Of a stretch of DNA of 64,000 nt, positions 1-64,000 are shown one piece after another. The translations under genes and the position numbers were made by a program. The notes beneath the pieces were generated by a model. That model saw only the letters and a list, made by a program, of their open reading frames with translations. It was not told the DNA's origin and ran no database searches. How positions within the stretch are numbered: the stretch's first letter is position 1; every line of letters starts with the position of its first letter. This DNA comes from Candidatus Altimarinota bacterium (GTDB lineage: Bacteria; Patescibacteriota; Gracilibacteria; CAIRYL01): the NCBI GenBank assembly GCA_041739085.1, contig JBGSON010000014.1, forward strand, positions 13,410 through 77,409, read 5' to 3'.

Positions 1-387
1 GTTCTGCACGGAAAACTTGGGGACCCTCACCATGAGTTCTCCGATTTGATCGAAAAATGGGCGGTTGAAATCATAGGAAGTCGCATACTCCTCCGCATCC
101 CATTTATCGCCCCACCAGGCTTCCGTATCGTACACCGGAAAAGACGGCCACTTCGCGCTTCCTTTCGGAACCGGGGCGTACATGGAAATGATCTGTTTCC
201 CCGTGAGATCGCATTTTCGCTCATAGAGATTCCTGAAATTCCGAAAGCTCATCCTCCGCTGGACGCGGCAATCGGGACAAAGCGACGGAGGCGGAACCTT
301 CATCTTTTCATAGAATGCCTGATCTTCATTCGTGACGATGAACTGATGCTCAGGGTTTTGTTTGCAGGTTTTCGTGAGGGTTGGCAT
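1..387 (-). CDS. conserved hypothetical protein with a Cys-rich (zinc-ribbon-like) N-terminus; partial, runs off the window start
   Basis: Absent from the ORF track because it has no stop in the window. My translation from the ATG (complement of 385-387) is MPTLTKTCKQNPEHQFIVTNEDQAFYEKMKVPPPSLCPDCRVQRRMSFRNFRNLYERKCDLTGKQIISMY...WWGDKWDAEEY. It stays open for 129 codons to base 1. The C..CPDC..C pattern resembles a hypothetical family I recall from CPR genomes. Confidence 0.6.
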   Translation of the reverse strand, partial: MPTLTKTCKQNPEHQFIVTNEDQAFYEKMKVPPPSLCPDCRVQRRMSFRNFRNLYERKCDLTGKQIISMYAPVPKGSAKWPSFPVYDTEAWWGDKWDAEEYATSYDFNRPFFDQIGELMVRVPKFSVQN

Positions 388-511
388 TGCATGGGGGGTT
401 AGAGGAGAAAGTATAGCGCATAGAATTTTATTATCAACAAAAGCATTATTACTAAATCCAAATAAATGATTAATTTGGCTTGATGAAAGCTTATTTAAGA
501 AATACAATTGC

Positions 512-529
512 TGTAGATGATTATCTACA
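512..529. promoter_or_regulatory. inverted repeat TGTAGAT-gatt-ATCTACA, 3 nt upstream of the TrmB start; candidate operator
   Basis: Perfect 7-bp arms with a 4-nt spacer, read directly from the AT-rich divergent intergenic region 388-532. Confidence 0.25.
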
Positions 530-532
530 ACA

Positions 533-1291
533 ATGATACAAAATGATTTGCAGGAGCTCGGGCTGTCCGATGAAGAAGCGAAGGTGTACCTCGCGCTACT
601 AGAACTCGGAGGCGGGTACGTGAGCACGGTCGCGAGGAAGGCGAAGGTCCATCGCGTCACCACGTACAACACTCTCGGAAACCTCGTGAAACGCGGGCTC
701 GTCTCCCATGCCACCCATAAAAAGATCCGATACTATTCCCCGGAACCGCCGCAGGTCATCAAGAACCAGTTCGAGGAAAAATACGAAACAGCGAAAAAAA
801 TATTGCCGGAGCTTCTGGCTCTCCATCGCTCCGCCTCTTTTACGCCGAAAATCCGCTACTTCGAGGAAAAGGAGAACATGATCGCCATTTTCGACGACAT
901 GGCGAGCACGAAAACGGAAATTCTGGGATACACGAATCTCGTCCCGCTCCACGAACTTTTCCCCGACGTCATCCTCCGATTCGGAAAAACGATACGGGAG
1001 AATAAGACGAAAGTCCGGCTCCTCTCGCCGCGGGATGAGGCAAATGAGCGGTGCGTGCGAAAATTTTTCGGAGAGTCTGTTCGGGAAGGGCTCATGGAAA
1101 TCCTCTGCGTGAATCCCCTTCAATATCCCTTTCAGAACGGTGTCTTTTTCTATGACGACAAAATGGCGATCATTTCCTACGCGAAGCACGAACTCCTCGG
1201 GGTCATCGTAGAGAGTGCGGTGAACACGCAGACACAGAAAGCGATGTTCGATCTCGCCTGGCTCGGGGCGACGAGTTTCATCGTGCGATAG
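533..1291 (+). CDS. TrmB-family transcriptional regulator
   Basis: N-terminal winged helix: LQELGLSDEEAKVYLALLELGGGYVSTVARKAKVHRVTTYNTLGNLVKRGLV. The 252-aa length is typical of TrmB-like proteins. Confidence 0.8.
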   Translation: MIQNDLQELGLSDEEAKVYLALLELGGGYVSTVARKAKVHRVTTYNTLGNLVKRGLVSHATHKKIRYYSPEPPQVIKNQFEEKYETAKKILPELLALHRSASFTPKIRYFEEKENMIAIFDDMASTKTEILGYTNLVPLHELFPDVILRFGKTIRENKTKVRLLSPRDEANERCVRKFFGESVREGLMEILCVNPLQYPFQNGVFFYDDKMAIISYAKHELLGVIVESAVNTQTQKAMFDLAWLGATSFIVR

Positions 1292-1345
1292 TGGAGAACA
1301 TTGCCCATGAGAAGAGTTTTTCCAGGCAGGCGCACTGATGCTCCT

Positions 1346-2194
1346 TTATTTCCTCATTCTCCTTTTCAGCCTCTTCCTCTCCCGTTCCTGGAGAAACACA
1401 AGGGAACCCGCATCATGAGACGTGATCCCCTCTTCAGGAATCATGTCTTGAAGGAGCGCTGCTTCATGGTCGAACGTTCTCCTTCCTCGCGGAGAAATTT
1501 TCGGCTTCGGACGTTTCTTTCGCGTTTCGTACATCCTCTTCGGAGGCATTTCGAGAAAACGCACGATCCGTGTTCTCGTTTTCTCCACCTGTGAAGCAAT
1601 GGTTTTTCGGGTGATGTGTTCAGACTTCCTCGTAAGATCGGGTGTCGGCGCTTCGGCTTCGGCCTGGCACCGAGCGTACTGAGCGGAATTGAAGCAGATG
1701 GAACCCTGCCATCTCAAGAGTTCGCTGATGATGTTCAACATGGTATTTGTCGGAGTAAATCCAAGTGTTTCTTCCGCGAATGGTATTCTTTCATTGTTCT
1801 CAGTGCTGTAATACCAGTCTCGAGACTCAGTATTCTGTTGAAATCTTCCGAAAAATATCCAGAAGCAGGATTCGATTTGATCCCTCGTCTCTTCACTGCA
1901 TCTTCTAAGCAAAGTTTCCATTCTCTCTTTCATACCCCGGATGGAACGTTTCGTTTTTGCGAGAAAATTCTGCCTCCCTGATTGAATTCTCGCGAGAGAA
2001 TTTTTGAGTTTTTCTCTTTCCGTTTCTACCATCTCTGCGAATTCGGGAGAGAGATCGAACGTATTCGAGAGACGGAAATCAACCTCGATGCCATTTTCAC
2101 TTCGAGTGGCGACAAGGTACGGACGAAAGGTCTCCGGCGTCATGCCGAGAATTCGGTTCATCGTGCTCGCCGGAATTTCGGAAGCGGAATCCAT
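1346..2194 (-). CDS. hypothetical protein with a strongly basic C-terminal tail
   Basis: 282-aa ORF with an ATG start. It fills the gap between flanking genes. No recognisable motifs. Confidence 0.5.
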   Translation of the reverse strand: MDSASEIPASTMNRILGMTPETFRPYLVATRSENGIEVDFRLSNTFDLSPEFAEMVETEREKLKNSLARIQSGRQNFLAKTKRSIRGMKERMETLLRRCSEETRDQIESCFWIFFGRFQQNTESRDWYYSTENNERIPFAEETLGFTPTNTMLNIISELLRWQGSICFNSAQYARCQAEAEAPTPDLTRKSEHITRKTIASQVEKTRTRIVRFLEMPPKRMYETRKKRPKPKISPRGRRTFDHEAALLQDMIPEEGITSHDAGSLVFLQERERKRLKRRMRK

Positions 2195-2215
2195 GGGAAA
2201 AAGATTTTTCAGATA

Positions 2216-3052
2216 TCAGTTCGACCATACCGGGGTACGCTCCTCGGATCGGCCCCGCGCCCTCATCTCATAATGTTTTTCCATTCTCAGAAACGGTGTC
2301 GGGAATCCGATCGTGAACATCCTGCCGTCCACCCCTTGCTCGCGGTACGCCGTTGAACAGAACACTCCGAAGTTCTGCAGAAACCATGTGTGCATATCGG
2401 AAAGCGGCGAATATCGGCAGAGATAAGAATCATCGAGGAATGCCACTCCTCCGAGTTTGAGTGCGCGGGCCACCTCGGAGAGAATCTGAAAGTATCTCTC
2501 CCGATCGCCTCCGTATTCGTTCAGGATAAATTCGAGCACCTGAAACGACTGGAACACATCGACAGAGTTATCCGGAAAAGGAAGCCGCGCGATGTCTCCC
2601 CGGATGGCCTGGGCTCTCCTTCCTTCCGGATACGCGCGGCAGGAGTCTTTCGCGAGACACCAGTCGACATTAAACGCCTGAACATTCTCCGGGCCGTATT
2701 CATCGACGATCCCGTCCGCGCAAACGGATCTCGGCCCTCCTCCGAGATCGACGACCGCGACTTTCGGATCCCGGGTCTTTCTCGCATCCACCCTCCGGTC
2801 GATTTCCAGCCGGAATTTGTTGTTGTATCCGTCACGTGCGTTGAGATATTCAAACGAACGATCCGTGAGCCGGAAAAACGCGGGAGGATCGTCCCGCACA
2901 ATAACCGGCCCCCACAGAGTATTGAGTTCATACCGGAATCCCTCAGGCACGATCACATCCCGTTCCGTGAGGAGCGGAAGTTTTTCAGCAACAGGACAGG
3001 TGAGAGAGTTGCATTCCCGGTAAGTTCTTTCCGTATGCGGTTTTTCGACCAT
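2216..3052 (-). CDS. class I SAM-dependent methyltransferase
   Basis: Motif I VVDLGGGP, then LPFPDNSVDVF and ALKLGGVAFLDD. The track ORF begins at a TTG (3064); the first ATG is at 3052 (MVEKPH...). Confidence 0.75.
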   Translation of the reverse strand: MVEKPHTERTYRECNSLTCPVAEKLPLLTERDVIVPEGFRYELNTLWGPVIVRDDPPAFFRLTDRSFEYLNARDGYNNKFRLEIDRRVDARKTRDPKVAVVDLGGGPRSVCADGIVDEYGPENVQAFNVDWCLAKDSCRAYPEGRRAQAIRGDIARLPFPDNSVDVFQSFQVLEFILNEYGGDRERYFQILSEVARALKLGGVAFLDDSYLCRYSPLSDMHTWFLQNFGVFCSTAYREQGVDGRMFTIGFPTPFLRMEKHYEMRARGRSEERTPVWSN

Positions 3053-3131
3053 GTGTGAAAACAATTGGCGATTATTATTCTATAAATTTACATGTGTGTC
3101 AAACAATGCGCGGCTGGAAAGAGAAAGCCGC

Positions 3132-6100
3132 ATGAGACAAAACTCTGGCTCTTCAGTTTTGTTGACAAACATGTCTTTTGTGTATATCGTTTGCTCCATT
3201 TTTTCATATGTTTTTTTTGCAATGGAGGACTCACGAGATACTCATCCGATTGATACTGATGCAGAGAGAAACGGGGAAATAATTCCGTCGCCGGAACGAT
3301 TACCGGAGCTGGTCATCAAGGACCACCTCCTAAAAACGGAACAGGAGTTCACGGGAGAAGCGGTGAAATTACAGGCATGCGACACCTCCTCCTCTGTTGC
3401 CGTTTTTGAAACGCTCGAGAATTATTTTCGCGCATGGCGGAGGAAACTCCTCATGCGGAATTATCTCAACCGGCAGCATGGCAATATGCGTGAAGCGACT
3501 CCGGAGGGAATGATTCGTTACGTCGAGGAGGCAGGAAATAATACTGATCGATATTGTGGCTATCGCGGCATCCCCGGGGATGATTTTTTCCGCGTAGAAA
3601 TGTTCCCGGCCATCGCAGAACTCGCGGAAACTCCGGAAGATCTTCTGAGGATCGGGAAGGACGCGATTGAGATTCTCAGACTTCTCATGGTGGGAGAGCT
3701 CTCCTATACCACCCACAGCACGACGGACAATCTCCTCTATAAATTCTTCCGAAACACTGGCGTTCCCACAGGATATTCCTGGAATGATGCGACAGGACAA
3801 TTTCGGCATTATTATGCACATTACGAAGCTTCTTTTACCAAAGCAGTCGCGATCCATCAGGGATGGGAATGCGATCGCCATTACGGGGGCAGTGATTATA
3901 CGAATTCCAGAGATGAGATCGATCGGACATTTGTTCCCGTCTATGAAGCGATTCCGGAAAGATGGAGAGATGATGTGTTTGATATTTTTGTGAAATTTGG
4001 AGGCCATCATCATGCGCACCTCTATCTGAAGAAAATCCCCGGAGAAGTAAAATATTTCGTCGATCACGAAAAGGAACACCTCCTCCCCTATTACTTCCGG
4101 CTTCTCCGTTCCACATCGCCCCAGCATGATCTGGAGAATGATGGCGCCATCCTTTTTGATCTTGATCCGCTCGGACAAGAACTGGAAGCGCTTCACGGTT
4201 ATACCGCGCACAGGGAAGAATCACTGGAGTTTGCCGCAGCGGTCATCGGGTGTTATGAATCGTTCGGAAACCGGCACTGGGGAAATGACAAAAACTTTTC
4301 GTTCATAGCCCCGTCGGAGGAAGATAAACAAGAAATGCGCCATGTCGGGTATTTTAATATTCCACGGATCATTGCGTCCCTTGAGAATGACGGATACTCT
4401 CCTGAGGAAATTCGCGATATCCTCGCGCTTCCGGAAAAGTATTCCTGGCTGAAGCATGCCATCTTCCATATTATTGAACACTACGCAGAAATCGATTCGG
4501 GATTATTTCCCGGAGGAGTTTTTGCACTTCTTTCCTATCTCGAAAATTTCCGATCGGCAGAACGCGGGGCGTATAATTTCGTGCAAACCGTTACTGAGAA
4601 AAAACTCCCTGCGTCCGGCCTTGATGAATATCTCGCAGTCGGGACAGAACTGATTCAAAGGCTCGGGAAAAGTGCTAATGATTACTTTGACCTCCGTTCC
4701 TCCGCCTTATTCAGCGTGAAACTCCTCGATCTCCTCCGCAACCCCGGAGTGTTCCGGGATGCGGTGCTTTCGGGATCAACACTCGCGGAAAGTTATCCGT
4801 TTCCAGAAGACGGCATGAGCGGAGACGGGAGATCGACCATACTCGGTGCGTTTTTCGAGCATTACGGCGATCCGCAGTTCGAACGTTTTCTCGAAGGATA
4901 CCGCATCATCATCGCGCGGGCTCATCGGAAAAAGCTGGAACCGAAAGATCCGGAAGATCGTTCCACGCGGGATGAATACCATCTCAGGCGGGATTTCGGA
5001 GAAGCGATCGGTCATTATTCAAGAGTTCAATATCATTTCACGAGAGGAAACCGGAATATCGGCGATGAAAAATCACTTCCGGATATTCCATATGAAGACG
5101 CTTCCCGGATCTGCCTCTTTTTCATTTTTGACAGCAAGACGCACTACATGGACCTCTTCCAGCGTTTTGGAGAACTGGTGCACGACGGAATAGACCACCG
5201 GATTTCAGCCGCACTTGCTGTCTCTCTTACGGATCCGGAGAGGGCATCCTTCCCTGAAATTGAAGGCGTTGAATTCCCCCTGCCGAAGGAAAAAGCGATG
5301 AAGCTATTCGGAGCGATCGTGGAATCGAGGAAAACGGTGACGAGGATCCTCCATGCGGAACGGATGGGGCCGGAACGCGCACTGGAAGCATGTAAACATA
5401 CGCGTTCCTTCATGCGGCCGCCAAAGGAGCGATGGGGATATGACGAAATCATGACCCTCCGAAAGGAGCTCGAGAGACTGGAAGAACTGGAGGCAGATCC
5501 GGAAATAAAGGTACAAATAAATATGGAAAGATTTAAAGCGCTCATCCGTGAAGCGATCAATTTCGGGACTCTGCAAAGGATGATGAATATCGGACTGAGT
5601 CAGGTGAACCTCGATGTCCATGAGACCCCGTTCATGAGAGACTCCAATCCGTATACCCAGATGATCACCGCGGCGGTTTCGCTTTTCGCCGCAGCGGGAG
5701 TGACGGAGATCCCGGGCGTTTCGGAAGGACTGGAAGAGCTTCCATTGCAGAATCCGCTCCTTTCTTCCACACCATCAAAAGAAGAGGAAGATGCCCGTCT
5801 CGCGCTTGTTTTGAAGGATCCGAAATTTGAATCTGCACTCCGAAGAAATATTCACTGTGCGCTTCCGCGAGTGGAACGAATGATCCTTCAGGCGAGAATG
5901 GCAATGCCGGGGCTCATGCCCGTGGGAGGGAAGATCCACACGACGACACCCATGAACAGCGATGTCCTCACCGGGATCCGGAATATTTTCGGACTGGAGA
6001 GTACTCCATTCCAGCTCATCCACGCGAATGATTCCCTCCTCCTCCCTCCGATGCCGAGTGCACTCGAACTCCAGCTCCTCATCCATATTCTGGAAAAATG

Positions 6101-6737
6101 CGGAGTCATTCATTCTGAAAGACCCGAGCTTCAGGTTGCGGTGGGAGACAGATTGCATGAAGATCTTGCCGCTCAGGTCGGATCAGCCGTTCTTCTCGGA
6201 ACGAGCAGGGGGATCGTGTATCCGGATAACGCATTTGCCACGACGCACGACGAGCAAACGGGAACCCGCATCATGGCGTACGATGCCGGAGTGAGAAGAA
6301 GCGGCATGCCGTACGATGTTGCCGGAGCAGAGGGGAGAACCGACATGCTGGGACGGAGACATTACGGAGACATTGGCATTTATCAGCTTCTCGGGACCCT
6401 TGCCGTCCACGAACAGAGAGGCGAAAGATTTGCTCCGCTCATGAGGAGATTTTCCCGTGGGTTTCACGATGTTCTGTCATGTCATGGACTCAGGAATTCT
6501 CTTCATGCATCCGCTTGGATTTTTGATCCGACAAAAAACGGAGATGATCCCGTGAGACATGCTGAGATGGTAAATCGATTCGGGAACGCCTGGATGGAAT
6601 CCATGAATGAGCCGGGATTCGGGATCATCGGAGACGTGAGAAGGCTCATCGAACTCGCATCTCACGAAGTGAGAGCGCAGAGGGAAGATGTTATCGCGGC
6701 AAAACCGGACGAATACGAAGCATTCCTCCGGTATTGA
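3132..6737 (+). CDS. giant orphan protein A (about 1200 aa); its C-terminal module is paralogous to giant protein B
   Basis: Single uninterrupted ORF 3051-6737. Candidate starts are 3051, 3132 (purine-rich gaaagagaaag upstream), 3171 and 3222. With the 3132 start the N-terminus is MRQNSGSSVLLTNMSFVYIVCSIFSYVFFAMEDS, which looks like a signal or anchor segment. I recognise no known family. Confidence 0.8.
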   Translation: MRQNSGSSVLLTNMSFVYIVCSIFSYVFFAMEDSRDTHPIDTDAERNGEIIPSPERLPELVIKDHLLKTEQEFTGEAVKLQACDTSSSVAVFETLENYFRAWRRKLLMRNYLNRQHGNMREATPEGMIRYVEEAGNNTDRYCGYRGIPGDDFFRVEMFPAIAELAETPEDLLRIGKDAIEILRLLMVGELSYTTHSTTDNLLYKFFRNTGVPTGYSWNDATGQFRHYYAHYEASFTKAVAIHQGWECDRHYGGSDYTNSRDEIDRTFVPVYEAIPERWRDDVFDIFVKFGGHHHAHLYLKKIPGEVKYFVDHEKEHLLPYYFRLLRSTSPQHDLENDGAILFDLDPLGQELEALHGYTAHREESLEFAAAVIGCYESFGNRHWGNDKNFSFIAPSEEDKQEMRHVGYFNIPRIIASLENDGYSPEEIRDILALPEKYSWLKHAIFHIIEHYAEIDSGLFPGGVFALLSYLENFRSAERGAYNFVQTVTEKKLPASGLDEYLAVGTELIQRLGKSANDYFDLRSSALFSVKLLDLLRNPGVFRDAVLSGSTLAESYPFPEDGMSGDGRSTILGAFFEHYGDPQFERFLEGYRIIIARAHRKKLEPKDPEDRSTRDEYHLRRDFGEAIGHYSRVQYHFTRGNRNIGDEKSLPDIPYEDASRICLFFIFDSKTHYMDLFQRFGELVHDGIDHRISAALAVSLTDPERASFPEIEGVEFPLPKEKAMKLFGAIVESRKTVTRILHAERMGPERALEACKHTRSFMRPPKERWGYDEIMTLRKELERLEELEADPEIKVQINMERFKALIREAINFGTLQRMMNIGLSQVNLDVHETPFMRDSNPYTQMITAAVSLFAAAGVTEIPGVSEGLEELPLQNPLLSSTPSKEEEDARLALVLKDPKFESALRRNIHCALPRVERMILQARMAMPGLMPVGGKIHTTTPMNSDVLTGIRNIFGLESTPFQLIHANDSLLLPPMPSALELQLLIHILEKCGVIHSERPELQVAVGDRLHEDLAAQVGSAVLLGTSRGIVYPDNAFATTHDEQTGTRIMAYDAGVRRSGMPYDVAGAEGRTDMLGRRHYGDIGIYQLLGTLAVHEQRGERFAPLMRRFSRGFHDVLSCHGLRNSLHASAWIFDPTKNGDDPVRHAEMVNRFGNAWMESMNEPGFGIIGDVRRLIELASHEVRAQREDVIAAKPDEYEAFLRY

Positions 6738-6759
6738 TTTAATACAGATCTGTGCAATC

Positions 6760-7950
6760 TTATCGGCTCATGAATTCCGGGAGGATCTTTCTCGCTTCTT
6801 CCTCACCGAAGAGTTCCGTGAGGCGTTGTCTCAACTGAGAGATAGCAATTCCTTTGTTCGGTCCCGAGAGATCCTCAATCGGTGTCCCCATTTTTTGACT
6901 TACGGCCATGAGGAGACCATTCTGAAATTTTCTTCGGGCTGCATCTTTCGCAGCATTCGTATGTTTTGTCTTATGCCGAGGTTCTTCCGCTTTTGCCTGC
7001 GAGAGAAGTGCTGCGATTTCCGCTCTCATCTCGCCTGATATGGCGCCCCTCAATCCAAGGAATCCCTTAACTCTTTCCTTCCACCCGAGCGGTTTTACGT
7101 CAGGTGCTACGGCTACGGGAGGTGCGGAGGGAGAAACTTCCTCTTTTACGACTGAAGTCGAAGGAGCAAGCGCAAAAAAATCCATATTCTGTATTCGCTC
7201 CGCTTCTTCTCTTCTTCTCCTCTTTTTTTCCGCTCTCTGTTGCGCTTCTGATTGTTTTCCCTGCCCGCTCGTATGTCGCGGCTTTGTCCACAGTGTCGAT
7301 GAAACAGAGGGTTTTGCTGTATCCGGTGGAGTTGGAGGCGTAACTCCTTTCGGCTTCAGTTGTTCGACCGGTTTTTCCGCTGCAGGAGCCGGAAGAGTTG
7401 TTCTTTCCGGTTCGTGCGCCTTTGGAGGAGTCGCATCCACCACCACTCCGTCCACCGTTCTGGTTTCAACGGGTAATGTCTTTGGGGAAGGCGTCTTCGT
7501 TTCCGATGTTCTCTGCGGCTTCGGAGCCGGGACCGTGGCTTCATGAGGAGCATTTCCCGCGAGTTTTCCTTCCACTTTCGGAGTACCGGCTCTTTCGTCT
7601 ATTTCCTCACGCCGATGATCTACCAGCGGGAGCGCCAAGAGTGATCCTGCGGCTCTGCCGATGTGCTCTGCAGTTACTTCGATGACGACGTCTCCATCTC
7701 CATCGCCATCATCCTCTTCTCCAAGATCTAAACCTCTTTCTTCCATTTCATCTCCGAGGAAATCGAGTTCATCACCGCTACCGGCGTCTTCACGGGAGAG
7801 CTCGGCAGGCGGGAGCGCTTTTGGTCCCTCTCGTTCCGGGAATCGCGGGAGAGTCGCTTCCCGTGCTCCGCTTCCGACATGTCGATGGGTTTCACACATA
7901 GTTTTTGGGAAAAATGAAAAATCAATGAACGGCCTCACGGCTTGCTTCAT
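6760..7950 (-). CDS. low-complexity acidic and Pro/Thr/Lys-rich (probably disordered) protein with a helical C-terminal region
   Basis: 396-aa ORF with an ATG at 7950 that overlaps the stop of the upstream giant ORF by 29 nt. Contains DELDFLGDEMEERGLDLGEEDDGDGDGD, long PxxP/TP-rich tracts and a KKRRRREEAER patch. An alternative ATG is at 7899. Confidence 0.7.
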   Translation of the reverse strand: MKQAVRPFIDFSFFPKTMCETHRHVGSGAREATLPRFPEREGPKALPPAELSREDAGSGDELDFLGDEMEERGLDLGEEDDGDGDGDVVIEVTAEHIGRAAGSLLALPLVDHRREEIDERAGTPKVEGKLAGNAPHEATVPAPKPQRTSETKTPSPKTLPVETRTVDGVVVDATPPKAHEPERTTLPAPAAEKPVEQLKPKGVTPPTPPDTAKPSVSSTLWTKPRHTSGQGKQSEAQQRAEKKRRRREEAERIQNMDFFALAPSTSVVKEEVSPSAPPVAVAPDVKPLGWKERVKGFLGLRGAISGEMRAEIAALLSQAKAEEPRHKTKHTNAAKDAARRKFQNGLLMAVSQKMGTPIEDLSGPNKGIAISQLRQRLTELFGEEEARKILPEFMSR

Positions 7951-10900
7951 TTCTGTATTTATTTTCCAGTAAGCTTTCTTGGACTACTCTAACACTTTCT
8001 CTGAGCCAGTCAAATAATTTCCGGGCTTCGAAAATGATCCCCTGTTCTTCCCCTGTTTCGCTGTACCGGTCAGCACAGGCGAAATACGCATCCGTGCAAA
8101 CTCTTACATTTTCATAATGCCTTTTTCCTGCTCCGGTGGTGCTATTTCCATTACCGCAAATCCAGTTTTCATCCAGGACTTGTTCCATTCCATATTTTCG
8201 AAGGATCTGAAGATATCTCTTTTTGAATTCTTCGGCGAAGTCTCCAAATGGACCACCGTATTTTTCCTGCGCGAGAACGGAATGAAGGAGCTGAAAAAGC
8301 TTCATATCATTCGGATGTCTCCGCCCGAGCATATCTGTTCTTCCGGAAAATCCATTCGTGTTGGGGAGGCGCGCATTTTGAGCTCCTGCGTCGTACGCCA
8401 TCATGCGCGCTCCGGTAGATGCGTCATGAGTAGTAGAGAACGCTTTTTCGTCATATTCAACGCCTCTTTCTGTCGCAAGGAGAATGGCACTCCCGAGTAT
8501 CCCAGCTTGATACGGATCGAGTCTTCCGACTCCGCTCACCTGGAGTTCCGGGAATTCGCTGTCGATAACGCCGCTCGCGTCGAGGACGTATAAAATAGAC
8601 TGCAGTTCTTCCGCACTCGGCATCGGAGGAAGGAGGAGGGATGTATTGGCGTGAATCAATCGGAATGAGGTCTGACCAAACTGGAAAAGTCCCCGGAACA
8701 TCTCAAAATGCTCAGTCTCAATGGGATGGAGCACATGGATTTTTCCTCCCACCGGGAGTAGTCCGATGGCATTGTCCCGCCACATCTCAATCGTTTTCCT
8801 CGCCAGCGGGATCGCTTTTTTGCACGCGCTTCTGAAGTCCGAATCGGTGGGCTGAAGGTGTTTTACGGAAATGCCCGCGGGAACGAGTGAACGTCTTCCT
8901 CCTCTCCTCACTTCCACAGCTTTCGGATTGCTCTGGATCGACTCTTCTCTCAGCGCCACTATTGCGGGACGCGATGAGGTTTCCGGTTTCTGCTCAATGG
9001 TGAGTGTCCCGAGAAGCGTTGTTATGGAGAGAGAGGTCGATGTGGCGGATGCAAGCTCCTGATTCTCTCTTGAGTCATTTCCTCTCCCGATATCATCCAG
9101 GAATTTCTGGAATTCGCCTTCTGTCCTCAGGGAGCGGATTGTGTTCCATACTTGAACATAACCGTATATCCCGAGATGCGCCTCAAAAATCCGGTCGAGT
9201 GCATCGTCTGTTAAAAACAGAATCCCCTTGATTCCCTCAGTCAGGATATCTTTTTCCCTTGCGATTGCGGACACCCATTCCTGCAACGTGTCTCCGCCAT
9301 TCTCCCGTTGAGAACGAAGCTTCTGCATCATGCTCCATTCGAGTGTTTTTATCTCCTCGATGCAGGTTGAGACGGCAAGGAGGGTTAAAAAGAACTCTTT
9401 GATCCGGGACTGAAAATTTCCGATGAGAAACGGATGCTGAAGGCTTTCGCGAAAAGCCCGGACATTGATGATGCCGAGATCCTGAAATTCCGCAATCATT
9501 CGGAGACTGTCCGAATACTCCTGTTCACCGAAAAGAGTTTCTCCCATATTTATTTCCGGACCTTTTCCTGTTTTCCAGAGGACGAGATGACAGGAAAGGG
9601 GGAGGGATATCTCATCGCACGTGAGAATTCCGGTTGTTACGAGGAGGTGGAGGGCGACGATGTAATCCATCTGAGAGGAGACGAATTCAAACCGCTTCTG
9701 CCATTTCTCTTCTGTCGGTTCCATATACTCTCTTTCTATATCATGCTGAAGGTATGCTTCTTCTGATTCGCTCCAGCCCACTTTCGTTTCTTCGTCCGCA
9801 TCATCTTTCCAGGAATCATCTTCAAATTCTTCCGGATGAGCTTTCCGATATTCCTCATTTTCTTTTCGCTGTGCAATTTTTCTCTCCCGAACACGCGTTT
9901 CGCACTCCTTTTTGAATTCCTCACCTGGTTCTTCCGTCATCCAGTCAAACAGCCCCATGAGTTCTTTCCACGAAAAAAGTCCCATGATCCAGACATCGAG
10001 GAGATTGGAAATGATCATGATCCGGTCTACCGTTCTTTCCGCGTTCCTTTCCGCCTGAGCATATCTCTCATTTGGCTGACACATGAATGAATGTTTGTAC
10101 TCTGGATCAGGAATGCGGTTGAATTTCTGGAGAAAACGGAGGAATCCTTTGGGGGGACGGAAAGGATCCGGCATTTTGAGAGCAAAAACGGAAAAATAGG
10201 GTGCCGTGACTTCTTCGTCGATCCATCCGCATTCTTCCCGGACCTGCTCATAGAACTCGAGAAAGCCCAGGAGCGGCGTGATTTCTGAACTTCCTCCGGC
10301 GGGGAGTAAATTTTGTTTCGCGACAGGAAGGGCAAGGACACCGTCCAGGTTTGCGGCGAGAAGGCGACAGGTATCGGACCTCACCCTGAGTGCCGGCGGC
10401 GTTTTCGCTCTTTCCGAAAGCGGTTTTCTCAGCGGTTCGACGAGCTCTTTGAGGAGTCCGGACGTGATGGTCACTTCATCTCTTTTTTCCCTTTCCATCC
10501 TTTCTCTACCAAACGCAGCATGGACAAGGCCGTACATTCCCGGGAAATTAAAAACCGCCTCTTCCCCCTCCAGCCTACCGATAATTTCGGTCCTCGGCTT
10601 CTGCCTTTCCATGTGTTTCATGAGCATCTCCGTTGCATCCCCTCTTCTGTCCGATGGGATTTCCTGAAGAAAATCCAGGACGAATTCGAGGAGATTCGCG
10701 GCTCTCCGCGGATTTCCGATCCCGTACATTTTTGTAATGCGGGCGGTAAACTGAACTGATTCAGTTATGGAAAATCCGTCAAGTTCTGCAAGCTTATAGC
10801 CCGCAATCTGATAGGCTTCGAGGACAAACTCAAAGGCAAAAGCGGCGTGAGCCGCGATTTCTGAGACGATTTTTCTGCCCGTTTCGCTGTTCCCAATTTC

Positions 10901-11965
10901 AAGCCTCCCCTGAGTGACCCGGCTTCTTTCTTTTTTTTCATCAAATACTTTTCTCATATCCATATCCTCCTTGAACCACCACGGCTCTTTTTCTCCATGA
11001 TAAATGTCAGTTATAACCTGGAGAGAATAGAGAAGCGCTTCTCTGGATTCGAGCCCCGCCTTTCTCTGATATTGAAAAAGTTCTGAGAGGCGATCGATGA
11101 TGAGTCCATTCTCAAGGCATGGCGGGAGTAATGTGAAACGGCTCATGATGTCCGGATCCAGGATGAGATCCGGCGTGAGGTGTTTTGAGTTTCTCAGAAG
11201 AAAACAGGTGAGCTCAGGACTCAAGAAATCCGGGAAATGTTCCTGCGCCGCGGCTAGAAGATCCCTTCTCTTCTCATCCAATTTGTAATGTCTCGGTGGC
11301 TTCAGTGAGTGTGAAGTTGTGTTGCATACTTTCGGAGCCATGTATGCATATCCGTGTTCCGTGTACGCTGGTGGAAAATCCCCGCCGTGCTGCATCGCCA
11401 TGAGCCACCCGATTGCGATTTGAGTGTGTCTCATCGCCCATTCAAACGGATGCGTTATGGTTTCATCCCGGAGATAGGGTGCGACAAATCTCGGGTAAAG
11501 CTTTGGTCCGATATGTTCTCCCGACCACTCGTCTGACTGGAATTGCGAGTAGTAGAGCCCCTCTCCGATCTGCTCTTCCGTCGGTTTTCGACATCTCCGG
11601 ATTCCGAGTGTGACGGTTGCCGCATCATCGTAAAGAGCCACCGATCCGACCCTCGTGGTATTGGCGCCACGGATTCTCCTCTCAAAACGCTCGATGATGT
11701 CTTCCGCGCTGCAATGTCTTCCGATGTTGGTGAGCATGCGGCCTTCCACTGATGCCCAGTCGTGGTTCAATGTGAATTTACTCCATTCGCACGTGGGGAG
11801 ACGAAGGTGAAGCGGATTTCTTGTATGATGAGAAGCACGAGTCAGTTCATCCTCAAGTTTGCAGTACGGGGAATTGCCAGAATGCTCTCTGATTTTCTCC
11901 TGCGTTCTCTCTTCAACACATTCCAATTCATGTTCCCGCCATTTTGTACCAAGATCATCTTGCAC
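7922..11965 (-). CDS. giant orphan protein B (1347 aa); its C-terminal module is paralogous to giant protein A
   Basis: Uninterrupted 4 kb ORF with an ATG start and an AT-rich upstream region. The C-terminus (GLLPVGGKIH...LIHANTSLLLPPMPSAEELQ...GRTDMLGRRH) aligns by eye with protein A. Confidence 0.85.
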   Translation of the reverse strand: MQDDLGTKWREHELECVEERTQEKIREHSGNSPYCKLEDELTRASHHTRNPLHLRLPTCEWSKFTLNHDWASVEGRMLTNIGRHCSAEDIIERFERRIRGANTTRVGSVALYDDAATVTLGIRRCRKPTEEQIGEGLYYSQFQSDEWSGEHIGPKLYPRFVAPYLRDETITHPFEWAMRHTQIAIGWLMAMQHGGDFPPAYTEHGYAYMAPKVCNTTSHSLKPPRHYKLDEKRRDLLAAAQEHFPDFLSPELTCFLLRNSKHLTPDLILDPDIMSRFTLLPPCLENGLIIDRLSELFQYQRKAGLESREALLYSLQVITDIYHGEKEPWWFKEDMDMRKVFDEKKERSRVTQGRLEIGNSETGRKIVSEIAAHAAFAFEFVLEAYQIAGYKLAELDGFSITESVQFTARITKMYGIGNPRRAANLLEFVLDFLQEIPSDRRGDATEMLMKHMERQKPRTEIIGRLEGEEAVFNFPGMYGLVHAAFGRERMEREKRDEVTITSGLLKELVEPLRKPLSERAKTPPALRVRSDTCRLLAANLDGVLALPVAKQNLLPAGGSSEITPLLGFLEFYEQVREECGWIDEEVTAPYFSVFALKMPDPFRPPKGFLRFLQKFNRIPDPEYKHSFMCQPNERYAQAERNAERTVDRIMIISNLLDVWIMGLFSWKELMGLFDWMTEEPGEEFKKECETRVRERKIAQRKENEEYRKAHPEEFEDDSWKDDADEETKVGWSESEEAYLQHDIEREYMEPTEEKWQKRFEFVSSQMDYIVALHLLVTTGILTCDEISLPLSCHLVLWKTGKGPEINMGETLFGEQEYSDSLRMIAEFQDLGIINVRAFRESLQHPFLIGNFQSRIKEFFLTLLAVSTCIEEIKTLEWSMMQKLRSQRENGGDTLQEWVSAIAREKDILTEGIKGILFLTDDALDRIFEAHLGIYGYVQVWNTIRSLRTEGEFQKFLDDIGRGNDSRENQELASATSTSLSITTLLGTLTIEQKPETSSRPAIVALREESIQSNPKAVEVRRGGRRSLVPAGISVKHLQPTDSDFRSACKKAIPLARKTIEMWRDNAIGLLPVGGKIHVLHPIETEHFEMFRGLFQFGQTSFRLIHANTSLLLPPMPSAEELQSILYVLDASGVIDSEFPELQVSGVGRLDPYQAGILGSAILLATERGVEYDEKAFSTTHDASTGARMMAYDAGAQNARLPNTNGFSGRTDMLGRRHPNDMKLFQLLHSVLAQEKYGGPFGDFAEEFKKRYLQILRKYGMEQVLDENWICGNGNSTTGAGKRHYENVRVCTDAYFACADRYSETGEEQGIIFEARKLFDWLRESVRVVQESLLENKYRNEASREAVH

Positions 11966-12335
11966 GGAGAATTAAAAAGGCGGCTATAATACCATATAGT
12001 AACAATAAGTCAATAATCAGAAGCTTTTGTTCAGGGCTTTGTATACTGTCTCAATTCAGCGCGACCCGCTTGTCGAAAATAATATTATTCTGCAGAAATC
12101 TTAGGATCAACATACATGGTGAGTCTCATGGCGACCATGTTTCCGGCCGCCATAATGGCATTATTGAATTCACATATGAGAAAGTTTTCTTTTTCAAATG
12201 GGAATGTGGGGACTTCTGCCTCCAGGAGTGAGGAGAAGTCAAGAAACATGTAGTAAAAGGTACAATTTCTCCAGTTAATGATGAAAAAAGTTCGAAGAAT
12301 AATGAGGTTGTCTGAAATAATGGAGTATAGTATTT

Positions 12336-12977
12336 ATGACGCAAAAAAACATGACTCAAAAGACTCACCATGCTCATACGTGTTGTTCGGTAGACCTCGA
12401 TAATGCCGACGGTAAAACATTGAAAACAGTTCTCTATATCGCTTTCTTCATTAATTTTGGAATGTTTCTTGTAGAAGTGGTGAATGGACTCATTGCCCAT
12501 TCAAACGCGCTTCTCGCAGATTCATTGGATATGCTCGGGGACGCATTTGTCTACGCAATCAGCATCGCGGTGCTCTCAAAACACCCGTCAATTCGCGCAA
12601 GAGGATCTTTTGTAAATGGCATTACCATGCTCCTGCTCGGACTTTTTGTCGTAGGTGAAAGCATTTTTAAAATCATCAATCCGGTCATTCCCGTTGCTGA
12701 AACAATGACGATGATCGGACTGCTCGCATTATTCGCAAATGCCACGACGTTTGCGTTACTTTTAAAACACAAAGCAAAAGACCTGACTGTGAGATCGGCA
12801 TGGATCTGTTCCCGAAATGATGTGGTTGCGAATATTGGAGTCATCATTGCCGGACTATTGGTAGCGCGTTTTCACTCAATGTGGCCAGACATCGCGGTCG
12901 GCCTGATCATAGCTTTTATGGTCGTTCGATCGTCATTGCAAATTATCAGGGAGTCGCTCGATCACATAAAACAATAA
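12336..12977 (+). CDS. cation diffusion facilitator (CDF) family metal efflux transporter; membrane domain only
   Basis: LADSLDMLGDAFVY (TM2 HD/DD-type site), CSRNDVVANIGVIIAG (TM5) and a His/Cys-rich N-terminus THHAHTCC. At 213 aa it lacks the usual C-terminal cytoplasmic domain. Confidence 0.8.
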   Translation: MTQKNMTQKTHHAHTCCSVDLDNADGKTLKTVLYIAFFINFGMFLVEVVNGLIAHSNALLADSLDMLGDAFVYAISIAVLSKHPSIRARGSFVNGITMLLLGLFVVGESIFKIINPVIPVAETMTMIGLLALFANATTFALLLKHKAKDLTVRSAWICSRNDVVANIGVIIAGLLVARFHSMWPDIAVGLIIAFMVVRSSLQIIRESLDHIKQ

Positions 12978-13175
12978 ATCATGTGATACACCTGATTCTC
13001 CGCCGTAGGGAGGACGCAAGATTTCTTGTCTCTCCAGGAGAAAAATGAATAAACCGTTTTGTATTCAAATCCGCAATTGATATGATGGTATTACCGTACG
13101 GTTTTGTCGAAGAACGATCCCTGAAGCCCGTATTCGACAGTCAGAAAAGAATTGAGACTTATTACAACGCATTGA

Positions 13176-14450
13176 ATGAGCAGTTTTTCTTCTCCGAGAA
13201 TGAACTTGCGTATTGCGATTATTGGTGGCGGAGCTGCCGGAATGATGTGTGCAGCTCAGATCCATGAAAAATCACCGGATGCACATGTATTCCTAATGGA
13301 CCGAAACGATGGACTCGGGAAAAAAGTGATCATATCCGGGGGAGGGAGATGCAATGTCACCACCGGTATCGGTGATGTAAAAACTGTGCTCACGAATTAT
13401 CCGCGAGGCGCTAAGTTCCTCTCTTTTGCGATGCATGCATTTTCTCCTGCAGATGTGTGCGACTGGTTTGAGCTCCACGGTGTCCCGCTCAAAACCGAAC
13501 ATGATCTCAGGGTATTTCCGGTGTCTGACGATGGATATGACATCGTCCGCGTTTTCGAATCCCTATTCCGTTCACCGAAAACCACAGTGATGCTCGAGTC
13601 CCAGGTCTGGTCTGTCGCGAAACAAGGAAATGAGTTCGTTGTGTATATAAAAGGGAACACAAACCCGATGGTCGTCGACAAACTTGTTCTCACGACCGGC
13701 GGACAAGCATTTCGCCGCACCGGTTCAACGGGAGACGGATATGCTTTTGCCTCTTCGCTCGGGCATAGCATTACTCCGCTTGCTCCGAGTCTCAATGCTT
13801 TTGTTTCGCGCGAAAAATGGCCGGCAGAGGTGTCAGGATTATCATCTGAAAAAGCAACGATCACCGCGAGGCGCGGGAAGAATCCCCGCATCACCGGGCC
13901 ATTTGTGTTCACTCACAGGGGAGTGAGCGGACCTGCCGTGTTCGCGCTCTCCTCACTCCTCGCATTTGAAACATATGATGCGGACACCCCGCTGCAAATA
14001 ACAATCGATCTCCTTCCGGACGAGGTATTTGATGATCTTTGCGTGCAATTCGAAAAACTGGTGCAAACAAACGGCAAAAGACAATTCGTCAATGTTCTTG
14101 CTTCCCTTGTTCCCAAGTCGATCTCCGAAATCATCATCCGTGAACTCGGTATCTCTGAGACAAAACGCGCGAATGAGGTTGCAAAAAAGGATATCCACCG
14201 GTGCGTGATGTGGATCAAGGCTGTACCGATGACAGTGATCCAGCGTGGAGCAGGCGATGAGTTTGTTACCGCTGGAGGAGTCGACCTGACTCAGATAGAT
14301 TCAACAAGCATGGAGTCCAAACTCTGCCCGGGACTCTATTTTGCCGGAGAGATCCTGGACATCGATGGCTTTACCGGCGGATTTAACCTCCAGGCTTCAT
14401 GGGCAACCGGACATTTGGCAGGATCACATATCGGAAGTTGTCAGTCCTGA
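13176..14450 (+). CDS. HI0933/BaiN-family NAD(P)/FAD-dependent oxidoreductase
   Basis: IAIIGGGAAGMMCA dinucleotide fold, GKKVIISGGGRCNVTT and C-terminal GLYFAGEILDIDGFTGGFNLQ. An alternative start is at 13200. Confidence 0.85.
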   Translation: MSSFSSPRMNLRIAIIGGGAAGMMCAAQIHEKSPDAHVFLMDRNDGLGKKVIISGGGRCNVTTGIGDVKTVLTNYPRGAKFLSFAMHAFSPADVCDWFELHGVPLKTEHDLRVFPVSDDGYDIVRVFESLFRSPKTTVMLESQVWSVAKQGNEFVVYIKGNTNPMVVDKLVLTTGGQAFRRTGSTGDGYAFASSLGHSITPLAPSLNAFVSREKWPAEVSGLSSEKATITARRGKNPRITGPFVFTHRGVSGPAVFALSSLLAFETYDADTPLQITIDLLPDEVFDDLCVQFEKLVQTNGKRQFVNVLASLVPKSISEIIIRELGISETKRANEVAKKDIHRCVMWIKAVPMTVIQRGAGDEFVTAGGVDLTQIDSTSMESKLCPGLYFAGEILDIDGFTGGFNLQASWATGHLAGSHIGSCQS

Positions 14451-14712
14451 GGAGAATCTGCAATGGGGATCTCTCAACAAGCTTCTCTTTGTCCTTTTTA
14501 TTCATCCTCTTGATCTCTGCTTCTCGCTTGCGGGCGGATGACTCTGAATCCATGGGCTCTGAATACACGAGCGTTACCGGACCGAATGAACGGGTGTATT
14601 TCGCGCCGGTTCCGGCATTATGGCTCTTTAGCCGCGCAGTGATATCGGTGGCAATGCCGGTGTAGAGACTCCTGTTCGCGCAGCGGACGATGTAAATAGA
14701 CCATTTCGGCAT
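14383..14712 (-). CDS. GIY-YIG nuclease-family protein (UPF0213-like)
   Basis: WSIYIVRCANRSLYTGIATDITARLKSHNAGTGAKYTR...REAEIKRMNKKDK. Its 3' end overlaps the convergent flavoprotein gene by 68 nt. Confidence 0.8.
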   Translation of the reverse strand: MPKWSIYIVRCANRSLYTGIATDITARLKSHNAGTGAKYTRSFGPVTLVYSEPMDSESSARKREAEIKRMNKKDKEKLVERSPLQILLRTDNFRYVILPNVRLPMKPGG

Positions 14713-14790
14713 ATATCGTATTCTACCATATGGACACGAAAGTATATTTTTTGTTTTCCAGGAAGCTCATTTTTCCGTACAATACCGCGC

Positions 14791-14880
14791 GGAGAGATGC
14801 CAGAGTGGTCGAATGGGCTCGACTCGAAATCGAGTAGACCCTTGCGGGTCTCCAGGGTTCGAATCCCTGTCTCTCCGCCA
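14791..14880 (+). tRNA. tRNA-Ser (anticodon CGA), long variable arm, CCA encoded
   Basis: Acceptor stem GGAGAGA/TCTCTCC. Anticodon stem CTCGA/TCGAG with loop CTCGAAA. Variable arm GACCC-ttgc-GGGTC. T arm CAGGGTTCGAATCCCTG. Discriminator G followed by CCA. Confidence 0.9.
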
Positions 14881-14893
14881 TAATTCCTTTTTC

Positions 14894-15244
14894 ATGTCCA
14901 AAAAAGCAAAATCATTTATTTTCCTCGCTTTCCTCTTGCTCATGGTATCCGTTGCAGGCGGCTGCGGGAGTCAACAGGGAGCGAAGAACGATACGAATAC
15001 TCCCAGTACAGAGACCAGCAAAGTCATTGCGCTTGGAGATCTCTCAAAACATAATTCGAAAGAAGACTGCTGGACCGCGGTAGAAGAGGAAGTGTATGAC
15101 ATGACGGACTTCGTCGCCCTCGGAAAACATCCTCCCTCAATTGTCGACGGATGCGGAAAGGATGCGACGGATCTCTTCCTCAGCAAGCATTCCCAAAAGG
15201 CAAAAGATAAGCTGGGGGGTTACTTCATCGGAAAACTTCAATAA
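14894..15244 (+). CDS. lipoprotein with a cytochrome b5-like heme-binding domain
   Basis: Signal peptide plus lipobox MSKKAKSFIFLAFLLLMVSVAGGC, then HNSKEDCWTAVEEEVYDMTDF...HP...CGKDATDLF. The track ORF start (14813) lies inside the tRNA, so I use the ATG at 14894. Confidence 0.7.
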   Translation: MSKKAKSFIFLAFLLLMVSVAGGCGSQQGAKNDTNTPSTETSKVIALGDLSKHNSKEDCWTAVEEEVYDMTDFVALGKHPPSIVDGCGKDATDLFLSKHSQKAKDKLGGYFIGKLQ

Positions 15245-15277
15245 TGACCGTCTCTCTTTTTGATTTCTGCAAGTATC

Positions 15278-16048
15278 ATGAATGAATATCCGATATGGCT
15301 TCTTGGTGCATTGTTCAGTCTTCTCGCAGGTCTTGCGACTGGTCTCGGCGCAATCCCGATCCTCTTCACGAGGAATATCTCGGATAAAATCCAGGATATC
15401 TGCATGGGATTCGGCGCAGGAGTGATGCTTGCCGCAACATCATTCTCACTCATTATCCCTGGACTTGAAGCCGCCGGGGACGGACTTTCTGCAGCAACCA
15501 TCATGGTCTTCGGAATATTACTCGGAGGCATATTTCTCTATCTCGCTGATGTCCTCATCCCTCATGATCATTTCATCCAGGGGCATCATGGGATTGATGC
15601 GGGGAAACTGAAAAAGGTCTGGCTTTTTGTCTTCGCCATCACTCTCCATAATTTCCCGGAAGGAATGGCGGTCGGTGTCGGATTTGGAGGAGGTGATTTC
15701 TCAAATGGACTCTCCCTCGCGATCGGGATTGGTCTCCAAAACATCCCGGAAGGTCTTGTCGTTGCTCTCGCACTCGTTGCAAACCGCTATTCCATAAAGA
15801 AATCTTTTTTCATCGCTCTTCTCACCGGACTTGTGGAACCGATCGGCGGCATCCTTGGCGCCGGTCTCGTCACGTTTTTCCGTTCTTTTCTCCCCTGGGG
15901 CCTTGCGTTCGCAGCCGGAGCCATGCTCTTCGTTATCAGCGATGAAATCATTCCGGAATCTCACAGAAAAGGATTTGCGAAACAGGCGACATTTGGCCTC
16001 ATGGTCGGCTTTGTCATCATGCTCTTCCTCGATGTAACCCTCGGATGA
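15278..16048 (+). CDS. ZIP-family (ZupT-like) divalent metal transporter
   Basis: HNFPEGMAVGVGF and GLQNIPEGLVVALAL motifs. The track start at 15260 is a TTG; the first ATG is at 15278. Confidence 0.85.
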   Translation: MNEYPIWLLGALFSLLAGLATGLGAIPILFTRNISDKIQDICMGFGAGVMLAATSFSLIIPGLEAAGDGLSAATIMVFGILLGGIFLYLADVLIPHDHFIQGHHGIDAGKLKKVWLFVFAITLHNFPEGMAVGVGFGGGDFSNGLSLAIGIGLQNIPEGLVVALALVANRYSIKKSFFIALLTGLVEPIGGILGAGLVTFFRSFLPWGLAFAAGAMLFVISDEIIPESHRKGFAKQATFGLMVGFVIMLFLDVTLG

Positions 16049-16250
16049 GTGACGAACGGGAAAAACTCTTTCCTCTTTCTTTTCTGTTTTCTCCTTTTCT
16101 TTTCCGTTGAAATGCGCTACGATGGAGTCAGTTAATTCCTCTCTCCTCATGCCAGTATAGTTAGAAAGTGCACAATTTGAACTACTCCTGTGCAGTATGA
16201 GATGAGGGTTTTCTTTATATTTCTTTCTTTTCTTTTTTCTCTTTCTTATT

Positions 16251-16523
16251 ATGTCGAAAAAATTATTCGTCGGAAGCCTTGAATGGAGCGTTACCGAAAA
16301 TGACCTTCAACAGGCCTTCTCCTCCTTTGGTGAAATCGAAGAAGTCATCCTCGTGAAGGACAAGTTTTCCGGCAAATCCAAGGGCTTCGGCTTTGTGACC
16401 TTTGTGAATGGCGATGACGCCGACAAGGCCACTGCAGACCTCAATAACACCGACCTCAAAGGACGCAAGATCGTCGTCAATGAGGCACGACCTCTCAAAC
16501 CGAGAGAACCGAGGCCTTTCTAA
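16251..16523 (+). CDS. RRM-type RNA-binding protein
   Basis: RNP-2 LFVGSL and RNP-1 KGFGFVTF. 90 aa. Confidence 0.9.
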   Translation: MSKKLFVGSLEWSVTENDLQQAFSSFGEIEEVILVKDKFSGKSKGFGFVTFVNGDDADKATADLNNTDLKGRKIVVNEARPLKPREPRPF

Positions 16524-16544
16524 TTACCACAGAAATCTAATCTG

Positions 16545-16580
16545 AAAAAGACAGAATGTGTGCAATTCTGTCTTTTTCTT
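16545..16580 (+). terminator. rho-independent terminator after the RRM gene
   Basis: Stem GACAGAAT/ATTCTGTC extended by A/T pairs, 7-nt loop, followed by TTTTTCTT. Confidence 0.7.
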
Positions 16581-16594
16581 TATGAGAGAAAGAA

Positions 16595-16626
16595 AGGTAT
16601 GAAGGTATGAAAGTGTGAAGTTGTAA
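16595..16626. repeat. four degenerate tandem octamers (AGGTATGA AGGTATGA AAGTGTGA AGTTGTAA)
   Basis: Read directly from the sequence. Confidence 0.6.
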
Positions 16627-16743
16627 ATGTCCCAGCCGGATGCTTTTGGTCCAAATAATATTCGTGTTACGACAGAGAACTCCATAGTTTTAAAAAGTTG
16701 ATCTCCGGAATGGAATCCTTTCCTTTTTCAGTTTTGTATTTTG

Positions 16744-16771
16744 TGCTTTGTATTTTGTGCTCTACAATCTG
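16744..16771. repeat. perfect tandem duplication of the 14-mer TTGTATTTTGTGCT
   Basis: Two identical adjacent copies, 22 nt upstream of the ATG at 16793. Confidence 0.9.
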
Positions 16772-16792
16772 CGGTGAGAATATTTCAGATTT

Positions 16793-17236
16793 ATGCTTGA
16801 TATCATCTGGGGACTGAAAACACATGCGATTTTCGATGTCTGGACGATCGAACATATATTGAGCGGACTCTCGGTTGGTCATGCGGTAAAAAAGAACAAT
16901 GAGAAAGTGTTCAAGAAAAAAATGGGTCTTGATCATCATCAGGTGACGACGAACCATTTCGATTATGTCGGAGTCCTTTTCTTCGCGTACCTCTGGGAGA
17001 CGATCGAACATTACCTCGAAACCGGACTCGCGGGAACGACTGTTCAATAGTGGTTTCAGGGCGTTGAATTCTGGCCGAACCGGATTATTTCCGATCCTCT
17101 CTTGCTCATCATCGGATACATGATCACATAAAACTATCCCGTGCTTGTTATTCCGCCCCGGATCCTTTCCCTCATTTGGTTATACATCCACATTTTTGTC
17201 TTCCCCAACAGCATGTATCTCCATACGATGTGGTGA
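16793..17236 (+). pseudogene. small multi-pass membrane protein gene interrupted by an in-frame TAG (17048) and TAA (17129)
   Basis: The 85-aa ORF (..FAYLWETIEHYLETGLAGTTVQ) continues in the same frame after the TAG as WFQGVEFWPNRIISDPLLLIIGYMIT. After the TAA it continues as NYPVLVIPPRILSLIWLYIHIFVFPNSMYLHTMW, ending at the TGA at 17234. All three segments look like membrane protein. Confidence 0.45.
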
Positions 17237-17256
17237 TAGTGCGGCAAAGGAGGAGG

Positions 17257-17310
17257 AATGTTGCATGCAATAATCGCACAATTCAATGGAGAAACCTTGC
17301 ATGCAACATT
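17257..17310. repeat. inverted repeat AATGTTGCATGCAA ... TTGCATGCAACATT (26-nt spacer) between convergent gene ends
   Basis: 14-nt arms read directly. Each arm contains the self-complementary core TTGCATGCAA, which also occurs at 30605-30614. Confidence 0.8.
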
Positions 17311-17322
17311 TCCACCAGAGGA

Positions 17323-18243
17323 CTATATTTTCGGTACAGAAAATTCCATTGTCTCCTCTACGGTGCAGAGATCATGGATGGAGACATCAGGATATTTTTT
17401 CTGCAATTCCTCTACAATCCCTGTAACAAGATATTCCGGCGATGAAGCACCTGAAGTTATCCCGAGGGTATCAATGCCGCGAAGAATGTCAAAAGGAATA
17501 CTTTTCCCGTCATCAATGAGGATGCTCCGGACTCCTTCTCTTTCGGCGGTTTCCATGAGCCGTTTTGAATTCGAACTCGATTCCGATCCGATAATGAGGA
17601 TGAGATCCGACTCACGGGAAAGTTCTTTTACCGCATTCTGGCGGTTTTGGGTTGCATAACAGACATCCGTGGCGCTCGGAGTGATGATATGCGGAAACTT
17701 CCTCTTCATGGCTTTCATGATGCCGTGAGTCTCATCTACGGAAAGTGTCGTTTGAGTGATGACTCCAACCTTGTGCGTCCGAAACTCTCCCTCATGAATT
17801 TGTTCGGCATCCTTCTTCGTTTCGATGAGCGTCATGTCCGAAACCCCCATGGTCCCGATCACTTCCGGATGTCCCCGGTGCCCGATAAAAAAAACCTTTA
17901 CCCCCGTTTCAGAAAATTTCTTTGCTTCTCGGTGCACCTTCAAAACGAGTGGACAGGTCGCATCGATGATGTGGAGTTTTCTTGATTCTGCCTCCTTCCG
18001 GAATTCCGGGGAAACACCGTGAGCGGAAAAAACATACACTGAATTTTCTGGTATATCTGTAACATGATCGGTAAAAATGACTCCCCTCTTCCGGAAAGAA
18101 TCCACGACATGATTGTTGTGGACGATCTCATGATTCGCATATATCGGCTTCCCGTATGTGAGAAGAGCTCTCTCCATGATTTCAAGCGCTCTGCGGACCC
18201 CGGCGCAAGGACCTCTCGGCGATGCGAGGATAATGCGTCTCAT
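17323..18243 (-). CDS. ispH: 4-hydroxy-3-methylbut-2-enyl diphosphate reductase
   Basis: ASPRGPCAGVRRALEIME, FSAHGVSP, IDATCPLVLKVH, GHRGHPEV. Confidence 0.9.
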   Translation of the reverse strand: MRRIILASPRGPCAGVRRALEIMERALLTYGKPIYANHEIVHNNHVVDSFRKRGVIFTDHVTDIPENSVYVFSAHGVSPEFRKEAESRKLHIIDATCPLVLKVHREAKKFSETGVKVFFIGHRGHPEVIGTMGVSDMTLIETKKDAEQIHEGEFRTHKVGVITQTTLSVDETHGIMKAMKRKFPHIITPSATDVCYATQNRQNAVKELSRESDLILIIGSESSSNSKRLMETAEREGVRSILIDDGKSIPFDILRGIDTLGITSGASSPEYLVTGIVEELQKKYPDVSIHDLCTVEETMEFSVPKI

Positions 18244-18270
18244 GAAAATAAATAAATGATGGTGCTCCTG

Positions 18271-18738
18271 CTATACACAATTCCCGGTGAAGCTCACGAT
18301 GACTGTCCTCTCCCTTCCCTGATCGAGTTCAAAAAAGAGGATCCTCTGCCATCTCCCGAGTCTCATTTTCCCGTTTTCCACGGGGATCGTTTCCGATGCT
18401 GATCCGAGGAGCATCTGCGCAACATGGGAATGGCCGTTGAGACACTCATGGCCCTTGATCGGACACATCGTCTTCGGATCGCGGACGCTCAGATCATTAT
18501 GAACATATTCCTTTTCCGGGCTGCATAATTCCTCAAAAAGGATTCTCTTCAGATCCTGAAAAAATCCTTTCTCTGACTCGTTGATCTTCAGGGCAGTCGT
18601 TGTATGAGTGGTGTACACATTGACGAGACCATTGTGCGCGGAATGTCTTTTCAGAAAATCCTCAACGCTTTCCGTGAGATCATGGATATCAAAGGGGTCT
18701 GCCGTATGAATGGTGATTATTTCAGAAAAAAATTCCAT
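18271..18738 (-). CDS. YjbQ/UPF0047-family protein (secondary thiamine-phosphate synthase family)
   Basis: VYTTHTTTALKINESE, GHSHVAQMLLGSASETIPVENGKMRLGRWQRILFFELD. I use the internal ATG at 18738 (MEFFSEI), because the longer track ORF would overlap uppS. Confidence 0.8.
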   Translation of the reverse strand: MEFFSEIITIHTADPFDIHDLTESVEDFLKRHSAHNGLVNVYTTHTTTALKINESEKGFFQDLKRILFEELCSPEKEYVHNDLSVRDPKTMCPIKGHECLNGHSHVAQMLLGSASETIPVENGKMRLGRWQRILFFELDQGRERTVIVSFTGNCV

Positions 18739-18769
18739 GCTGTCTTCCTGATTGAGAGATGCTTGTGAT

Positions 18770-19444
18770 CTACTTTCCTGTTCTCCGGTCACGATTATAG
18801 AACCTGTTGAGGATGGATTCCATCTTTTTTTTCGTGAAGTCGGGAAGGTATTCCGGTTCAAAAAAGAACTCCGCATATGCCGCCTGCCAAAGGCAGAAGT
18901 TCGAAAGTCTCATTTCACCTCCGCTCCGGATAATAATGTCGAGGCTGGGGACTTTCAGATTCTCGAGGAAAGATTTTTCCATTTTTTTTGTATTTTGAAA
19001 AGCCGTTTTTTCTATGTGCTCGATCGACTGAAAGATCTCATCATGACTCCCGTAATCAAGACAAAGATACACGGTGAACTTTCTATTCTTCGAACTCACC
19101 GTTTCCAGTTCTTCGATCTTCGTTCGCAGGGATCTCATGATTTTTGTCCTCCTCCCCGCCCATACGAGACGGATCCGTTTTTTCATGAATTCATCTCTCC
19201 ATCCGTCGATCATTTCGTGATAGAGACGAAAAAGAGACTTTAGTTCCAGAGGGCTCCTCTTCCAGTTCTCCGTTGAGAACGCATAGACAGCGAGAGCATT
19301 AATATCATCCCGGTCATAGCAGAACGGGAGAACATGATCACTCACAGCCCGGAATCCGGCTTCATGGCCTTTTGCGGGAGACAGTCCTCTCTGCTTTGCC
19401 CATCTCCTGTTTCCGTCCGCGATGAATCCGATTTTGAGTTTCAT
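18770..19444 (-). CDS. uppS: isoprenyl transferase (undecaprenyl diphosphate synthase)
   Basis: IGFIADGNRRWAKQRGL, YAFSTENWKRSPLEL, IIRSGGEMRLSNFCLWQAAYAEFFF. Confidence 0.9.
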   Translation of the reverse strand: MKLKIGFIADGNRRWAKQRGLSPAKGHEAGFRAVSDHVLPFCYDRDDINALAVYAFSTENWKRSPLELKSLFRLYHEMIDGWRDEFMKKRIRLVWAGRRTKIMRSLRTKIEELETVSSKNRKFTVYLCLDYGSHDEIFQSIEHIEKTAFQNTKKMEKSFLENLKVPSLDIIIRSGGEMRLSNFCLWQAAYAEFFFEPEYLPDFTKKKMESILNRFYNRDRRTGK

Positions 19445-19530
19445 GGAGAAAAAAACATCTCGTTCAGTATACCCATTCCTTCAAACGAAGTGAATCGTTC
19501 AGGAAAGAGAGCGTGACTCGTATCATGGAA

Positions 19531-20577
19531 CTAAACAATAATCACCCGATGACCGTCAGCAACATTTCTCGACGGAATGATCTTCGTTCCTCCGACGCCA
19601 TTAAAATAAATCGCATTGGACGCGTGAGCAAAGTCAGTGATGATCGCGGAGCTTCCTGTGTTCTCAACAAATGAGAGGCACGCTTCAAGTTTCGGCCTCA
19701 TGCTGCCGGCTTTCAGCTGGGAGAGGATATCCCTCCCTTCATCGAGTGTGATTTCCGGAATAATCGGAGCTTCTTCGCCATGCTTTTCCCACTCCACCGG
19801 ATCCGCAACTCCCTGAGCGGCAGTGAGGATCGCGAGAAGACTCGCATTAATGACGGTAGCGATGAGCGCGGTGGTCCGGTCCTTATCGATTACTGCCTCA
19901 ACGCCGATGAGGCCTTTCTCCGTCTTTATTACCGGAATCCCGCCGCCACCGCCGCAAATCGTGAGATACCTCAAATGGACGAGATCCTTGATGAGCTCGG
20001 CATTGATGACCTCGACGGGGGACGGTGAAGGGACGACCCTCCGGAGGTGCCTCCCCTCTCCTTTATCTTTTCCGTTTCCGATTCTTCGGATTACCCACTC
20101 GGGATGAAGAGACGTTGCTTCTTCCGCCTCTAAATCTGAATACCAGGGTCCGATTGGCTTCGTGAATTCATGAAGTTCCGGATCATTTTCGTCCACCCGG
20201 ACCATACAGAAGAGAGAAGCAATCTTCTGATGCACTGATGATCGGTCTGCAAGAAATCTACGGATCTGGCGTTCGAACATATATGCGATCTGTCCTTGAG
20301 TTTTTGCTCCGAGGACATCAAGGGGATCTTCTTCCAGCATCTCCTTTCCTGCATTGTTTCTGAGAGCCTCGAATCCGACCTGCGGTCCGTTTCCGTGGGT
20401 GAGGACAAGCTGGTGGATACCGCCATGAAAGAGTTCTGCGGCGAGATCGCATGCCGGGATTGATGCTTCCTGCTGGCCGGCGCTGCTCTGGCTTCTCCTG
20501 TCTGATCCTTTTACAAGAGCATTTCCTCCGAAGGAAATGACGAGTGGCTCTCTCAGTCCTGAATGATGCTTGTTCAT
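19531..20577 (-). CDS. arcC: carbamate kinase
   Basis: LVISFGGNAL, LTHGNGPQVG, TICGGGGGIPV. Confidence 0.85.
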   Translation of the reverse strand: MNKHHSGLREPLVISFGGNALVKGSDRRSQSSAGQQEASIPACDLAAELFHGGIHQLVLTHGNGPQVGFEALRNNAGKEMLEEDPLDVLGAKTQGQIAYMFERQIRRFLADRSSVHQKIASLFCMVRVDENDPELHEFTKPIGPWYSDLEAEEATSLHPEWVIRRIGNGKDKGEGRHLRRVVPSPSPVEVINAELIKDLVHLRYLTICGGGGGIPVIKTEKGLIGVEAVIDKDRTTALIATVINASLLAILTAAQGVADPVEWEKHGEEAPIIPEITLDEGRDILSQLKAGSMRPKLEACLSFVENTGSSAIITDFAHASNAIYFNGVGGTKIIPSRNVADGHRVIIV

Positions 20578-20647
20578 TATGGATGAATAATTATTAAGGG
20601 AACTACTCTATGTGGCCCTCTTCTTGAAGTCAAGGGAGATGAAATAG

Positions 20648-22654
20648 CTACGATTCTCCATTCACATCCCAGCTGCTTGTGAATGAGTTCGGAGGCTTTC
20701 TTGTCGTTGCCTGCTCAATGACATCGTTCAATGCACCGCTTTCAACCGCTTGGGCAAGCGCATTGACGACATGAGGTGGAAGATATTTGCATTTCCTTAT
20801 CTGAAATTCAAAAATCACTCGTGCTTGTCGCAGGGTTTCTGATGCGAGGAGGAAAATATGGAATTCGCTTTTCTTCATAAATTTTTTCAATGCCGACTCA
20901 AGAGACTTGAGAAACAGGGAGTGGTTACCGATCCCTTTCCTTTCATCATATTGGTATTCATCACATGCCTTTCGGAGACCTTCCATAAAACTCCCAATTC
21001 TTTGTACCATTTCCTGATCCGTATCACTGATCGCCGGAAATATCGTCGCATTGCAGTAAGCACTGATCTTTGAATATAATGCCCTCCTGTCGAATTCATG
21101 AAGCGCCTTCTCCGGAGTCCAGTCCTGCTCAGAGATCCTCTTCATTTCTTTGAGTGCCACACTTACGATGAGTTCCCGAGCGTGTGGCTCAGTATATGGT
21201 CTGTCCGCTGCGATTATTGCTTCGAATTTGTCAGCAACCGCAATGATCTGATATTCAACAGGAAATTCAGTGAGGCTCCGTCCTTTTGGATAACCTGATC
21301 CGTCCACGTGTTCGTGATGGGCAAGCGCGGCGGAATCACTTTGAGATCCATCCTTGATCGACTGGAGGATCTCATGCCCGAAGACTGTATGACGCTGCAT
21401 AGTTGCAAATTCCGCATCTGTGAGCGGTCCTCTCTTCTTCAGTATCCGATCATCAATGACGACCTTTCCGGCATCATGAGTCAGCCCCTGAAAATAAATA
21501 TCCTCCTCTTTCGCTTTGCGTTCCCGCTCACTCATTCCAATGAATAATCCGAGGACACCCGCAATAGCGACCGCTATCTTCCCCACCCTGGGACTATGCC
21601 CCATCGTTGTCGTATCCTTGAGTCCAAAAATCGTCTCCAGCATTTTTACCGTCAGGTCATGTCGCTCTCTCTGTCCTCTCTTCTCCTCGAGAAGGTCGAT
21701 GACGACAATAGCGAGTTCTCTCATAAATGCCGCTTCTTCATCCGAAATCGGTCTTTTCTCCAAAGTATTATCTACTGCGATGAATTCCCTTCGAAGTCCG
21801 GAACTGACATCCGAAACATAGTCATATCCTATGTCATCCATTCCTTCCTGAAAAACGGGTTTTTCTTCCAGGTCTACAGGTTTCAATGTCGCTTCATCGT
21901 CTTCATAGATCATGGTCTCTTCATCCCAGATGACCGCAAGAAGTCCATAGTAGGCAGAAGTATTTTCGATTGGGTTTTCGATATTTCCCTTTTGAATGAT
22001 TGATACAGAAGCAATGGCCTTTCCCCGCAATTTATTTTCAACACAAACGCCCGAAATCATTTTTCCCTTCTGGTGAATCGAAACGATTTCTCCGTGCTGG
22101 ACATCGGATAACGTGGAAAGCGGAGCTCCTCTCCTGCTATAAATATCATAAGATCCCGGCCGGAAAAAATCGCACGCTATCTTTTCTCCTTTCGCAGGAT
22201 ATATTCCCTTTCCTGCCCCATGGATGTCCAGTGCAGCTCCAGCGGTGAGAATGATCCTCGACAGACCCGATTCGACTTCCTCCTGCTTCTCAACTTCTTC
22301 ATAGTAGGTGACGATATCTCCTCCGATCCTCTTTGCAATAAGTTCGAGGATTTTTTGAAGAATGACATCCGGATCGTTTTCGATGATATCCCGGAGAAGC
22401 TGAACCGTGTCTCCGAGCATGCTTGTTTTCATGAGGGATTCAGCATCCCTTTGTTGAAGAGCGGAAAAGAGCCGGGCATGTGTCTCATCCATTTCAAAGA
22501 CTATTCCCAGTACCTCTTGAGCAGCATTATGCAATGCATCTCTCATTCGTTCTGGCGAAATCTCTTCTTGTCCCTCAGTTGTTTTGAGACTCATCCGTTC
22601 CAGGATGCCTGCAATCTCCTTTGCCTTTGGATGTGGTGATTCAATTTTCGTCAC
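20648..22654 (-). CDS. HD-GYP domain protein with a long N-terminal sensor-like region
   Basis: HSPRVGKIAVAIA, GLTHDAGKV, HHEHVDGSGYPKG. GTG start at 22654. Confidence 0.8.
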   Translation of the reverse strand: MTKIESPHPKAKEIAGILERMSLKTTEGQEEISPERMRDALHNAAQEVLGIVFEMDETHARLFSALQQRDAESLMKTSMLGDTVQLLRDIIENDPDVILQKILELIAKRIGGDIVTYYEEVEKQEEVESGLSRIILTAGAALDIHGAGKGIYPAKGEKIACDFFRPGSYDIYSRRGAPLSTLSDVQHGEIVSIHQKGKMISGVCVENKLRGKAIASVSIIQKGNIENPIENTSAYYGLLAVIWDEETMIYEDDEATLKPVDLEEKPVFQEGMDDIGYDYVSDVSSGLRREFIAVDNTLEKRPISDEEAAFMRELAIVVIDLLEEKRGQRERHDLTVKMLETIFGLKDTTTMGHSPRVGKIAVAIAGVLGLFIGMSERERKAKEEDIYFQGLTHDAGKVVIDDRILKKRGPLTDAEFATMQRHTVFGHEILQSIKDGSQSDSAALAHHEHVDGSGYPKGRSLTEFPVEYQIIAVADKFEAIIAADRPYTEPHARELIVSVALKEMKRISEQDWTPEKALHEFDRRALYSKISAYCNATIFPAISDTDQEMVQRIGSFMEGLRKACDEYQYDERKGIGNHSLFLKSLESALKKFMKKSEFHIFLLASETLRQARVIFEFQIRKCKYLPPHVVNALAQAVESGALNDVIEQATTRKPPNSFTSSWDVNGES

Positions 22655-22808
22655 ATCATTGCGATACCGTTTTGTGGTGGAATTCAGAGTCCACTATAGA
22701 AGAGAATTTTTTTTATTGGCAATCATAATACTGCAGTTCGGTCAAGTTCTTGAAATGCGGTGGAAATATCGTGATGATGTATCTTGAAAAATTGCATTTC
22801 TCTTCATC

Positions 22809-23489
22809 ATGAAAATCCCTGAAGTCACGGCAAATGAAATGCGTGAAATCGACCGGAGAGCGATCGAGGAATACAACATCCCTGCACTCTCACTTATGGA
22901 GAATGCCGGACAACGTTCTGCAGAGTTCATCATACGCCACTATCCGCAGTCGGAGCGTATCACCATCCTCGCCGGAAAAGGGAATAACGGAGGCGATGGT
23001 CTCGTTGCAGCACTCTCTCTTCAGAAATCGGGAAAAACAGTGGAGATCGTCCTTGCTGATGATAAGCTGAAAGGCATTCCCCTTCTCCAGCTCCAGCGAG
23101 TAGAAGAGTTAAAAATCCCCGTTCTCCATTCCTTCCGCCAGAAGCCTGATATCATCATCGATGCTCTTCTCGGGTATAGTTCCCGCGGCATTCCACGGGG
23201 ACGGATCGGAGAACTCATCACGGAATCGAAAAAATATCCGGCGGAAATAATTTCTCTCGATATTCCGTCAGGATTCGATCTCGACACGGGTACATTTTAC
23301 TCGCCAAGTTTTCAGGGAGCGGTTGTTCTCACTTTTGGTCTCCCCAAAAAATATATGACGGGGAATCCGGGGATCAAAAAACTCTATCTCATCGATATCG
23401 GTTTTCCGCAACCCATTTTTCAGTCCTTTGGGATTCAGTATCCGGAAGATATTTTCGCGCGGGGGTCTTTTAATGCGGAAATCTTTTGA
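22809..23489 (+). CDS. nnrE: NAD(P)H-hydrate epimerase (YjeF N-terminal domain)
   Basis: MREIDRRAIEEYNIPALSLMENAG, ILAGKGNNGGDGLVAA. Confidence 0.85.
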   Translation: MKIPEVTANEMREIDRRAIEEYNIPALSLMENAGQRSAEFIIRHYPQSERITILAGKGNNGGDGLVAALSLQKSGKTVEIVLADDKLKGIPLLQLQRVEELKIPVLHSFRQKPDIIIDALLGYSSRGIPRGRIGELITESKKYPAEIISLDIPSGFDLDTGTFYSPSFQGAVVLTFGLPKKYMTGNPGIKKLYLIDIGFPQPIFQSFGIQYPEDIFARGSFNAEIF

Positions 23490-23724
23490 GCGGAAAAACT
23501 GAAAAGGATATAATGAGTATAGACTCTGCACTGATCGTTACCTCCTTGTCAGTTAACTTCTCTACAACTATTTCTGAGGGGGAAACAGGTCTTTGGGCAC
23601 GCTGATGCGTTCTCTCGTCCTTCCCCACTTTGTTTCCCAGGGAAACAATTGCAAGGGACGAACGACAGGGGCGGAGTTTTCCCTTAAAGACTTTCTCCAG
23701 ATACACTCTTTCATTCACGACACA

Positions 23725-24750
23725 ATGGAATATGGGGAGCATCAAAACGATGAGAAAAACATCCATCAGCCGAAATCTTCGACCGGGATCACCGCTTTCT
23801 GCCATAAGCACAACCGTCCCTATGACCCTGAATCCTCTGATGGATGCGTCCTCTGCACATCGAGCCATCTCTTCTCGAAGCACGAACGCTGCCACAGTAT
23901 TCTTCCGAGGTTCTTTCTTCCCGTGCTGATTTTGCTCTTCTTCTTCGGGGCCGGGTATGTTCTCGTCTCATTTTATCTGAATACCTCAACGCCACCGTCT
24001 CCGATAAGCGAAAAAATCGATCCCGAGACGGAGAAAGACCTCATCCTTCAGATCGAAGACATCCTGTATGATGAACCTTCCATCGCGTTCGAAAGAGGAG
24101 CTCAGCTCGAAGCGATTACTACTGAACTGGCAGGAGATGTGCGCTCGTATGATTCTGATTTCTCCATGAAAGAAAGGACAGAGGCATTTTTCTCCTATTC
24201 TTCTCTCATTGGATCGATGCTGGAAGTCGGATATGGAGGGATCGATATCGAAACAGCGAGAAGAGAATGGGAGAAACTGAGGGATTCGGTCTTCACGGAG
24301 GCGGAATGGTTCCGGTCTTCTTCCCCGCTCAGTGCAGGGGACGATAGAGAAGTCCCCCTCGCGTCCGACGCAGAGGCGAATTCTGTCTCGATCGAATCGT
24401 TTGATTACACGATCCGCCGTCTCGAATCACTCCTGGCACTGGGAAAGGAAACCGGACTCAGTTACGATGCTGAAAATGACACAGGCGGATGGGATGCCTT
24501 CCGGGATGACTGGGATAGCGAGATTGAGGAACTCCGAAGGATCTTTCCCGATGCTCCTCTTTCAAATGATGATGAGCAGATCATGAAGTCATACATTTTT
24601 CTTACGAACGCCCTCCTGGAACTTTCATCGTTCTCCTCCTCAGTGAGCGGAGAAATCATCCCCGACGTGCATGAGAGAGAGGCTCATCTCGATCTGGCCG
24701 GGGATCACATTAAAAAAGCCCGTGAACATCTCATGCTGCTTTCTAAGTAG
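23725..24750 (+). CDS. hypothetical membrane-anchored protein (CxxH..CxxC N-terminus, one TM segment, acidic C-terminal domain)
   Basis: MEYGEHQ..CHKHNRPYDPESSDGCVLC, TM segment FLPVLILLFFFGAGYVLVSFYL. The track ORF starts at 23593; I prefer the ATG at 23725. Confidence 0.55.
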   Translation: MEYGEHQNDEKNIHQPKSSTGITAFCHKHNRPYDPESSDGCVLCTSSHLFSKHERCHSILPRFFLPVLILLFFFGAGYVLVSFYLNTSTPPSPISEKIDPETEKDLILQIEDILYDEPSIAFERGAQLEAITTELAGDVRSYDSDFSMKERTEAFFSYSSLIGSMLEVGYGGIDIETARREWEKLRDSVFTEAEWFRSSSPLSAGDDREVPLASDAEANSVSIESFDYTIRRLESLLALGKETGLSYDAENDTGGWDAFRDDWDSEIEELRRIFPDAPLSNDDEQIMKSYIFLTNALLELSSFSSSVSGEIIPDVHEREAHLDLAGDHIKKAREHLMLLSK

Positions 24751-24821
24751 CGTCATTCATCCCTCATCCATTGCGGAATGAGAGGAAACCGTTACAATGA
24801 AGACTCTTCTCTCCCCCCTCC

Positions 24822-25409
24822 ATGACTCTGAATGAAGAATCCGCGTTTCAAGGCTCTGAAGGAGAACTCATCCTCTACAAGGAATTCCTTTCTCATTCCC
24901 TCGATTTCAAATCCACGATCCTCAAGAAAAACAAATCAGAGGAATATTGTATATATGTCTATGCATGGAGAAGTGGTGCGACGTCGGATGAACACTCCGA
25001 TTCCTTTTGGGAACGGATATATGGACCGATCAGTCTCGAGAATGCTGAAATGTCGCAAAAAATAGCACTCGAACAGCTTCGGATCTTTTCCGGGGAACTC
25101 ATCGATGGAAGAAAAACCGCAAAAGACATCGAGAGACTGCGAGAGATTTCCGGGGATGAGAATGCCGAATATCTCGCTCCGCTCTCATTCCCTGTGAAAC
25201 AATATGTGCAGGGGAAAACGGGAGAGGAAAAAATCCCTGTTTCGGCGACAACGCTCGTGATCGCGAATGACCTCTTCTACATAGAGCACGGGAAAAATTG
25301 GTCGATCGGGACTCAGGATGACGAGAAGACGATTCACTGCTTCAGGTCCTATTCCTCTCTTGAAGAGGCGATTCATGATGTTCATAAAGCGGACTGCAGT
25401 TGTTCATAG
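24822..25409 (+). CDS. hypothetical protein
   Basis: 195-aa ORF on the same strand as its neighbours. No recognisable motifs. Confidence 0.5.
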   Translation: MTLNEESAFQGSEGELILYKEFLSHSLDFKSTILKKNKSEEYCIYVYAWRSGATSDEHSDSFWERIYGPISLENAEMSQKIALEQLRIFSGELIDGRKTAKDIERLREISGDENAEYLAPLSFPVKQYVQGKTGEEKIPVSATTLVIANDLFYIEHGKNWSIGTQDDEKTIHCFRSYSSLEEAIHDVHKADCSCS

Positions 25410-25583
25410 GCTCCCGTTAATGATTCAGAGAGAATCAGCAATTTTTATTGGTGGATATGACTCCGGAAGGCTTTTCTGAACCCACAACATTGTGGTTGAG
25501 GATTGTTCGGTGATGACAGACGCCGAGATGATTATTCTCCCCAAATCAAAAGAGATGAGATATGATGAAGAAAATATGGATTT

Positions 25584-26942
25584 ATGGAGCAGACTGCTAT
25601 TTCCATCGTCAAAACCCTGAAGAAAGCCGGACACACTGCGTATTTTGCCGGAGGATACGTCCGCGACATTCTTCTCGATCATGAACCTGATGACATTGAT
25701 ATCGCCACGAACGCGCGTCCTGAGGAGATCGAAAAGCTCTTTCGGAAAACATATTCCATCGGAAAGCATTTCGGCGTCATCCTCGTCGAGGAAAACGGCC
25801 ATCATTTCGAGATCGCGACCTTCCGGAGCGATTCGGGATATTCCGATGGAAGGAGGCCGAACGCAGTCCTTTTCACCACTGCCGAAGAAGATGCACTCCG
25901 GAGGGATTTTACGATCAACGGGATGTTTTTTGATCCCATCTCCCGCAAGATCCACGACTATGTCGGAGGTGAAAAAGATCTCCAGATGAAAACACTCCGC
26001 TTCATCAGAGACCCGGATGAAAGGATCAACGAGGACCACCTGAGAATACTACGCGCAGTGCGCTTTAAGAACCGATTCGGATTCACCTATGACAAAAAGA
26101 GCGAAGCCGCTCTCAAAAAGAATGCCGGCCTTATTTCACGGGTATCTGTGGAAAGGATCCAGGATGAACTCACGAAAATGCTTGTGAGGCCAACGAGAAA
26201 AAATTCCTTCGAGGACCTTTTCCATTTCCAGATCCTCCATGTCATCCTCCCGGAACTCCTGGAACTGAAGAACATCCCCCAGCCGGAAAATTTTCACGCC
26301 GAGGGCGATGCCTTTATCCATACGATGCTCGTGATCCAAGAGCTCCCCGAAAAACCGAGTCCCGAGCTCGCATGGGCCGGTCTCTTCCATGACCTCGGGA
26401 AAGCGGAAACCCTTACCTTTGAGGGGAGCCGCATCCGCTTCCCCTATCACGCGGAAGCCGGAGAAAAAATCGCGAAAAAAATATTGAAACGACTGAAATT
26501 CAGCAAAACATCCGAGTGGCATATTCTCTGGCTCATTAAATATCACCATCTCTTTGATGAATGGGAACAGATGAAATGGCATACGAAAATCCGGTATTTT
26601 GACAATCCGTTCTTCGACGACCTCATCCATCTCCATCGCGCAGATCTCTTCGGGTGCATCCCCCTCATCCCGGATTACCACAAACTCGGGGAAGAAAAAC
26701 TGAAGACCATCACCGAAGAATATGAGCGCGCCCATTTTATGAACCTCCTCCCTTCGGCCATGCCGGAACACCTGAGCGGGAATGAGATAATGGAAATCCT
26801 TTCCCTCTCTCCCGGATGGCAAGTCGGCGAAGTGAAGAAAAATCTCCGCGACGCGCAGCTCATGGGAGAGGTGAAAACGAAGAAAGGAGCGATCGCGTGG
26901 GTGAAGAGGAAATACAGGAAGAATGAGGAAGTCGGGAAGTAA
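25584..26942 (+). CDS. cca: CCA-adding tRNA nucleotidyltransferase with an HD domain
   Basis: YFAGGYVRDILL..DDIDIAT, EIATFRSD, RRDFTINGMF, and GLFHDLGK in the HD domain. Confidence 0.85.
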   Translation: MEQTAISIVKTLKKAGHTAYFAGGYVRDILLDHEPDDIDIATNARPEEIEKLFRKTYSIGKHFGVILVEENGHHFEIATFRSDSGYSDGRRPNAVLFTTAEEDALRRDFTINGMFFDPISRKIHDYVGGEKDLQMKTLRFIRDPDERINEDHLRILRAVRFKNRFGFTYDKKSEAALKKNAGLISRVSVERIQDELTKMLVRPTRKNSFEDLFHFQILHVILPELLELKNIPQPENFHAEGDAFIHTMLVIQELPEKPSPELAWAGLFHDLGKAETLTFEGSRIRFPYHAEAGEKIAKKILKRLKFSKTSEWHILWLIKYHHLFDEWEQMKWHTKIRYFDNPFFDDLIHLHRADLFGCIPLIPDYHKLGEEKLKTITEEYERAHFMNLLPSAMPEHLSGNEIMEILSLSPGWQVGEVKKNLRDAQLMGEVKTKKGAIAWVKRKYRKNEEVGK

Positions 26943-26970
26943 GAAGTAGGGATTACGCAACCCCTACTTC
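26943..26970 (+). terminator. hairpin GAAGTAGGG-(10 nt)-CCCTACTTC immediately after the cca stop
   Basis: 9-bp perfect stem followed by a pyrimidine-rich tract. There is no clean U-run, so this is only a moderate call. Confidence 0.4.
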
Positions 26971-27030
26971 CTAATTCCTATTTCCCAATTCCTACTTCCT
27001 CATTCTTCCTTCTCCTCCCTCCCCTTCTTC
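26964..27030. repeat. degenerate tandem heptamers CTAnTTC decaying into a poly-pyrimidine run
   Basis: CTACTTC CTAATTC CTATTTC CCAATTC CTACTTC CTCATTC TTCCTTC TCCTCCC TCCCCTT, read in phase from 26964. Confidence 0.7.
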
Positions 27031-27144
27031 TAGAAAAACATTTTTCCGGGAAACGCACTTCTCTTCCGTGCTCCTCCCTGGCTTTTCTCTTGCCCCGTGA
27101 GCTGAAAACGGGTACAGTTTCAATACGTTAAACGCGATGGACGA

Positions 27145-27606
27145 ATGGCAGTGATGATCAGAATGGCGCAAGTGGCAAAACACTTGGGAATAAGTTCCCA
27201 AGATTTAAGAAAGCTTCTCCTCGAGGTGAATCTTGGCGTGAAAGCGACTGATCGCGAGGTCGACGAAAATCTTGCCGCAGGAATCGTCCGTTTCGCATCA
27301 CGCCGTCTCAAGATCAAATGCGATCCCCTCATCAAGTATGATGAAAAAGTAGTTGATGATGAGGAGACAGCAGGACCGCAAGAAGAGGGAGAGGAAAAAG
27401 AAAAAAAACTCTCTTCTGCGCTCAATCAGCTCCATGATATTGCAGAAAAATCAAAAAAGGACATTGTAAGAAAACGGGAGGAAGACCGGATCCGCATAGA
27501 AAAAGAAAAGAAGGACAAGGAAATCGAGGAAGAGAAATCGAAGAAAAAACTTTCGATACTGAGAAAGATCGAGATATCTCCTGAAGCCGCGGCAGCAGCA
27601 AAGTAA
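27145..27606 (+). CDS. infB: IF-2 N-terminal fragment (IF2_N-like domain plus a Lys/Glu-rich linker), ending at an in-frame TAA
   Basis: IRMAQVAKHLGISSQDLRKLLLEVNLGV resembles the first IF2_N domain. It is in the same frame as the main infB ORF, separated by AAG TAA AAA ATG. Confidence 0.65.
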   Translation: MAVMIRMAQVAKHLGISSQDLRKLLLEVNLGVKATDREVDENLAAGIVRFASRRLKIKCDPLIKYDEKVVDDEETAGPQEEGEEKEKKLSSALNQLHDIAEKSKKDIVRKREEDRIRIEKEKKDKEIEEEKSKKKLSILRKIEISPEAAAAAK

Positions 27607-27609
27607 AAA

Positions 27610-29481
27610 ATGATCGAGGATGAAGAGCAGAAACGACTCAGGAAGAAGGAAAGAGAAGAGGAGACGATCGAAAGGAAACTTCTTCAGAAAAAGCGTCAGG
27701 ATCAGATTTTTGTGAAGAAGGAGGGAACAGTGGAGCTCCCCGATCAGCTTTCCGTGAAAGAGTTTGCCGAAAAAATAGGCATCCCCACATCACAGATACT
27801 CGCTTCTCTTGTTAAGAACGGTGTTTTCGCGAACCTCAATTCAACGATTGATTTCGAGACATTCCAGCTCATCGCCATGGAACATGAAGTCGAAGTCAAG
27901 AAAACCGAATCCACTGCCACTTCCGAGATGCTCTTCGAGGGAAATCTCCATGAACTCCTGAAAGATGATGCCGGGAATCTCACCCCCCGGCCTCCTGTTA
28001 TTGTGGTCATCGGCCATGTCGATCATGGAAAAACAAGCATCCTTGACCGGATCAGAAAAGCGAAAGTGGCTGAGGGAGAAGCGGGAGGTATCACGCAACA
28101 TATCGGAGCATACCAGATCGATAAAAACGGCCGCTTCATCACCTTTCTTGATACCCCAGGACATGAGTCATTCACAGCGATGCGGGCTCGCGGAACTAAG
28201 ACCGCTGACATTGCTATTCTCGTTGTCGCAGCGGACGAGGGTGTGAAGCCACAGACGATTGAGGCCATTCATCATGCTCAGGAAGCCGGGATTCCGATCA
28301 TTGTCGCTATGAACAAGATCGACAAGCAGAGTGCGAATCCGGAGAGGGTGAAAGGAGAACTCAATGAGAATGGACTTCATCCGGAAGAATGGGGTGGGAC
28401 TGTCCCCGTCATTCCCGTTTCAGCGCATTCGGGAGAAGGGATCGACGACCTCCTGGAAATCGTTCTCCTCCAGGCTGACCTCCTTGATCTCAGGGCGAAT
28501 CCAAATCGAAAAACAGTCGGGACCGTCATCGAAGCGCATCTTGATCCTTCTGTTGGTCCTGTTGCCACGATCCTCGTCAATACCGGAACGCTGAGGATCA
28601 AAGACCCTTTCCTCATCGGGAGAGTGAAAGGCCGGGTAAAAACGATGATTGATGCGTCCGGGAAAAGTCTGAAGGAAATCACCCCCGGCGGTGCCGCCCA
28701 GATCTCTGGGATTGATGAGATCCCCACTCCCGGAGACATCATTCAGGTATTCGACAATGAAAAAATCATCCATAAGAAGATCGATGAACTCAAAGCGCTT
28801 CATTATCTGAAGAAAGGAATGGGGCTTGGCGTCTCCCAGATCATCGACAAACTTCAGCACGGAGAGATGAAATTCCTAAAAATCGTTCTCAAGGCAGACA
28901 CCAACGGATCATTGGAGGCGGTCAAACAGTCGATCGACAAGATCAAGAATCCGAATGTGGGGGTAAAGATCATCCACGCCGCTGTCGGCGCGGTCTCTGA
29001 TACTGATGTGCTCATGGCCGCAGCGAGCCAGGGGATCGTCATCGGATTCAATGTCATCATCTCTCCGAGAGTGAGCCGGATCGCAGATAAGGAGTCCGTA
29101 GAAGTCCAGAACTATGACATCATCTACAATCTCATCGCCGACATCGAAAAGATCCTCACGGGGCTCCTCGAGCCTGAGCTTGTTGAAGTCATTGTCGGAA
29201 CATCGATCGTGAGACAGATCTTCTTCACGAAGAGAAAACTCATGATCGTCGGATGCAAAGTGGAATCAGGAAAAATGAAATTGAAGTCAAAGACGAGAGT
29301 CTTCCGGAACGATGAAAAAATCGGAGATGGGGTGATCATCGGTCTCCAGCATTTCGATAAGAAAGTGAAGGAAGTGGAGGAAAACCAGGAGTGCGGAATA
29401 CAATTTGAAAGCGATATCCCTCTGGAGGTCGGAGATAAGGTGGAGTGCTTTGAATTGGAAAAACGGATCAGGACGCTCTAA
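27610..29481 (+). CDS. infB: translation initiation factor IF-2 (second IF2_N domain, G domain, C-terminal domains)
   Basis: [69 protein letters not shown]. Confidence 0.9.
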
Positions 29482-29492
29482 AGGAGAGCAGA

Positions 29493-29540
29493 CAAGCGGT
29501 CAAGCGGGTAAGCATTTGTTTCGCTTGCTTGTTTTCTTGT
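29493..29540 (+). terminator. nested hairpin after infB (CAAGCGG..CAAGCG-loop-CGCTTG..CCGCTTG) with a T-rich tail
   Basis: Inner stem CAAGCG/CGCTTG followed by CTTGTTTTCTTGT. An outer CAAGCGG/CCGCTTG pairing is also possible. Confidence 0.5.
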
Positions 29541-29558
29541 CCGCTTGCACGCTCGTTC

Positions 29559-29906
29559 TCAGGCGATGATCCTCGATACCGCCATGGTTATTCCATATGA
29601 GAGAAGCGCGATGACGAGCCCGAATGCTCCCCATTTCAGGGTGCGTTTTGCCTGGGTCTTCTTATATTCTTCCCCCGCGGCAAGCGCATATTGAATTCCT
29701 CCGATGATAAAAACAAGTGCGGCAACGCTTCCTGCAACCATAAGAAGCACCTGAGCGATCGAGTCGAGGATTTCCGGGATCGATGTCTTCGGAAGCACGG
29801 AAGGCGGGCGATACTCCCCTATCCTCCCCTGGTCAGAAGTATTCGCTCCATAAGAAGTGGTCATCCCGGCGAGCATGCAAATGATGAAAACAGAAATTCG
29901 TTTCAT
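29559..29906 (-). CDS. T4SS-type pilin (TrbC/VirB2-like; CPR or Gram-positive T4SS_pilin family)
   Basis: Signal peptide MKRISVFIICMLAGMTTSYGA, then LVFIIGGIQYALAAGEEYKKTQAKRTLKWGAFGLVIALLSYGI. This matches my recollection of the T4SS_pilin pattern IIGGIxYxxSxGDxxxxxxAKxxIxxAxIGLxI. ATG at 29906. Confidence 0.7.
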   Translation of the reverse strand: MKRISVFIICMLAGMTTSYGANTSDQGRIGEYRPPSVLPKTSIPEILDSIAQVLLMVAGSVAALVFIIGGIQYALAAGEEYKKTQAKRTLKWGAFGLVIALLSYGITMAVSRIIA

Positions 29907-29917
29907 TGAAAATGGGA

Positions 29918-30472
29918 TTATGTCCATATGGAAACGATCCAGCGGATGAGTCCGTACGAGAGAACTGCGATCATGAGACCGATAATTGAATATTTAAGTC
30001 CTGATTTTGCTTCTTCGATTTTTTCGAGATCTCCCGTGGAGAGCATATACTGGATTCCGTTATAGATGAGCATGATGACGGAAACTCCTCCAACCATTCC
30101 CAGAAGGATCGACGCGATGTTGTTTAAGACATAGGTCGTATCGGCAAGATGCGCTTCTCCCAAATCCGCGGTCGGTTTCTGGAGGAGTGCGAAGAGGACT
30201 CCGGAAAAGAGCATGAGACACGTGGAGATGAGCGCTCCCCAGATCACCTGCTTCGCATTATCCACTTTCTCTTCATCCCCTTTCGCGGCCATATACATGA
30301 TCCCTCCGATGATGAGCATGATGACGGACACTCCGAAGATGACTTGGGTCGCCCACGCCCAGATCTGGGATATATATTCTCCGAATGTTTCCACTTCGCC
30401 CACTTCCGTATCAGCGGCAAAAGCCGTCGCCGGGAAGAAAATGCCGAGAAGGAAGAGGAAAGCCTGAAACAT
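29918..30472 (-). CDS. T4SS-type pilin with two tandem pilin modules
   Basis: Signal peptide MFQAFLFLLGIFFPATAFA. Module 1 is VIMLIIGGIMYMAAKGDEEKVDNAKQVIWGALIS. Module 2 is VIMLIYNGIQYMLSTGDLEKIEEAKSGLKYSIIGLMIAVLSYGL. Confidence 0.7.
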   Translation of the reverse strand: MFQAFLFLLGIFFPATAFAADTEVGEVETFGEYISQIWAWATQVIFGVSVIMLIIGGIMYMAAKGDEEKVDNAKQVIWGALISTCLMLFSGVLFALLQKPTADLGEAHLADTTYVLNNIASILLGMVGGVSVIMLIYNGIQYMLSTGDLEKIEEAKSGLKYSIIGLMIAVLSYGLIRWIVSIWT

Positions 30473-30599
30473 ATCTATTTGTTCTTTCCATTATACACAA
30501 AAAAATGAATATTTACAATGAGAGTAAGCCTTTTTCAGCCCATCATTCTCCGGCAAATAATGCAAGTCGAGGTAATAATCCGCATCATACTCAATTGCG

Positions 30600-30619
30600 G
30601 GGCGTTGCATGCAACGCCC
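30600..30619. repeat. perfect 20-nt palindrome GGGCGTTGCATGCAACGCCC
   Basis: Read directly. Can form an 8-bp GC-rich stem with a CATG loop, followed by TTCTTAT on the plus strand. Confidence 0.9.
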
Positions 30620-30647
30620 TTCTTATGGAAGTCTCTCCACTGCGCTC

Positions 30648-30773
30648 GTCCGAGACTCCTGACTCGGACGCGATAGACTCATGATGGATGAAACGCTCAA
30701 GTCTGGAGACTTGAGCGAGCGAGCGGCACGCACACACGGGTGCCCCTGCCGACACCTGTGGACAGGTACCTGG
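30648..30773. repeat. cluster of hairpins and palindromes at the border of the low-GC island
   Basis: GTCCGAG-actcctga-CTCGGAC (30648-30669), CAAGTCT-GG-AGACTTG (30698-30713), (GAGC)3 (30713-30726), ACCTGT-GG-ACAGGT (30754-30767), overlapping CAGGTACCTG. Confidence 0.6.
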
Positions 30774-30780
30774 TTATGAA

Positions 30781-31101
30781 TTAATTATTGGGTATAGGTA
30801 TACACTTTATTGCTGTGCTATTATCACTATCAAAAACGAGCGCAGAGCTAAAACCTTTCGGACACTGGCCTGTTCCAATATTGTTCGCTTGGATAGATTC
30901 TGAAACAACTTTCTTGATTGAGGCGAATTCGCTTTCTAGATTTTCGATTTTTGCGCTGTCAGCCTTAATACTACTAACTTCATTCTTTAGATAATGTAAA
31001 TCAATGTTTATTTTCACAATTAAGGATGTAATTATTCCTATAACAGCTACAACAATCCCTCCTAGGGTAAGTTTTTGATTTCTGGTCCAAGCATTAGTCA
31101 T
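30781..31101 (-). CDS. hypothetical small protein (N-terminal TM segment, coiled coil, Cys-containing tail) in the low-GC island
   Basis: MTNAWTRNQKLTLGGIVVAVIGIITSLIV then LHYLKNEVSSIKADSAKIENLESEFASIKK. The track ORF starts at a TTG (31128); the ATG is at 31101. Local GC is about 30-35% from my counts of 60-nt samples. Confidence 0.5.
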   Translation of the reverse strand: MTNAWTRNQKLTLGGIVVAVIGIITSLIVKINIDLHYLKNEVSSIKADSAKIENLESEFASIKKVVSESIQANNIGTGQCPKGFSSALVFDSDNSTAIKCIPIPNN

Positions 31102-31248
31102 AAAAATTAATAAGAATCTACCAGCCAACGAATCATCTAGCCCGTGCTAGGCGCTACTGTTATTTTTTATATCTTTATATTTTTCCTGAGCCGCAGGTGT
31201 CCCTGGCTGGAAAATGGGAAGGAGGGCACATGCTCCGGCCGAAAGAGT

Positions 31249-32031
31249 TTATTTCTCATCGTTATTTAAAATATGTGAGATCATCAAACATGGGATATCA
31301 TAATCATCAAGTCCAATAATGTAAGGGGCTTCTTTCCCTTCTTTAGATATCATGAGTCCAGCTTGGGTTAGTTCGAAAGCGTGGATTTTTGAATAAGGGA
31401 ATGCAAAATATTTCCTACTTCCTTTAAAACCAATCCTTTGGTTGGTGAGCCAAAATGCCCCAATGTCTTCGGTAATTAAGTGTTCGCTTGATGAAGTTGA
31501 AAAACTAACTGAACCAACACGATATCTAAGCCCTTTCGTAATTTTTACTGAAAAAGTAGGACCGCCGTAGCTAATACGATTGATTACTGTTTTATATTTT
31601 TTTATAGCCCCAGGACAACCCCAATGTAAAACTTCTCCTCTCTTAAAGACTATATCTATATCGTGTTGTTTGATTTCTGGGAGTATGCCTTTGTCTATCA
31701 GTCCCAAAGTGTAGAATTTATTAAATGCTTTTTGATCAAATTCGAAATCCTTCTGACTCACTCCAAAATAATTTGTGAGCTCTTCTAGTGCTTTCTTTTC
31801 ATCATCCGTTATTTTGCAATCACTAATAATATTTTGAAAAGCTAAAGTACTAGCTTTTTTATGTACCTCGAGCAATTCTTCTCTTGAAAAACCATATTCC
31901 TTGGTTAATTTTTCAAGTTCTTGCTTCTCATCAGCATCTAGTTTCCCATCTGAAAGAAAGCTCGTGAGAAGTTTGTCATACTTAATTTTTCCTCCCCGTT
32001 TTACCAGAAATTTTTTAATGAAATCAATCAT
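31249..32031 (-). CDS. hypothetical protein in the low-GC island (helical repeat N-terminus, beta-rich C-terminus)
   Basis: 260-aa ORF with an ATG start. The N-terminus repeats DGKLDADEKQELEKLTKEYGFS and ITDDEKKALEELTNYFGVS, which is weakly TerB/DjlA-like. The C-terminus IGAFWLTNQRIGFKGSRKYFAFPYSKIHAFEL is reminiscent of bacterial PH/GRAM-like domains. Both resemblances are weak. Confidence 0.6.
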   Translation of the reverse strand: MIDFIKKFLVKRGGKIKYDKLLTSFLSDGKLDADEKQELEKLTKEYGFSREELLEVHKKASTLAFQNIISDCKITDDEKKALEELTNYFGVSQKDFEFDQKAFNKFYTLGLIDKGILPEIKQHDIDIVFKRGEVLHWGCPGAIKKYKTVINRISYGGPTFSVKITKGLRYRVGSVSFSTSSSEHLITEDIGAFWLTNQRIGFKGSRKYFAFPYSKIHAFELTQAGLMISKEGKEAPYIIGLDDYDIPCLMISHILNNDEK

Positions 32032-32068
32032 ACTTTAAAATTAATAATAAATTTTAAAGAAATTTCCA

Positions 32069-33400
32069 TTACCCCGAAATAATCCTTACAATATCCTTGT
32101 ATGTCACGACAACGATAAAAAGCAGGAGAAGCATGTATCCTGCGATATGGAGAGGGGTTTCCCACTTCTGAGGGATGCGATGCGGGATCTTTGAGCCTTT
32201 TTTCGCGCGAAAATTGAACGGGAGGAGGAGGAGATAGAAAAGCCCTTCCAGTACCTGGAAAAAGAAGCGTCCCCCGTCAAGAGCCGGGAAAGGAACGAGA
32301 TTGATGACCGCGAGGGAGAGAGAGAGAACCGCCGCGAACTGGATGATCTTTGAGAAATCCCCGATCTCGACGAGCGTTTTCGTCGTCTGCGCGATGGCGA
32401 CCGGACCTCCGACTCCTTCTGGGATCTCCGGTTTTTCCCCCTGGAATATCTGCCCGAGAGTGGAAACAAAGAGCGTTTTCACCATATCAACGGAAAGCAC
32501 GACGAATCGCCGCGAGGTGATATAGGCATCTTTCGGGATGTCGGTGAACGCCACTTCCACCTCAGAGATGGGATAGTAATATTCCGGAAAGAGGATGACT
32601 CCGATCCGCATGACCCCATCCGTGTCTTTTTCCGGCGTGATCTGTAAGAGGATATTCTCCTCCTTCCTCTCCTCAGGAGAAAGCCGGAGGACAGAGTATT
32701 CCAGGGCATCTCCAGAAAATATTTTCTCCTGGATGCTCCGGAATGAATCGAGGTCTTCTACCCCAGTCCCGTTGATGGAAACGATTTTGTCTCCCGGAAG
32801 CATGCCTGCCTTTACCGCGGGCCCCTCCGGATCAAGCGCTCCGATGAAAACGCCGTCAGAACCTTTTGCATAGAATCCCTGCTCCACCCATTTCTCCACA
32901 TGGCCGTCTTCAAAATATATCTGGAATTTTGGATGATTCACGAGATTCGGGTCGACGATCGGGGTATATCCGATCCACGCGACAAAGGCGAAGAGGAAGA
33001 ACGCAAGGATAAAATTCATGGTGATCCCCGCGAGCGTCACGAGCATCCGGATGATGAGCGGACGGTTGCAGAACGCCCTGGGATCATTCTGAGCTTCCTT
33101 GTCCGAATCCTCTCCCGTCATTCGCACAAATCCTCCAAAGGGAATGGCATTGAGCGACCAGGTCATATCATCCGTAAATGTTTTCACTTTTCCGTTCTCC
33201 ATCTTCATCTTCGTGATGATCTTTGTTTTCTTCCAGAAGAGCTTCGGAGGAAGCCCGAATCCGAACTCTTCGACCTTCACTTTTCCGAGCCTCGCCACGA
33301 AATAGTGTCCGAGCTCATGAATGATGATGAGCACGGAAAAGATGAGGATAAAGGTGAACGCGATGAGAAGGAAATGACCTATGCTACTGAGAATTTCCAT
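32069..33400 (-). CDS. rseP: RIP (site-2) zinc metalloprotease
   Basis: IIIHELGHYFVARL (HExxH), a PDZ-like middle region (GMLPGDKIVSINGTGV) and C-terminal NLVPFPALDGG. Confidence 0.85.
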   Translation of the reverse strand: MEILSSIGHFLLIAFTFILIFSVLIIIHELGHYFVARLGKVKVEEFGFGLPPKLFWKKTKIITKMKMENGKVKTFTDDMTWSLNAIPFGGFVRMTGEDSDKEAQNDPRAFCNRPLIIRMLVTLAGITMNFILAFFLFAFVAWIGYTPIVDPNLVNHPKFQIYFEDGHVEKWVEQGFYAKGSDGVFIGALDPEGPAVKAGMLPGDKIVSINGTGVEDLDSFRSIQEKIFSGDALEYSVLRLSPEERKEENILLQITPEKDTDGVMRIGVILFPEYYYPISEVEVAFTDIPKDAYITSRRFVVLSVDMVKTLFVSTLGQIFQGEKPEIPEGVGGPVAIAQTTKTLVEIGDFSKIIQFAAVLSLSLAVINLVPFPALDGGRFFFQVLEGLFYLLLLPFNFRAKKGSKIPHRIPQKWETPLHIAGYMLLLLFIVVVTYKDIVRIISG

Positions 33401-33427
33401 GAAAAAACGTTGAAACGGATGAAAAAT

Positions 33428-33973
33428 TTATATGGTCATGACCTCATGTTCCTTCTTCTTTGCGTGCTCTTCGATCTTTTTATTCATCTCATCGACTTTT
33501 TCCTGAAGATGTTTTTCCTCCCTTCGTTCGTCGTCTTCGGAAAGAGCATCATCGTTCTTGATCTTCTCCATGGCGTCATGCCTTGCCTGACGGACGGTGA
33601 TCTTCGCTTCCTCAGCCATTTTGTGGACGACCTTGACGGTTTCCTTTCTCGATTCCTCAGTGAGAGGAGGAATGTTGAGTCGGATCGAGTGCCCGTCATT
33701 CACCGGGGAAAGTCCGAGATTGGAATCTCTGATCGCCTTTTCGATAGCGCCGAGGACGCTTTTATCCCATGGAGTGATCGCAATGCTTCTCGGATCAGGA
33801 ATGGCGATCTGGGCAATATTCCGAAGGGGCTGCCTTGCTCCGTACGTTTCGACTTCGATCCCTTCCACAAGTCCTGCAGAAGCTCTCCCCATCTGTATGC
33901 CTGCGAATTCCTTGGAAAGAAATTCCAGTGATTTGTCTAATTGTTGTATCGCGAGTTGTACGGCGGAGTGCAT
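33428..33973 (-). CDS. frr: ribosome recycling factor
   Basis: GRASAGLVEGIEVETYG, ITPWDKS, NLGLSPVNDGHSIRLNIPPLTEESRKE. Confidence 0.9.
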   Translation of the reverse strand: MHSAVQLAIQQLDKSLEFLSKEFAGIQMGRASAGLVEGIEVETYGARQPLRNIAQIAIPDPRSIAITPWDKSVLGAIEKAIRDSNLGLSPVNDGHSIRLNIPPLTEESRKETVKVVHKMAEEAKITVRQARHDAMEKIKNDDALSEDDERREEKHLQEKVDEMNKKIEEHAKKKEHEVMTI

Positions 33974-34030
33974 AAGAAAAAATGAAAGGAATAAAGCGCC
34001 TCATCATCATGACAAGGATCAGGGAAAAAA

Positions 34031-34747
34031 TCAATTCCGGACAATTGTCCCGATGGCCTCGCCTTTCACGGCCTTCAGAATATTCCCCTTTTTGAGGCCG
34101 TCAAAGACCATGACGGGGACACATCCCTGGGAAAGCAGGGAAAAGGCGGTCTGATCCATGACTTTCAGGTTTTTTTCAATGGCCTCGTCAAAGGTGATGG
34201 AGCTGAACTTTTTCGCATTTTTGTTCTTCATGGGGTCAGAATCATACACGCCGTCGACTTTTGTCGCCTTCAGGAGAATATCGACATCGAGTTCCAGAGC
34301 CCGGAGCGCCGCCGCTGTGTCAGTCGTAAAATAGGGATTTCCGGTCCCTCCGCCGAGGAGCACCACTTTCTTCGTCTCAAGAGATCTCCGTGCATCAAAG
34401 ACCTGATACTTTGGGATGATGGAATCCACAAGGAACGCCGAATACATATGGGCGGGAACTCCGTTCGAATTCAGCGTATTGGAGAGTGCCATAATATTGA
34501 GGAGCGTGGCGATCATTCCGACCTGATCGGAAGCGACGCGCGGAAGGCCGGAGTTCTCATGGTCGCGGAATCGCCAGAAATTCCCTCCCCCGAGGACGAT
34601 CGCGACTTCGACACCGAGTTTATGCGCCGACCGTATGTCGCTCACGAGATCATTGACTACCGCAAAATCTATCCCCCTCCCGGTTCGGTCTGCCAAAGCT
34701 TCTCCGGAGATCTTGAGGAGGACTCTTCTGTATTTTGCTGCTGCCAT
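34031..34747 (-). CDS. pyrH: UMP kinase
   Basis: MAAAKYRRVLLKISGEAL, VAIVLGGGNFWR, TGNPYFTTDTAAALRA. The 353-aa track ORF would overlap the upstream gene. ATGs at 34747, 34768 and 34774 are all plausible. Confidence 0.85.
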   Translation of the reverse strand: MAAAKYRRVLLKISGEALADRTGRGIDFAVVNDLVSDIRSAHKLGVEVAIVLGGGNFWRFRDHENSGLPRVASDQVGMIATLLNIMALSNTLNSNGVPAHMYSAFLVDSIIPKYQVFDARRSLETKKVVLLGGGTGNPYFTTDTAAALRALELDVDILLKATKVDGVYDSDPMKNKNAKKFSSITFDEAIEKNLKVMDQTAFSLLSQGCVPVMVFDGLKKGNILKAVKGEAIGTIVRN

Positions 34748-34844
34748 GCGGTTTTTTATAAATGCCATCCTCATTGTATCAGAGCAGAATATGGAAAAGA
34801 AGTGGTTTTCGTCTCTATGCTTCTCGCCCCGGGACATATGAAGG

Positions 34845-37649
34845 CTATCCCATGAAATATTTCGTGAGAAATCCTCTCCGTGTCTCGCGCTGGACTTCCG
34901 GGATGTCTGCTTTTCCTTTATTTTTATCAGAGGCTTCCAATGCATCGACTTCCCCGTGCAGGATTTGGATCGCCAAGAGACAGGTAAGAAAATCCCAACC
35001 GGCAGCAAAATGATTCTCATGAGGAAGTGATTCCGACATATGGAGTTTTTGAACGTCAATATCAATTCCCTGAGCATTGTCCTGAGACTCAAGAATCACA
35101 AATTTCTCTTGTGAGAAGTTGGGACCGTTCCCGAGTTTCGTGAGATTCCCTGCCGCCTCCGCAATCATTTTCGCAATAATACCAATCTTCATTTTCAACT
35201 GAGGGTGTTCTAGAAAGACAGAATCACCATATTTCCCTGTAAAGAAAGAGAACAGGACGTTTTCAGCGAAGAGATACGCCGCTACATTATCTGCAGTGGC
35301 AGAGATGCCCGCTTCCAGGAATATCATAACAGAGATGATTTTTTTTAACTGATCCCCTGTCGGACGATCTCCATTTTTGACTCCTGCGGCAATAGGAAGT
35401 ACCAGTTTTGCAAACCGAGCAATTCCCGGAACACTCGGAATCTGCGTAAGAAGCGCCCAGAGCACTTCCCTTGCGCTGTGACTCAAGGATCCTTGGAGCA
35501 CTTCCATCTTTCTCATGAGTTCGGATTTTTTCTCCGCGTCACCGGTGAGCACATGATGTCCGTGGGAATCCCTTCCCCTAGATCCTTGGCGTTCACTCGC
35601 TTCCTCACCGAGTCCGGGGATGGGATCCGATAATCCTTCAAGTGACGTCAATGATCGGAGTGCTTCTCCTACGGTGTTCCCGTCCGTCTGCAACAGTATC
35701 TGCCGGATTCTCTCCGAATTCCCCTCTTTCGCCATGGCATCCATCGCACGCGCGCTCCTGCTCTCTCCATCATCAAAACATGTGATGTCTCCAAAGAGTT
35801 CCTCAATGATCTTCTGCGCACGGGTAATCGATCCGAGTGCTTCTTCGGAGCTTCCCGGTGTATCCGGCGAAGCAGCATTCTCAGTGGCGCGCTCTTTCGC
35901 TTCCCGAATGAGATCCTCATCATTCCAGTCCGGATGCCCGCCCCGGAGAGACTCAACTGCCACATAGAACTCATCTGTATGGACTCCCCTCTCTGCGTAT
36001 CCGGCAAAAAGTGAAGCGATGCGATCGGCTTTTGCAGATTGGAGAGCCCCTTCAATATCTCCCATCGCCTGTTCCAGACCCGCAGTATCCTGCGTCTGAA
36101 AGAGTCTGAAGAGATGCGGATAAATCTTCGCATGAAAGAAATGGTCGTTCCAGATATTGAGTTGGGAGACCTTCCTCAGAAAGTCGTCCCTCCGCGCATT
36201 GAGATGATGGAGCGATGCCACTTTTTTACTGATGTAGTCCTTCCATCGGAGCTGAAAACAGCTCGCAGGAATACGCCTGAGGACATCTCTCAATTCTTCC
36301 GCTCCCTGAAGTCCATTTTTTTCAAGGGCTCCAATGACCCGGGTTTTGATATCCTCTCCCTTCATTCTCTGCGCCATACGGACTGAAGGTTCCTGAACGA
36401 CCGTCCGTCCGAGCGCCTGTACTGTATCAATCTGACTCTGGAGAAACTTCCCCGGCATGCTCAGCGGTTTTGCGCGAACTTCGGCAAGCCAAGCGAGATT
36501 GAGCGAGAGGGTAGAGATCTCGGAATAGATTCCACCGATGGAATGGGCCGCAAGGAGAGTTTCAGGACTCCGGTGGTAATTGATGGCAAAATAAATCTCA
36601 GGGGGATCGCCCAGAAGCCATGTTCCCTGAATATTCGCCCCGAGTGTGAGCATGAGTTTCGAAAATCCCCTTGGCCCATTGAAATGCAATTCCGCTCTCC
36701 TCGATGCGGCTTCATGTATTTCATTTCTGTCGATAATACTCTCTCCTGAAGCTTCTTCAGGCGATTTGCTCTCAAATTTCATTTCATGCTCTCTCATTTT
36801 CTCTCTCCATTCCAAAACAGCCATGGCGTACGACTGTTCATAGAGCATGCGAAAAATATCCTTCTTCATCGTATTTGCGAGTGACGAAGAGGTGTATGTC
36901 GTTCCGAGGGGCGCGAGTACTGTTGTCACCGCGGCAATGTGAGCTGTTTTCGTAACGATATCACTATTGATCTTCTCGAGGTATTCTCTCCAAACATCAG
37001 CTCCTTCACTGAGTTCCGGTCTTTTCACGTCCTCATAATTCATCTCCCGGTTCATCATCCCCTCCACTTTGCGGAATATCTCGTGCGGATTCACTTTCAG
37101 TTCTGTCGTGGTGAGATCGGAGAGAAAGACGAGGATGGGGAGCGGGATAAGTCCTCCTTTGATCTCATGGAGTTCTTCCTTACCGAGATGGCCACCTTCC
37201 TTCCCTCCGAATGCTTTGAGGAGCATGACCCTTCCGACAGCAATGAGGTTCATTTCCAGTGCCGACCTCGGCCCGAGATCAATTCCCTTTATCGCGCTTC
37301 CATACCCGACATGACGGACAAAATTCGCGAGCACTGCTGTTGCGGTTCCCCAATCCAGCCATTCCGGAATATCCTTTTCGTGAATCGCTTCATGGGTCTG
37401 CGGTCCGGAACGTTCATGGTCCAACTGCGTTGCATCTGACTCTTTCGGCTCATCCTCAGCCATAACCTCGTTATCCATTGCCGCAACCATGGCTGCTGTT
37501 CCAATACCGAGTTTTGTCATGATCGCAATAAAATCCTGACGGGATATGCGAGCATAGAGAATCCCTTCTTCTTCACCGCGGGGATACTGCTGTTCACCGG
37601 AAACAGGAAAGACCGGAGACCCTTCTGATGCATTTTTTTTGGGCTTCAT
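34845..37649 (-). CDS. large orphan protein (934 aa)
   Basis: Uninterrupted ORF with an ATG start. The N-terminus ..ISRQDFIAIMTKLGIGTAAMVAAM looks vaguely Tat-signal-like but lacks the RR pair. A stretch LGANIQGTWLLGDPPEIYFAI faintly recalls ion-transporter-superfamily permeases. No firm family assignment. Confidence 0.75.
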   Translation of the reverse strand: MKPKKNASEGSPVFPVSGEQQYPRGEEEGILYARISRQDFIAIMTKLGIGTAAMVAAMDNEVMAEDEPKESDATQLDHERSGPQTHEAIHEKDIPEWLDWGTATAVLANFVRHVGYGSAIKGIDLGPRSALEMNLIAVGRVMLLKAFGGKEGGHLGKEELHEIKGGLIPLPILVFLSDLTTTELKVNPHEIFRKVEGMMNREMNYEDVKRPELSEGADVWREYLEKINSDIVTKTAHIAAVTTVLAPLGTTYTSSSLANTMKKDIFRMLYEQSYAMAVLEWREKMREHEMKFESKSPEEASGESIIDRNEIHEAASRRAELHFNGPRGFSKLMLTLGANIQGTWLLGDPPEIYFAINYHRSPETLLAAHSIGGIYSEISTLSLNLAWLAEVRAKPLSMPGKFLQSQIDTVQALGRTVVQEPSVRMAQRMKGEDIKTRVIGALEKNGLQGAEELRDVLRRIPASCFQLRWKDYISKKVASLHHLNARRDDFLRKVSQLNIWNDHFFHAKIYPHLFRLFQTQDTAGLEQAMGDIEGALQSAKADRIASLFAGYAERGVHTDEFYVAVESLRGGHPDWNDEDLIREAKERATENAASPDTPGSSEEALGSITRAQKIIEELFGDITCFDDGESRSARAMDAMAKEGNSERIRQILLQTDGNTVGEALRSLTSLEGLSDPIPGLGEEASERQGSRGRDSHGHHVLTGDAEKKSELMRKMEVLQGSLSHSAREVLWALLTQIPSVPGIARFAKLVLPIAAGVKNGDRPTGDQLKKIISVMIFLEAGISATADNVAAYLFAENVLFSFFTGKYGDSVFLEHPQLKMKIGIIAKMIAEAAGNLTKLGNGPNFSQEKFVILESQDNAQGIDIDVQKLHMSESLPHENHFAAGWDFLTCLLAIQILHGEVDALEASDKNKGKADIPEVQRETRRGFLTKYFMG

Positions 37650-37786
37650 AGAGAATAATCATGAATAAAAAGGAAGTCATCATTCAAAGGGAAAATGCGC
37701 AGAGAGTCAACGGATTTTTTTCATAAATTTTTTCTATTGAATGTATATTCCACTTGTCTTCAAAATATCGTATGGAGAAAAGTCCG

Positions 37787-39007
37787 TTATTCAGAAAGGA
37801 ACTTCCTGTTTTCAATATCTTTCGGAAGGTATTTCTTTTGCATTGCCCCTTCGGGATCATTATGGGGATATGCATATCCTTTCCCGTATCCGAGATCTTT
37901 GAGCAAATCGGTCGATGCGTTCCGGATGTGGAGCGGGATTGGAAGGTTTCCGGACTTTTTCACTTCCTGGAGCGCTGACTCTATAGCAAGGTACGCACGG
38001 TTGTTCTTCGGAGCTTTTGCGAGATATACAGCGACATGTCCTAAGTTGATGCGGATCTCCGGGAGACCGATCTTCTCCGCGGCATGGAAAGAGGACATGG
38101 CAAGGGGAAGCGCATTCGGGTCGGCAAGTCCAATATCTTCCGAAGCGAAGACCACCATCCTTCGTGCGATGAACCGGGGATCCTCTCCTCCTTCGATCAT
38201 CCTCGCGAGATAATAGACTGCGGCGTCCGCATCCGACGCCCTCATGCTCTTGATGAAGGCTGAGATCGTCTGGTAATGCTCATCAGCATCCTTATCAAAA
38301 CGAAGCGCTTTATGCTGAGCGATGCCTTCAAAAACGGAAAGAGGAATCTCCTTCTCTTTCGTGCTCTCCGCTGCACTTTCGAGAAGGGTGAGGAGTATCC
38401 TGGCATCTCCCATGGATGCGGAAATGAGAAATTCTTCGGCATCTTTCTTGATCCTTCTTTGCAGAGCAGAAAGGCCATTTTTGAGGACTGTCTTCAGTGC
38501 CTCCCGATCGAGTGTCTTCAGGAGAAAAATCCTCACCCGAGAGAGAAGCGCTGAGTTCAGTGAAAACGAAGGATTCTCCGTCGTCGCCCCGACGAGATAG
38601 AATGTTCCTCTCTCCACGTGGGGAAGGAGGACATCCTGCTGTGATTTTGACAGGCGATGGATCTCATCGATGAACAGGATGGTCTTCTCTCCCTGCATTT
38701 CAAGCCTGCGTTCACTCTCTCCTGCGATCGTCCTCATTTCCTTCACCCCATCACTCACTGCTGAAAACGGAACAAAATATGCCTTTTTCTCATGCGCAAA
38801 AATCCTTGCAATCGTTGTTTTCCCGGTCCCGGGAGGTCCCCAGAAGACAAAAGAGATCATTCCATCGGATGCCAGGAGTTTTGTGAGAGGGGCATCCTCC
38901 CCGACAAGGTGCCCCTGGCCCTTCACATCAGAAAGCCTGAGGGGACGGAGTTTTTCTGCGAGAGGAACGAGCAGCCGGCGCTTTTCTGAGAAAAGGTTAT
39001 CCATCAT
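37787..39007 (-). CDS. rarA: replication-associated recombination protein A (AAA+ ATPase)
   Basis: FWGPPGTGKTTIARIFA, ILFIDEIHRLSKSQQD, GATTENPSF, C-terminal MgsA-like ARMIEGGEDPRFIARR. Confidence 0.9.
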   Translation of the reverse strand: MMDNLFSEKRRLLVPLAEKLRPLRLSDVKGQGHLVGEDAPLTKLLASDGMISFVFWGPPGTGKTTIARIFAHEKKAYFVPFSAVSDGVKEMRTIAGESERRLEMQGEKTILFIDEIHRLSKSQQDVLLPHVERGTFYLVGATTENPSFSLNSALLSRVRIFLLKTLDREALKTVLKNGLSALQRRIKKDAEEFLISASMGDARILLTLLESAAESTKEKEIPLSVFEGIAQHKALRFDKDADEHYQTISAFIKSMRASDADAAVYYLARMIEGGEDPRFIARRMVVFASEDIGLADPNALPLAMSSFHAAEKIGLPEIRINLGHVAVYLAKAPKNNRAYLAIESALQEVKKSGNLPIPLHIRNASTDLLKDLGYGKGYAYPHNDPEGAMQKKYLPKDIENRKFLSE

Positions 39008-40081
39008 TCAAAAGAAATCAGGAAAGAGTGATCCCAGCTTTTTCTTTTCCTTCCGTGCAACAGACCTCAGTCGCGACTGGAGGACCGCCCTCTTTTTGAG
39101 AAGGCTGTCCGCTTTATTTGAGAGAAGGACTCGGGAGGGTATTTTCGAAAGAGAAAACTCCGAAAGGCCGCAACTCTTAAGAAAATCCATCATCTTCGGT
39201 CGGGAAGAAATCGCAAGGAATGGCGTTTCAGAGAGAAGAGAGAGGATGATCGCATGGAGCCTGTTCCCGAGCAGTAATTTTGAGGAGACAATCTTTTCCC
39301 TGAGCTCATCGAGTGATCCCGGTATAGTCACGGGAATGGCCAGTATTCGACCGAGAAGATCATCTCTCGATCCTCGGGTTTGCATCGAAAGAAATTCGAC
39401 GGGAATCTTCTTCCCCTTACAGTATTTCACGAATGACTGCACATGCTTTGTCTCATCCTCCGAAAGATCTTCTCGCCGCAGGGAGATGAGGATCCCCTTT
39501 CTCTTCTTCCATTCTCGTCTTTTTTGAGGGAGAGCCATTGCCGGATCGGTGGAGAGGGAGATCCTCAACTCCGGGACCCCCATTTTTATGAGTGCCTCCT
39601 GAGAACGATGATCCCGTACCGAAAAGAAAGGAATTGACCGGAAAAGCCTCGCAGTCTTCTCTGCAGAAGCCTGTGAAAGGAATGGACCGATCGAATTTCC
39701 GATGATGAGGATCCTTTTCCCGAAGGAACGGCATCGCTGAAGATAAGAACACCATATAGCGAGGGCTCTTTTCGGCTGCTCCTGAAAAAGTCCTCCTCCC
39801 CCGAATATGACATAATCCGCATCCCGAATGGCACTCCTCGTGCTGAGCCATTTTCCCGGAGCAAGGAATCCCTTGAGATACGACCGTATTCCACATGGCG
39901 GTGGCGGAACGCTTGGGATTCCGTGATCTCTCATTATGTTCTCAGGGAATGGAGAGACTGCTGTGACATCCCATTTGTCCTCATTGATGAGCTTCAGCAT
40001 TCCATCCAGAATTGCTTCATCACCCCAGTTTGGAAGTCCGTAATGGCCGAATATGAGAAGTTTTTTCTTCTTTTGGATCAT
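39008..40081 (-). CDS. polysaccharide pyruvyl transferase-family protein (CsaB-like)
   Basis: LIFGHYGLPNWGDEAILDGML, VIFGGGGLFQE. Confidence 0.7.
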   Translation of the reverse strand: MIQKKKKLLIFGHYGLPNWGDEAILDGMLKLINEDKWDVTAVSPFPENIMRDHGIPSVPPPPCGIRSYLKGFLAPGKWLSTRSAIRDADYVIFGGGGLFQEQPKRALAIWCSYLQRCRSFGKRILIIGNSIGPFLSQASAEKTARLFRSIPFFSVRDHRSQEALIKMGVPELRISLSTDPAMALPQKRREWKKRKGILISLRREDLSEDETKHVQSFVKYCKGKKIPVEFLSMQTRGSRDDLLGRILAIPVTIPGSLDELREKIVSSKLLLGNRLHAIILSLLSETPFLAISSRPKMMDFLKSCGLSEFSLSKIPSRVLLSNKADSLLKKRAVLQSRLRSVARKEKKKLGSLFPDFF

Positions 40082-40134
40082 GGTTCAGGCTGGTATCTCT
40101 GACAAGTCTTCCACAAATATCCTCATTATTCCAT

Positions 40135-40165
40135 CAGAAAAAACCCTCTCTCCGTGGAAGGAGAT
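40135..40165 (-). terminator. weak rho-independent terminator after rplS
   Basis: On the minus strand: TCTCC-ttccac-GGAGA, then GAGGGTTTTTTCT. Confidence 0.35.
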
Positions 40166-40196
40166 ACGCATTCCTCCTGGTACAGGAAAATGAGTA

Positions 40197-40730
40197 TTAT
40201 TCTTTATCCGGAGATATCTGGTTTTCAGGAGAAGTATCCTCCTGAGCACTGTCTACAGACTTCTTTGCAGCCTCCTCCTCTTCCTTCTTCTTCTGTTCTT
40301 CTTCATGGTGGATCGCTTCTTCCACTTCCTCCTCCGTGACCTCATGCGGCATCATCGCCTTCAGTTCTGCTTCCGAATAGAACCGCTCCTGGAGCCTTGC
40401 TGATTTTCCGCTCCGCCCCCTCATAAAAAAGATCCGCGAATGTCTTACCTTCGCCTCTTTCACGAATTCGATCTTCTCGATGAACGGAGAATACACGGGA
40501 AATACCTTTTCCACGCCGATGCCGTCGACGATCTTCCGGACGGTGATCATGGAATAGACACTGGAAGGATTTTTTACTTCAATAATAAGCCCCTGGAACA
40601 TCTGGACACGTTCTTTTTCCCCTTCTTTGATCTTCTGAAAGACCCGGACAGTCTGTCCGGCTTTAAATCGAGGAAGTTTCTTTTTTGTCTTAACTTCCAT
40701 TTTGAGTTCTTCCAATCTCACCTTTTCCAT
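40197..40730 (-). CDS. rplS: 50S ribosomal protein L19 with an acidic C-terminal extension of about 50 aa
   Basis: PRFKAGQTVRV, ERVQMFQGLIIEV, ITVRKIVDGIGVEKVFPVYSP. Tail EVTEEEVEEAIHHEEEQKKKEEEEAAKK. Confidence 0.9.
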   Translation of the reverse strand: MEKVRLEELKMEVKTKKKLPRFKAGQTVRVFQKIKEGEKERVQMFQGLIIEVKNPSSVYSMITVRKIVDGIGVEKVFPVYSPFIEKIEFVKEAKVRHSRIFFMRGRSGKSARLQERFYSEAELKAMMPHEVTEEEVEEAIHHEEEQKKKEEEEAAKKSVDSAQEDTSPENQISPDKE

Positions 40731-40759
40731 ATGGGACGAATTATGAAATGAAGATAATA

Positions 40760-41362
40760 CTATCGCCCTTTCTTTTTCTCGATGACCTTGCTCAGTTTAT
40801 TGATGGCAATGACATTACGCTCATCATTGAGGAGGTTGTTTACAAATTTATCATTGCATTCAACCCTGTAGAGAAAGTCGCTCCGAGAAAGCACAGTAAA
40901 TCGAACGGGCTTGTCGTGCTGAATTTCCTCGGAAGTGTACTTTGTTAGTTTGTCTTTGTCAACATTACCCACGATGAAGAGGTCAACAGGCGAACCGGTA
41001 GTCCCGACGAATATTCCGGAAAGGACGAGGAGTTCCATTTTTCCCATTTTCTGGATTTTTTTTACGATATCTCCCCCCGATGCTTTTTCTTTTTGAAACA
41101 TCGAAGAAAGTTCGGGATAGATGATAAAGGACTGATCAAGAAAATAGAATTTTTTTCTGTCCTTATTCCGGCATTTGAGAAAGCCGATCCGCTTGAGATT
41201 GTTCAGTTCCCTTCGTACAGAATTGATCTGCTCATCCAATAACCTTGTCAGCTCACGAATAAAGTACTCCTGCTCTGGATTGAGGAGGAATGTGCGCAAA
41301 AGTTTTATTCGAGTGTTCGAGGAAAATAAAGCCTTTAGCATACGAGTAGGAAAGAGTGACAT
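40760..41362 (-). CDS. winged-helix (ArsR-like) transcriptional regulator
   Basis: SNTRIKLLRTFLLNPEQEYFIRELTRLLDEQINSVRRELNNLKRIGFL. GTG at 41365, ATG at 41362. Confidence 0.65.
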   Translation of the reverse strand: MSLFPTRMLKALFSSNTRIKLLRTFLLNPEQEYFIRELTRLLDEQINSVRRELNNLKRIGFLKCRNKDRKKFYFLDQSFIIYPELSSMFQKEKASGGDIVKKIQKMGKMELLVLSGIFVGTTGSPVDLFIVGNVDKDKLTKYTSEEIQHDKPVRFTVLSRSDFLYRVECNDKFVNNLLNDERNVIAINKLSKVIEKKKGR

Positions 41363-41369
41363 CACTGAC

Positions 41370-41381
41370 TATGTGCACATA
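41370..41381. promoter_or_regulatory. perfect palindrome TATGTGCACATA just upstream of the regulator start, followed by TTTTATG-caca-CATAAAA
   Basis: Read directly. Candidate autoregulatory operator. Confidence 0.25.
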
Positions 41382-41522
41382 TTTTATGCACACATAAAAA
41401 CAGAATGCAATACTTTTTTTTAAATACGGGTGAATAAGGCTCTATGAAGCGAAATATCAATGAATATCTTTTAGAGTCATGAGTACTTTCTCAGAACATG
41501 AACACAAGAATTTATGAATACA

Positions 41523-41741
41523 TTATTTATTCTTTCTAGAGAATATGCCCTTAACAAAGGCCATAACAAAGAATCCCCAAATTGCACCATAGAGAGCGAA
41601 CAGCAAAAAAGCATATCCGAGAGATGATCTTCCGAAGGTGATAAAGAAGAAATAATCTGAATTATGGGGAAGGTTTGCAACAAACATGATCCCTCCGGTC
41701 GTTGTGAGAAGAATCGCCATGAAAAAAACAAATAGCTTCAT
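41523..41741 (-). CDS. small two-TM membrane protein (hypothetical)
   Basis: 72 aa with two hydrophobic segments (FVFFMAILLTTTGGIMFV; LLFALYGAIWGFFVMAFV) and an ATG start. Confidence 0.4.
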   Translation of the reverse strand: MKLFVFFMAILLTTTGGIMFVANLPHNSDYFFFITFGRSSLGYAFLLFALYGAIWGFFVMAFVKGIFSRKNK

Positions 41742-41810
41742 ATTTTTTTGAAAAATCGATTTCTATTTTCTCATATTTTCTGGAAGATTACATATGCACC
41801 ATGGCACTCT

Positions 41811-42464
41811 ATGGAGATTGCTCAACACATTTCGGCAATTCTGACGACTCTGACCCGGTTCCCAGCGGCAAAGCTTCTTGTCGTGACGAAGAAGAGGAGC
41901 AAAGATGAAATCGAAGAAGCTCTCCGGAGCGGGATCTCCATAATCGGAGAAAACAGGGTCCAGGAAATGGAAGATAAGCACGGGATCTTCACTTCATCGG
42001 TTGAGAAACACCTCATCGGACATCTCCAGACGAATAAGGTGAAAAAGGCTGTCCGCCTCTTTGATGTGATCGAAAGCGTCGATTCCATCGATCTTGCCCG
42101 CTCCATCGATAAAGAATCAGCGAAAGCCGGGATGCGGATGAAGATATTTCTCCAGGTAAATATATCTGATGACATCAAGAAATATGGATTTAAAAGAGAG
42201 GAATTTGTGAATATGTATACATTAATTGCTCAATTGGAACATGTAAAAATATGCGGTCTGATGACCATTCTGAACCTGATGAAGTCAAGTACAGAAGCCA
42301 GATTGTATTATCATGAGATGAAGGCACTGCATACATATTGTATTCATCACTTTGGAATCCCGGCGTCTGATTTTTCACTCTCCATGGGGATGAGCGATGA
42401 CTATGAGATCGCCCTCGAGGAAGGTTCGACGCTCATCCGAATCGGAACAAAGATCTTCGAGTAG
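41811..42464 (+). CDS. yggS: YggS-family pyridoxal-phosphate homeostasis protein
   Basis: LVVTKKRS, IIGENRVQE, HLIGHLQTNKVK, LSMGMSDDYEIALEEGSTLIRIGTKIF. The track start at 41748 is a TTG; the ATG is at 41811. Confidence 0.85.
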   Translation: MEIAQHISAILTTLTRFPAAKLLVVTKKRSKDEIEEALRSGISIIGENRVQEMEDKHGIFTSSVEKHLIGHLQTNKVKKAVRLFDVIESVDSIDLARSIDKESAKAGMRMKIFLQVNISDDIKKYGFKREEFVNMYTLIAQLEHVKICGLMTILNLMKSSTEARLYYHEMKALHTYCIHHFGIPASDFSLSMGMSDDYEIALEEGSTLIRIGTKIFE

Positions 42465-42478
42465 CCTTTTCCCCATAA

Positions 42479-42514
42479 CAAAAAAGCACAATATCTCCTC
42501 ATTGTGCTTTTTTG
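42479..42514 (+). terminator. rho-independent terminator after yggS
   Basis: AAAAAAGCACAAT-atctcctc-ATTGTGCTTTTTT. The flanking A and T runs would allow use in both directions. Confidence 0.75.
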
Positions 42515-43389
42515 TCTTTGTTTTCGGAGTCTCATTCTGACGATCGACTGAGTAGGGCGTGATAGGCCTATCACATATGCGAGATCAAAATGAAGACGGT
42601 GCACTGACCATGCGCATTCCTTCGCTGTCCTTCGGCTCTTTTTACGTCTCGCCATGACGCGGTCTTCCGCTGTTTCAGCATGGAGAGGAGGAGGGCCCTC
42701 TCTCCCCCCAGGGAAGACTTTATTCCTGGGAAAGGATAAAAGAATAAAAATATTTATTTTTTTGGGCGTTTCGGCCGGTCTCTTCCGAAATACCCGTATC
42801 AGAAAGCGAGGAAGACGGAACTTTCTTCCTGAGAACCGTATATTGCCGCTCAAATACCAACATAATAAGCGGCAATATGAATTCTCTTCATGAAGAAAGC
42901 TATGTCTTCCCCACTTTTATGTGGGAAAGCGCTCGAAAGCGGAGATGTGAAGGATCCTTGTTTTTCTATTTGTTTGAGGAAGGGATATATCCCTGAAGAA
43001 TGTGTATTTGTGTTGTTTGTGGTGAAACCCGAGGGGAAGAGATGGAATGCCTCATATATTGTTTTGGAGGCCCTCTCGTTCTTCATGGTTTCATATCATG
43101 ATATGCTCTTCACTCTCTTGGGTCAAAGAATGCCAGTAGGACGATCTCAGGAAATATTTCACGACGATTCATTTGTTTAAGATCGCTTCATAATCAAGCG
43201 GTGTCTTCTCGACACATAAAACTGCCGGCAGAGCGCTTTTACACATGTTTCATCCGATTACATCACGAATCCATCAGGAGGAATTTCACTCTCCTGGTCC
43301 TCTTGAGCATGACCGGATCAGAGACGGCTCATTTCATGGTTGTTGAGTATTCCTCAGTCCTTTTCCAGCCTGACAGGTCTCCATATCGG

Positions 43390-43986
43390 TTAAACATTCT
43401 TCCCCCCGACCGTCACCTGAGCCGGCCTCAGGACTTTACCATGCAAAAAATAACCTTTCTGGTGCTGAGCGACGATCTTTCCCTCTTCACTTTCTGAATC
43501 GATCATGATGGCATGATGGAGATTTGGATCAAACCGAGATCCGAGCGCTTCAATGGGGGTTACCCCCTGTTTCGACAGTTCCTCCACCATCCCTTTTTCG
43601 ATCGCAATGATCCCCCTGCTCCAGTCATGATCTCGGAGAACATCCGGTATTGCATTCATCGCACGATCGAAATTGTCAAGGCTCGGAAGGATGGCAAGGA
43701 GAATATCCTTTGTGCTCTCGAATCGGAGCTGTCCCCTTTCCTCATCCATTCTCCTTCTCATGTTCTGGGCATCGGCAAGCGATCGTAAGGCTTTCAATTT
43801 CCCGTCCTCGATCTCTTTTTCGAGAACAGATATCTTTTCATAAGCAAGATTGATCTCCTTTTCCAGATCCATGATTCTCTGGATTTCGCCAGGTATCTTG
43901 GGAGCTGGTGTTTTCCCATCCTTCGCTGATCTCATGTTGTGGTCAGGCGTCTGGGGCTGCGTTTTCTCGTCCGCTGGTTTTGTCAT
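43390..43986 (-). CDS. grpE: nucleotide exchange factor GrpE
   Basis: LRSLADAQNMRRR, ILPSLDNFDRA, FDPNLHHAIM, KGYFLHGKVLRPAQVTV. The start is at 43986 (overlapping the upstream stop) or 43935. Confidence 0.85.
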   Translation of the reverse strand: MTKPADEKTQPQTPDHNMRSAKDGKTPAPKIPGEIQRIMDLEKEINLAYEKISVLEKEIEDGKLKALRSLADAQNMRRRMDEERGQLRFESTKDILLAILPSLDNFDRAMNAIPDVLRDHDWSRGIIAIEKGMVEELSKQGVTPIEALGSRFDPNLHHAIMIDSESEEGKIVAQHQKGYFLHGKVLRPAQVTVGGKNV

Positions 43987-45427
43987 CGAGAAATTCGGAA
44001 AAAGATTGAAGTACTTCCTCAGTGTTGGGCGCAGGAGTCGTCCGTTTCTCATCGAGGAGCGAGGAAACAGTATTGTTGAACAGCTTTCTGAATTCCAGAG
44101 TATAGAGTTCTTGTCCAGTCACTCCATACGAAGCGTTCTCCGGTATGAGTGCAGAATTGGGAATATTTTTCAGGAGTGATGTGAGCCGGGTTTTCAGAAA
44201 ATGCTGCTTCGATTTTCTCTCATCGCTCAGTGAAGTAATGATAGCCCACGCGAAATCGCCATTTCCTGTGTCTTTGGACACCGCAAATCCCCACACATCC
44301 CCGAGGGTGACCGGGCTTTCTGTATCGAACTGGGGAACGAGGTGGAACTGGATATCATTTTCGACAAGATGCCCTTTCTCAGTCGTCTTCCTCAGGAGGT
44401 CTATGATGTCATAGTAGGTGCTCTCATCTCCAAAGATCACAGCGATCTTCTCATCAATGAAGAGTTCAATATCGCTTTTTTCCTTTTCCATGCCCCTCTG
44501 ATCCTTCCCCATGGAAAGAATGAATTCCAGTGATTCCTGAGCAGGTTGGTCCTCGAGAGATATACTTCCGGACTGCTGAAGGAGAAGGAGGAAAACATCG
44601 AATGTATAGGGAAAATTCTTCGGATCCCCAAGGGCGATGGGAACAACTGTCTTTGATCCATATCGCATATAATTTGTTTTATTCGAGAAAAGGTCTTTCC
44701 ATGTTTTCCCAGGCTTCGATGCGACAAATATCCGTGGGTCTCCGAGAAGAGATGCATTTGAATACATCATGAGGAAGTGTCCAAATAGCGGAGCCGCCCA
44801 CACCTGGTCATGATGAACGAATGTTTCCGCTATGGGGTGGAAGTATGTCGTGATTTCCAGCGGATGGAGAATGGAATGAGGAGCCGGAGTGAGTTCTCCT
44901 TCATAGAGTAACTCCTCAAATAATTCAGTGTTCACGAGGAAAATATCCGGGATTTCATTGTTGAGAAAGGCCTTTCTCAATTCTGTGACATAGGTCCCTT
45001 CATCCCTGAATGTCCGGATCTTGAGGGAGATATCCGGATATGCAGATTGAAAATTCTCAAAATCAGATCGGAATACCTCCTCAGTCTCGCTCAAAAGAAA
45101 GAGCGTGAGAGACAGTTTTTCATCTCCGGGGATAAATTTTTCCAGATCTTCCTTTATAAATGGCTTTGCAGGATCGAAGAAGGGAATATCTCCATTCTCG
45201 CTGGATGAATCGCCATCTGTTCCGGATGGGAAGAACAGAGCCTCAAAAACCGGCCGGATGAAGGCAAAAGGGAAAGGGGCCAATTCAAAGAGCCTCGTGC
45301 GGATAACTCCCGAATTTGTTCCTGCTTGAAGAGGAGATGCTCCGCACTCTGACGGGACCCCGATGATCGGATGAACAATCATGAGGAGAGCAAAAAGCCG
45401 GATCAGGATTTTCTGAAGGATTCTCAT
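43943..45427 (-). CDS. extracellular solute-binding-protein-like protein (ABC SBP family 1-like) with a signal peptide
   Basis: MRILQKILIRLFALLMIVHPIIG signal. ISLKIRTFRDEGTYVTELRKAFLNNEIPDIFLV and WGFAVSKDTGNGDFAWAIITSL resemble MalE-type SBPs. Confidence 0.55.
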   Translation of the reverse strand: MRILQKILIRLFALLMIVHPIIGVPSECGASPLQAGTNSGVIRTRLFELAPFPFAFIRPVFEALFFPSGTDGDSSSENGDIPFFDPAKPFIKEDLEKFIPGDEKLSLTLFLLSETEEVFRSDFENFQSAYPDISLKIRTFRDEGTYVTELRKAFLNNEIPDIFLVNTELFEELLYEGELTPAPHSILHPLEITTYFHPIAETFVHHDQVWAAPLFGHFLMMYSNASLLGDPRIFVASKPGKTWKDLFSNKTNYMRYGSKTVVPIALGDPKNFPYTFDVFLLLLQQSGSISLEDQPAQESLEFILSMGKDQRGMEKEKSDIELFIDEKIAVIFGDESTYYDIIDLLRKTTEKGHLVENDIQFHLVPQFDTESPVTLGDVWGFAVSKDTGNGDFAWAIITSLSDERKSKQHFLKTRLTSLLKNIPNSALIPENASYGVTGQELYTLEFRKLFNNTVSSLLDEKRTTPAPNTEEVLQSFSEFLDDKTSGRENAAPDA

Positions 45428-46155
45428 TCTGAGGATTCAAGGAGTTTTTCGGAGAGAAACGCGCGTGCTGCTTCGAGAGCAAGTATGTTTTTTGCATACG
45501 GCATCCGCATGGGGCCGAGGATCCCGATGATGCCTTTAAAATCTAGGATGGAATAACGAAAGGTGATGAGAGAGCATTCCCGGATATCTTCGAGATAGAT
45601 CTCAGGACCGATAAAGAGAGAGATTTCTTCCGTGATGTTCATTCCCTGAAGTGCTTCGTAGAGATCGACTTCCAGCACACTGATGATTTTTGCGGCTAAA
45701 CTGACATCTCCGGAGAGCTCGGGTTCTTTCAATACGTTCGAAATGCCGAGGAAGAATGTCCTCTTGGAGCTCGGGACTGTTGCGAAGGCAATATTTGGAG
45801 TGATCTTGGTAAGGATGGAAATGGCATCAAAAACTCTTTGATCTGCCATGCGTCCCTTCAATTGCTTCTTCCTCTCCTCTGAGAATTCTTCATAGACCTT
45901 TCTCCTCTGCTCTTGGGGTATATCAAGACCTTCAACGTAGAACCGGTATCCCGATGCAGTCGGGATCCTTCCCGCAGATGTATGCGGATGCCTGAGGAAT
46001 CCCTCGTCCTCAAGATTTGCCATTTCATTTCTGATCGTTGCCGCGGACACCTCCATTTTTTCGATATCATGAATACACTTTGATCCTACCGGAGAAGCGG
46101 TCTGGATAAAACAACGCACGATCGCCTTCAGAATGCTTGCTTTTCTTTCTTTCAC
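45424..46155 (-). CDS. hrcA: heat-inducible transcription repressor HrcA (short, 243 aa)
   Basis: RKASILKAIVRCFIQTASPVGSK, SAATIRNEMANLEDEGFLRHPHTSAGRIPT, GILGPMRMPYAKNI. GTG start. 4-nt overlap with the next gene. Confidence 0.85.
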   Translation of the reverse strand: MKERKASILKAIVRCFIQTASPVGSKCIHDIEKMEVSAATIRNEMANLEDEGFLRHPHTSAGRIPTASGYRFYVEGLDIPQEQRRKVYEEFSEERKKQLKGRMADQRVFDAISILTKITPNIAFATVPSSKRTFFLGISNVLKEPELSGDVSLAAKIISVLEVDLYEALQGMNITEEISLFIGPEIYLEDIRECSLITFRYSILDFKGIIGILGPMRMPYAKNILALEAARAFLSEKLLESSE

Positions 46156-46164
46156 ATCCCAATA

Positions 46165-46191
46165 TTAGCGCATTGCCCGAGAGAGTGCCAA
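46165..46191 (-). promoter_or_regulatory. degenerate CIRCE-like operator
   Basis: The minus strand reads TTGGCACTC-N9-ATGCGCTAA, against the consensus TTAGCACTC-N9-GAGTGCTAA. The left arm matches 8/9 and the right arm 6/9. It lies 10 nt upstream of the hrcA start. Confidence 0.45.
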
Positions 46192-46239
46192 TATTTTTTA
46201 TCAGCTCATGACACGATCCTGATCCCTCAAAAAATCATG

Positions 46240-46269
46240 TTGTATTGCAGTATTAAAAATTCGTACAAT
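46240..46269 (+). promoter_or_regulatory. sigma-70-like promoter for trxA
   Basis: TTGTAT-(18 nt)-TACAAT, ending 29 nt upstream of the trxA ATG. Confidence 0.35.
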
Positions 46270-46298
46270 ATGAATACAGTCACTTTCATAATTCTCTT

Positions 46299-46616
46299 AT
46301 GGCTCATATATTTACTGACGACAATTTTCAGAAAGAGGTCCTGGATTCAGATATTCCGGTCCTCGTTGATTTCTGGGCTCCCTGGTGCGGTCCGTGCCAG
46401 ATGATGGGACCGGTCGTGGAACAGCTGGCGAAAGAACTGGATGGGAAGATAAAAATCGGGAAGCTTGATGTCGAGGAGAGCCCGGAGACTGCAGCAAAAT
46501 ATCAGATCATGAGCATTCCGGCATTCAAAATCTTCAAGGGCGGAGAAGTCGTCGAGGAAATGGTCGGTGCAATGAGCGGAGATGTTCTCAGGGGCAAGCT
46601 CAACGCGCACCTCTAA
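46299..46616 (+). CDS. trxA: thioredoxin
   Basis: VLVDFWAPWCGPCQMMGP active site. 105 aa. Confidence 0.9.
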   Translation: MAHIFTDDNFQKEVLDSDIPVLVDFWAPWCGPCQMMGPVVEQLAKELDGKIKIGKLDVEESPETAAKYQIMSIPAFKIFKGGEVVEEMVGAMSGDVLRGKLNAHL

Positions 46617-46671
46617 AACCATCACATCCGATTGATTCGGGTTCGCTCAGAGTGGTTTTCTCCGTGTATTT

Positions 46672-49056
46672 TTATACTGGATTTTTTCTTTGATGCTGAT
46701 TTTTTGATTCTTTCCCGCTCTCTTCTTTCTCACCACTCCATTTCCGGATCTTGTCTTCAATTATCTTTCGTTCGACTCCATACTTCTCACGTGAAAGGCG
46801 GAATATTTTTTCAATCGACTCTGCGTCGGCTTCGACGGTTAGCGGAGGAAAGGTCGACGCAGAAAACACCGGCGTCGGAAGTCCGTCGATGAGGAGCCGG
46901 AGATAGATCGCTCCCCTTGAGAGGCTGACGAGATCCGCCGCTTCCACTTTCTCGGAATACTGTTTCATGAGCGCTTCTGCATCCTCAAAACCGACCTGGA
47001 AGGAGATGAGCGTCCCGACGTTCCCGAATATGGCATCCCGCACCATCTCGTTCATCTGAGCGATATACTGATTCGCCATGATAAGCGCGAGCTTGTATTT
47101 TCTTGCTTCGGAGAGGATGGATGCAAAACTTTCGGTGGCAAAATTCTGGAATTCATCGATGAAGAGATAAAAATCCCTTCGCTCGTCATGCGGGATGTCT
47201 GCGCGGCTCATCGCTTCTATCTGAAACTTTGTGATGAGCACTGATCCGAGGAGCATAGAGACATCCTCTCCGATCTTTCCTTTCGAGAGATTGATGATGA
47301 GGATCTTCCCTTTGTCCATCACCCATCGCAAATGAAATTTGGATTTGATCTGTCCGAGGATGTTTCTGAGGATCGGATTTCCGAGGAACTGACCCACTTT
47401 ATTGAGGATCGGGCTGATCCACTCTGTTCTCGTCCTCTCCTGGAGCGGTTCAAACTCATTTTCCCAGAAATCTTTGAGGATCGGGTCATCGAGCTGATTC
47501 AGACACTGCTTTCTGAATGCTTTATTCGTCAGTATCTTCGGGATGGCGAGGATGCTCACGTCATTGCAGTGGAGCAGGGTGAGGATCGTGTTTCTTAAAA
47601 TATGTTCTAGTCGCGGGCCCCAGCTCTCCGCATAGAGCTTTTTAAATACTCCGACGAGACCTGATGCGATCGTGCTCCTCTCTTTTTCATCTTTGCACTC
47701 CATGATGTTATAGGAGATGGGGTAGTCGACGTCAGACGGGTCAAAGTGGATCACATCATTGATACGGCTTTTCGGGACGAAATGGAGCGCTCGTTCTGCA
47801 AGATCTCCGTGCGGATCAATAACAGCGATCCCCTTTCCTGACTGCATGGCATCGAAGATCATGTTTTCGAGGAGTGTTGTTTTTCCCATACCGGTCCTTC
47901 CGATGATGTAGACATGCCTCAGGATGTCCTTCTCCTGGAGTCCGAAGGGGATCCTCCGGGAATGATGGTTAGAAGCTCCAATTTTCAGGATCGCATTCTT
48001 CATGGTAATGGTCGCCGGCGGCTCGATCTTCCGGAATGAACTCCATGTGAGCTTGGGGATTTCCAGTTCACCGAGGGGAACATGGATGAGGCTCGCGAGT
48101 TCTTCCGTGCTGAAAATATTCGATTTCTTCGCCACTTCTCTTGTGAGGAACTCTTCGATGGATTTCAGGGGCTTCATGGGAGTTGGCTCGAGTCTCCCGA
48201 GCTGGGGATCGTTGAAGGTAAGGAGTGATGTTGCTATGGATTGGTATATGGACTCTGCATCCTCCTTTGCTCCTTTTGTCGCTACGAGGATCCTCATATT
48301 CACCCGGAAGAGTTTCTTCAGAAGTTTATCTGCCGCTCGTGAATATTCGAATGAAACGGTGCTTTTTTTCGTCTCATCCCCTTCGACGTTCTGCGAACTG
48401 GAGACTCTCGTCGCTCTCTGCCCTGCTACGACTTCCTTTCCCTTCCGGAATCCGTGGAGCGCCCAGATGAAATAGGCAAGTTTTCCGAACGCATCCTGTC
48501 TCGTATATGAGCGGAGAAAGGGCTTCTCAAGCATCCAGTAGAGTCCTTGTGCTATCGTGATCCCCTTGAGTCCCCTCTTTGCGACTTTTTGGGAACAGGA
48601 GCTGCAGGAGATCTGGAGTGATATGATGTCATCCGGAGATTCGATGTTCGAGAAAGCGGAAAGAACAGGCTTCAGCGTGTCATGGTATTTCTTCATCTCC
48701 TCAAGTCCGAAATCGACATATGACTTGATCGGAAAAACAAAAGACTCGCTCTGAAGGATCTCGCCTCCATAGACCTTCCTTTTCCCAATGCTGAGGAGGT
48801 AGTCTTTCGCTTCATGGATCTCGATCATGGGATATGCCGCAAGGATCTGGCTTCTCAGAAAGCTCTTGTTCTTGGTCGGGACGGAAAAAATAAGCGATAT
48901 GTAATCCTTATGCGCAACGATCTCAAACGAGAAACTGGCACACCGGTTTTTTTCATTTTGAAGTTCGTGGAGTGTCATGAGGAGATTTTCCGCAACTTTA
49001 AGCTCCGAAAGGTTCAGCTTCGAGAGCGTAAGCACGAGATGGGAAAGTTTCTCCAT
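46672..49056 (-). CDS. TraD/VirD4-family (T4SS coupling-protein-like) P-loop ATPase
   Basis: Walker A IIGRTGMGKTTLL, IAVIDPHGDL, Walker B FYLFIDEFQNFAT, LIMANQY. The track start at 49077 is a TTG; the ATG is at 49056. I see no obvious N-terminal TM segments. Confidence 0.7.
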   Translation of the reverse strand: MEKLSHLVLTLSKLNLSELKVAENLLMTLHELQNEKNRCASFSFEIVAHKDYISLIFSVPTKNKSFLRSQILAAYPMIEIHEAKDYLLSIGKRKVYGGEILQSESFVFPIKSYVDFGLEEMKKYHDTLKPVLSAFSNIESPDDIISLQISCSSCSQKVAKRGLKGITIAQGLYWMLEKPFLRSYTRQDAFGKLAYFIWALHGFRKGKEVVAGQRATRVSSSQNVEGDETKKSTVSFEYSRAADKLLKKLFRVNMRILVATKGAKEDAESIYQSIATSLLTFNDPQLGRLEPTPMKPLKSIEEFLTREVAKKSNIFSTEELASLIHVPLGELEIPKLTWSSFRKIEPPATITMKNAILKIGASNHHSRRIPFGLQEKDILRHVYIIGRTGMGKTTLLENMIFDAMQSGKGIAVIDPHGDLAERALHFVPKSRINDVIHFDPSDVDYPISYNIMECKDEKERSTIASGLVGVFKKLYAESWGPRLEHILRNTILTLLHCNDVSILAIPKILTNKAFRKQCLNQLDDPILKDFWENEFEPLQERTRTEWISPILNKVGQFLGNPILRNILGQIKSKFHLRWVMDKGKILIINLSKGKIGEDVSMLLGSVLITKFQIEAMSRADIPHDERRDFYLFIDEFQNFATESFASILSEARKYKLALIMANQYIAQMNEMVRDAIFGNVGTLISFQVGFEDAEALMKQYSEKVEAADLVSLSRGAIYLRLLIDGLPTPVFSASTFPPLTVEADAESIEKIFRLSREKYGVERKIIEDKIRKWSGEKEESGKESKNQHQRKNPV

Positions 49057-49278
49057 GGAAATGGTGTGACTTCTCAATGGTGAAGTATAGCAAATATCCC
49101 CTTTTTTACAATGAAGGAAGAAGCTGCAAGCACAAAACAGAAAAGAGCTTAGAGTGACTTGCTGATAACTACAGGGGGCCTCCTCGGCGCTTGAGTGCTT
49201 GCTCGCTTCAATGCCCGCAGAGTCAAACTCTTCTATGCATCCAACGAGACTTTACGAACTTTACAAACCTTATGAACG

Positions 49279-49815
49279 TTATGCTTCATCGATCGCTTCG
49301 TTCGAAAGCAAATCAGCAAGTGTGTTTTCTTCTCGCGGGATATGATGGAATGAGATCTTCTGGAATCGAGACGCGAGGATCTTCACTTTTTCAGACAGGG
49401 GTTTTAAATCCGGATGCTTGATCCGATACACTCCCTTCATCTGCTTCACCACGAGCTCAGAATCAAGGAAACACCGCACACTCGTCGCACCAAGTGTAAC
49501 TGCATTTTCGAGCGCAGAGAGAAGAGCAGACCATTCCGCTACATTATTCGTCGTGATCCCCAGAGGCTTTTTTCCCTTCATGATGATCTTCCCGCCTGAG
49601 TCCATAATGGCAAATCCGGCTCCGCTGGGCCCGGGATTTCCGCGCGACGCGCCATCCGAATAAATATCGACCGCTTTGCGCTGATCGGAAAAGCTTTCCT
49701 CGACATGAAGGACAGGAATCTTCAACCCATGCCTCTTCAGGGAATCTCCCCTCTTTTCAGGCGGAATATCCATGAGGAAGTCTGCTATATCGTCGGGGAG
49801 TTCGACCGATTTCAT
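49279..49815 (-). CDS. rnhA: ribonuclease HI-family protein with an N-terminal extension of about 45 aa
   Basis: IYSDGASRGNPGPSGAGF, TNNVAEWSALLSALE, DSELVVKQM, REENTLADLLSNEA. Confidence 0.85.
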   Translation of the reverse strand: MKSVELPDDIADFLMDIPPEKRGDSLKRHGLKIPVLHVEESFSDQRKAVDIYSDGASRGNPGPSGAGFAIMDSGGKIIMKGKKPLGITTNNVAEWSALLSALENAVTLGATSVRCFLDSELVVKQMKGVYRIKHPDLKPLSEKVKILASRFQKISFHHIPREENTLADLLSNEAIDEA

Positions 49816-49824
49816 GGAGAGAGA

Positions 49825-52077
49825 TTATTCTTCCGAGTGCGAAAGGAGGAGCCACTTCTTCTTGGAGAATCTTGGAGTGATGAGCGTCTCAATGAGAGTT
49901 TTTGTCACCGTGATCGCCGTGAGCATCGAAATCACAATTCCCATGGCAAGAGCGACCGCAAACCCCTTGATCACAGAAGAGCCGAAAACCCAAAGGATCA
50001 TGCAGGTGATGAGAGAAGAAAGGTTGGAATCACGAATCGAGCTCCAGGCTCTTTCAAAACCGATCTGTGCAGAAACGGAAAAATTCTTCCCCGCCCGGAT
50101 CTCTTCCTTCATCCTCTCAAAAATGAGAATGTTTGCATCAACGGCCATACCGATAGAAAGGACGATCCCGGATACGCCGGCAAGGGTGAGAACAATGGGG
50201 CTGTACGCGATGAAAGTGACCATGATCCCCAGGATCATTGCGATGAACAATGATAAAAAGTCGCTTTTTTCAAAGGTCGAAAACGACTTCAAGCTCACCA
50301 TGAAGACGGCAATTCCAAGGATAGACGCCCAGCCGAACGGGATGCTCGCCTGAAGGAGGAAAAAGATGGTGAGAGCATAGAATCCGAGCGCAAGATCTGC
50401 GATGAATCCGAGAAACCGATAGAAGAGGATCATCCAGAGGGAAAGGATGAGAAATCCGATGAATCCTGCTCTCAGAGATTTTTCAAGAGCGGTCGAACCG
50501 AGGAAAGAACCGATTTTATATTGTCCTTTTTCTACGAATGGAGCGGGGGTCGATCCTCCGTTCAATTCCTTTGCAAGACGGACCGCTTCCTTCTGTGCTT
50601 CCTGAAAATTGGACATACCGAGAGTGATCACTGCAGATCCGCCTGATATCTTCTCCTGAACGGTGGGGGCAGAGACGAGGACCCCGCCGACAAAGATCGC
50701 GACCTGTTTTCCGACATTCTCTTCTGTGATTTTTTCAAACAAAATCGCTCCTTCGTCGTTGAAGAGAATCTCGACGATCGGCCTGCTTGTCGTCGGATCC
50801 GTTGCGGCGCGCGCTCTTTTGAACTGCATTCCGCCGAGTTCCGTGTCTTTCCATCCTGAAAGATCAAAACCGAATGAGAGCTCAGAAAGCGTGACCTGCT
50901 CTTCCTTTTCCGTATAGGTTTTTGGATCCAGTCTTGTCTTGATCGCATCGATCTTCTCCCGGGCGCTCTCCGTTGTCTTTGAAATATAGATCCCCGTTGC
51001 CCTCATCTCGATCTCATTCTCTTTCGGTGCGAGGATCTTGAAGATCGCGAACTCGGTGTCGTTTTCGACAACTTTTGAAATCTGGCCTGCATTGAGTTCG
51101 ACGAGCGAATCGTCGGAGAACGACTCCATGATCGAGAGAAGCTTCGGATAATCGTATTCCGGTGATGGAGGGGGTGAGCCCGCTTCAGAAGAAATCGCCT
51201 CTTCCAGTGTCATGAGAGGGATTGCATCAGAGCGCTCCGATGTCTCTTTCTGAACATCTTCAAAGACTTCTCCGGGATCGGTTTTCTCATGATCCGCCAT
51301 TTCCCTTTTTTCGACTTTCACCACGACATAGTCAATATTCTCGACCATAGTGTACGATCCCTGAGCGTCCTGGAGGAAAGTGTTCATTTTTCGCTCGATG
51401 ACGCGGGGAATGATCGCACCCGGCTCAGTGTTTCCGATCTCAGCCGCCGCATCCGCATCAAAGGAGGTCTCGAGAGCTGATTTCCAGTACTGTTTATTCT
51501 CTGTATAGAGAGCGTATTCCTTTCCATTCTGGAACTTTGCCTTGTCACTGAAATTCTCAGCGTTTACGTCCGCGAGGAATTTTCCGGCATTCTCCTGAAG
51601 AGACGTCTTTTCCTCAGGAGTAGGAGTTTGACTCCCCTTCACCTTGAATTTGAGATCGATCACGGCGCTCAGTTTTTCCTGTGTGTCTTCGTTGTCCAGA
51701 TCGCTCGTAATCTCTACAACGACATATTTTTCCTCATTGTATGCTGAAGCATATATGTTCAACTCTCTTGTTCCCTGCGGATCGATCCTGTTTCTCAGGA
51801 TATCTCTGATGTTATCGATGACTTCCGATTCACTCCGATCGTTGTCCGGGTCGTCGTCGTTGTTTCTCTTTTTCACTTCAGTGAGATCCACGAGATAGGT
51901 GATCTGCCTTCCTCCCACGAGATCAAGCCCGAAATTCGGTTTTTTCGTCATCAGGTTTTCCCTAATCTTCTGAAAGGGGATCTTCTCCTTTGCCGTGTTC
52001 GGCATGACATAGATCATCATCGCCGCAACAATAAGGATGAGGGTCACGGACGAGAAAATTCGGTGAGAGAGTTTCAT
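49825..52077 (-). CDS. secD: protein translocase subunit SecD (enlarged periplasmic region)
   Basis: FGLDLVGGRQITY, IRDILRNRIDPQGTRE, C-terminal GMAVDANILIFERMKEE. The ATG at 52077 (MKLSHRIFSSVTLILIV) is preferred over the track start at 52167. Confidence 0.85.
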   Translation of the reverse strand: MKLSHRIFSSVTLILIVAAMMIYVMPNTAKEKIPFQKIRENLMTKKPNFGLDLVGGRQITYLVDLTEVKKRNNDDDPDNDRSESEVIDNIRDILRNRIDPQGTRELNIYASAYNEEKYVVVEITSDLDNEDTQEKLSAVIDLKFKVKGSQTPTPEEKTSLQENAGKFLADVNAENFSDKAKFQNGKEYALYTENKQYWKSALETSFDADAAAEIGNTEPGAIIPRVIERKMNTFLQDAQGSYTMVENIDYVVVKVEKREMADHEKTDPGEVFEDVQKETSERSDAIPLMTLEEAISSEAGSPPPSPEYDYPKLLSIMESFSDDSLVELNAGQISKVVENDTEFAIFKILAPKENEIEMRATGIYISKTTESAREKIDAIKTRLDPKTYTEKEEQVTLSELSFGFDLSGWKDTELGGMQFKRARAATDPTTSRPIVEILFNDEGAILFEKITEENVGKQVAIFVGGVLVSAPTVQEKISGGSAVITLGMSNFQEAQKEAVRLAKELNGGSTPAPFVEKGQYKIGSFLGSTALEKSLRAGFIGFLILSLWMILFYRFLGFIADLALGFYALTIFFLLQASIPFGWASILGIAVFMVSLKSFSTFEKSDFLSLFIAMILGIMVTFIAYSPIVLTLAGVSGIVLSIGMAVDANILIFERMKEEIRAGKNFSVSAQIGFERAWSSIRDSNLSSLITCMILWVFGSSVIKGFAVALAMGIVISMLTAITVTKTLIETLITPRFSKKKWLLLSHSEE

Positions 52078-52472
52078 AGGAAGTGTTTTCAGGAATAGGA
52101 AATTCTCCGGCATTCTTTCAAATAAACACTTTTTTCGCAAGAGAAATAGGACGAAAACAAAAAACACAAAAGAAAAATCAGAAAAGAAAAAAGTGAAAAC
52201 TAAAACGGGAAGAGAGAAAACACTGGAGGAATTGACGGCATGGTTTTCTTCTATGTTTTTCGCTTTTTGTCATTTTCTTGTTTCACTTCCATTTTCATAC
52301 CTCCCGCCATGGAATTTTTCCTGTTCCCAGAATGGTCGAAAAAGATGAGCAGCGCATGATCCGGGAAGAATATGAACTCTCAAAAAAAACGGACACCGAT
52401 GAGGAAAAGGAAGAAAACAATTCAGGTCATATTTCTTCTTTTTACTTTTGTGCTTATTCTTTTCTCTTTCTC

Positions 52473-54617
52473 TTACGCTTCTTCCTGCTGCCTTTTTAAG
52501 ATCTCCTCCGGATTCGTCGTGATGATCTTGTCTTCCGTGTAGCTGGCGATGATCTGGATCGCGACATGCTTGAGGCCGGCAAAGAATATCCCCTGCCCGA
52601 CTCCTGAATTGAGGAGGAGGTACTTTTCCCCTTCCGTGAGATTGAAGATCTTCACAAGTGCTTCCGCAGCCGTGGGAGATTGCTTCAGGAGGAGCTGCAT
52701 CGAGGAGTTCGTGATGATCGGTTTTCCGAAATCGCTCCCGAGGAAGTCCTCCACGTCCTGCGTGATCGTCGAAACGCCGAGGTAATACTTCCTCGCTCTT
52801 TTCACGAGTCCGTAGAGGAATCTCGCGGAATCCTCATACTGCATCATGATCCACGCCTCATCGACGACAAGGATCCTCCTCCTGAGAGAAGACCTCACTC
52901 TGTTCCAGATGAAATTCAGGATAACATAAATCGCTATCGGCCGGAGTGCCTCTTCGAGATCCCGGATCTGAAAGACGACGAGCCCTCCGCTGAGATCGAT
53001 GTTTGTCGATTGGTTGAACAATCCGGAAAATGTCCCTGAAGTATACTTCTGAAGCCTTTCCCTGAGATTATCCGCGCCTTTGATGGAACTGAGCACATCG
53101 TAGAGATCCTGCATGGTCGGAGGATCTATTTTTCCGGGGTTTTCCGTTTCCATGGTGATCCCCTTCAGGGCATACGTGTCAAGCATCGCACGGTCCATAA
53201 CTCCCTCCTCTGTCGGATCAAGCTTTCCGAGCATCAGGTTGAAAAGCCCGTGAAGCGCGATGATATTCGCCCTCAGGAGATCTCCGGGTTTCGAGTCTGC
53301 TCCTTCGAACGGGACAGGAAGATCAAAGGGATTGATCCTTCGGTCGGAATTGAGGGAAACCTTCATGAGTTTTCCTCCGACTGTCGTACAGAGTTCCTCA
53401 TATTCATTCTCAGGATCAATGACGAGGACGTCAGTGCCGAGCATCATGGACCTCAGGATCTCCAGTTTTACCGCATATGATTTTCCTGCACCTGATTTTG
53501 CGAAGATCACGGAGTTTGCGTTCTCGAGAGTGAAGCGGTCAAAAATGATGAGAGAGTCGTTATGCCGGTTGAGTCCATAGAGGATCCCTTCATTCGATGT
53601 CAATTCTGAACTCGAAAAGGGAAAGCTTGTGGAAAGAGGTGATGTGTTCATATTCCTCATGATCTCGACCTCATCAATGCATAATGGCTGACATGAATTA
53701 AATGTGTGCTCCTGCTGGAGATTCGCTGTCTTGGTGAGGATAAGTTTCCCTCCGAGAATGGATTCGAGATGCGTCTGTACCTTTTTTAATTTATCAAGGC
53801 TGTCCGAATAAATCGTAAAATAGAGTCCGAAGTGAAAGAATTTCTCCTGCCCTCTCTGGAGCTTGTCCCGCAACTCTTCCGCATCCTGAAGTGACGCTTC
53901 GATAGCAGGATCTCGTACCATCCCCCGGTCGCGGTTGAGATGCATGGTGGACTGCATCTGCGCGACTTTATTGCGAAGAGTCTTCATGATCGCCGCGGAT
54001 TCACTCGGATAGATGAACATCGAGACGTCAAGCGTCGCATCGAGATTGATGACAGGGGAAAGCCAGTTCGCATCGATGAACCGGGGATACCCATAGACGA
54101 AGAAGGATCTCGCAAAGGTATTCGCGATCTTCAGATGGTCGAAATTCACTTCCATTGAAGCCGGAGCAATGAGGTCTTTGATCGTGGCAAGTCCGTCCCG
54201 GTACATCTTTTCCGCCTCCTTGATCTTTTTTTCTTCGTCCTTGGTGAGTCCGACATTATGCTTCGTTCCCGCGACTTCAATCGTTTTCGCTTCTGCTGAT
54301 GCCGCCCTGCTTTCCGCTTTCATTGCCTTCTTTGCTTTTCCTCCCCCGAAAAGCTTTGCAAAAAAACCTTTCTTTTCTTCCTTCTCCAGGATCGGAGATT
54401 CATCTTCCGGAAGCTGATCGTCGGCCCCCCCAGGAGACATCCCATTCGGATTCTGCTGGGCTGGAATACCAGAGGTGGAGCTTGCCGCTACAGATGAAGG
54501 AGGCGGAGTCTGCTTCATGAGCAGTGCAGAGCGGAACGCCCCGGCAGCACGGCCTTCCGGCTGATTATTCTGAAGAGGGACTCCTCCGACCGGATTTTGA
54601 TTTTGTATGTCTGACAT
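52473..54617 (-). CDS. VirB4/TrbE-like T4SS ATPase
   Basis: Walker A FAKSGAGKSYAVK, VLVIDPENEY, Walker B RILVVDEAWIMM. Low-complexity N-terminal segment of about 110 aa. Confidence 0.8.
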   Translation of the reverse strand: MSDIQNQNPVGGVPLQNNQPEGRAAGAFRSALLMKQTPPPSSVAASSTSGIPAQQNPNGMSPGGADDQLPEDESPILEKEEKKGFFAKLFGGGKAKKAMKAESRAASAEAKTIEVAGTKHNVGLTKDEEKKIKEAEKMYRDGLATIKDLIAPASMEVNFDHLKIANTFARSFFVYGYPRFIDANWLSPVINLDATLDVSMFIYPSESAAIMKTLRNKVAQMQSTMHLNRDRGMVRDPAIEASLQDAEELRDKLQRGQEKFFHFGLYFTIYSDSLDKLKKVQTHLESILGGKLILTKTANLQQEHTFNSCQPLCIDEVEIMRNMNTSPLSTSFPFSSSELTSNEGILYGLNRHNDSLIIFDRFTLENANSVIFAKSGAGKSYAVKLEILRSMMLGTDVLVIDPENEYEELCTTVGGKLMKVSLNSDRRINPFDLPVPFEGADSKPGDLLRANIIALHGLFNLMLGKLDPTEEGVMDRAMLDTYALKGITMETENPGKIDPPTMQDLYDVLSSIKGADNLRERLQKYTSGTFSGLFNQSTNIDLSGGLVVFQIRDLEEALRPIAIYVILNFIWNRVRSSLRRRILVVDEAWIMMQYEDSARFLYGLVKRARKYYLGVSTITQDVEDFLGSDFGKPIITNSSMQLLLKQSPTAAEALVKIFNLTEGEKYLLLNSGVGQGIFFAGLKHVAIQIIASYTEDKIITTNPEEILKRQQEEA

Positions 54618-54675
54618 TGATAAATGTATCTGAGTTCATGTCGTCGTTTCATTGTCTCATAAATGACCGGAAAAA

Positions 54676-55380
54676 TCAATCGAATGTGGGAAGGGGGAAC
54701 GAATCAATCGAGAGCTTCCCCCTTGGCTTTCGATTCGGCGAATGGAGGAAGAATTGATGGCTCCAAAGTTCCTTTCTTATATTCCTGTAATCCGGAACGA
54801 ACGAAGAGACGAGCTCCCAGAATCTCTTCGAATGATTGAGCTCTTTCAGATGGCAAAGCTCATGGATCATGACATACCTCCGCAGAGGATAGGACAGTCT
54901 CATGAGGTTTATGTTCAGTGATATCGATCCCTTTCTGCTGCAGCTCCCCCAGCGGGTCCTTTGATTCCGAAAAGACATCCGCGAAAATCGGAGTTCTGTT
55001 TCATCGCTCAGTTCTTGAAGTTCAGAAGGGAGGACCCTCCGCGCCTCATGGTCGACAAATATGGAGAAACATTCCTCTCCCGCTTTTCTCGAATCCGCAC
55101 CTATACGGACTATTCCTGGACCAAAAGTGACAGCTCCTCCTTTCATGGTAGGATCCAATTGGAGTGCATGCTCCTTCCCGTCAAAGGAGAACGGGAAGTC
55201 ATTCATTTTCTGTGCAAGAAGAATCTTCTTTTGTATCCAGCGATATTTTTCCTTCACCAATTGGAGCGCTTTCTTTTGGGAACAAAAAACCGGCTTCACC
55301 ACGCGAATCATTCCCTGCGGAAGGACTTCTATTCTGAGTCTCCGGACGAGCTTTGAGATAATTTGAATCTTGAGTTCCAT
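54676..55380 (-). CDS. DUF45/YgjP-like (M48-type) zinc metallopeptidase
   Basis: YVMIHELCHLKELNHSKRFWELV (HExxH..H). Confidence 0.75.
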   Translation of the reverse strand: MELKIQIISKLVRRLRIEVLPQGMIRVVKPVFCSQKKALQLVKEKYRWIQKKILLAQKMNDFPFSFDGKEHALQLDPTMKGGAVTFGPGIVRIGADSRKAGEECFSIFVDHEARRVLPSELQELSDETELRFSRMSFRNQRTRWGSCSRKGSISLNINLMRLSYPLRRYVMIHELCHLKELNHSKRFWELVSSFVPDYRNIRKELWSHQFFLHSPNRKPRGKLSIDSFPLPTFD

Positions 55381-55542
55381 GGTGATGAAATCTGGAATAA
55401 GAGAATATCACAAGAGATAAGAAAAAACACAAAACAACAATGAGAGTGTGTTTTACTTTCTGCTTTTCATGTCTCCTGGTCCCTATTTTCATGACAGGAC
55501 CGATTGGAATGGATTATAGTACCGTTGTTATTTTCCTTTCCT

Positions 55543-56019
55543 ATGTCGATCTTCTTTCGTTCTGACCATCCTCAGGCGGACAAACCCTTTTCCGTTGCGA
55601 TCGTGCGGGCGGAATACAATGATGATTATGTAGCGAAACTGCTGGAATATGCCATAAAAGGTCTTTCCCAATGCGGTATTGACAAAAAGGCGATCGAGAT
55701 CGTTTCAGTCCCAGGCTGTCTCGAGATCCCCTTTGCCGCAAAGAAGCTCATGGACACCGCCGATTTTGACGGGATCATCGCACTCGGAGTCGTGCTCCGC
55801 GGAGAGACGCATCATTTTGAAATCGTCGCGCAGGAATCAGCGCGCGGCATCATGGATCTCAATAGCAAAGGTGAAATCCCCGTGATCTGCGGAATCCTCG
55901 CTGTCAACACCGAAGCACAAGCGGATGAACGTCTGACAAAAGGAACTGAATTCGCCCACGCGCTCGTGAGTATGATGAATCTTTCTTCTTCCCTTGCTCG
56001 GGAGCAGGAGGAAGGATAA
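55543..56019 (+). CDS. ribH: 6,7-dimethyl-8-ribityllumazine synthase
   Basis: VAIVRAEYNDDY, VSVPGCLEIPFAAKKL, IIALGVVLRGETHHFEIVA, PVICGILAV. The track start at 55504 is a TTG; the ATG is at 55543. Confidence 0.85.
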   Translation: MSIFFRSDHPQADKPFSVAIVRAEYNDDYVAKLLEYAIKGLSQCGIDKKAIEIVSVPGCLEIPFAAKKLMDTADFDGIIALGVVLRGETHHFEIVAQESARGIMDLNSKGEIPVICGILAVNTEAQADERLTKGTEFAHALVSMMNLSSSLAREQEEG

Positions 56020-56024
56020 GTGGC

Positions 56025-56702
56025 TTATTCGTTTTCAAAGTCCTCGTCGACCTCTCCCCCGAGGATCCCCTGTTCGTGGACCTGATTTTCGAGCATCGAA
56101 GTGAGTGACGGGAAGAATTCATGGAAAAAATTCCTCATATTCTCGATTGGAGGAATTTCCAACTGTCTGATCTCAAAGAACTGCTGCAAAACGGCAGCCG
56201 AAAGCTCGATGATGTTCTCGTCGATGTTCCAGTTGTGATCAAGGATCGTTTCGAGGGTTTTATGCGGTTCCGCAATCGCCACAGCGACGATATTTTCTGT
56301 CCATCGGTTGATCTCCGCCTTCACCCTATCCGGAAAAAGCTCTTCGGACTGGGGAATCATTTCTGTTTTTTGAATGACGAGCTGTTTTTCCCCGATCGCC
56401 TTTGCCGACTCCTTGTGGATGAGGGAAAGGATTGCGAGGAGGATGTCTGACGGGACATTCTTTGCGACGATCCTCGAAATGAGCACGAAGAATCGTGTAA
56501 AACGCGGATCGTTGAGAAACTGAACGATGATATGAGCGAGCGTGAAATCCTGTTTCCGCTTCTTGTCTTCCTGTTGGAAGATCTTTTTTATCGCCGCCTG
56601 GCTCTTCCTGTACTGATCACGAAAGCGCTCCTGATCTTCCTTGGTCGCTTCCTGGGTCGCCCCGCCAGTATTGAGCTCATCGAAAGAATCTAAATCCGGC
56701 AT
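56025..56702 (-). CDS. hypothetical protein
   Basis: 225-aa ORF with an ATG start, convergent with ribH. No recognisable motifs. Confidence 0.5.
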   Translation of the reverse strand: MPDLDSFDELNTGGATQEATKEDQERFRDQYRKSQAAIKKIFQQEDKKRKQDFTLAHIIVQFLNDPRFTRFFVLISRIVAKNVPSDILLAILSLIHKESAKAIGEKQLVIQKTEMIPQSEELFPDRVKAEINRWTENIVAVAIAEPHKTLETILDHNWNIDENIIELSAAVLQQFFEIRQLEIPPIENMRNFFHEFFPSLTSMLENQVHEQGILGGEVDEDFENE

Positions 56703-56772
56703 GAAAACAAAATATGAAGCGATCCCATTCTATCCGAAAGAGAAATGAAAAAGAAATATTTTTTTCTTCTCA

Positions 56773-57582
56773 ATGATGGACAAAATCCAAATTCCCGAAG
56801 AAAATGAAGATGATTTCGTTACATTGCGTACTATGGAAAAAATTGCAGATTCACTCATCACCGGGCTTCGGGATTTCTTTGCCAGAGAACACCTCGGAAA
56901 AGCGGTCATAGGAATCTCCGGAGGAGTAGATTCCGCGGTCACTGCCCAGATAGCCGTGAAGGCGATCGGGAAAGGGAACGTTTCGGGGCTCATCATGCCG
57001 TATTCAAAATTCTCGAGTCCGGAAAATCTTAATGATGCAAAGGAAGTCGCCGTGTTTCTCGGTCTCCATCACCGCGTTTTTTTTATTGATTCATTTGCCG
57101 AAGAATTTTTCAAGCTTCAATGGATCAAGACCTCTCCTGAAACCAGTGCGATGGCGAAAGGAAATATTCTCGCCCGGGTACGGATGGTCATCCTCTACAG
57201 CTGGGCAAATATGCTGAACGCCGCAGTCCTCGGGACGTGCAATAAAACGGAGACGCTTCTCGGATATGAGACAAAATTCGGCGATGGCGCATCCGATGTT
57301 TCCGTCATCGGAGATCTTTGGAAATCAGAGGTTTGGGATCTCGCGCGGTATTTCAAATTTCCAGAAAAGTTCATTACAAAGAAACCGTCCGCGGAACTTT
57401 ATGAGGGTCAGACTGATGAAGGAGAACTTGGATTCACCTATGCACAAGCGGATGACATTCTCCAGAAATGGGAAAAAGGGGAACCGCTTCCGAACAATGA
57501 TACTGTCTCCGCCTCAATTCTCGATAAGATCAAAAAAAGCGAACATAAGAGGAAGATGCCCTTTATCATTCCGAAAGGATGA
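56773..57582 (+). CDS. nadE: NH3-dependent NAD+ synthetase
   Basis: VIGISGGVDSAV PP-loop, GTCNKTETLLGYETKFGDGA. Confidence 0.85.
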   Translation: MMDKIQIPEENEDDFVTLRTMEKIADSLITGLRDFFAREHLGKAVIGISGGVDSAVTAQIAVKAIGKGNVSGLIMPYSKFSSPENLNDAKEVAVFLGLHHRVFFIDSFAEEFFKLQWIKTSPETSAMAKGNILARVRMVILYSWANMLNAAVLGTCNKTETLLGYETKFGDGASDVSVIGDLWKSEVWDLARYFKFPEKFITKKPSAELYEGQTDEGELGFTYAQADDILQKWEKGEPLPNNDTVSASILDKIKKSEHKRKMPFIIPKG

Positions 57583-57595
57583 TCCCCGTGTCCCT

Positions 57596-58969
57596 CTAGT
57601 GTTTTTTCTTCTTCCTCAGCCTGTGCACGAATTTCCTTATCCACTCGAGGGCCTTCTTCAGGATGTTTCTTTTTTCCGGTTCGGCAAGGACTATTCCGGA
57701 GAGTCCCCAGAAAGTGTAGGCGACTTCCGAACTCTCCCATGAGTGGAGCTTGATCGCCATGATGGAGATCCCGATGAGACCGACAAAAAGAGCCTGACCT
57801 CTCCAGTCCTTTGATTTCAGGAGCTCCCTCCCGAGAAAAAAGAGGATCATGAGGAAGAGGATGAGTCCGGGGAATCCGGTGTCGATCCCCACCTGGAGAT
57901 ACCAGCTCTCCGGGATGAAGCCGACGTTGTTCTCATAGAATCGCGCGGAAGCGGGCCCGGAATCGCCGAGTCCCGTCCCCCACGGATGCATCATGATGTG
58001 TTCTATTCCGTCTCTGCTCCGCTCAAAATGACCCTGGGTCGAAGACCCGCGGATGATGACGTCATGAATGAACTCCGGCGCAAAGACAAACACAGAAATA
58101 CCGGCAAGGAGTCCAAGGATGAGGGAACTCACGAGGAATCGGGAGAACCATCGTTTCTCCCGGAAGAGGATGATGAACCCGACCGCGAATGAGATGAGCG
58201 CGCCTCCCCAGGACGATCGGGAATAAGCGAAAAAAAGACAGAAGAGGCCGATGACAAACATCGTTGCGCCAAATGCCCGGAACGACGCGTTTCTTTGAAT
58301 GTTTTTTCGCCTCCCGTAGGAGTGTGCGGCGAGGAAGAAATAGAGAGGGAGGATGAGGAGCAGGAATGCTGAAAACTGGTTTGGTCCGCTCATGAGCGAT
58401 TGCAGCCGGCAGGTGTCGGTAAATGAGATTTTTTGACAATATGAAATAGGCCCGTGAGGGTCGAAGGTACTGAAGTCCGGGGAATACCCGAATTGAACAA
58501 GAAAATCCTGGGGAAGAAATTTCTGGAGGACTCCGAAAAAGAGGACGACCGCCGCGCTCCCGAAAATAACGCTGAAAAGACCGTCTTTCTCCTTTTCGGT
58601 AAAATGAAAGTGGCGAAAGATGAGGAAGACGAAGAGGAAAGAAAGGGAGTATTTCGCCCCCCAGATGATCCTTTCGAAGTCAGTCCCCCACCGATAAACA
58701 CCGCTCGCAAGAGCCCACAGGATATAGAGGAGGATGACCGCGTCGAGGGTGTTGAGCTTCGGCAGACTTATTTTTCTACGAACGAGAAGAATTCCAAATA
58801 TGACAGTAATGGCGAGGAGGATGATCTCTTTCCACGCTGAAAGGAGGAACGGCGGTCCTGAACGGGGGTCAAAAAAGAGCGCGTTCATGCTCGTGACGAG
58901 GAATGTGTGATAGGGAAGGAAGGTGAAGAGGATCGCGATGAGGACGAGGAAGGCAGTGCGGAGCTTCAT
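57596..58969 (-). CDS. O-antigen ligase-like (Wzy_C) polytopic membrane protein
   Basis: About 10-12 hydrophobic segments. FFAYSRSSWGGALISFAVGFIIL resembles the Wzy_C core. Confidence 0.65.
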   Translation of the reverse strand: MKLRTAFLVLIAILFTFLPYHTFLVTSMNALFFDPRSGPPFLLSAWKEIILLAITVIFGILLVRRKISLPKLNTLDAVILLYILWALASGVYRWGTDFERIIWGAKYSLSFLFVFLIFRHFHFTEKEKDGLFSVIFGSAAVVLFFGVLQKFLPQDFLVQFGYSPDFSTFDPHGPISYCQKISFTDTCRLQSLMSGPNQFSAFLLLILPLYFFLAAHSYGRRKNIQRNASFRAFGATMFVIGLFCLFFAYSRSSWGGALISFAVGFIILFREKRWFSRFLVSSLILGLLAGISVFVFAPEFIHDVIIRGSSTQGHFERSRDGIEHIMMHPWGTGLGDSGPASARFYENNVGFIPESWYLQVGIDTGFPGLILFLMILFFLGRELLKSKDWRGQALFVGLIGISIMAIKLHSWESSEVAYTFWGLSGIVLAEPEKRNILKKALEWIRKFVHRLRKKKKH

Positions 58970-59016
58970 GAGAGAAAAACCGAAAGAATAAATTTGAGAA
59001 GAGAGGAAATGATGAG

Positions 59017-61653
59017 CTACTTCATGAGTTCATGAGTGATCTTCTCGATCATGGGGATCTTTTTAAGGTCCACCCCTGCTCCCTGGACAAAATGAGGAGA
59101 GCCACCGCCTGTCCCTCCGGCGGATTCAGTGATTTTTTTGAGGACATCCTGGGCAGAAATCCCGTTTTCGGGAGTGGCGACAGCGATACCTCCGTCATGG
59201 TCGATGACAACCGCAAGATGCACTCCCCTTCGTATGAGCTCTCTCGCGATAACACCGATCTTTTGCCGGTCGCATCCAGGGATGATCTCAACAAAAAGTT
59301 TTTTCTTCCCCTTCGAAAGCTTCACCCTGTTTTCGTATTCATCGACTTCCCTCCGGGTGAGTTCATCCCTCAGCATCTTCATCTCCTTCTCTGTCTTCTT
59401 CTTTTCCTCGAACTCAGATGCGATCCTTTCACCGATAGAATCCTCCGGAGTTCTCAGCATTCCAGCATAGGCCTCGATTCGGTCGCATTTTTCCCAAAAA
59501 AGTTTTTGGGCCGTCTTCGATGCGACGAGCTCCATCCTCCTGATCCCGCTCGCAATACTCGATTCCTTGACGATCTTTATGGCACCGATCTCTCCCGTGT
59601 TCCGGACATGGGTCCCGCCGCAGAGTTCGAAACTGCATCCCCCGAATGCGACGGTCCGAACGATGTTCTCGTATTTCTCAGAGAAGAGAGCGACTGCGCC
59701 TTTCTTTTTAGCTTCCTCCAGTTCCATCTCCTCTGTGATCTTCTCATATCCCCGGGCGATCCATTCCGCGATGAGCTCTTCGACTTCTCTCATTTCCTTG
59801 TTTGTCACCGCCTTCGGATGTGAAAAGTCAAAACGGGTTCGGGATTCCGTGACCAGAGATCCCTGCTGTTCCACATGATGACCAAGGATCTTCCGGAGGG
59901 CGGAATGGAGGAGGTGGGCGAGGGAATGATGTCTCCTCGTCTCTTCTCGCTTTTCCACATCGATTTCGGAGTAGACCTCGTCCCCCATCTTCACTTCCCC
60001 CTGAATCACTTCACCGGTATGGAGAAAGACCTTGTTCGGAAGCTTTTGAACATCCCAGACTTTCACGATCCCTCCGGATTTTGTCTCTACTTTCCCCGTG
60101 TCGGCTATCTGTCCTCCTGATTCCGCATAAAACGGAGTCATATCGAGAGCAAACTCGATCATGAACGGAGAGCCCGGCTTCACACCGGGAGACGCCTGAC
60201 AGAAGAGGATATTTCCCCTCGATGAATTCGCATCATATCCGACGAATTTTGTCGGCTGGAGATGATCAAATCCGCTCCGGTCGATGTTTTCACGGTCAAA
60301 ATACGTCCCCCGTTTATGCTTTGAGCGCTCTTTCTGGATTTTCATCTCTTCCTCAAAGCCATTTTCGTCCACCTCGACGCCATTTTCATTCGCTATGTCC
60401 CTCGTGATATCAAGCGGGAAACCATAGGTGTCGAAAAGCACAAAAACGTCTTTCCCGGATATCCTCTTTTCCTTCTTCTCCAGGATTTCATAGAGGATCT
60501 TCTCCCCCCGCTCGAGCGTCTCAAAAAACTTTTCCTCTTCGATCTGGAGGGTAGAGAAAATGACCGCCTTCCTCTGCTCAATTTCCGGATAAAACTCCCG
60601 GAACTCAGCAATATATTCTTGCACGATGTCCGAAAGAAACGGTTTCATGATCCCGAGCTTTCTCCCGTACCGGACGGCTCTCCGGATAAGCCTGCGGAGG
60701 ACGTATCCCCTTCCCTCGTTCGAAGGCATCCCTCCGTCCGCGATGATATGGGATGAGGAACGGGCGTGGTCTGCGATGACGCGCATGGAACGGGTGATGG
60801 GATTATTTTCATCGTCATTTCCGGAATACGGCGGATACTTCTCGTTTGAGATCTTTTCGATCGCTTTGATGACCGCATCATAAGAATCCGTCTCAAATAC
60901 CGTCTTCTTCCTGTTCATGACCATGACCATGCGCTCAAGGCCCATTCCGGTATCCACATTCTTCTGTTCGAGCTTCGTCAGCTTTCCTTCTTCATCCTGA
61001 TGAAATTCCATAAACACGTCATTCCACACTTCGATGAACCGGTGTTCATCGGTGTCCGGATTCTGTCCTTTTTTCAATGGTTCATCGGATATGTCGATGA
61101 ACATTTCCGTACACGGACCGCAGGGACCGCTTTTTCCTGCAGGACCCCAGAAATTATCACCTCGCGGTTTTCTCGGATCACCTTTCGGCTTGATGGGAAC
61201 GATCCTATCCTTCAGGATGCCGGCGGATTGCCATATCCTCGCACTCTCTTCATCGAGAGGGATGTCCTTGTCTCCTCCAAAAACGGTGATCCAGATCTTT
61301 TCCTGAGGGATCTTCATGACTTCCGTGAGGAACTCATAACTCCATGTGATCGCTTCTTTCTTAAAATAACTCCCGAGAGACCAGTTCCCGAGCATCTCAA
61401 AAAAAGTGAGATGGCGGTTGTCCCCGACCTCATCGATATCAACCGTCCGTACACACCGCTGGACATCGCAGAGCTTCTTGCCGAGTGGATGCCTTTTCCC
61501 CATGAGATACGGGACAAGCTGCTGCATTCCCGCCGTTGTAAAAAGGACGGTCTGGTCTTTCTCAGGGATAAGCGATGCCTGGGAGATCTCTGCGTGATCC
61601 TTGGACAAAAAGAATTCGACGAACCTGCGCCTGATGTCCTTTGAAGTAAACAT
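59017..61653 (-). CDS. alaS: alanine--tRNA ligase
   Basis: IRRRFVEFFLSKDH, VLFTTAGMQQ, FFEMLGNWS, HHSLAHLLHSAL, CGGTHV. Confidence 0.95.
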   Translation of the reverse strand: MFTSKDIRRRFVEFFLSKDHAEISQASLIPEKDQTVLFTTAGMQQLVPYLMGKRHPLGKKLCDVQRCVRTVDIDEVGDNRHLTFFEMLGNWSLGSYFKKEAITWSYEFLTEVMKIPQEKIWITVFGGDKDIPLDEESARIWQSAGILKDRIVPIKPKGDPRKPRGDNFWGPAGKSGPCGPCTEMFIDISDEPLKKGQNPDTDEHRFIEVWNDVFMEFHQDEEGKLTKLEQKNVDTGMGLERMVMVMNRKKTVFETDSYDAVIKAIEKISNEKYPPYSGNDDENNPITRSMRVIADHARSSSHIIADGGMPSNEGRGYVLRRLIRRAVRYGRKLGIMKPFLSDIVQEYIAEFREFYPEIEQRKAVIFSTLQIEEEKFFETLERGEKILYEILEKKEKRISGKDVFVLFDTYGFPLDITRDIANENGVEVDENGFEEEMKIQKERSKHKRGTYFDRENIDRSGFDHLQPTKFVGYDANSSRGNILFCQASPGVKPGSPFMIEFALDMTPFYAESGGQIADTGKVETKSGGIVKVWDVQKLPNKVFLHTGEVIQGEVKMGDEVYSEIDVEKREETRRHHSLAHLLHSALRKILGHHVEQQGSLVTESRTRFDFSHPKAVTNKEMREVEELIAEWIARGYEKITEEMELEEAKKKGAVALFSEKYENIVRTVAFGGCSFELCGGTHVRNTGEIGAIKIVKESSIASGIRRMELVASKTAQKLFWEKCDRIEAYAGMLRTPEDSIGERIASEFEEKKKTEKEMKMLRDELTRREVDEYENRVKLSKGKKKLFVEIIPGCDRQKIGVIARELIRRGVHLAVVIDHDGGIAVATPENGISAQDVLKKITESAGGTGGGSPHFVQGAGVDLKKIPMIEKITHELMK

Positions 61654-62128
61654 AAAGTGGAAAGGAAAAACCTGAATTCATCATACCCGAAAGAGAGGGA
61701 AATGAAAAAGATGATTCTCTCCCGTCCTCTGCGGAAATGATGCGGTCATTCGTGCTGCCTATTCTTTTCCGTTCCGCATCCTGGTCCGTATGATCTGCAT
61801 GAGGTGGACAAGCCTCCAGGTAACACGTGCTTTGTCTGAGGATCCATTGTATTCATGTGACCCGTTTTTTTGAATCCGCTGTTTCGGACCATCCCAAGGT
61901 TTCATTTCACCATTGTTCTCTCGAGGGGGCTCCGCAAGATTCTCGAACTGAGCATTGATCCGGAATGGCATAATTCATGAAAAAAAGAGAAGGAGTGATC
62001 ATAGGAGACTTCCCTTGCAGAAATCAAGATGATGTGACTCGTCTTACGAAAAGACCGGACGAATGCTTTGAGGAATCAAATCTATTCAATACCATCGAGA
62101 GTGTCAGAAATACTTTCTCTCATCTCCT

Positions 62129-62599
62129 ATGCTGAAACTCCATGAACCGTTCATCCCGTTTTCACTTCAGGGTGACGATGGAAATACACATTCTCTCCAG
62201 GATTTTGCAGGGGAAAAAGCCGTCCTCTATTTTTATCCGAAAGATGATACCCCCGGATGCACTCTCCAGGCGAAAGGATTTGAGGACTATCTTGAGGACT
62301 TCAAAAAGCTCAACGCGAAGATCGCCGGCATTTCGCCGGATGGAAATGAATCCCACTGCCGATTCAAAGACAAGCATCACCTCAATTTTATTCTTCTCTC
62401 AGATCCAGACGGGGATTTTATGAAAACAATCGATGTATGGGGAGAAAAATCACTCTACGGAAAAAAGTACTTCGGAGTGCTGAGAACGACATTCCTTCTT
62501 GATGAACATGGGATCGTCCTGAAAATCTGGGAGAAGGTCCATCCGGAAGATCATGCGGAAGAGGTACTCGCTTTCATAAAAAGTCTTCCATCATCCTGA
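62129..62599 (+). CDS. bcp: thioredoxin-dependent peroxiredoxin Bcp
   Basis: AVLYFYPKDDTPGCTLQAKGF. Confidence 0.85.
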   Translation: MLKLHEPFIPFSLQGDDGNTHSLQDFAGEKAVLYFYPKDDTPGCTLQAKGFEDYLEDFKKLNAKIAGISPDGNESHCRFKDKHHLNFILLSDPDGDFMKTIDVWGEKSLYGKKYFGVLRTTFLLDEHGIVLKIWEKVHPEDHAEEVLAFIKSLPSS

Positions 62600-63167
62600 A
62601 AAATGTCGGGACAGGAAATCCGACGATATTCCAGAAATTACCTTCGATCCGGTCAATATATACGGAGCATTTCCCTTCCACGGCGATAGCTCCGCTCTTC
62701 CCTTCCCATTCATGAAGGTTCACAAGAAACTGAGCATCTTCTTTCGATATTTTTGAAAAATGTACGTGCGATGTTTCATGGGAAACATTTCTTTTTTTCC
62801 CGGCAATTATGGCGATCCCGGATATAATGAGTTCTTTTTTCCCCGATTTATTGAGAAACATTTCCTTCGCGTGATCCTCTCCATCCGGTTTTCCCAAAAT
62901 CACTCCTTCATCACTCACAACCAGGGTATCGACACCGACGACGACAGAGTCCGGGAATCGCGCGGAGACTTCTGCCGCCTTTCCGAGAGCAAAGCGTTCC
63001 GCATTTTTTTCGGGAGAAAGATGAGGGGCGATTATTTCCTGAAATTCGCTGTGGACAACGCGAAATGCAATCCCCATCATTTCAAAGATGCGCCTGCGCT
63101 GGGGACTTTTCGAAGCCAGGATGAGCGGATTTTCCGGAGAAAAGAGTTTTTGGATTTTCTCAATCAT
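62574..63167 (-). CDS. maf: Maf-family nucleoside triphosphate pyrophosphatase
   Basis: LILASKSPQRRRIFEMMGIAF, VVGVDTLV, GKSGAIAVEG. 26-nt convergent overlap with bcp. Confidence 0.85.
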   Translation of the reverse strand: MIEKIQKLFSPENPLILASKSPQRRRIFEMMGIAFRVVHSEFQEIIAPHLSPEKNAERFALGKAAEVSARFPDSVVVGVDTLVVSDEGVILGKPDGEDHAKEMFLNKSGKKELIISGIAIIAGKKRNVSHETSHVHFSKISKEDAQFLVNLHEWEGKSGAIAVEGKCSVYIDRIEGNFWNIVGFPVPTFFRMMEDFL

Positions 63168-63224
63168 GGATGGTCATACTATACTGATGCATGAAGAGTA
63201 TATCGAAGAGAATTAAATAATCCT

Positions 63225-64000
63225 ATGACCTCTCTCCAGGAAATCATCAGCCACAAAAGAAAGGAAGTGGAAGAAAGAAAGAATAGGTATTTCCGGGAAC
63301 GGAAAACATTTGCTGTAAAAAATGCGCGGACAGGGAACCGTTTCCTGAAAGCCTTGAATATGAAGCATCCCGCCCCAAAGATCATTGCGGAGATCAAGCC
63401 TTCATCACCATCTTCTGGTTCGCTCTTCCGGGAAGGAGATTCCGTTGAGTCGATCGCCGCTCTCTATTCTTCCTTTGGCGTTTCAGCGATCTCGGTTCTT
63501 ACGGATGAACGATTCTTTGGAGGGTCTCTTTCCAACCTCAGAGAAACCAAGGTCCACGCGAAACATATTCCTCTCCTCATGAAGGATTTTCTCGTGGATG
63601 AGATCCAGATCTATGAAGCCCGTGAATACGGAGCAGATGCAGTCCTTCTCATGAAGAGCGTTCTTAGTCTACGGGAGATCGAACATTTTCTTTCCGTCTC
63701 GAGGGAACTCGGACTCGATGCGATCGTCGAGGTCCATGATGAAAAAGAGCTCCAGGACATTTGCGAGTATACTTCCGCTGCGATCATCGGGATCAACAAC
63801 CGCGATCTCAGCACATTCGAGATCGTCCCTCATGCATACCGGGATCTTTCCATGACAATCCCTGAAGAACGGAGAAAACATCTCGTGCTCATCGCGGAGA
63901 GCGGATACGGATCGCGGGAGGATATCCGGAAAAATGCTCCCGGAGCGGATGCCGTCCTCATCGGATCATCGATTCTGACTTCCTCCGAAAGAGCAAAGAC
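63225..64000 (+). CDS. trpC: indole-3-glycerol phosphate synthase (partial; runs off the window end)
   Basis: Absent from the ORF track because it has no stop in the window. My translation is MTSLQEIISHKRKEVEE..IIAEIKPSSPSSG..SVLTDERFFGGS..LLMKDFLVDEIQIYEAREYGADAVLL..IGINNRDLSTFE. Confidence 0.85.
   Translation, partial: MTSLQEIISHKRKEVEERKNRYFRERKTFAVKNARTGNRFLKALNMKHPAPKIIAEIKPSSPSSGSLFREGDSVESIAALYSSFGVSAISVLTDERFFGGSLSNLRETKVHAKHIPLLMKDFLVDEIQIYEAREYGADAVLLMKSVLSLREIEHFLSVSRELGLDAIVEVHDEKELQDICEYTSAAIIGINNRDLSTFEIVPHAYRDLSMTIPEERRKHLVLIAESGYGSREDIRKNAPGADAVLIGSSILTSSERAK

What the first reader, a model, noticed from the sequence alone, without database searches (positions are those of the whole stretch)
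5910..8768. Shared C-terminal module of about 200-270 aa in both giant proteins
By eye the two C-termini align over about 190 residues with roughly half the positions identical. A reads GLMPVGGKIH...FQLIHANDSLLLPPMPSALELQ...PELQVAVG...FATTHDEQTGTRIMAYDAG...GRTDMLGRRH. B reads GLLPVGGKIH...FRLIHANTSLLLPPMPSAEELQ...PELQVSGVG...FSTTHDASTGARMMAYDAG...GRTDMLGRRH. The invariant His, Asp, Glu and Arg residues (GGKIH, IHAN, PELQV, TTHD, YDAG, RTDMLGRRH) look like an enzymatic active site rather than a structural repeat. The N-terminal about 950-1050 residues of the two proteins show no similarity I can see. That pattern would fit a common catalytic or anchoring domain fused to divergent targeting regions. 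One speculation only: the order of His-containing strand, AN-S loop and R/D/R-rich strand faintly recalls carboxylate-amine ligase (glutamine synthetase/GCS2/amidoligase) folds.
Basis: seen in the sequence. Interest (0 to 1): 0.75.

Follow-up and report, generated by a model that had tools for sequence, protein, structure and literature searches.

The report
New enzyme-like domain with disordered partner
Two large proteins of an uncultured candidate-phyla-radiation (CPR) bacterium share a real, unannotated enzyme-like end domain whose predicted fold resembles glutamine synthetase and Pup ligase, and genes carrying it are nearly always followed by a small disordered protein starting Met-Cys-x-x-His.

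Summary
The C-termini of A (3222..6737 +) and B (7922..11965 -) align at 40% identity over 305 aa (E=1e-54), and at 54% over the 151-aa core. The N-terminal regions are unrelated (hhalign probability below 1%).

The module has no Pfam, NCBIfam, PADLOC or PDB sequence match. An exhaustive profile search still found 357 cluster representatives, and the module is C-terminal in all 150 hits listed. Named sources are Peregrinibacteria, Peribacteria, Gracilibacteria and BD1-5 genomes.

K41, Q108, R176, D178 and H250 are present in at least 146 of 147 modules. An AlphaFold model (pLDDT 94) hits PafA, glutamine synthetase, YbdK and Dop in the PDB, and phage amidoligases in BFVD. Scores are weak (E about 1e-4 to 1e-2, TM about 0.3). 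The superfamily's strand-1 signature GhExE is replaced by G-x-K-x-H, so this is a GS-like fold with a different active site.

New here: 20 of 21 non-redundant loci with the K-x-H form carry a same-strand downstream gene for a disordered protein (52-613 aa) beginning M-C-x-x-H. In the window it is 7899..6760 (-).

My best guess, with low confidence, is an enzyme acting on this partner's N-terminus, as PafA acts on Pup. Toxin-immunity and docking models remain open.

The parts
3222..6737 (+). Large protein A, 'A-type' family. 1171 aa from the public gene call; the ORF extends upstream to 3051.
   Evidence: P0012 is identical to A from Met58. At least 20 full-length homologues at about 25-37% identity. 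55 of the top 150 representatives share this N-terminal type.
3222..5810 (+). A-type N-terminal region, about 860 aa. No predicted transmembrane segment and no known domain. Conserved motifs include GQFxYFY, QGxxxDxHYxGxDY and FPGGxxxLxxYL.
   Evidence: Alignment A5. No Pfam hit in 35 members. Only noise in the PDB profile search. Hydropathy scan.
5811..6734 (+). Shared C-terminal module of A, 308 aa. Predicted GS/PafA/amidoligase-like alpha/beta core (residues 38-182) followed by a helical bundle (187-307).
   Evidence: BLASTP. AlphaFold2 pLDDT 94.1 and pTM 0.93. Foldseek. 357 homologues.
5925..5939 (+). First core strand motif G-G-K-I-H (K41 and H43 of the module, K961 and H963 of the long ORF). 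It sits where carboxylate-amine ligases have G-h-E-x-E.
   Evidence: K in 146/147 modules. H in 134/147, E in 9. Codons checked. Canonical motif from PMC2588565.
6126..6152 (+). Third strand E-L-Q-V-A-V-G-D-R. Contains Q108 (146/147) and R114 (135/147).
6240..6284 (+). T-T-H-D...T-G-T-R-I-M-A-Y-D segment. T144, T150, R153 and D158 are highly conserved; H146 and D147 only moderately.
6336..6344 (+). Last core strand motif R-T-D. R176 and D178 are invariant in 147/147.
6558..6560 (+). H250 in the C-terminal helical bundle, present in 146/147.
6760..7899 (-). Partner gene, 379 aa, starting 22 nt after the stop codon of B. The product looks intrinsically disordered and is rich in P, E, A and K. 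It has a conserved N-terminus MCETHRHVGSGAREATLP and a C-terminal helix ending ...KILPEFMSR.
   Evidence: Public gene call of 379 aa. Translation. The equivalent M-C-x-x-H gene lies directly downstream of module genes in 20 of 21 non-redundant K-x-H loci.
7846..7899 (-). Conserved N-terminal peptide of the partner: M-C-x-x-H-[RKH]-x-[LVI]...[ED]-x-x-[LIV]-P.
   Evidence: Among the 19 partners that start MC, His5 is present in 18. Translation.
7922..11965 (-). Large protein B, 'B-type' family, 1347 aa. The true start may lie further downstream.
   Evidence: P0013 is identical to B. Full-length homologues at 24-35% identity. 48 of the top 150 representatives share this N-terminal type.
8852..11965 (-). 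B-type N-terminal region, about 1040 aa, unrelated to the A-type region. Conserved motifs include PFEWA, PWWFKEDFDL, YGIGNxxRA and KMPDPFxPPxGFL.
   Evidence: Alignment A6. hhalign of A-type against B-type N-terminal regions gives probability 0.5%. Only noise in the PDB profile search.
7925..8851 (-). Shared C-terminal module of B, 309 aa. Conserved residues are K1075, H1077, Q1142, R1148, D1192, R1209, D1211 and H1283.

Best explanation
The shared region is a previously unannotated, autonomously folding C-terminal domain of about 300 aa.

Fold and active site. Its predicted core is a curved antiparallel sheet with helices on one face, of the glutamine-synthetase / PafA / YbdK / amidoligase type, followed by a helical bundle. 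It has its own catalytic signature: K-x-[HE] on the first strand, Q on the third, D158, R-x-D on the last strand, and H250. It does not have the Glu-rich Mg/ATP site of classical carboxylate-amine ligases.

Distribution. The family appears restricted to the Gracilibacteria-Peregrinibacteria-Absconditabacteria branch of the candidate phyla radiation. The domain is the constant C-terminal end of at least two unrelated large soluble protein families, A-type and B-type. The window carries one of each, in convergent orientation. Several smaller architectures also exist.

Partner. The domain works with a co-transcribed, intrinsically disordered partner protein. This partner has a variable length (52-613 aa) and an N-terminus that is almost invariably Met-Cys-x-x-His.

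Inferred mechanism. The partner's N-terminal peptide, probably with Cys exposed after Met removal, docks in the conserved concave site of the module. There it is chemically modified or ligated. This would be an enzyme plus dedicated disordered protein substrate or cofactor, analogous to PafA/Dop with Pup, and to GCS2, whose amine substrate is cysteine. The large N-terminal regions would supply target or scaffold functions.

Shown: the homology, the conservation pattern, the confident model, the fold-level hits and the gene pairing.

Inferred: catalysis itself, the partner as substrate, and the chemistry.
For: 1. A and B modules share 40% identity over 305 aa, E=1e-54.
2. The exhaustive HMM search found 357 representatives. 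The module is C-terminal in all 150 listed.
3. K41, Q108, R176, D178 and H250 are present in at least 146/147 modules. H43, H71, E86, R114, T150 and D158 are present in 84-95%. Alternating conserved polar residues on strands (K41/H43, E106/Q108, R176/D178) point to one face of a sheet.
4. The AlphaFold2 model has pLDDT 94.1 and pTM 0.93.
5. Foldseek on two independent models puts PafA first (E=2e-4, probability 0.97), followed by GS, YbdK and Dop. In BFVD about 14 of the top 38 hits are named amidoligase. All belong to one superfamily (PMC2588565). The second strand-1 position is H or E, as in the superfamily's Ex[EH].
6. A partner gene starting M-C-x-x-H lies 1-58 nt (rarely up to about 320 nt) downstream on the same strand in 20 of 21 non-redundant K-x-H loci. 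This includes AT-rich genomes that read UGA as Gly, and a 1974-aa family member.
7. The minimal partners (52-65 aa) are Pup-sized.
8. Correlated change: in the clade where strand 1 is K-x-E, three downstream ORFs lack the Cys and one locus has no partner. That is 0/4 against 20/21.
9. Taxonomy: all 10 loci from GTDB species genomes are Peregrinibacteria, Peribacteria, Gracilibacteria, Altimarinota or a BD1-5 MAG. None were found in viral contigs.
Against: - The fold match is weak in absolute terms: TM 0.27-0.35, rmsd 12-19 Å, best E=2e-4. I could not inspect coordinates or residue-level superpositions.
- The defining acidic motifs for ATP/Mg binding (GhExE, [HD]x[NH], Ex[RK]x2D) are not present as such. 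ATP-dependent ligation is therefore not implied.
- hhalign against PF12224 and GCS2 profiles found nothing (probability at most 0.2%). The positive control between those two true relatives reached only 5%, so this test has little power.
- No direct evidence exists that module and partner interact.
- Protein A in the window, one gene of the L005/L021 tandem pair, and L019 have no partner of their own.
- In L010 and L008 the Cys is not at position 2.
- The K-x-E co-variation is a single clade, so it counts as one evolutionary event.
- The N-terminal regions have no assignable function.
Confidence: 0.45

Rival explanations
1. Effector or toxin domain with an immunity protein or antitoxin. The C-terminal module would be a toxic enzyme delivered to, or active against, host or prey cells of these episymbiotic or predatory CPR bacteria. 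The downstream disordered protein would neutralise it in the producer by plugging the active site with its N-terminal Cys-x-x-His peptide.
For: The layout 'C-terminal enzymatic domain plus a small gene immediately downstream on the same strand' is the classic polymorphic-toxin/immunity and type II toxin-antitoxin arrangement. Several paralogues occur per genome, with tandem copies. One partner serves two module genes in tandem or convergent pairs (window, L005/L021). Different N-terminal regions carry one C-terminal domain. VirB4- and VirD4-like type IV secretion genes lie in the window at 46.6-54.6 kb.
Against: Polymorphic toxins have conserved N-termini and variable C-terminal toxins; here it is the reverse. 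No signal peptide, transmembrane segment or known trafficking domain (LXG, Rhs, PT-HINT and so on) was found in any member. There are no PADLOC or Pfam toxin or immunity hits. Immunity proteins are normally globular and co-vary with the toxin. They do not normally have 50-600-aa disordered linkers and an invariant N-terminal Cys. The secretion genes are more than 35 kb away.
Confidence: 0.2
2. Non-catalytic docking module (pseudo-enzyme). The former active site has become a binding pocket, possibly metal-bridged through His43/His71/His250 with the partner's Cys2/His5. It would anchor the large proteins to a flexible tether protein, whose C-terminal amphipathic helix binds another component.
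For: The Mg/ATP-binding glutamates of the superfamily are lost. The module's conserved residues include several His, and the partner's invariant residues are Cys and His, which are typical metal ligands. When module H43 becomes E, the partner loses its Cys. The partner is built as a conserved N-peptide, a linker of variable length and a C-terminal helix, which fits a tether.
Against: Invariance of a K, Q, R, D, H constellation at 146-147 of 147 positions, across sequences only 25-50% identical overall, is more typical of catalysis than of peptide docking. No partner for the C-terminal helix is known. There is no direct metal evidence.
Confidence: 0.2
3. An ordinary ATP-dependent carboxylate-amine ligase (GCS2, amidoligase or GS-like) that makes a small molecule or peptide. 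The downstream gene would be an unrelated neighbour.
For: Top structural neighbours are such ligases. L003 has a run of ATP-grasp ligase genes upstream.
Against: The strand-1 GhExE signature is replaced by G-x-K-x-H in all members, and other signature motifs are absent. There is no Pfam, NCBIfam or hhalign similarity. The partner gene is conserved in 20 of 21 K-x-H loci, far beyond chance. No conserved metabolic neighbours were found.
Confidence: 0.05
4. The similarity is a chance or compositional artefact, or a recent local duplication without functional meaning.
For: None found.
Against: E=1e-54 between A and B. 316 database representatives at E<=1e-10. Each protein has its own full-length orthologues in other genomes, so the duplication is ancient.
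Confidence: 0.01

Closest known systems
Pup ligase PafA / depupylase Dop (Pfam PF03136) with Pup
   Same: Best structural match in the PDB (4bjr, E=2e-4, probability 0.97; Dop entries 9cku, 7oyh and 7oy3 also listed). Both have a GS-type sheet 'cradle' followed by helices. Both are associated with a small intrinsically disordered protein. The minimal partners here are 52-65 aa, and Pup is about 64 aa (Pup length from my own knowledge).
   Different: There is no sequence or Pfam similarity. The strand-1 GhExE is replaced by G-x-K-x-H. The partner's conserved element is N-terminal (M-C-x-x-H), not a C-terminal GGQ/GGE. The partner can be up to 613 aa long. The module is the C-terminal end of 1000-2000-aa proteins. 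The organisms are CPR bacteria, not Actinobacteria. No proteasome link was examined or seen.
YbdK / GCS2 carboxylate-amine ligase (Pfam PF04107)
   Same: Recurrent PDB structural hit (1r8g, 1tt4; E about 1e-2). Similar size for the sheet core plus C-terminal helices. Its amine substrate is cysteine, which makes the partner's N-terminal Cys suggestive.
   Different: hhalign gives probability 0.16%, and nothing against the single YbdK sequence. The GhExE, HxH and ExRxxD motifs are absent. YbdK is a stand-alone 372-aa enzyme.
Phage/bacterial Amidoligase_2 (Pfam PF12224)
   Same: Dominates the BFVD structural hits (H9D1D3 E=2.5e-3; about 14 of the top 38 named amidoligase). It is a compact GS-like domain of about 270 aa, comparable to the module. 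The alignment spans nearly the full length of both proteins.
   Different: hhalign probability is 0.1%. The canonical G-x-E-x-E, H-x-H-x-N and E-x-R motifs are invariant in 120 amidoligases, and none are present in the module. No module relatives occur in viral contigs.
Glutamine synthetase (Pfam PF00120) and guanido kinases / McsB (GS fold)
   Same: GS 8oox is the third PDB hit (E=1.8e-3). McsB 6fh2 appears weakly (E=0.14). A basic first strand (K-x-H) is more reminiscent of the Arg-rich first strand of guanido kinases (my own knowledge).
   Different: No sequence similarity. No N-terminal GS beta-grasp domain. No guanido-kinase signature motifs.
Polymorphic toxin / immunity and type II toxin-antitoxin gene pairs
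   Same: A C-terminal enzymatic domain with a tightly linked small gene immediately downstream. Multiple paralogues per genome.
   Different: The constant and variable ends are reversed. There are no trafficking domains. The partner is disordered, with an invariant N-terminal Cys-x-x-His.

Membership tests
Carboxylate-amine/ammonia ligase superfamily (GS fold; defined in PMC2588565) | Six core strands (order 231465) forming a saddle-shaped sheet, with conserved helices after strands 3 and 6 | tested here: inconclusive
   The AF2 model (pLDDT 94) has strands 38-44, 74-81, 106-112, about 144, 155-157 and 176-182. Helices follow the third (117-130) and last (187-203) strands. Foldseek ranks superfamily members first in two libraries, but TM is about 0.3.
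Carboxylate-amine/ammonia ligase superfamily (GS fold; defined in PMC2588565) | Strand-1 Ex[EH] motif (GhExE), which binds Mg2+/ATP | tested here: not met
   The first strand reads G-[GA]-K-[IV]-[HE]. Lys is present in 146/147. The second position is H in 134 and E in 9. Only the [EH] position is compatible.
Carboxylate-amine/ammonia ligase superfamily (GS fold; defined in PMC2588565) | Conserved acidic residues on strands 2 and 3 | tested here: inconclusive
   Third strand: E or D at position 106 in 120/147 and Q in 21. No conserved acidic residue lies on the second strand. E86 (130/147) lies at the start of the following helix.
Carboxylate-amine/ammonia ligase superfamily (GS fold; defined in PMC2588565) | Strand-4 [HD]x[NH] motif | tested here: not met
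   The candidate segment T144-T-H146-D147 has H in only 96/147 and D in 80/147. It does not fit the pattern.
Carboxylate-amine/ammonia ligase superfamily (GS fold; defined in PMC2588565) | Arg on strand 5 plus an Arg in the preceding loop | tested here: inconclusive
   R153 (119/147) immediately precedes strand 155-157, and R114 (135/147) follows strand 3. Equivalence to the canonical arginines cannot be shown without a superposition.
Carboxylate-amine/ammonia ligase superfamily (GS fold; defined in PMC2588565) | Strand-6 Ex[RK]x2D motif | tested here: not met
   The last core strand is G-R176-T-D178 (R and D in 147/147). It has no conserved Glu two residues before the Arg, and the spacing is R-x-D rather than R-x-x-D.
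Carboxylate-amine/ammonia ligase superfamily (GS fold; defined in PMC2588565) | Detectable profile-profile sequence similarity to a member family | tested here: not met
   hhalign of the module (147 sequences) against PF12224 (120 sequences) gives probability 0.1%. Against YbdK/GCS2 (106 sequences) it gives 0.16%. The test has low power: the control PF12224 against GCS2 gave probability 5%, E=0.007.
Pup ligase family PafA/Dop (PF03136) | Match to the Pfam/NCBIfam family model | tested here: not met
   No Pfam hit even at E<=10 for 10 modules. No NCBIfam hit.
Pup ligase family PafA/Dop (PF03136) | A small disordered modifier protein with a C-terminal GGQ/GGE | tested here: not met
   A disordered partner is present in 20 of 21 K-x-H loci. 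Its C-termini are not conserved at the last residues (...EFMSR...FLKEQQ...LRDKK), and its conserved element is the N-terminal M-C-x-x-H.
Pup ligase family PafA/Dop (PF03136) | Genomic or functional link to proteasome and Mpa/ARC ATPase genes | not tested
   No such genes were noticed among the annotated neighbours. No dedicated search was made.
Amidoligase_2 (PF12224) | G-x-E-x-E, H-x-H-x-N and E-x-R motifs, and a match to the family model | tested here: not met
   These motifs are invariant in 120 PF12224 proteins and absent from the module. There is no Pfam hit. Only weak fold-level hits were found.
Polymorphic toxin / immunity systems | C-terminal toxin domain followed directly by a small cognate gene | tested here: met
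   A same-strand downstream ORF is present in 20 of 21 K-x-H loci, usually 1-58 nt after the stop codon.
Polymorphic toxin / immunity systems | N-terminal secretion or trafficking domain, with a conserved N-terminus and a variable C-terminal toxin | tested here: not met
   No signal peptide or transmembrane segment. No Pfam domains in 35 A-type, 39 other and 9 locus proteins. Here the C-terminus is the constant part.

The most novel reading that the evidence does not exclude
Gracilibacteria-lineage CPR bacteria may have a previously unknown protein-modification or conjugation system. A retooled GS/PafA-fold enzyme domain, carried by several families of large cytoplasmic proteins, would use or modify the exposed N-terminal cysteine of a dedicated, Pup-like intrinsically disordered protein. 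It might ligate a carboxylate to its alpha-amine or thiol, or use the protein as a tag. The chemistry would not rely on the classical Glu-Mg-ATP site.
Probability: 0.2. Interest if true: 0.85.

Novelty: new variant of a known kind. Interest (0 to 1): 0.7.

Why it matters
CPR bacteria have tiny genomes, yet some of these genomes carry more than one 3-6 kb gene with this domain. The window, L005/L021 and L006 each have two side by side.

The domain is absent from Pfam, NCBIfam, PADLOC and the PDB. It nevertheless has 357 cluster representatives and a near-invariant polar constellation.

If it is an enzyme, it would be a third way of using the GS fold. The first two are the Glu/Mg ligases and the Arg-rich guanido kinases.

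The near-universal pairing with a disordered M-C-x-x-H protein gives a concrete hypothesis that can be tested at the bench. The enzyme and its probable protein partner are both in hand.

The result also gives annotators a definable new domain family and a new small-protein family for a poorly understood lineage.

Tried and rejected
- Sequence annotation: Pfam, NCBIfam and PADLOC scans of A, B and the middle ORF found nothing.
- Pfam at relaxed thresholds: 10 modules at E<=10, 35 A-type proteins and 39 other architectures gave only scattered noise and no fused known domains.
- PDB sequence searches: nothing with the single module or with the module profile A2 at E<=10. Profiles that included the N-terminal regions (A3, A5, A6) returned only designed helical proteins and coiled coils, which I rejected as compositional.
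- hhalign, all negative: module against a single YbdK sequence; module against PF12224; module against GCS2; N-terminal regions against the module and against amidoligase; A-type against B-type N-terminal regions.
- An insignificant hhalign path placed G-G-K-I-H on YbdK's G-Q-H-V-H (strand 4). I noted this but did not adopt it, because Foldseek alignments span the full length of small amidoligases.
- Conserved-neighbour search across 13 loci: only the partner gene and SLH-domain proteins recur. The SLH proteins carry unrelated catalytic domains and are probably just abundant in these genomes.
- Transmembrane and signal-peptide scan: no consistent hydrophobic segment.
- Viral contigs: no relatives.
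- Literature: the key amidoligase paper (Iyer 2009) is not held. Searches linking amidoligases to CPR found nothing relevant.

Full report
**Anatomy of the locus**

The region holds three genes.
- A runs on the + strand from 3051 (long ORF) or 3222 (public gene call, 1171 aa) to 6737.
- B runs on the - strand from 11965 to 7922 (1347 aa).
- A third gene follows B 22 nt after its TGA stop codon, at 7899..6760 on the - strand (379 aa in the public call). It ends 22 nt from the stop codon of A.

So A and the B-partner operon converge.

Flanking genes are ordinary bacterial ones. They include a TrmB-like HTH protein, a methyltransferase, a CDF transporter, a flavoprotein, tRNA-Ser, ZupT, IspH, carbamate kinase, a short IF-2, AlaRS, SecDF, and VirB4- and VirD4-like ATPases. 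TGA is used as a stop codon.

**Observation check**

BLASTP aligns A 923-1218 with B 1041-1336 at 40% identity over 305 columns, E=1e-54. No other A-B segment is significant.

**The N-terminal regions**

A and B each have full-length homologues elsewhere. A has at least 20 at about 25-37% identity over roughly 1100 aa, and B has a similar set.

Among the 150 best database representatives, 55 share the A-type N-terminus and 48 share the B-type. About 25 have other, shorter N-termini.

Profile-profile comparison of the A-type and B-type N-terminal regions gives a probability of 0.5%. Neither region resembles the module. Both contain sharply conserved motifs of their own. Neither has a Pfam or PDB sequence relative. 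There are no consistent hydrophobic segments, so these look like soluble proteins.

**The module as a family**

Nothing is found in Pfam, NCBIfam, PADLOC or PDB sequences.

The word-indexed protein search found only 10 relatives. The exhaustive HMM search of 1.84 billion cluster representatives found 357 at E<=1e-3 and 194 at E<=1e-30. The module is C-terminal in all 150 hits listed.

Several relatives show W where G is conserved (P0007-P0009). This is the signature of UGA=Gly genomes translated with the wrong code.

All ten loci recovered from GTDB species genomes are Peregrinibacteria, Peribacteria, Gracilibacteria, Altimarinota or a dolphin-mouth BD1-5 MAG. No relatives were found in viral contigs.

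**Conservation within the module**

Across 147 modules:
- R176, D178 and F67 are invariant.
- K41, Q108 and H250 are present in 146.
- W236, T150, D158, F142, R114, H43, T177 and E86 are present in 88-96%.

**Structure**

With 12 sequences, AlphaFold2 gave pLDDT 80. With 103 sequences it gave pLDDT 94.1 and pTM 0.93.

The model consists of:
- a long N-terminal helix;
- an alpha/beta core with strands at 38-44, 74-81, 106-112, about 144, 155-157 and 176-182;
- a helical bundle from 187 to 307.

Foldseek results:
- PDB, both models: PafA is first (E=2-3e-4, probability 0.97), with glutamine synthetase, YbdK/GCS2 and Dop next. ACT, TBP and KH folds follow at clearly worse scores.
- BFVD: the top of the list is dominated by phage amidoligases.

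All of these belong to the carboxylate-amine ligase superfamily of the GS fold (PMC2588565). The convergence of two libraries and two models makes a fold-level relationship likely. Individual scores are weak, however (TM about 0.3).

**Membership of the superfamily**

The superfamily is defined by these motifs:
- GhExE on strand 1;
- acidic residues on strands 2 and 3;
- [HD]x[NH] on strand 4;
- arginines around strand 5;
- Ex[RK]x2D on strand 6.

The module has G-G-K-I-[HE] on its first strand and R-T-D on its last. It has no convincing strand-4 motif.

hhalign against 120 PF12224 amidoligases, and against 106 YbdK proteins, found nothing. The control between those two true relatives reached only probability 5%. 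This negative result is therefore weak evidence.

I file the module as GS-fold-like, but not as a member of any known family. I do not assume ATP/Mg chemistry.

**The partner gene (new)**

I listed the genes around module genes in other loci. The next gene on the same strand almost always starts M-C-x-x-H-[RKH]. About 8-10 residues later comes [ED]-x-x-[LIV]-P. A P/E/K/S/R-rich stretch of very variable length follows. The protein ends in an amphipathic C-terminal helix, which in about half the cases ends P-x-F-[LM]-[KR].

The window's middle gene is one of these: MCETHRHVGSGAREATLP...KILPEFMSR.

Further look-ups of divergent members gave the same result. These included two AT-rich UGA=Gly genomes (MCDEHRHLGK, MCVEHRHLGG) and the 1974-aa protein P0141 (MCGDHEKVVPG).

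In total, 20 of 21 non-redundant loci with the K-x-H module have the partner. Partner lengths range from 52 to 613 aa. Gaps between the genes are mostly 1-58 nt.

Tandem or convergent pairs of module genes can share one partner (window; L005/L021). Alternatively each can have its own (L006). L019 has none.

**Correlated change**

A clade of A-type-like proteins has K-x-E instead of K-x-H on the first strand. Three of its members have a short downstream ORF that lacks the Cys: MGTPAEYMPATEV, MSTEGRHMPATVERD and MGSAGTHLAAEAV. A fourth has no partner.

This gives 0/4 against 20/21 (Fisher p=4e-4). It is a single clade, so the evidence is suggestive only.

The residue after Met is small (C, G or S) in all of these partners. 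From general knowledge of Met-aminopeptidase specificity, the second residue should therefore be exposed as the new N-terminus.

**Interpretation**

Four lines of evidence bear on function:
- a conserved polar constellation on alternating strand positions;
- a GS/PafA-like fold, in which the active site lies on the concave sheet face;
- a dedicated, co-transcribed, Pup-sized-to-long disordered protein with an invariant N-terminal Cys-x-x-His;
- the correlated change between module and partner.

Together these best fit an enzyme that binds and acts on the partner's N-terminus. PafA/Dop with Pup is the closest functional analogy. GCS2, which ligates glutamate to the amine of cysteine, is the closest chemical one.

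Because the Mg/ATP glutamates are gone, the chemistry may differ. I give this mechanism about 45% as a whole.

The rivals are:
- a toxin-immunity or toxin-antitoxin pair (about 20%);
- a non-catalytic, possibly metal-bridged docking module (about 20%);
- a classical small-molecule ligase (about 5%).

Artefact is excluded.

**Novelty and verdict**

I found no description of this domain or of the partner family in the libraries or the literature searched.

It is a new variant of a known fold class with a new gene partnership, confined to a poorly understood bacterial lineage.

Noticed in passing
window 6760..7899 (-); also L003-L013, L017-L030: A conserved partner gene lies directly downstream of module genes. 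It encodes a disordered protein of 52-613 aa that starts M-C-x-x-H-[RKH] and often ends ...P-x-F-[LM]-[KR]. It is present in 20 of 21 non-redundant loci.
   Followed up: yes
L031 3948-4130, L032 7107-7304, L033 4628-4927, L034: In the module subfamily with K-x-E instead of K-x-H on the first strand, the downstream small ORF lacks the N-terminal Cys (it starts MG or MS), or is absent. This is a possible co-variation between module residue 43 and partner residue 2. It rests on one clade only.
   Followed up: partly
window 3051..3221: The long ORF of A starts 57 codons upstream of the public gene call (Met58 at 3222). The extra N-terminus contains the only hydrophobic stretch of the protein (VLLTNMSFVYIVCSIFSYV). 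Homologues align only from about residue 118. Likewise B's GTG start at 11965 may be too far upstream, since homologues align from about residue 90.
   Followed up: partly
L001 108-1995, L004 18-1637, L005 11730-15464, L006 16552-18297, L011 11919-14567, L013 5391-6554: SLH-domain (S-layer homology) proteins with different catalytic parts (beta-propeller, S41 peptidase and others) lie within a few kb of module genes in 6 loci. This may simply reflect how common SLH proteins are in these genomes.
   Followed up: partly
P0007, P0008, P0009; L027, L028: Homologues from UGA=Gly (code 25) genomes were deposited with Trp at conserved Gly positions (for example SIWGKIH and WRTDMLG). Their neighbourhoods are fragmented into tiny gene calls when read with the standard code.
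   Followed up: partly
window 46672..54617 (-): VirD4/TraG-like coupling protein (801 aa) and VirB4/TraG P-loop ATPase (714 aa) flank a SecDF gene. This is a type IV secretion-like cluster of the kind described for Patescibacteria. It lies more than 35 kb from the module genes.
   Followed up: no
window 34845..37649 (-): A 934-aa ORF with no Pfam match. ORFs 23593..24750 (385 aa) and 1346..2194 (282 aa) also have no family match.
   Followed up: no
C-terminal end of A (window 6696..6734) and of A-type homologues: A-type proteins end in a conserved P-[ED]-E-[YF]-x-x-[LF]-[LM]-x-Y, with Tyr as the very last residue (...PDEYEAFLRY, ...PEEYERLMRY, ...REEFDRLLKY). B-type C-termini are not conserved.
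   Followed up: no
L001/L002 8722-11221 versus L004 7433-10927: The same A-type gene is intact (1164 aa) in one assembly and broken into several short ORFs in two others. P0002, at 406 aa, is only the C-terminal piece. This is either a pseudogene or assembly/frameshift errors.
   Followed up: no
L005 2664-9180 / L021 3193-9756; L006 4985-12154: Tandem pairs of A-type module genes occur. One pair shares a single partner gene, and in the other each gene has its own partner.
   Followed up: partly
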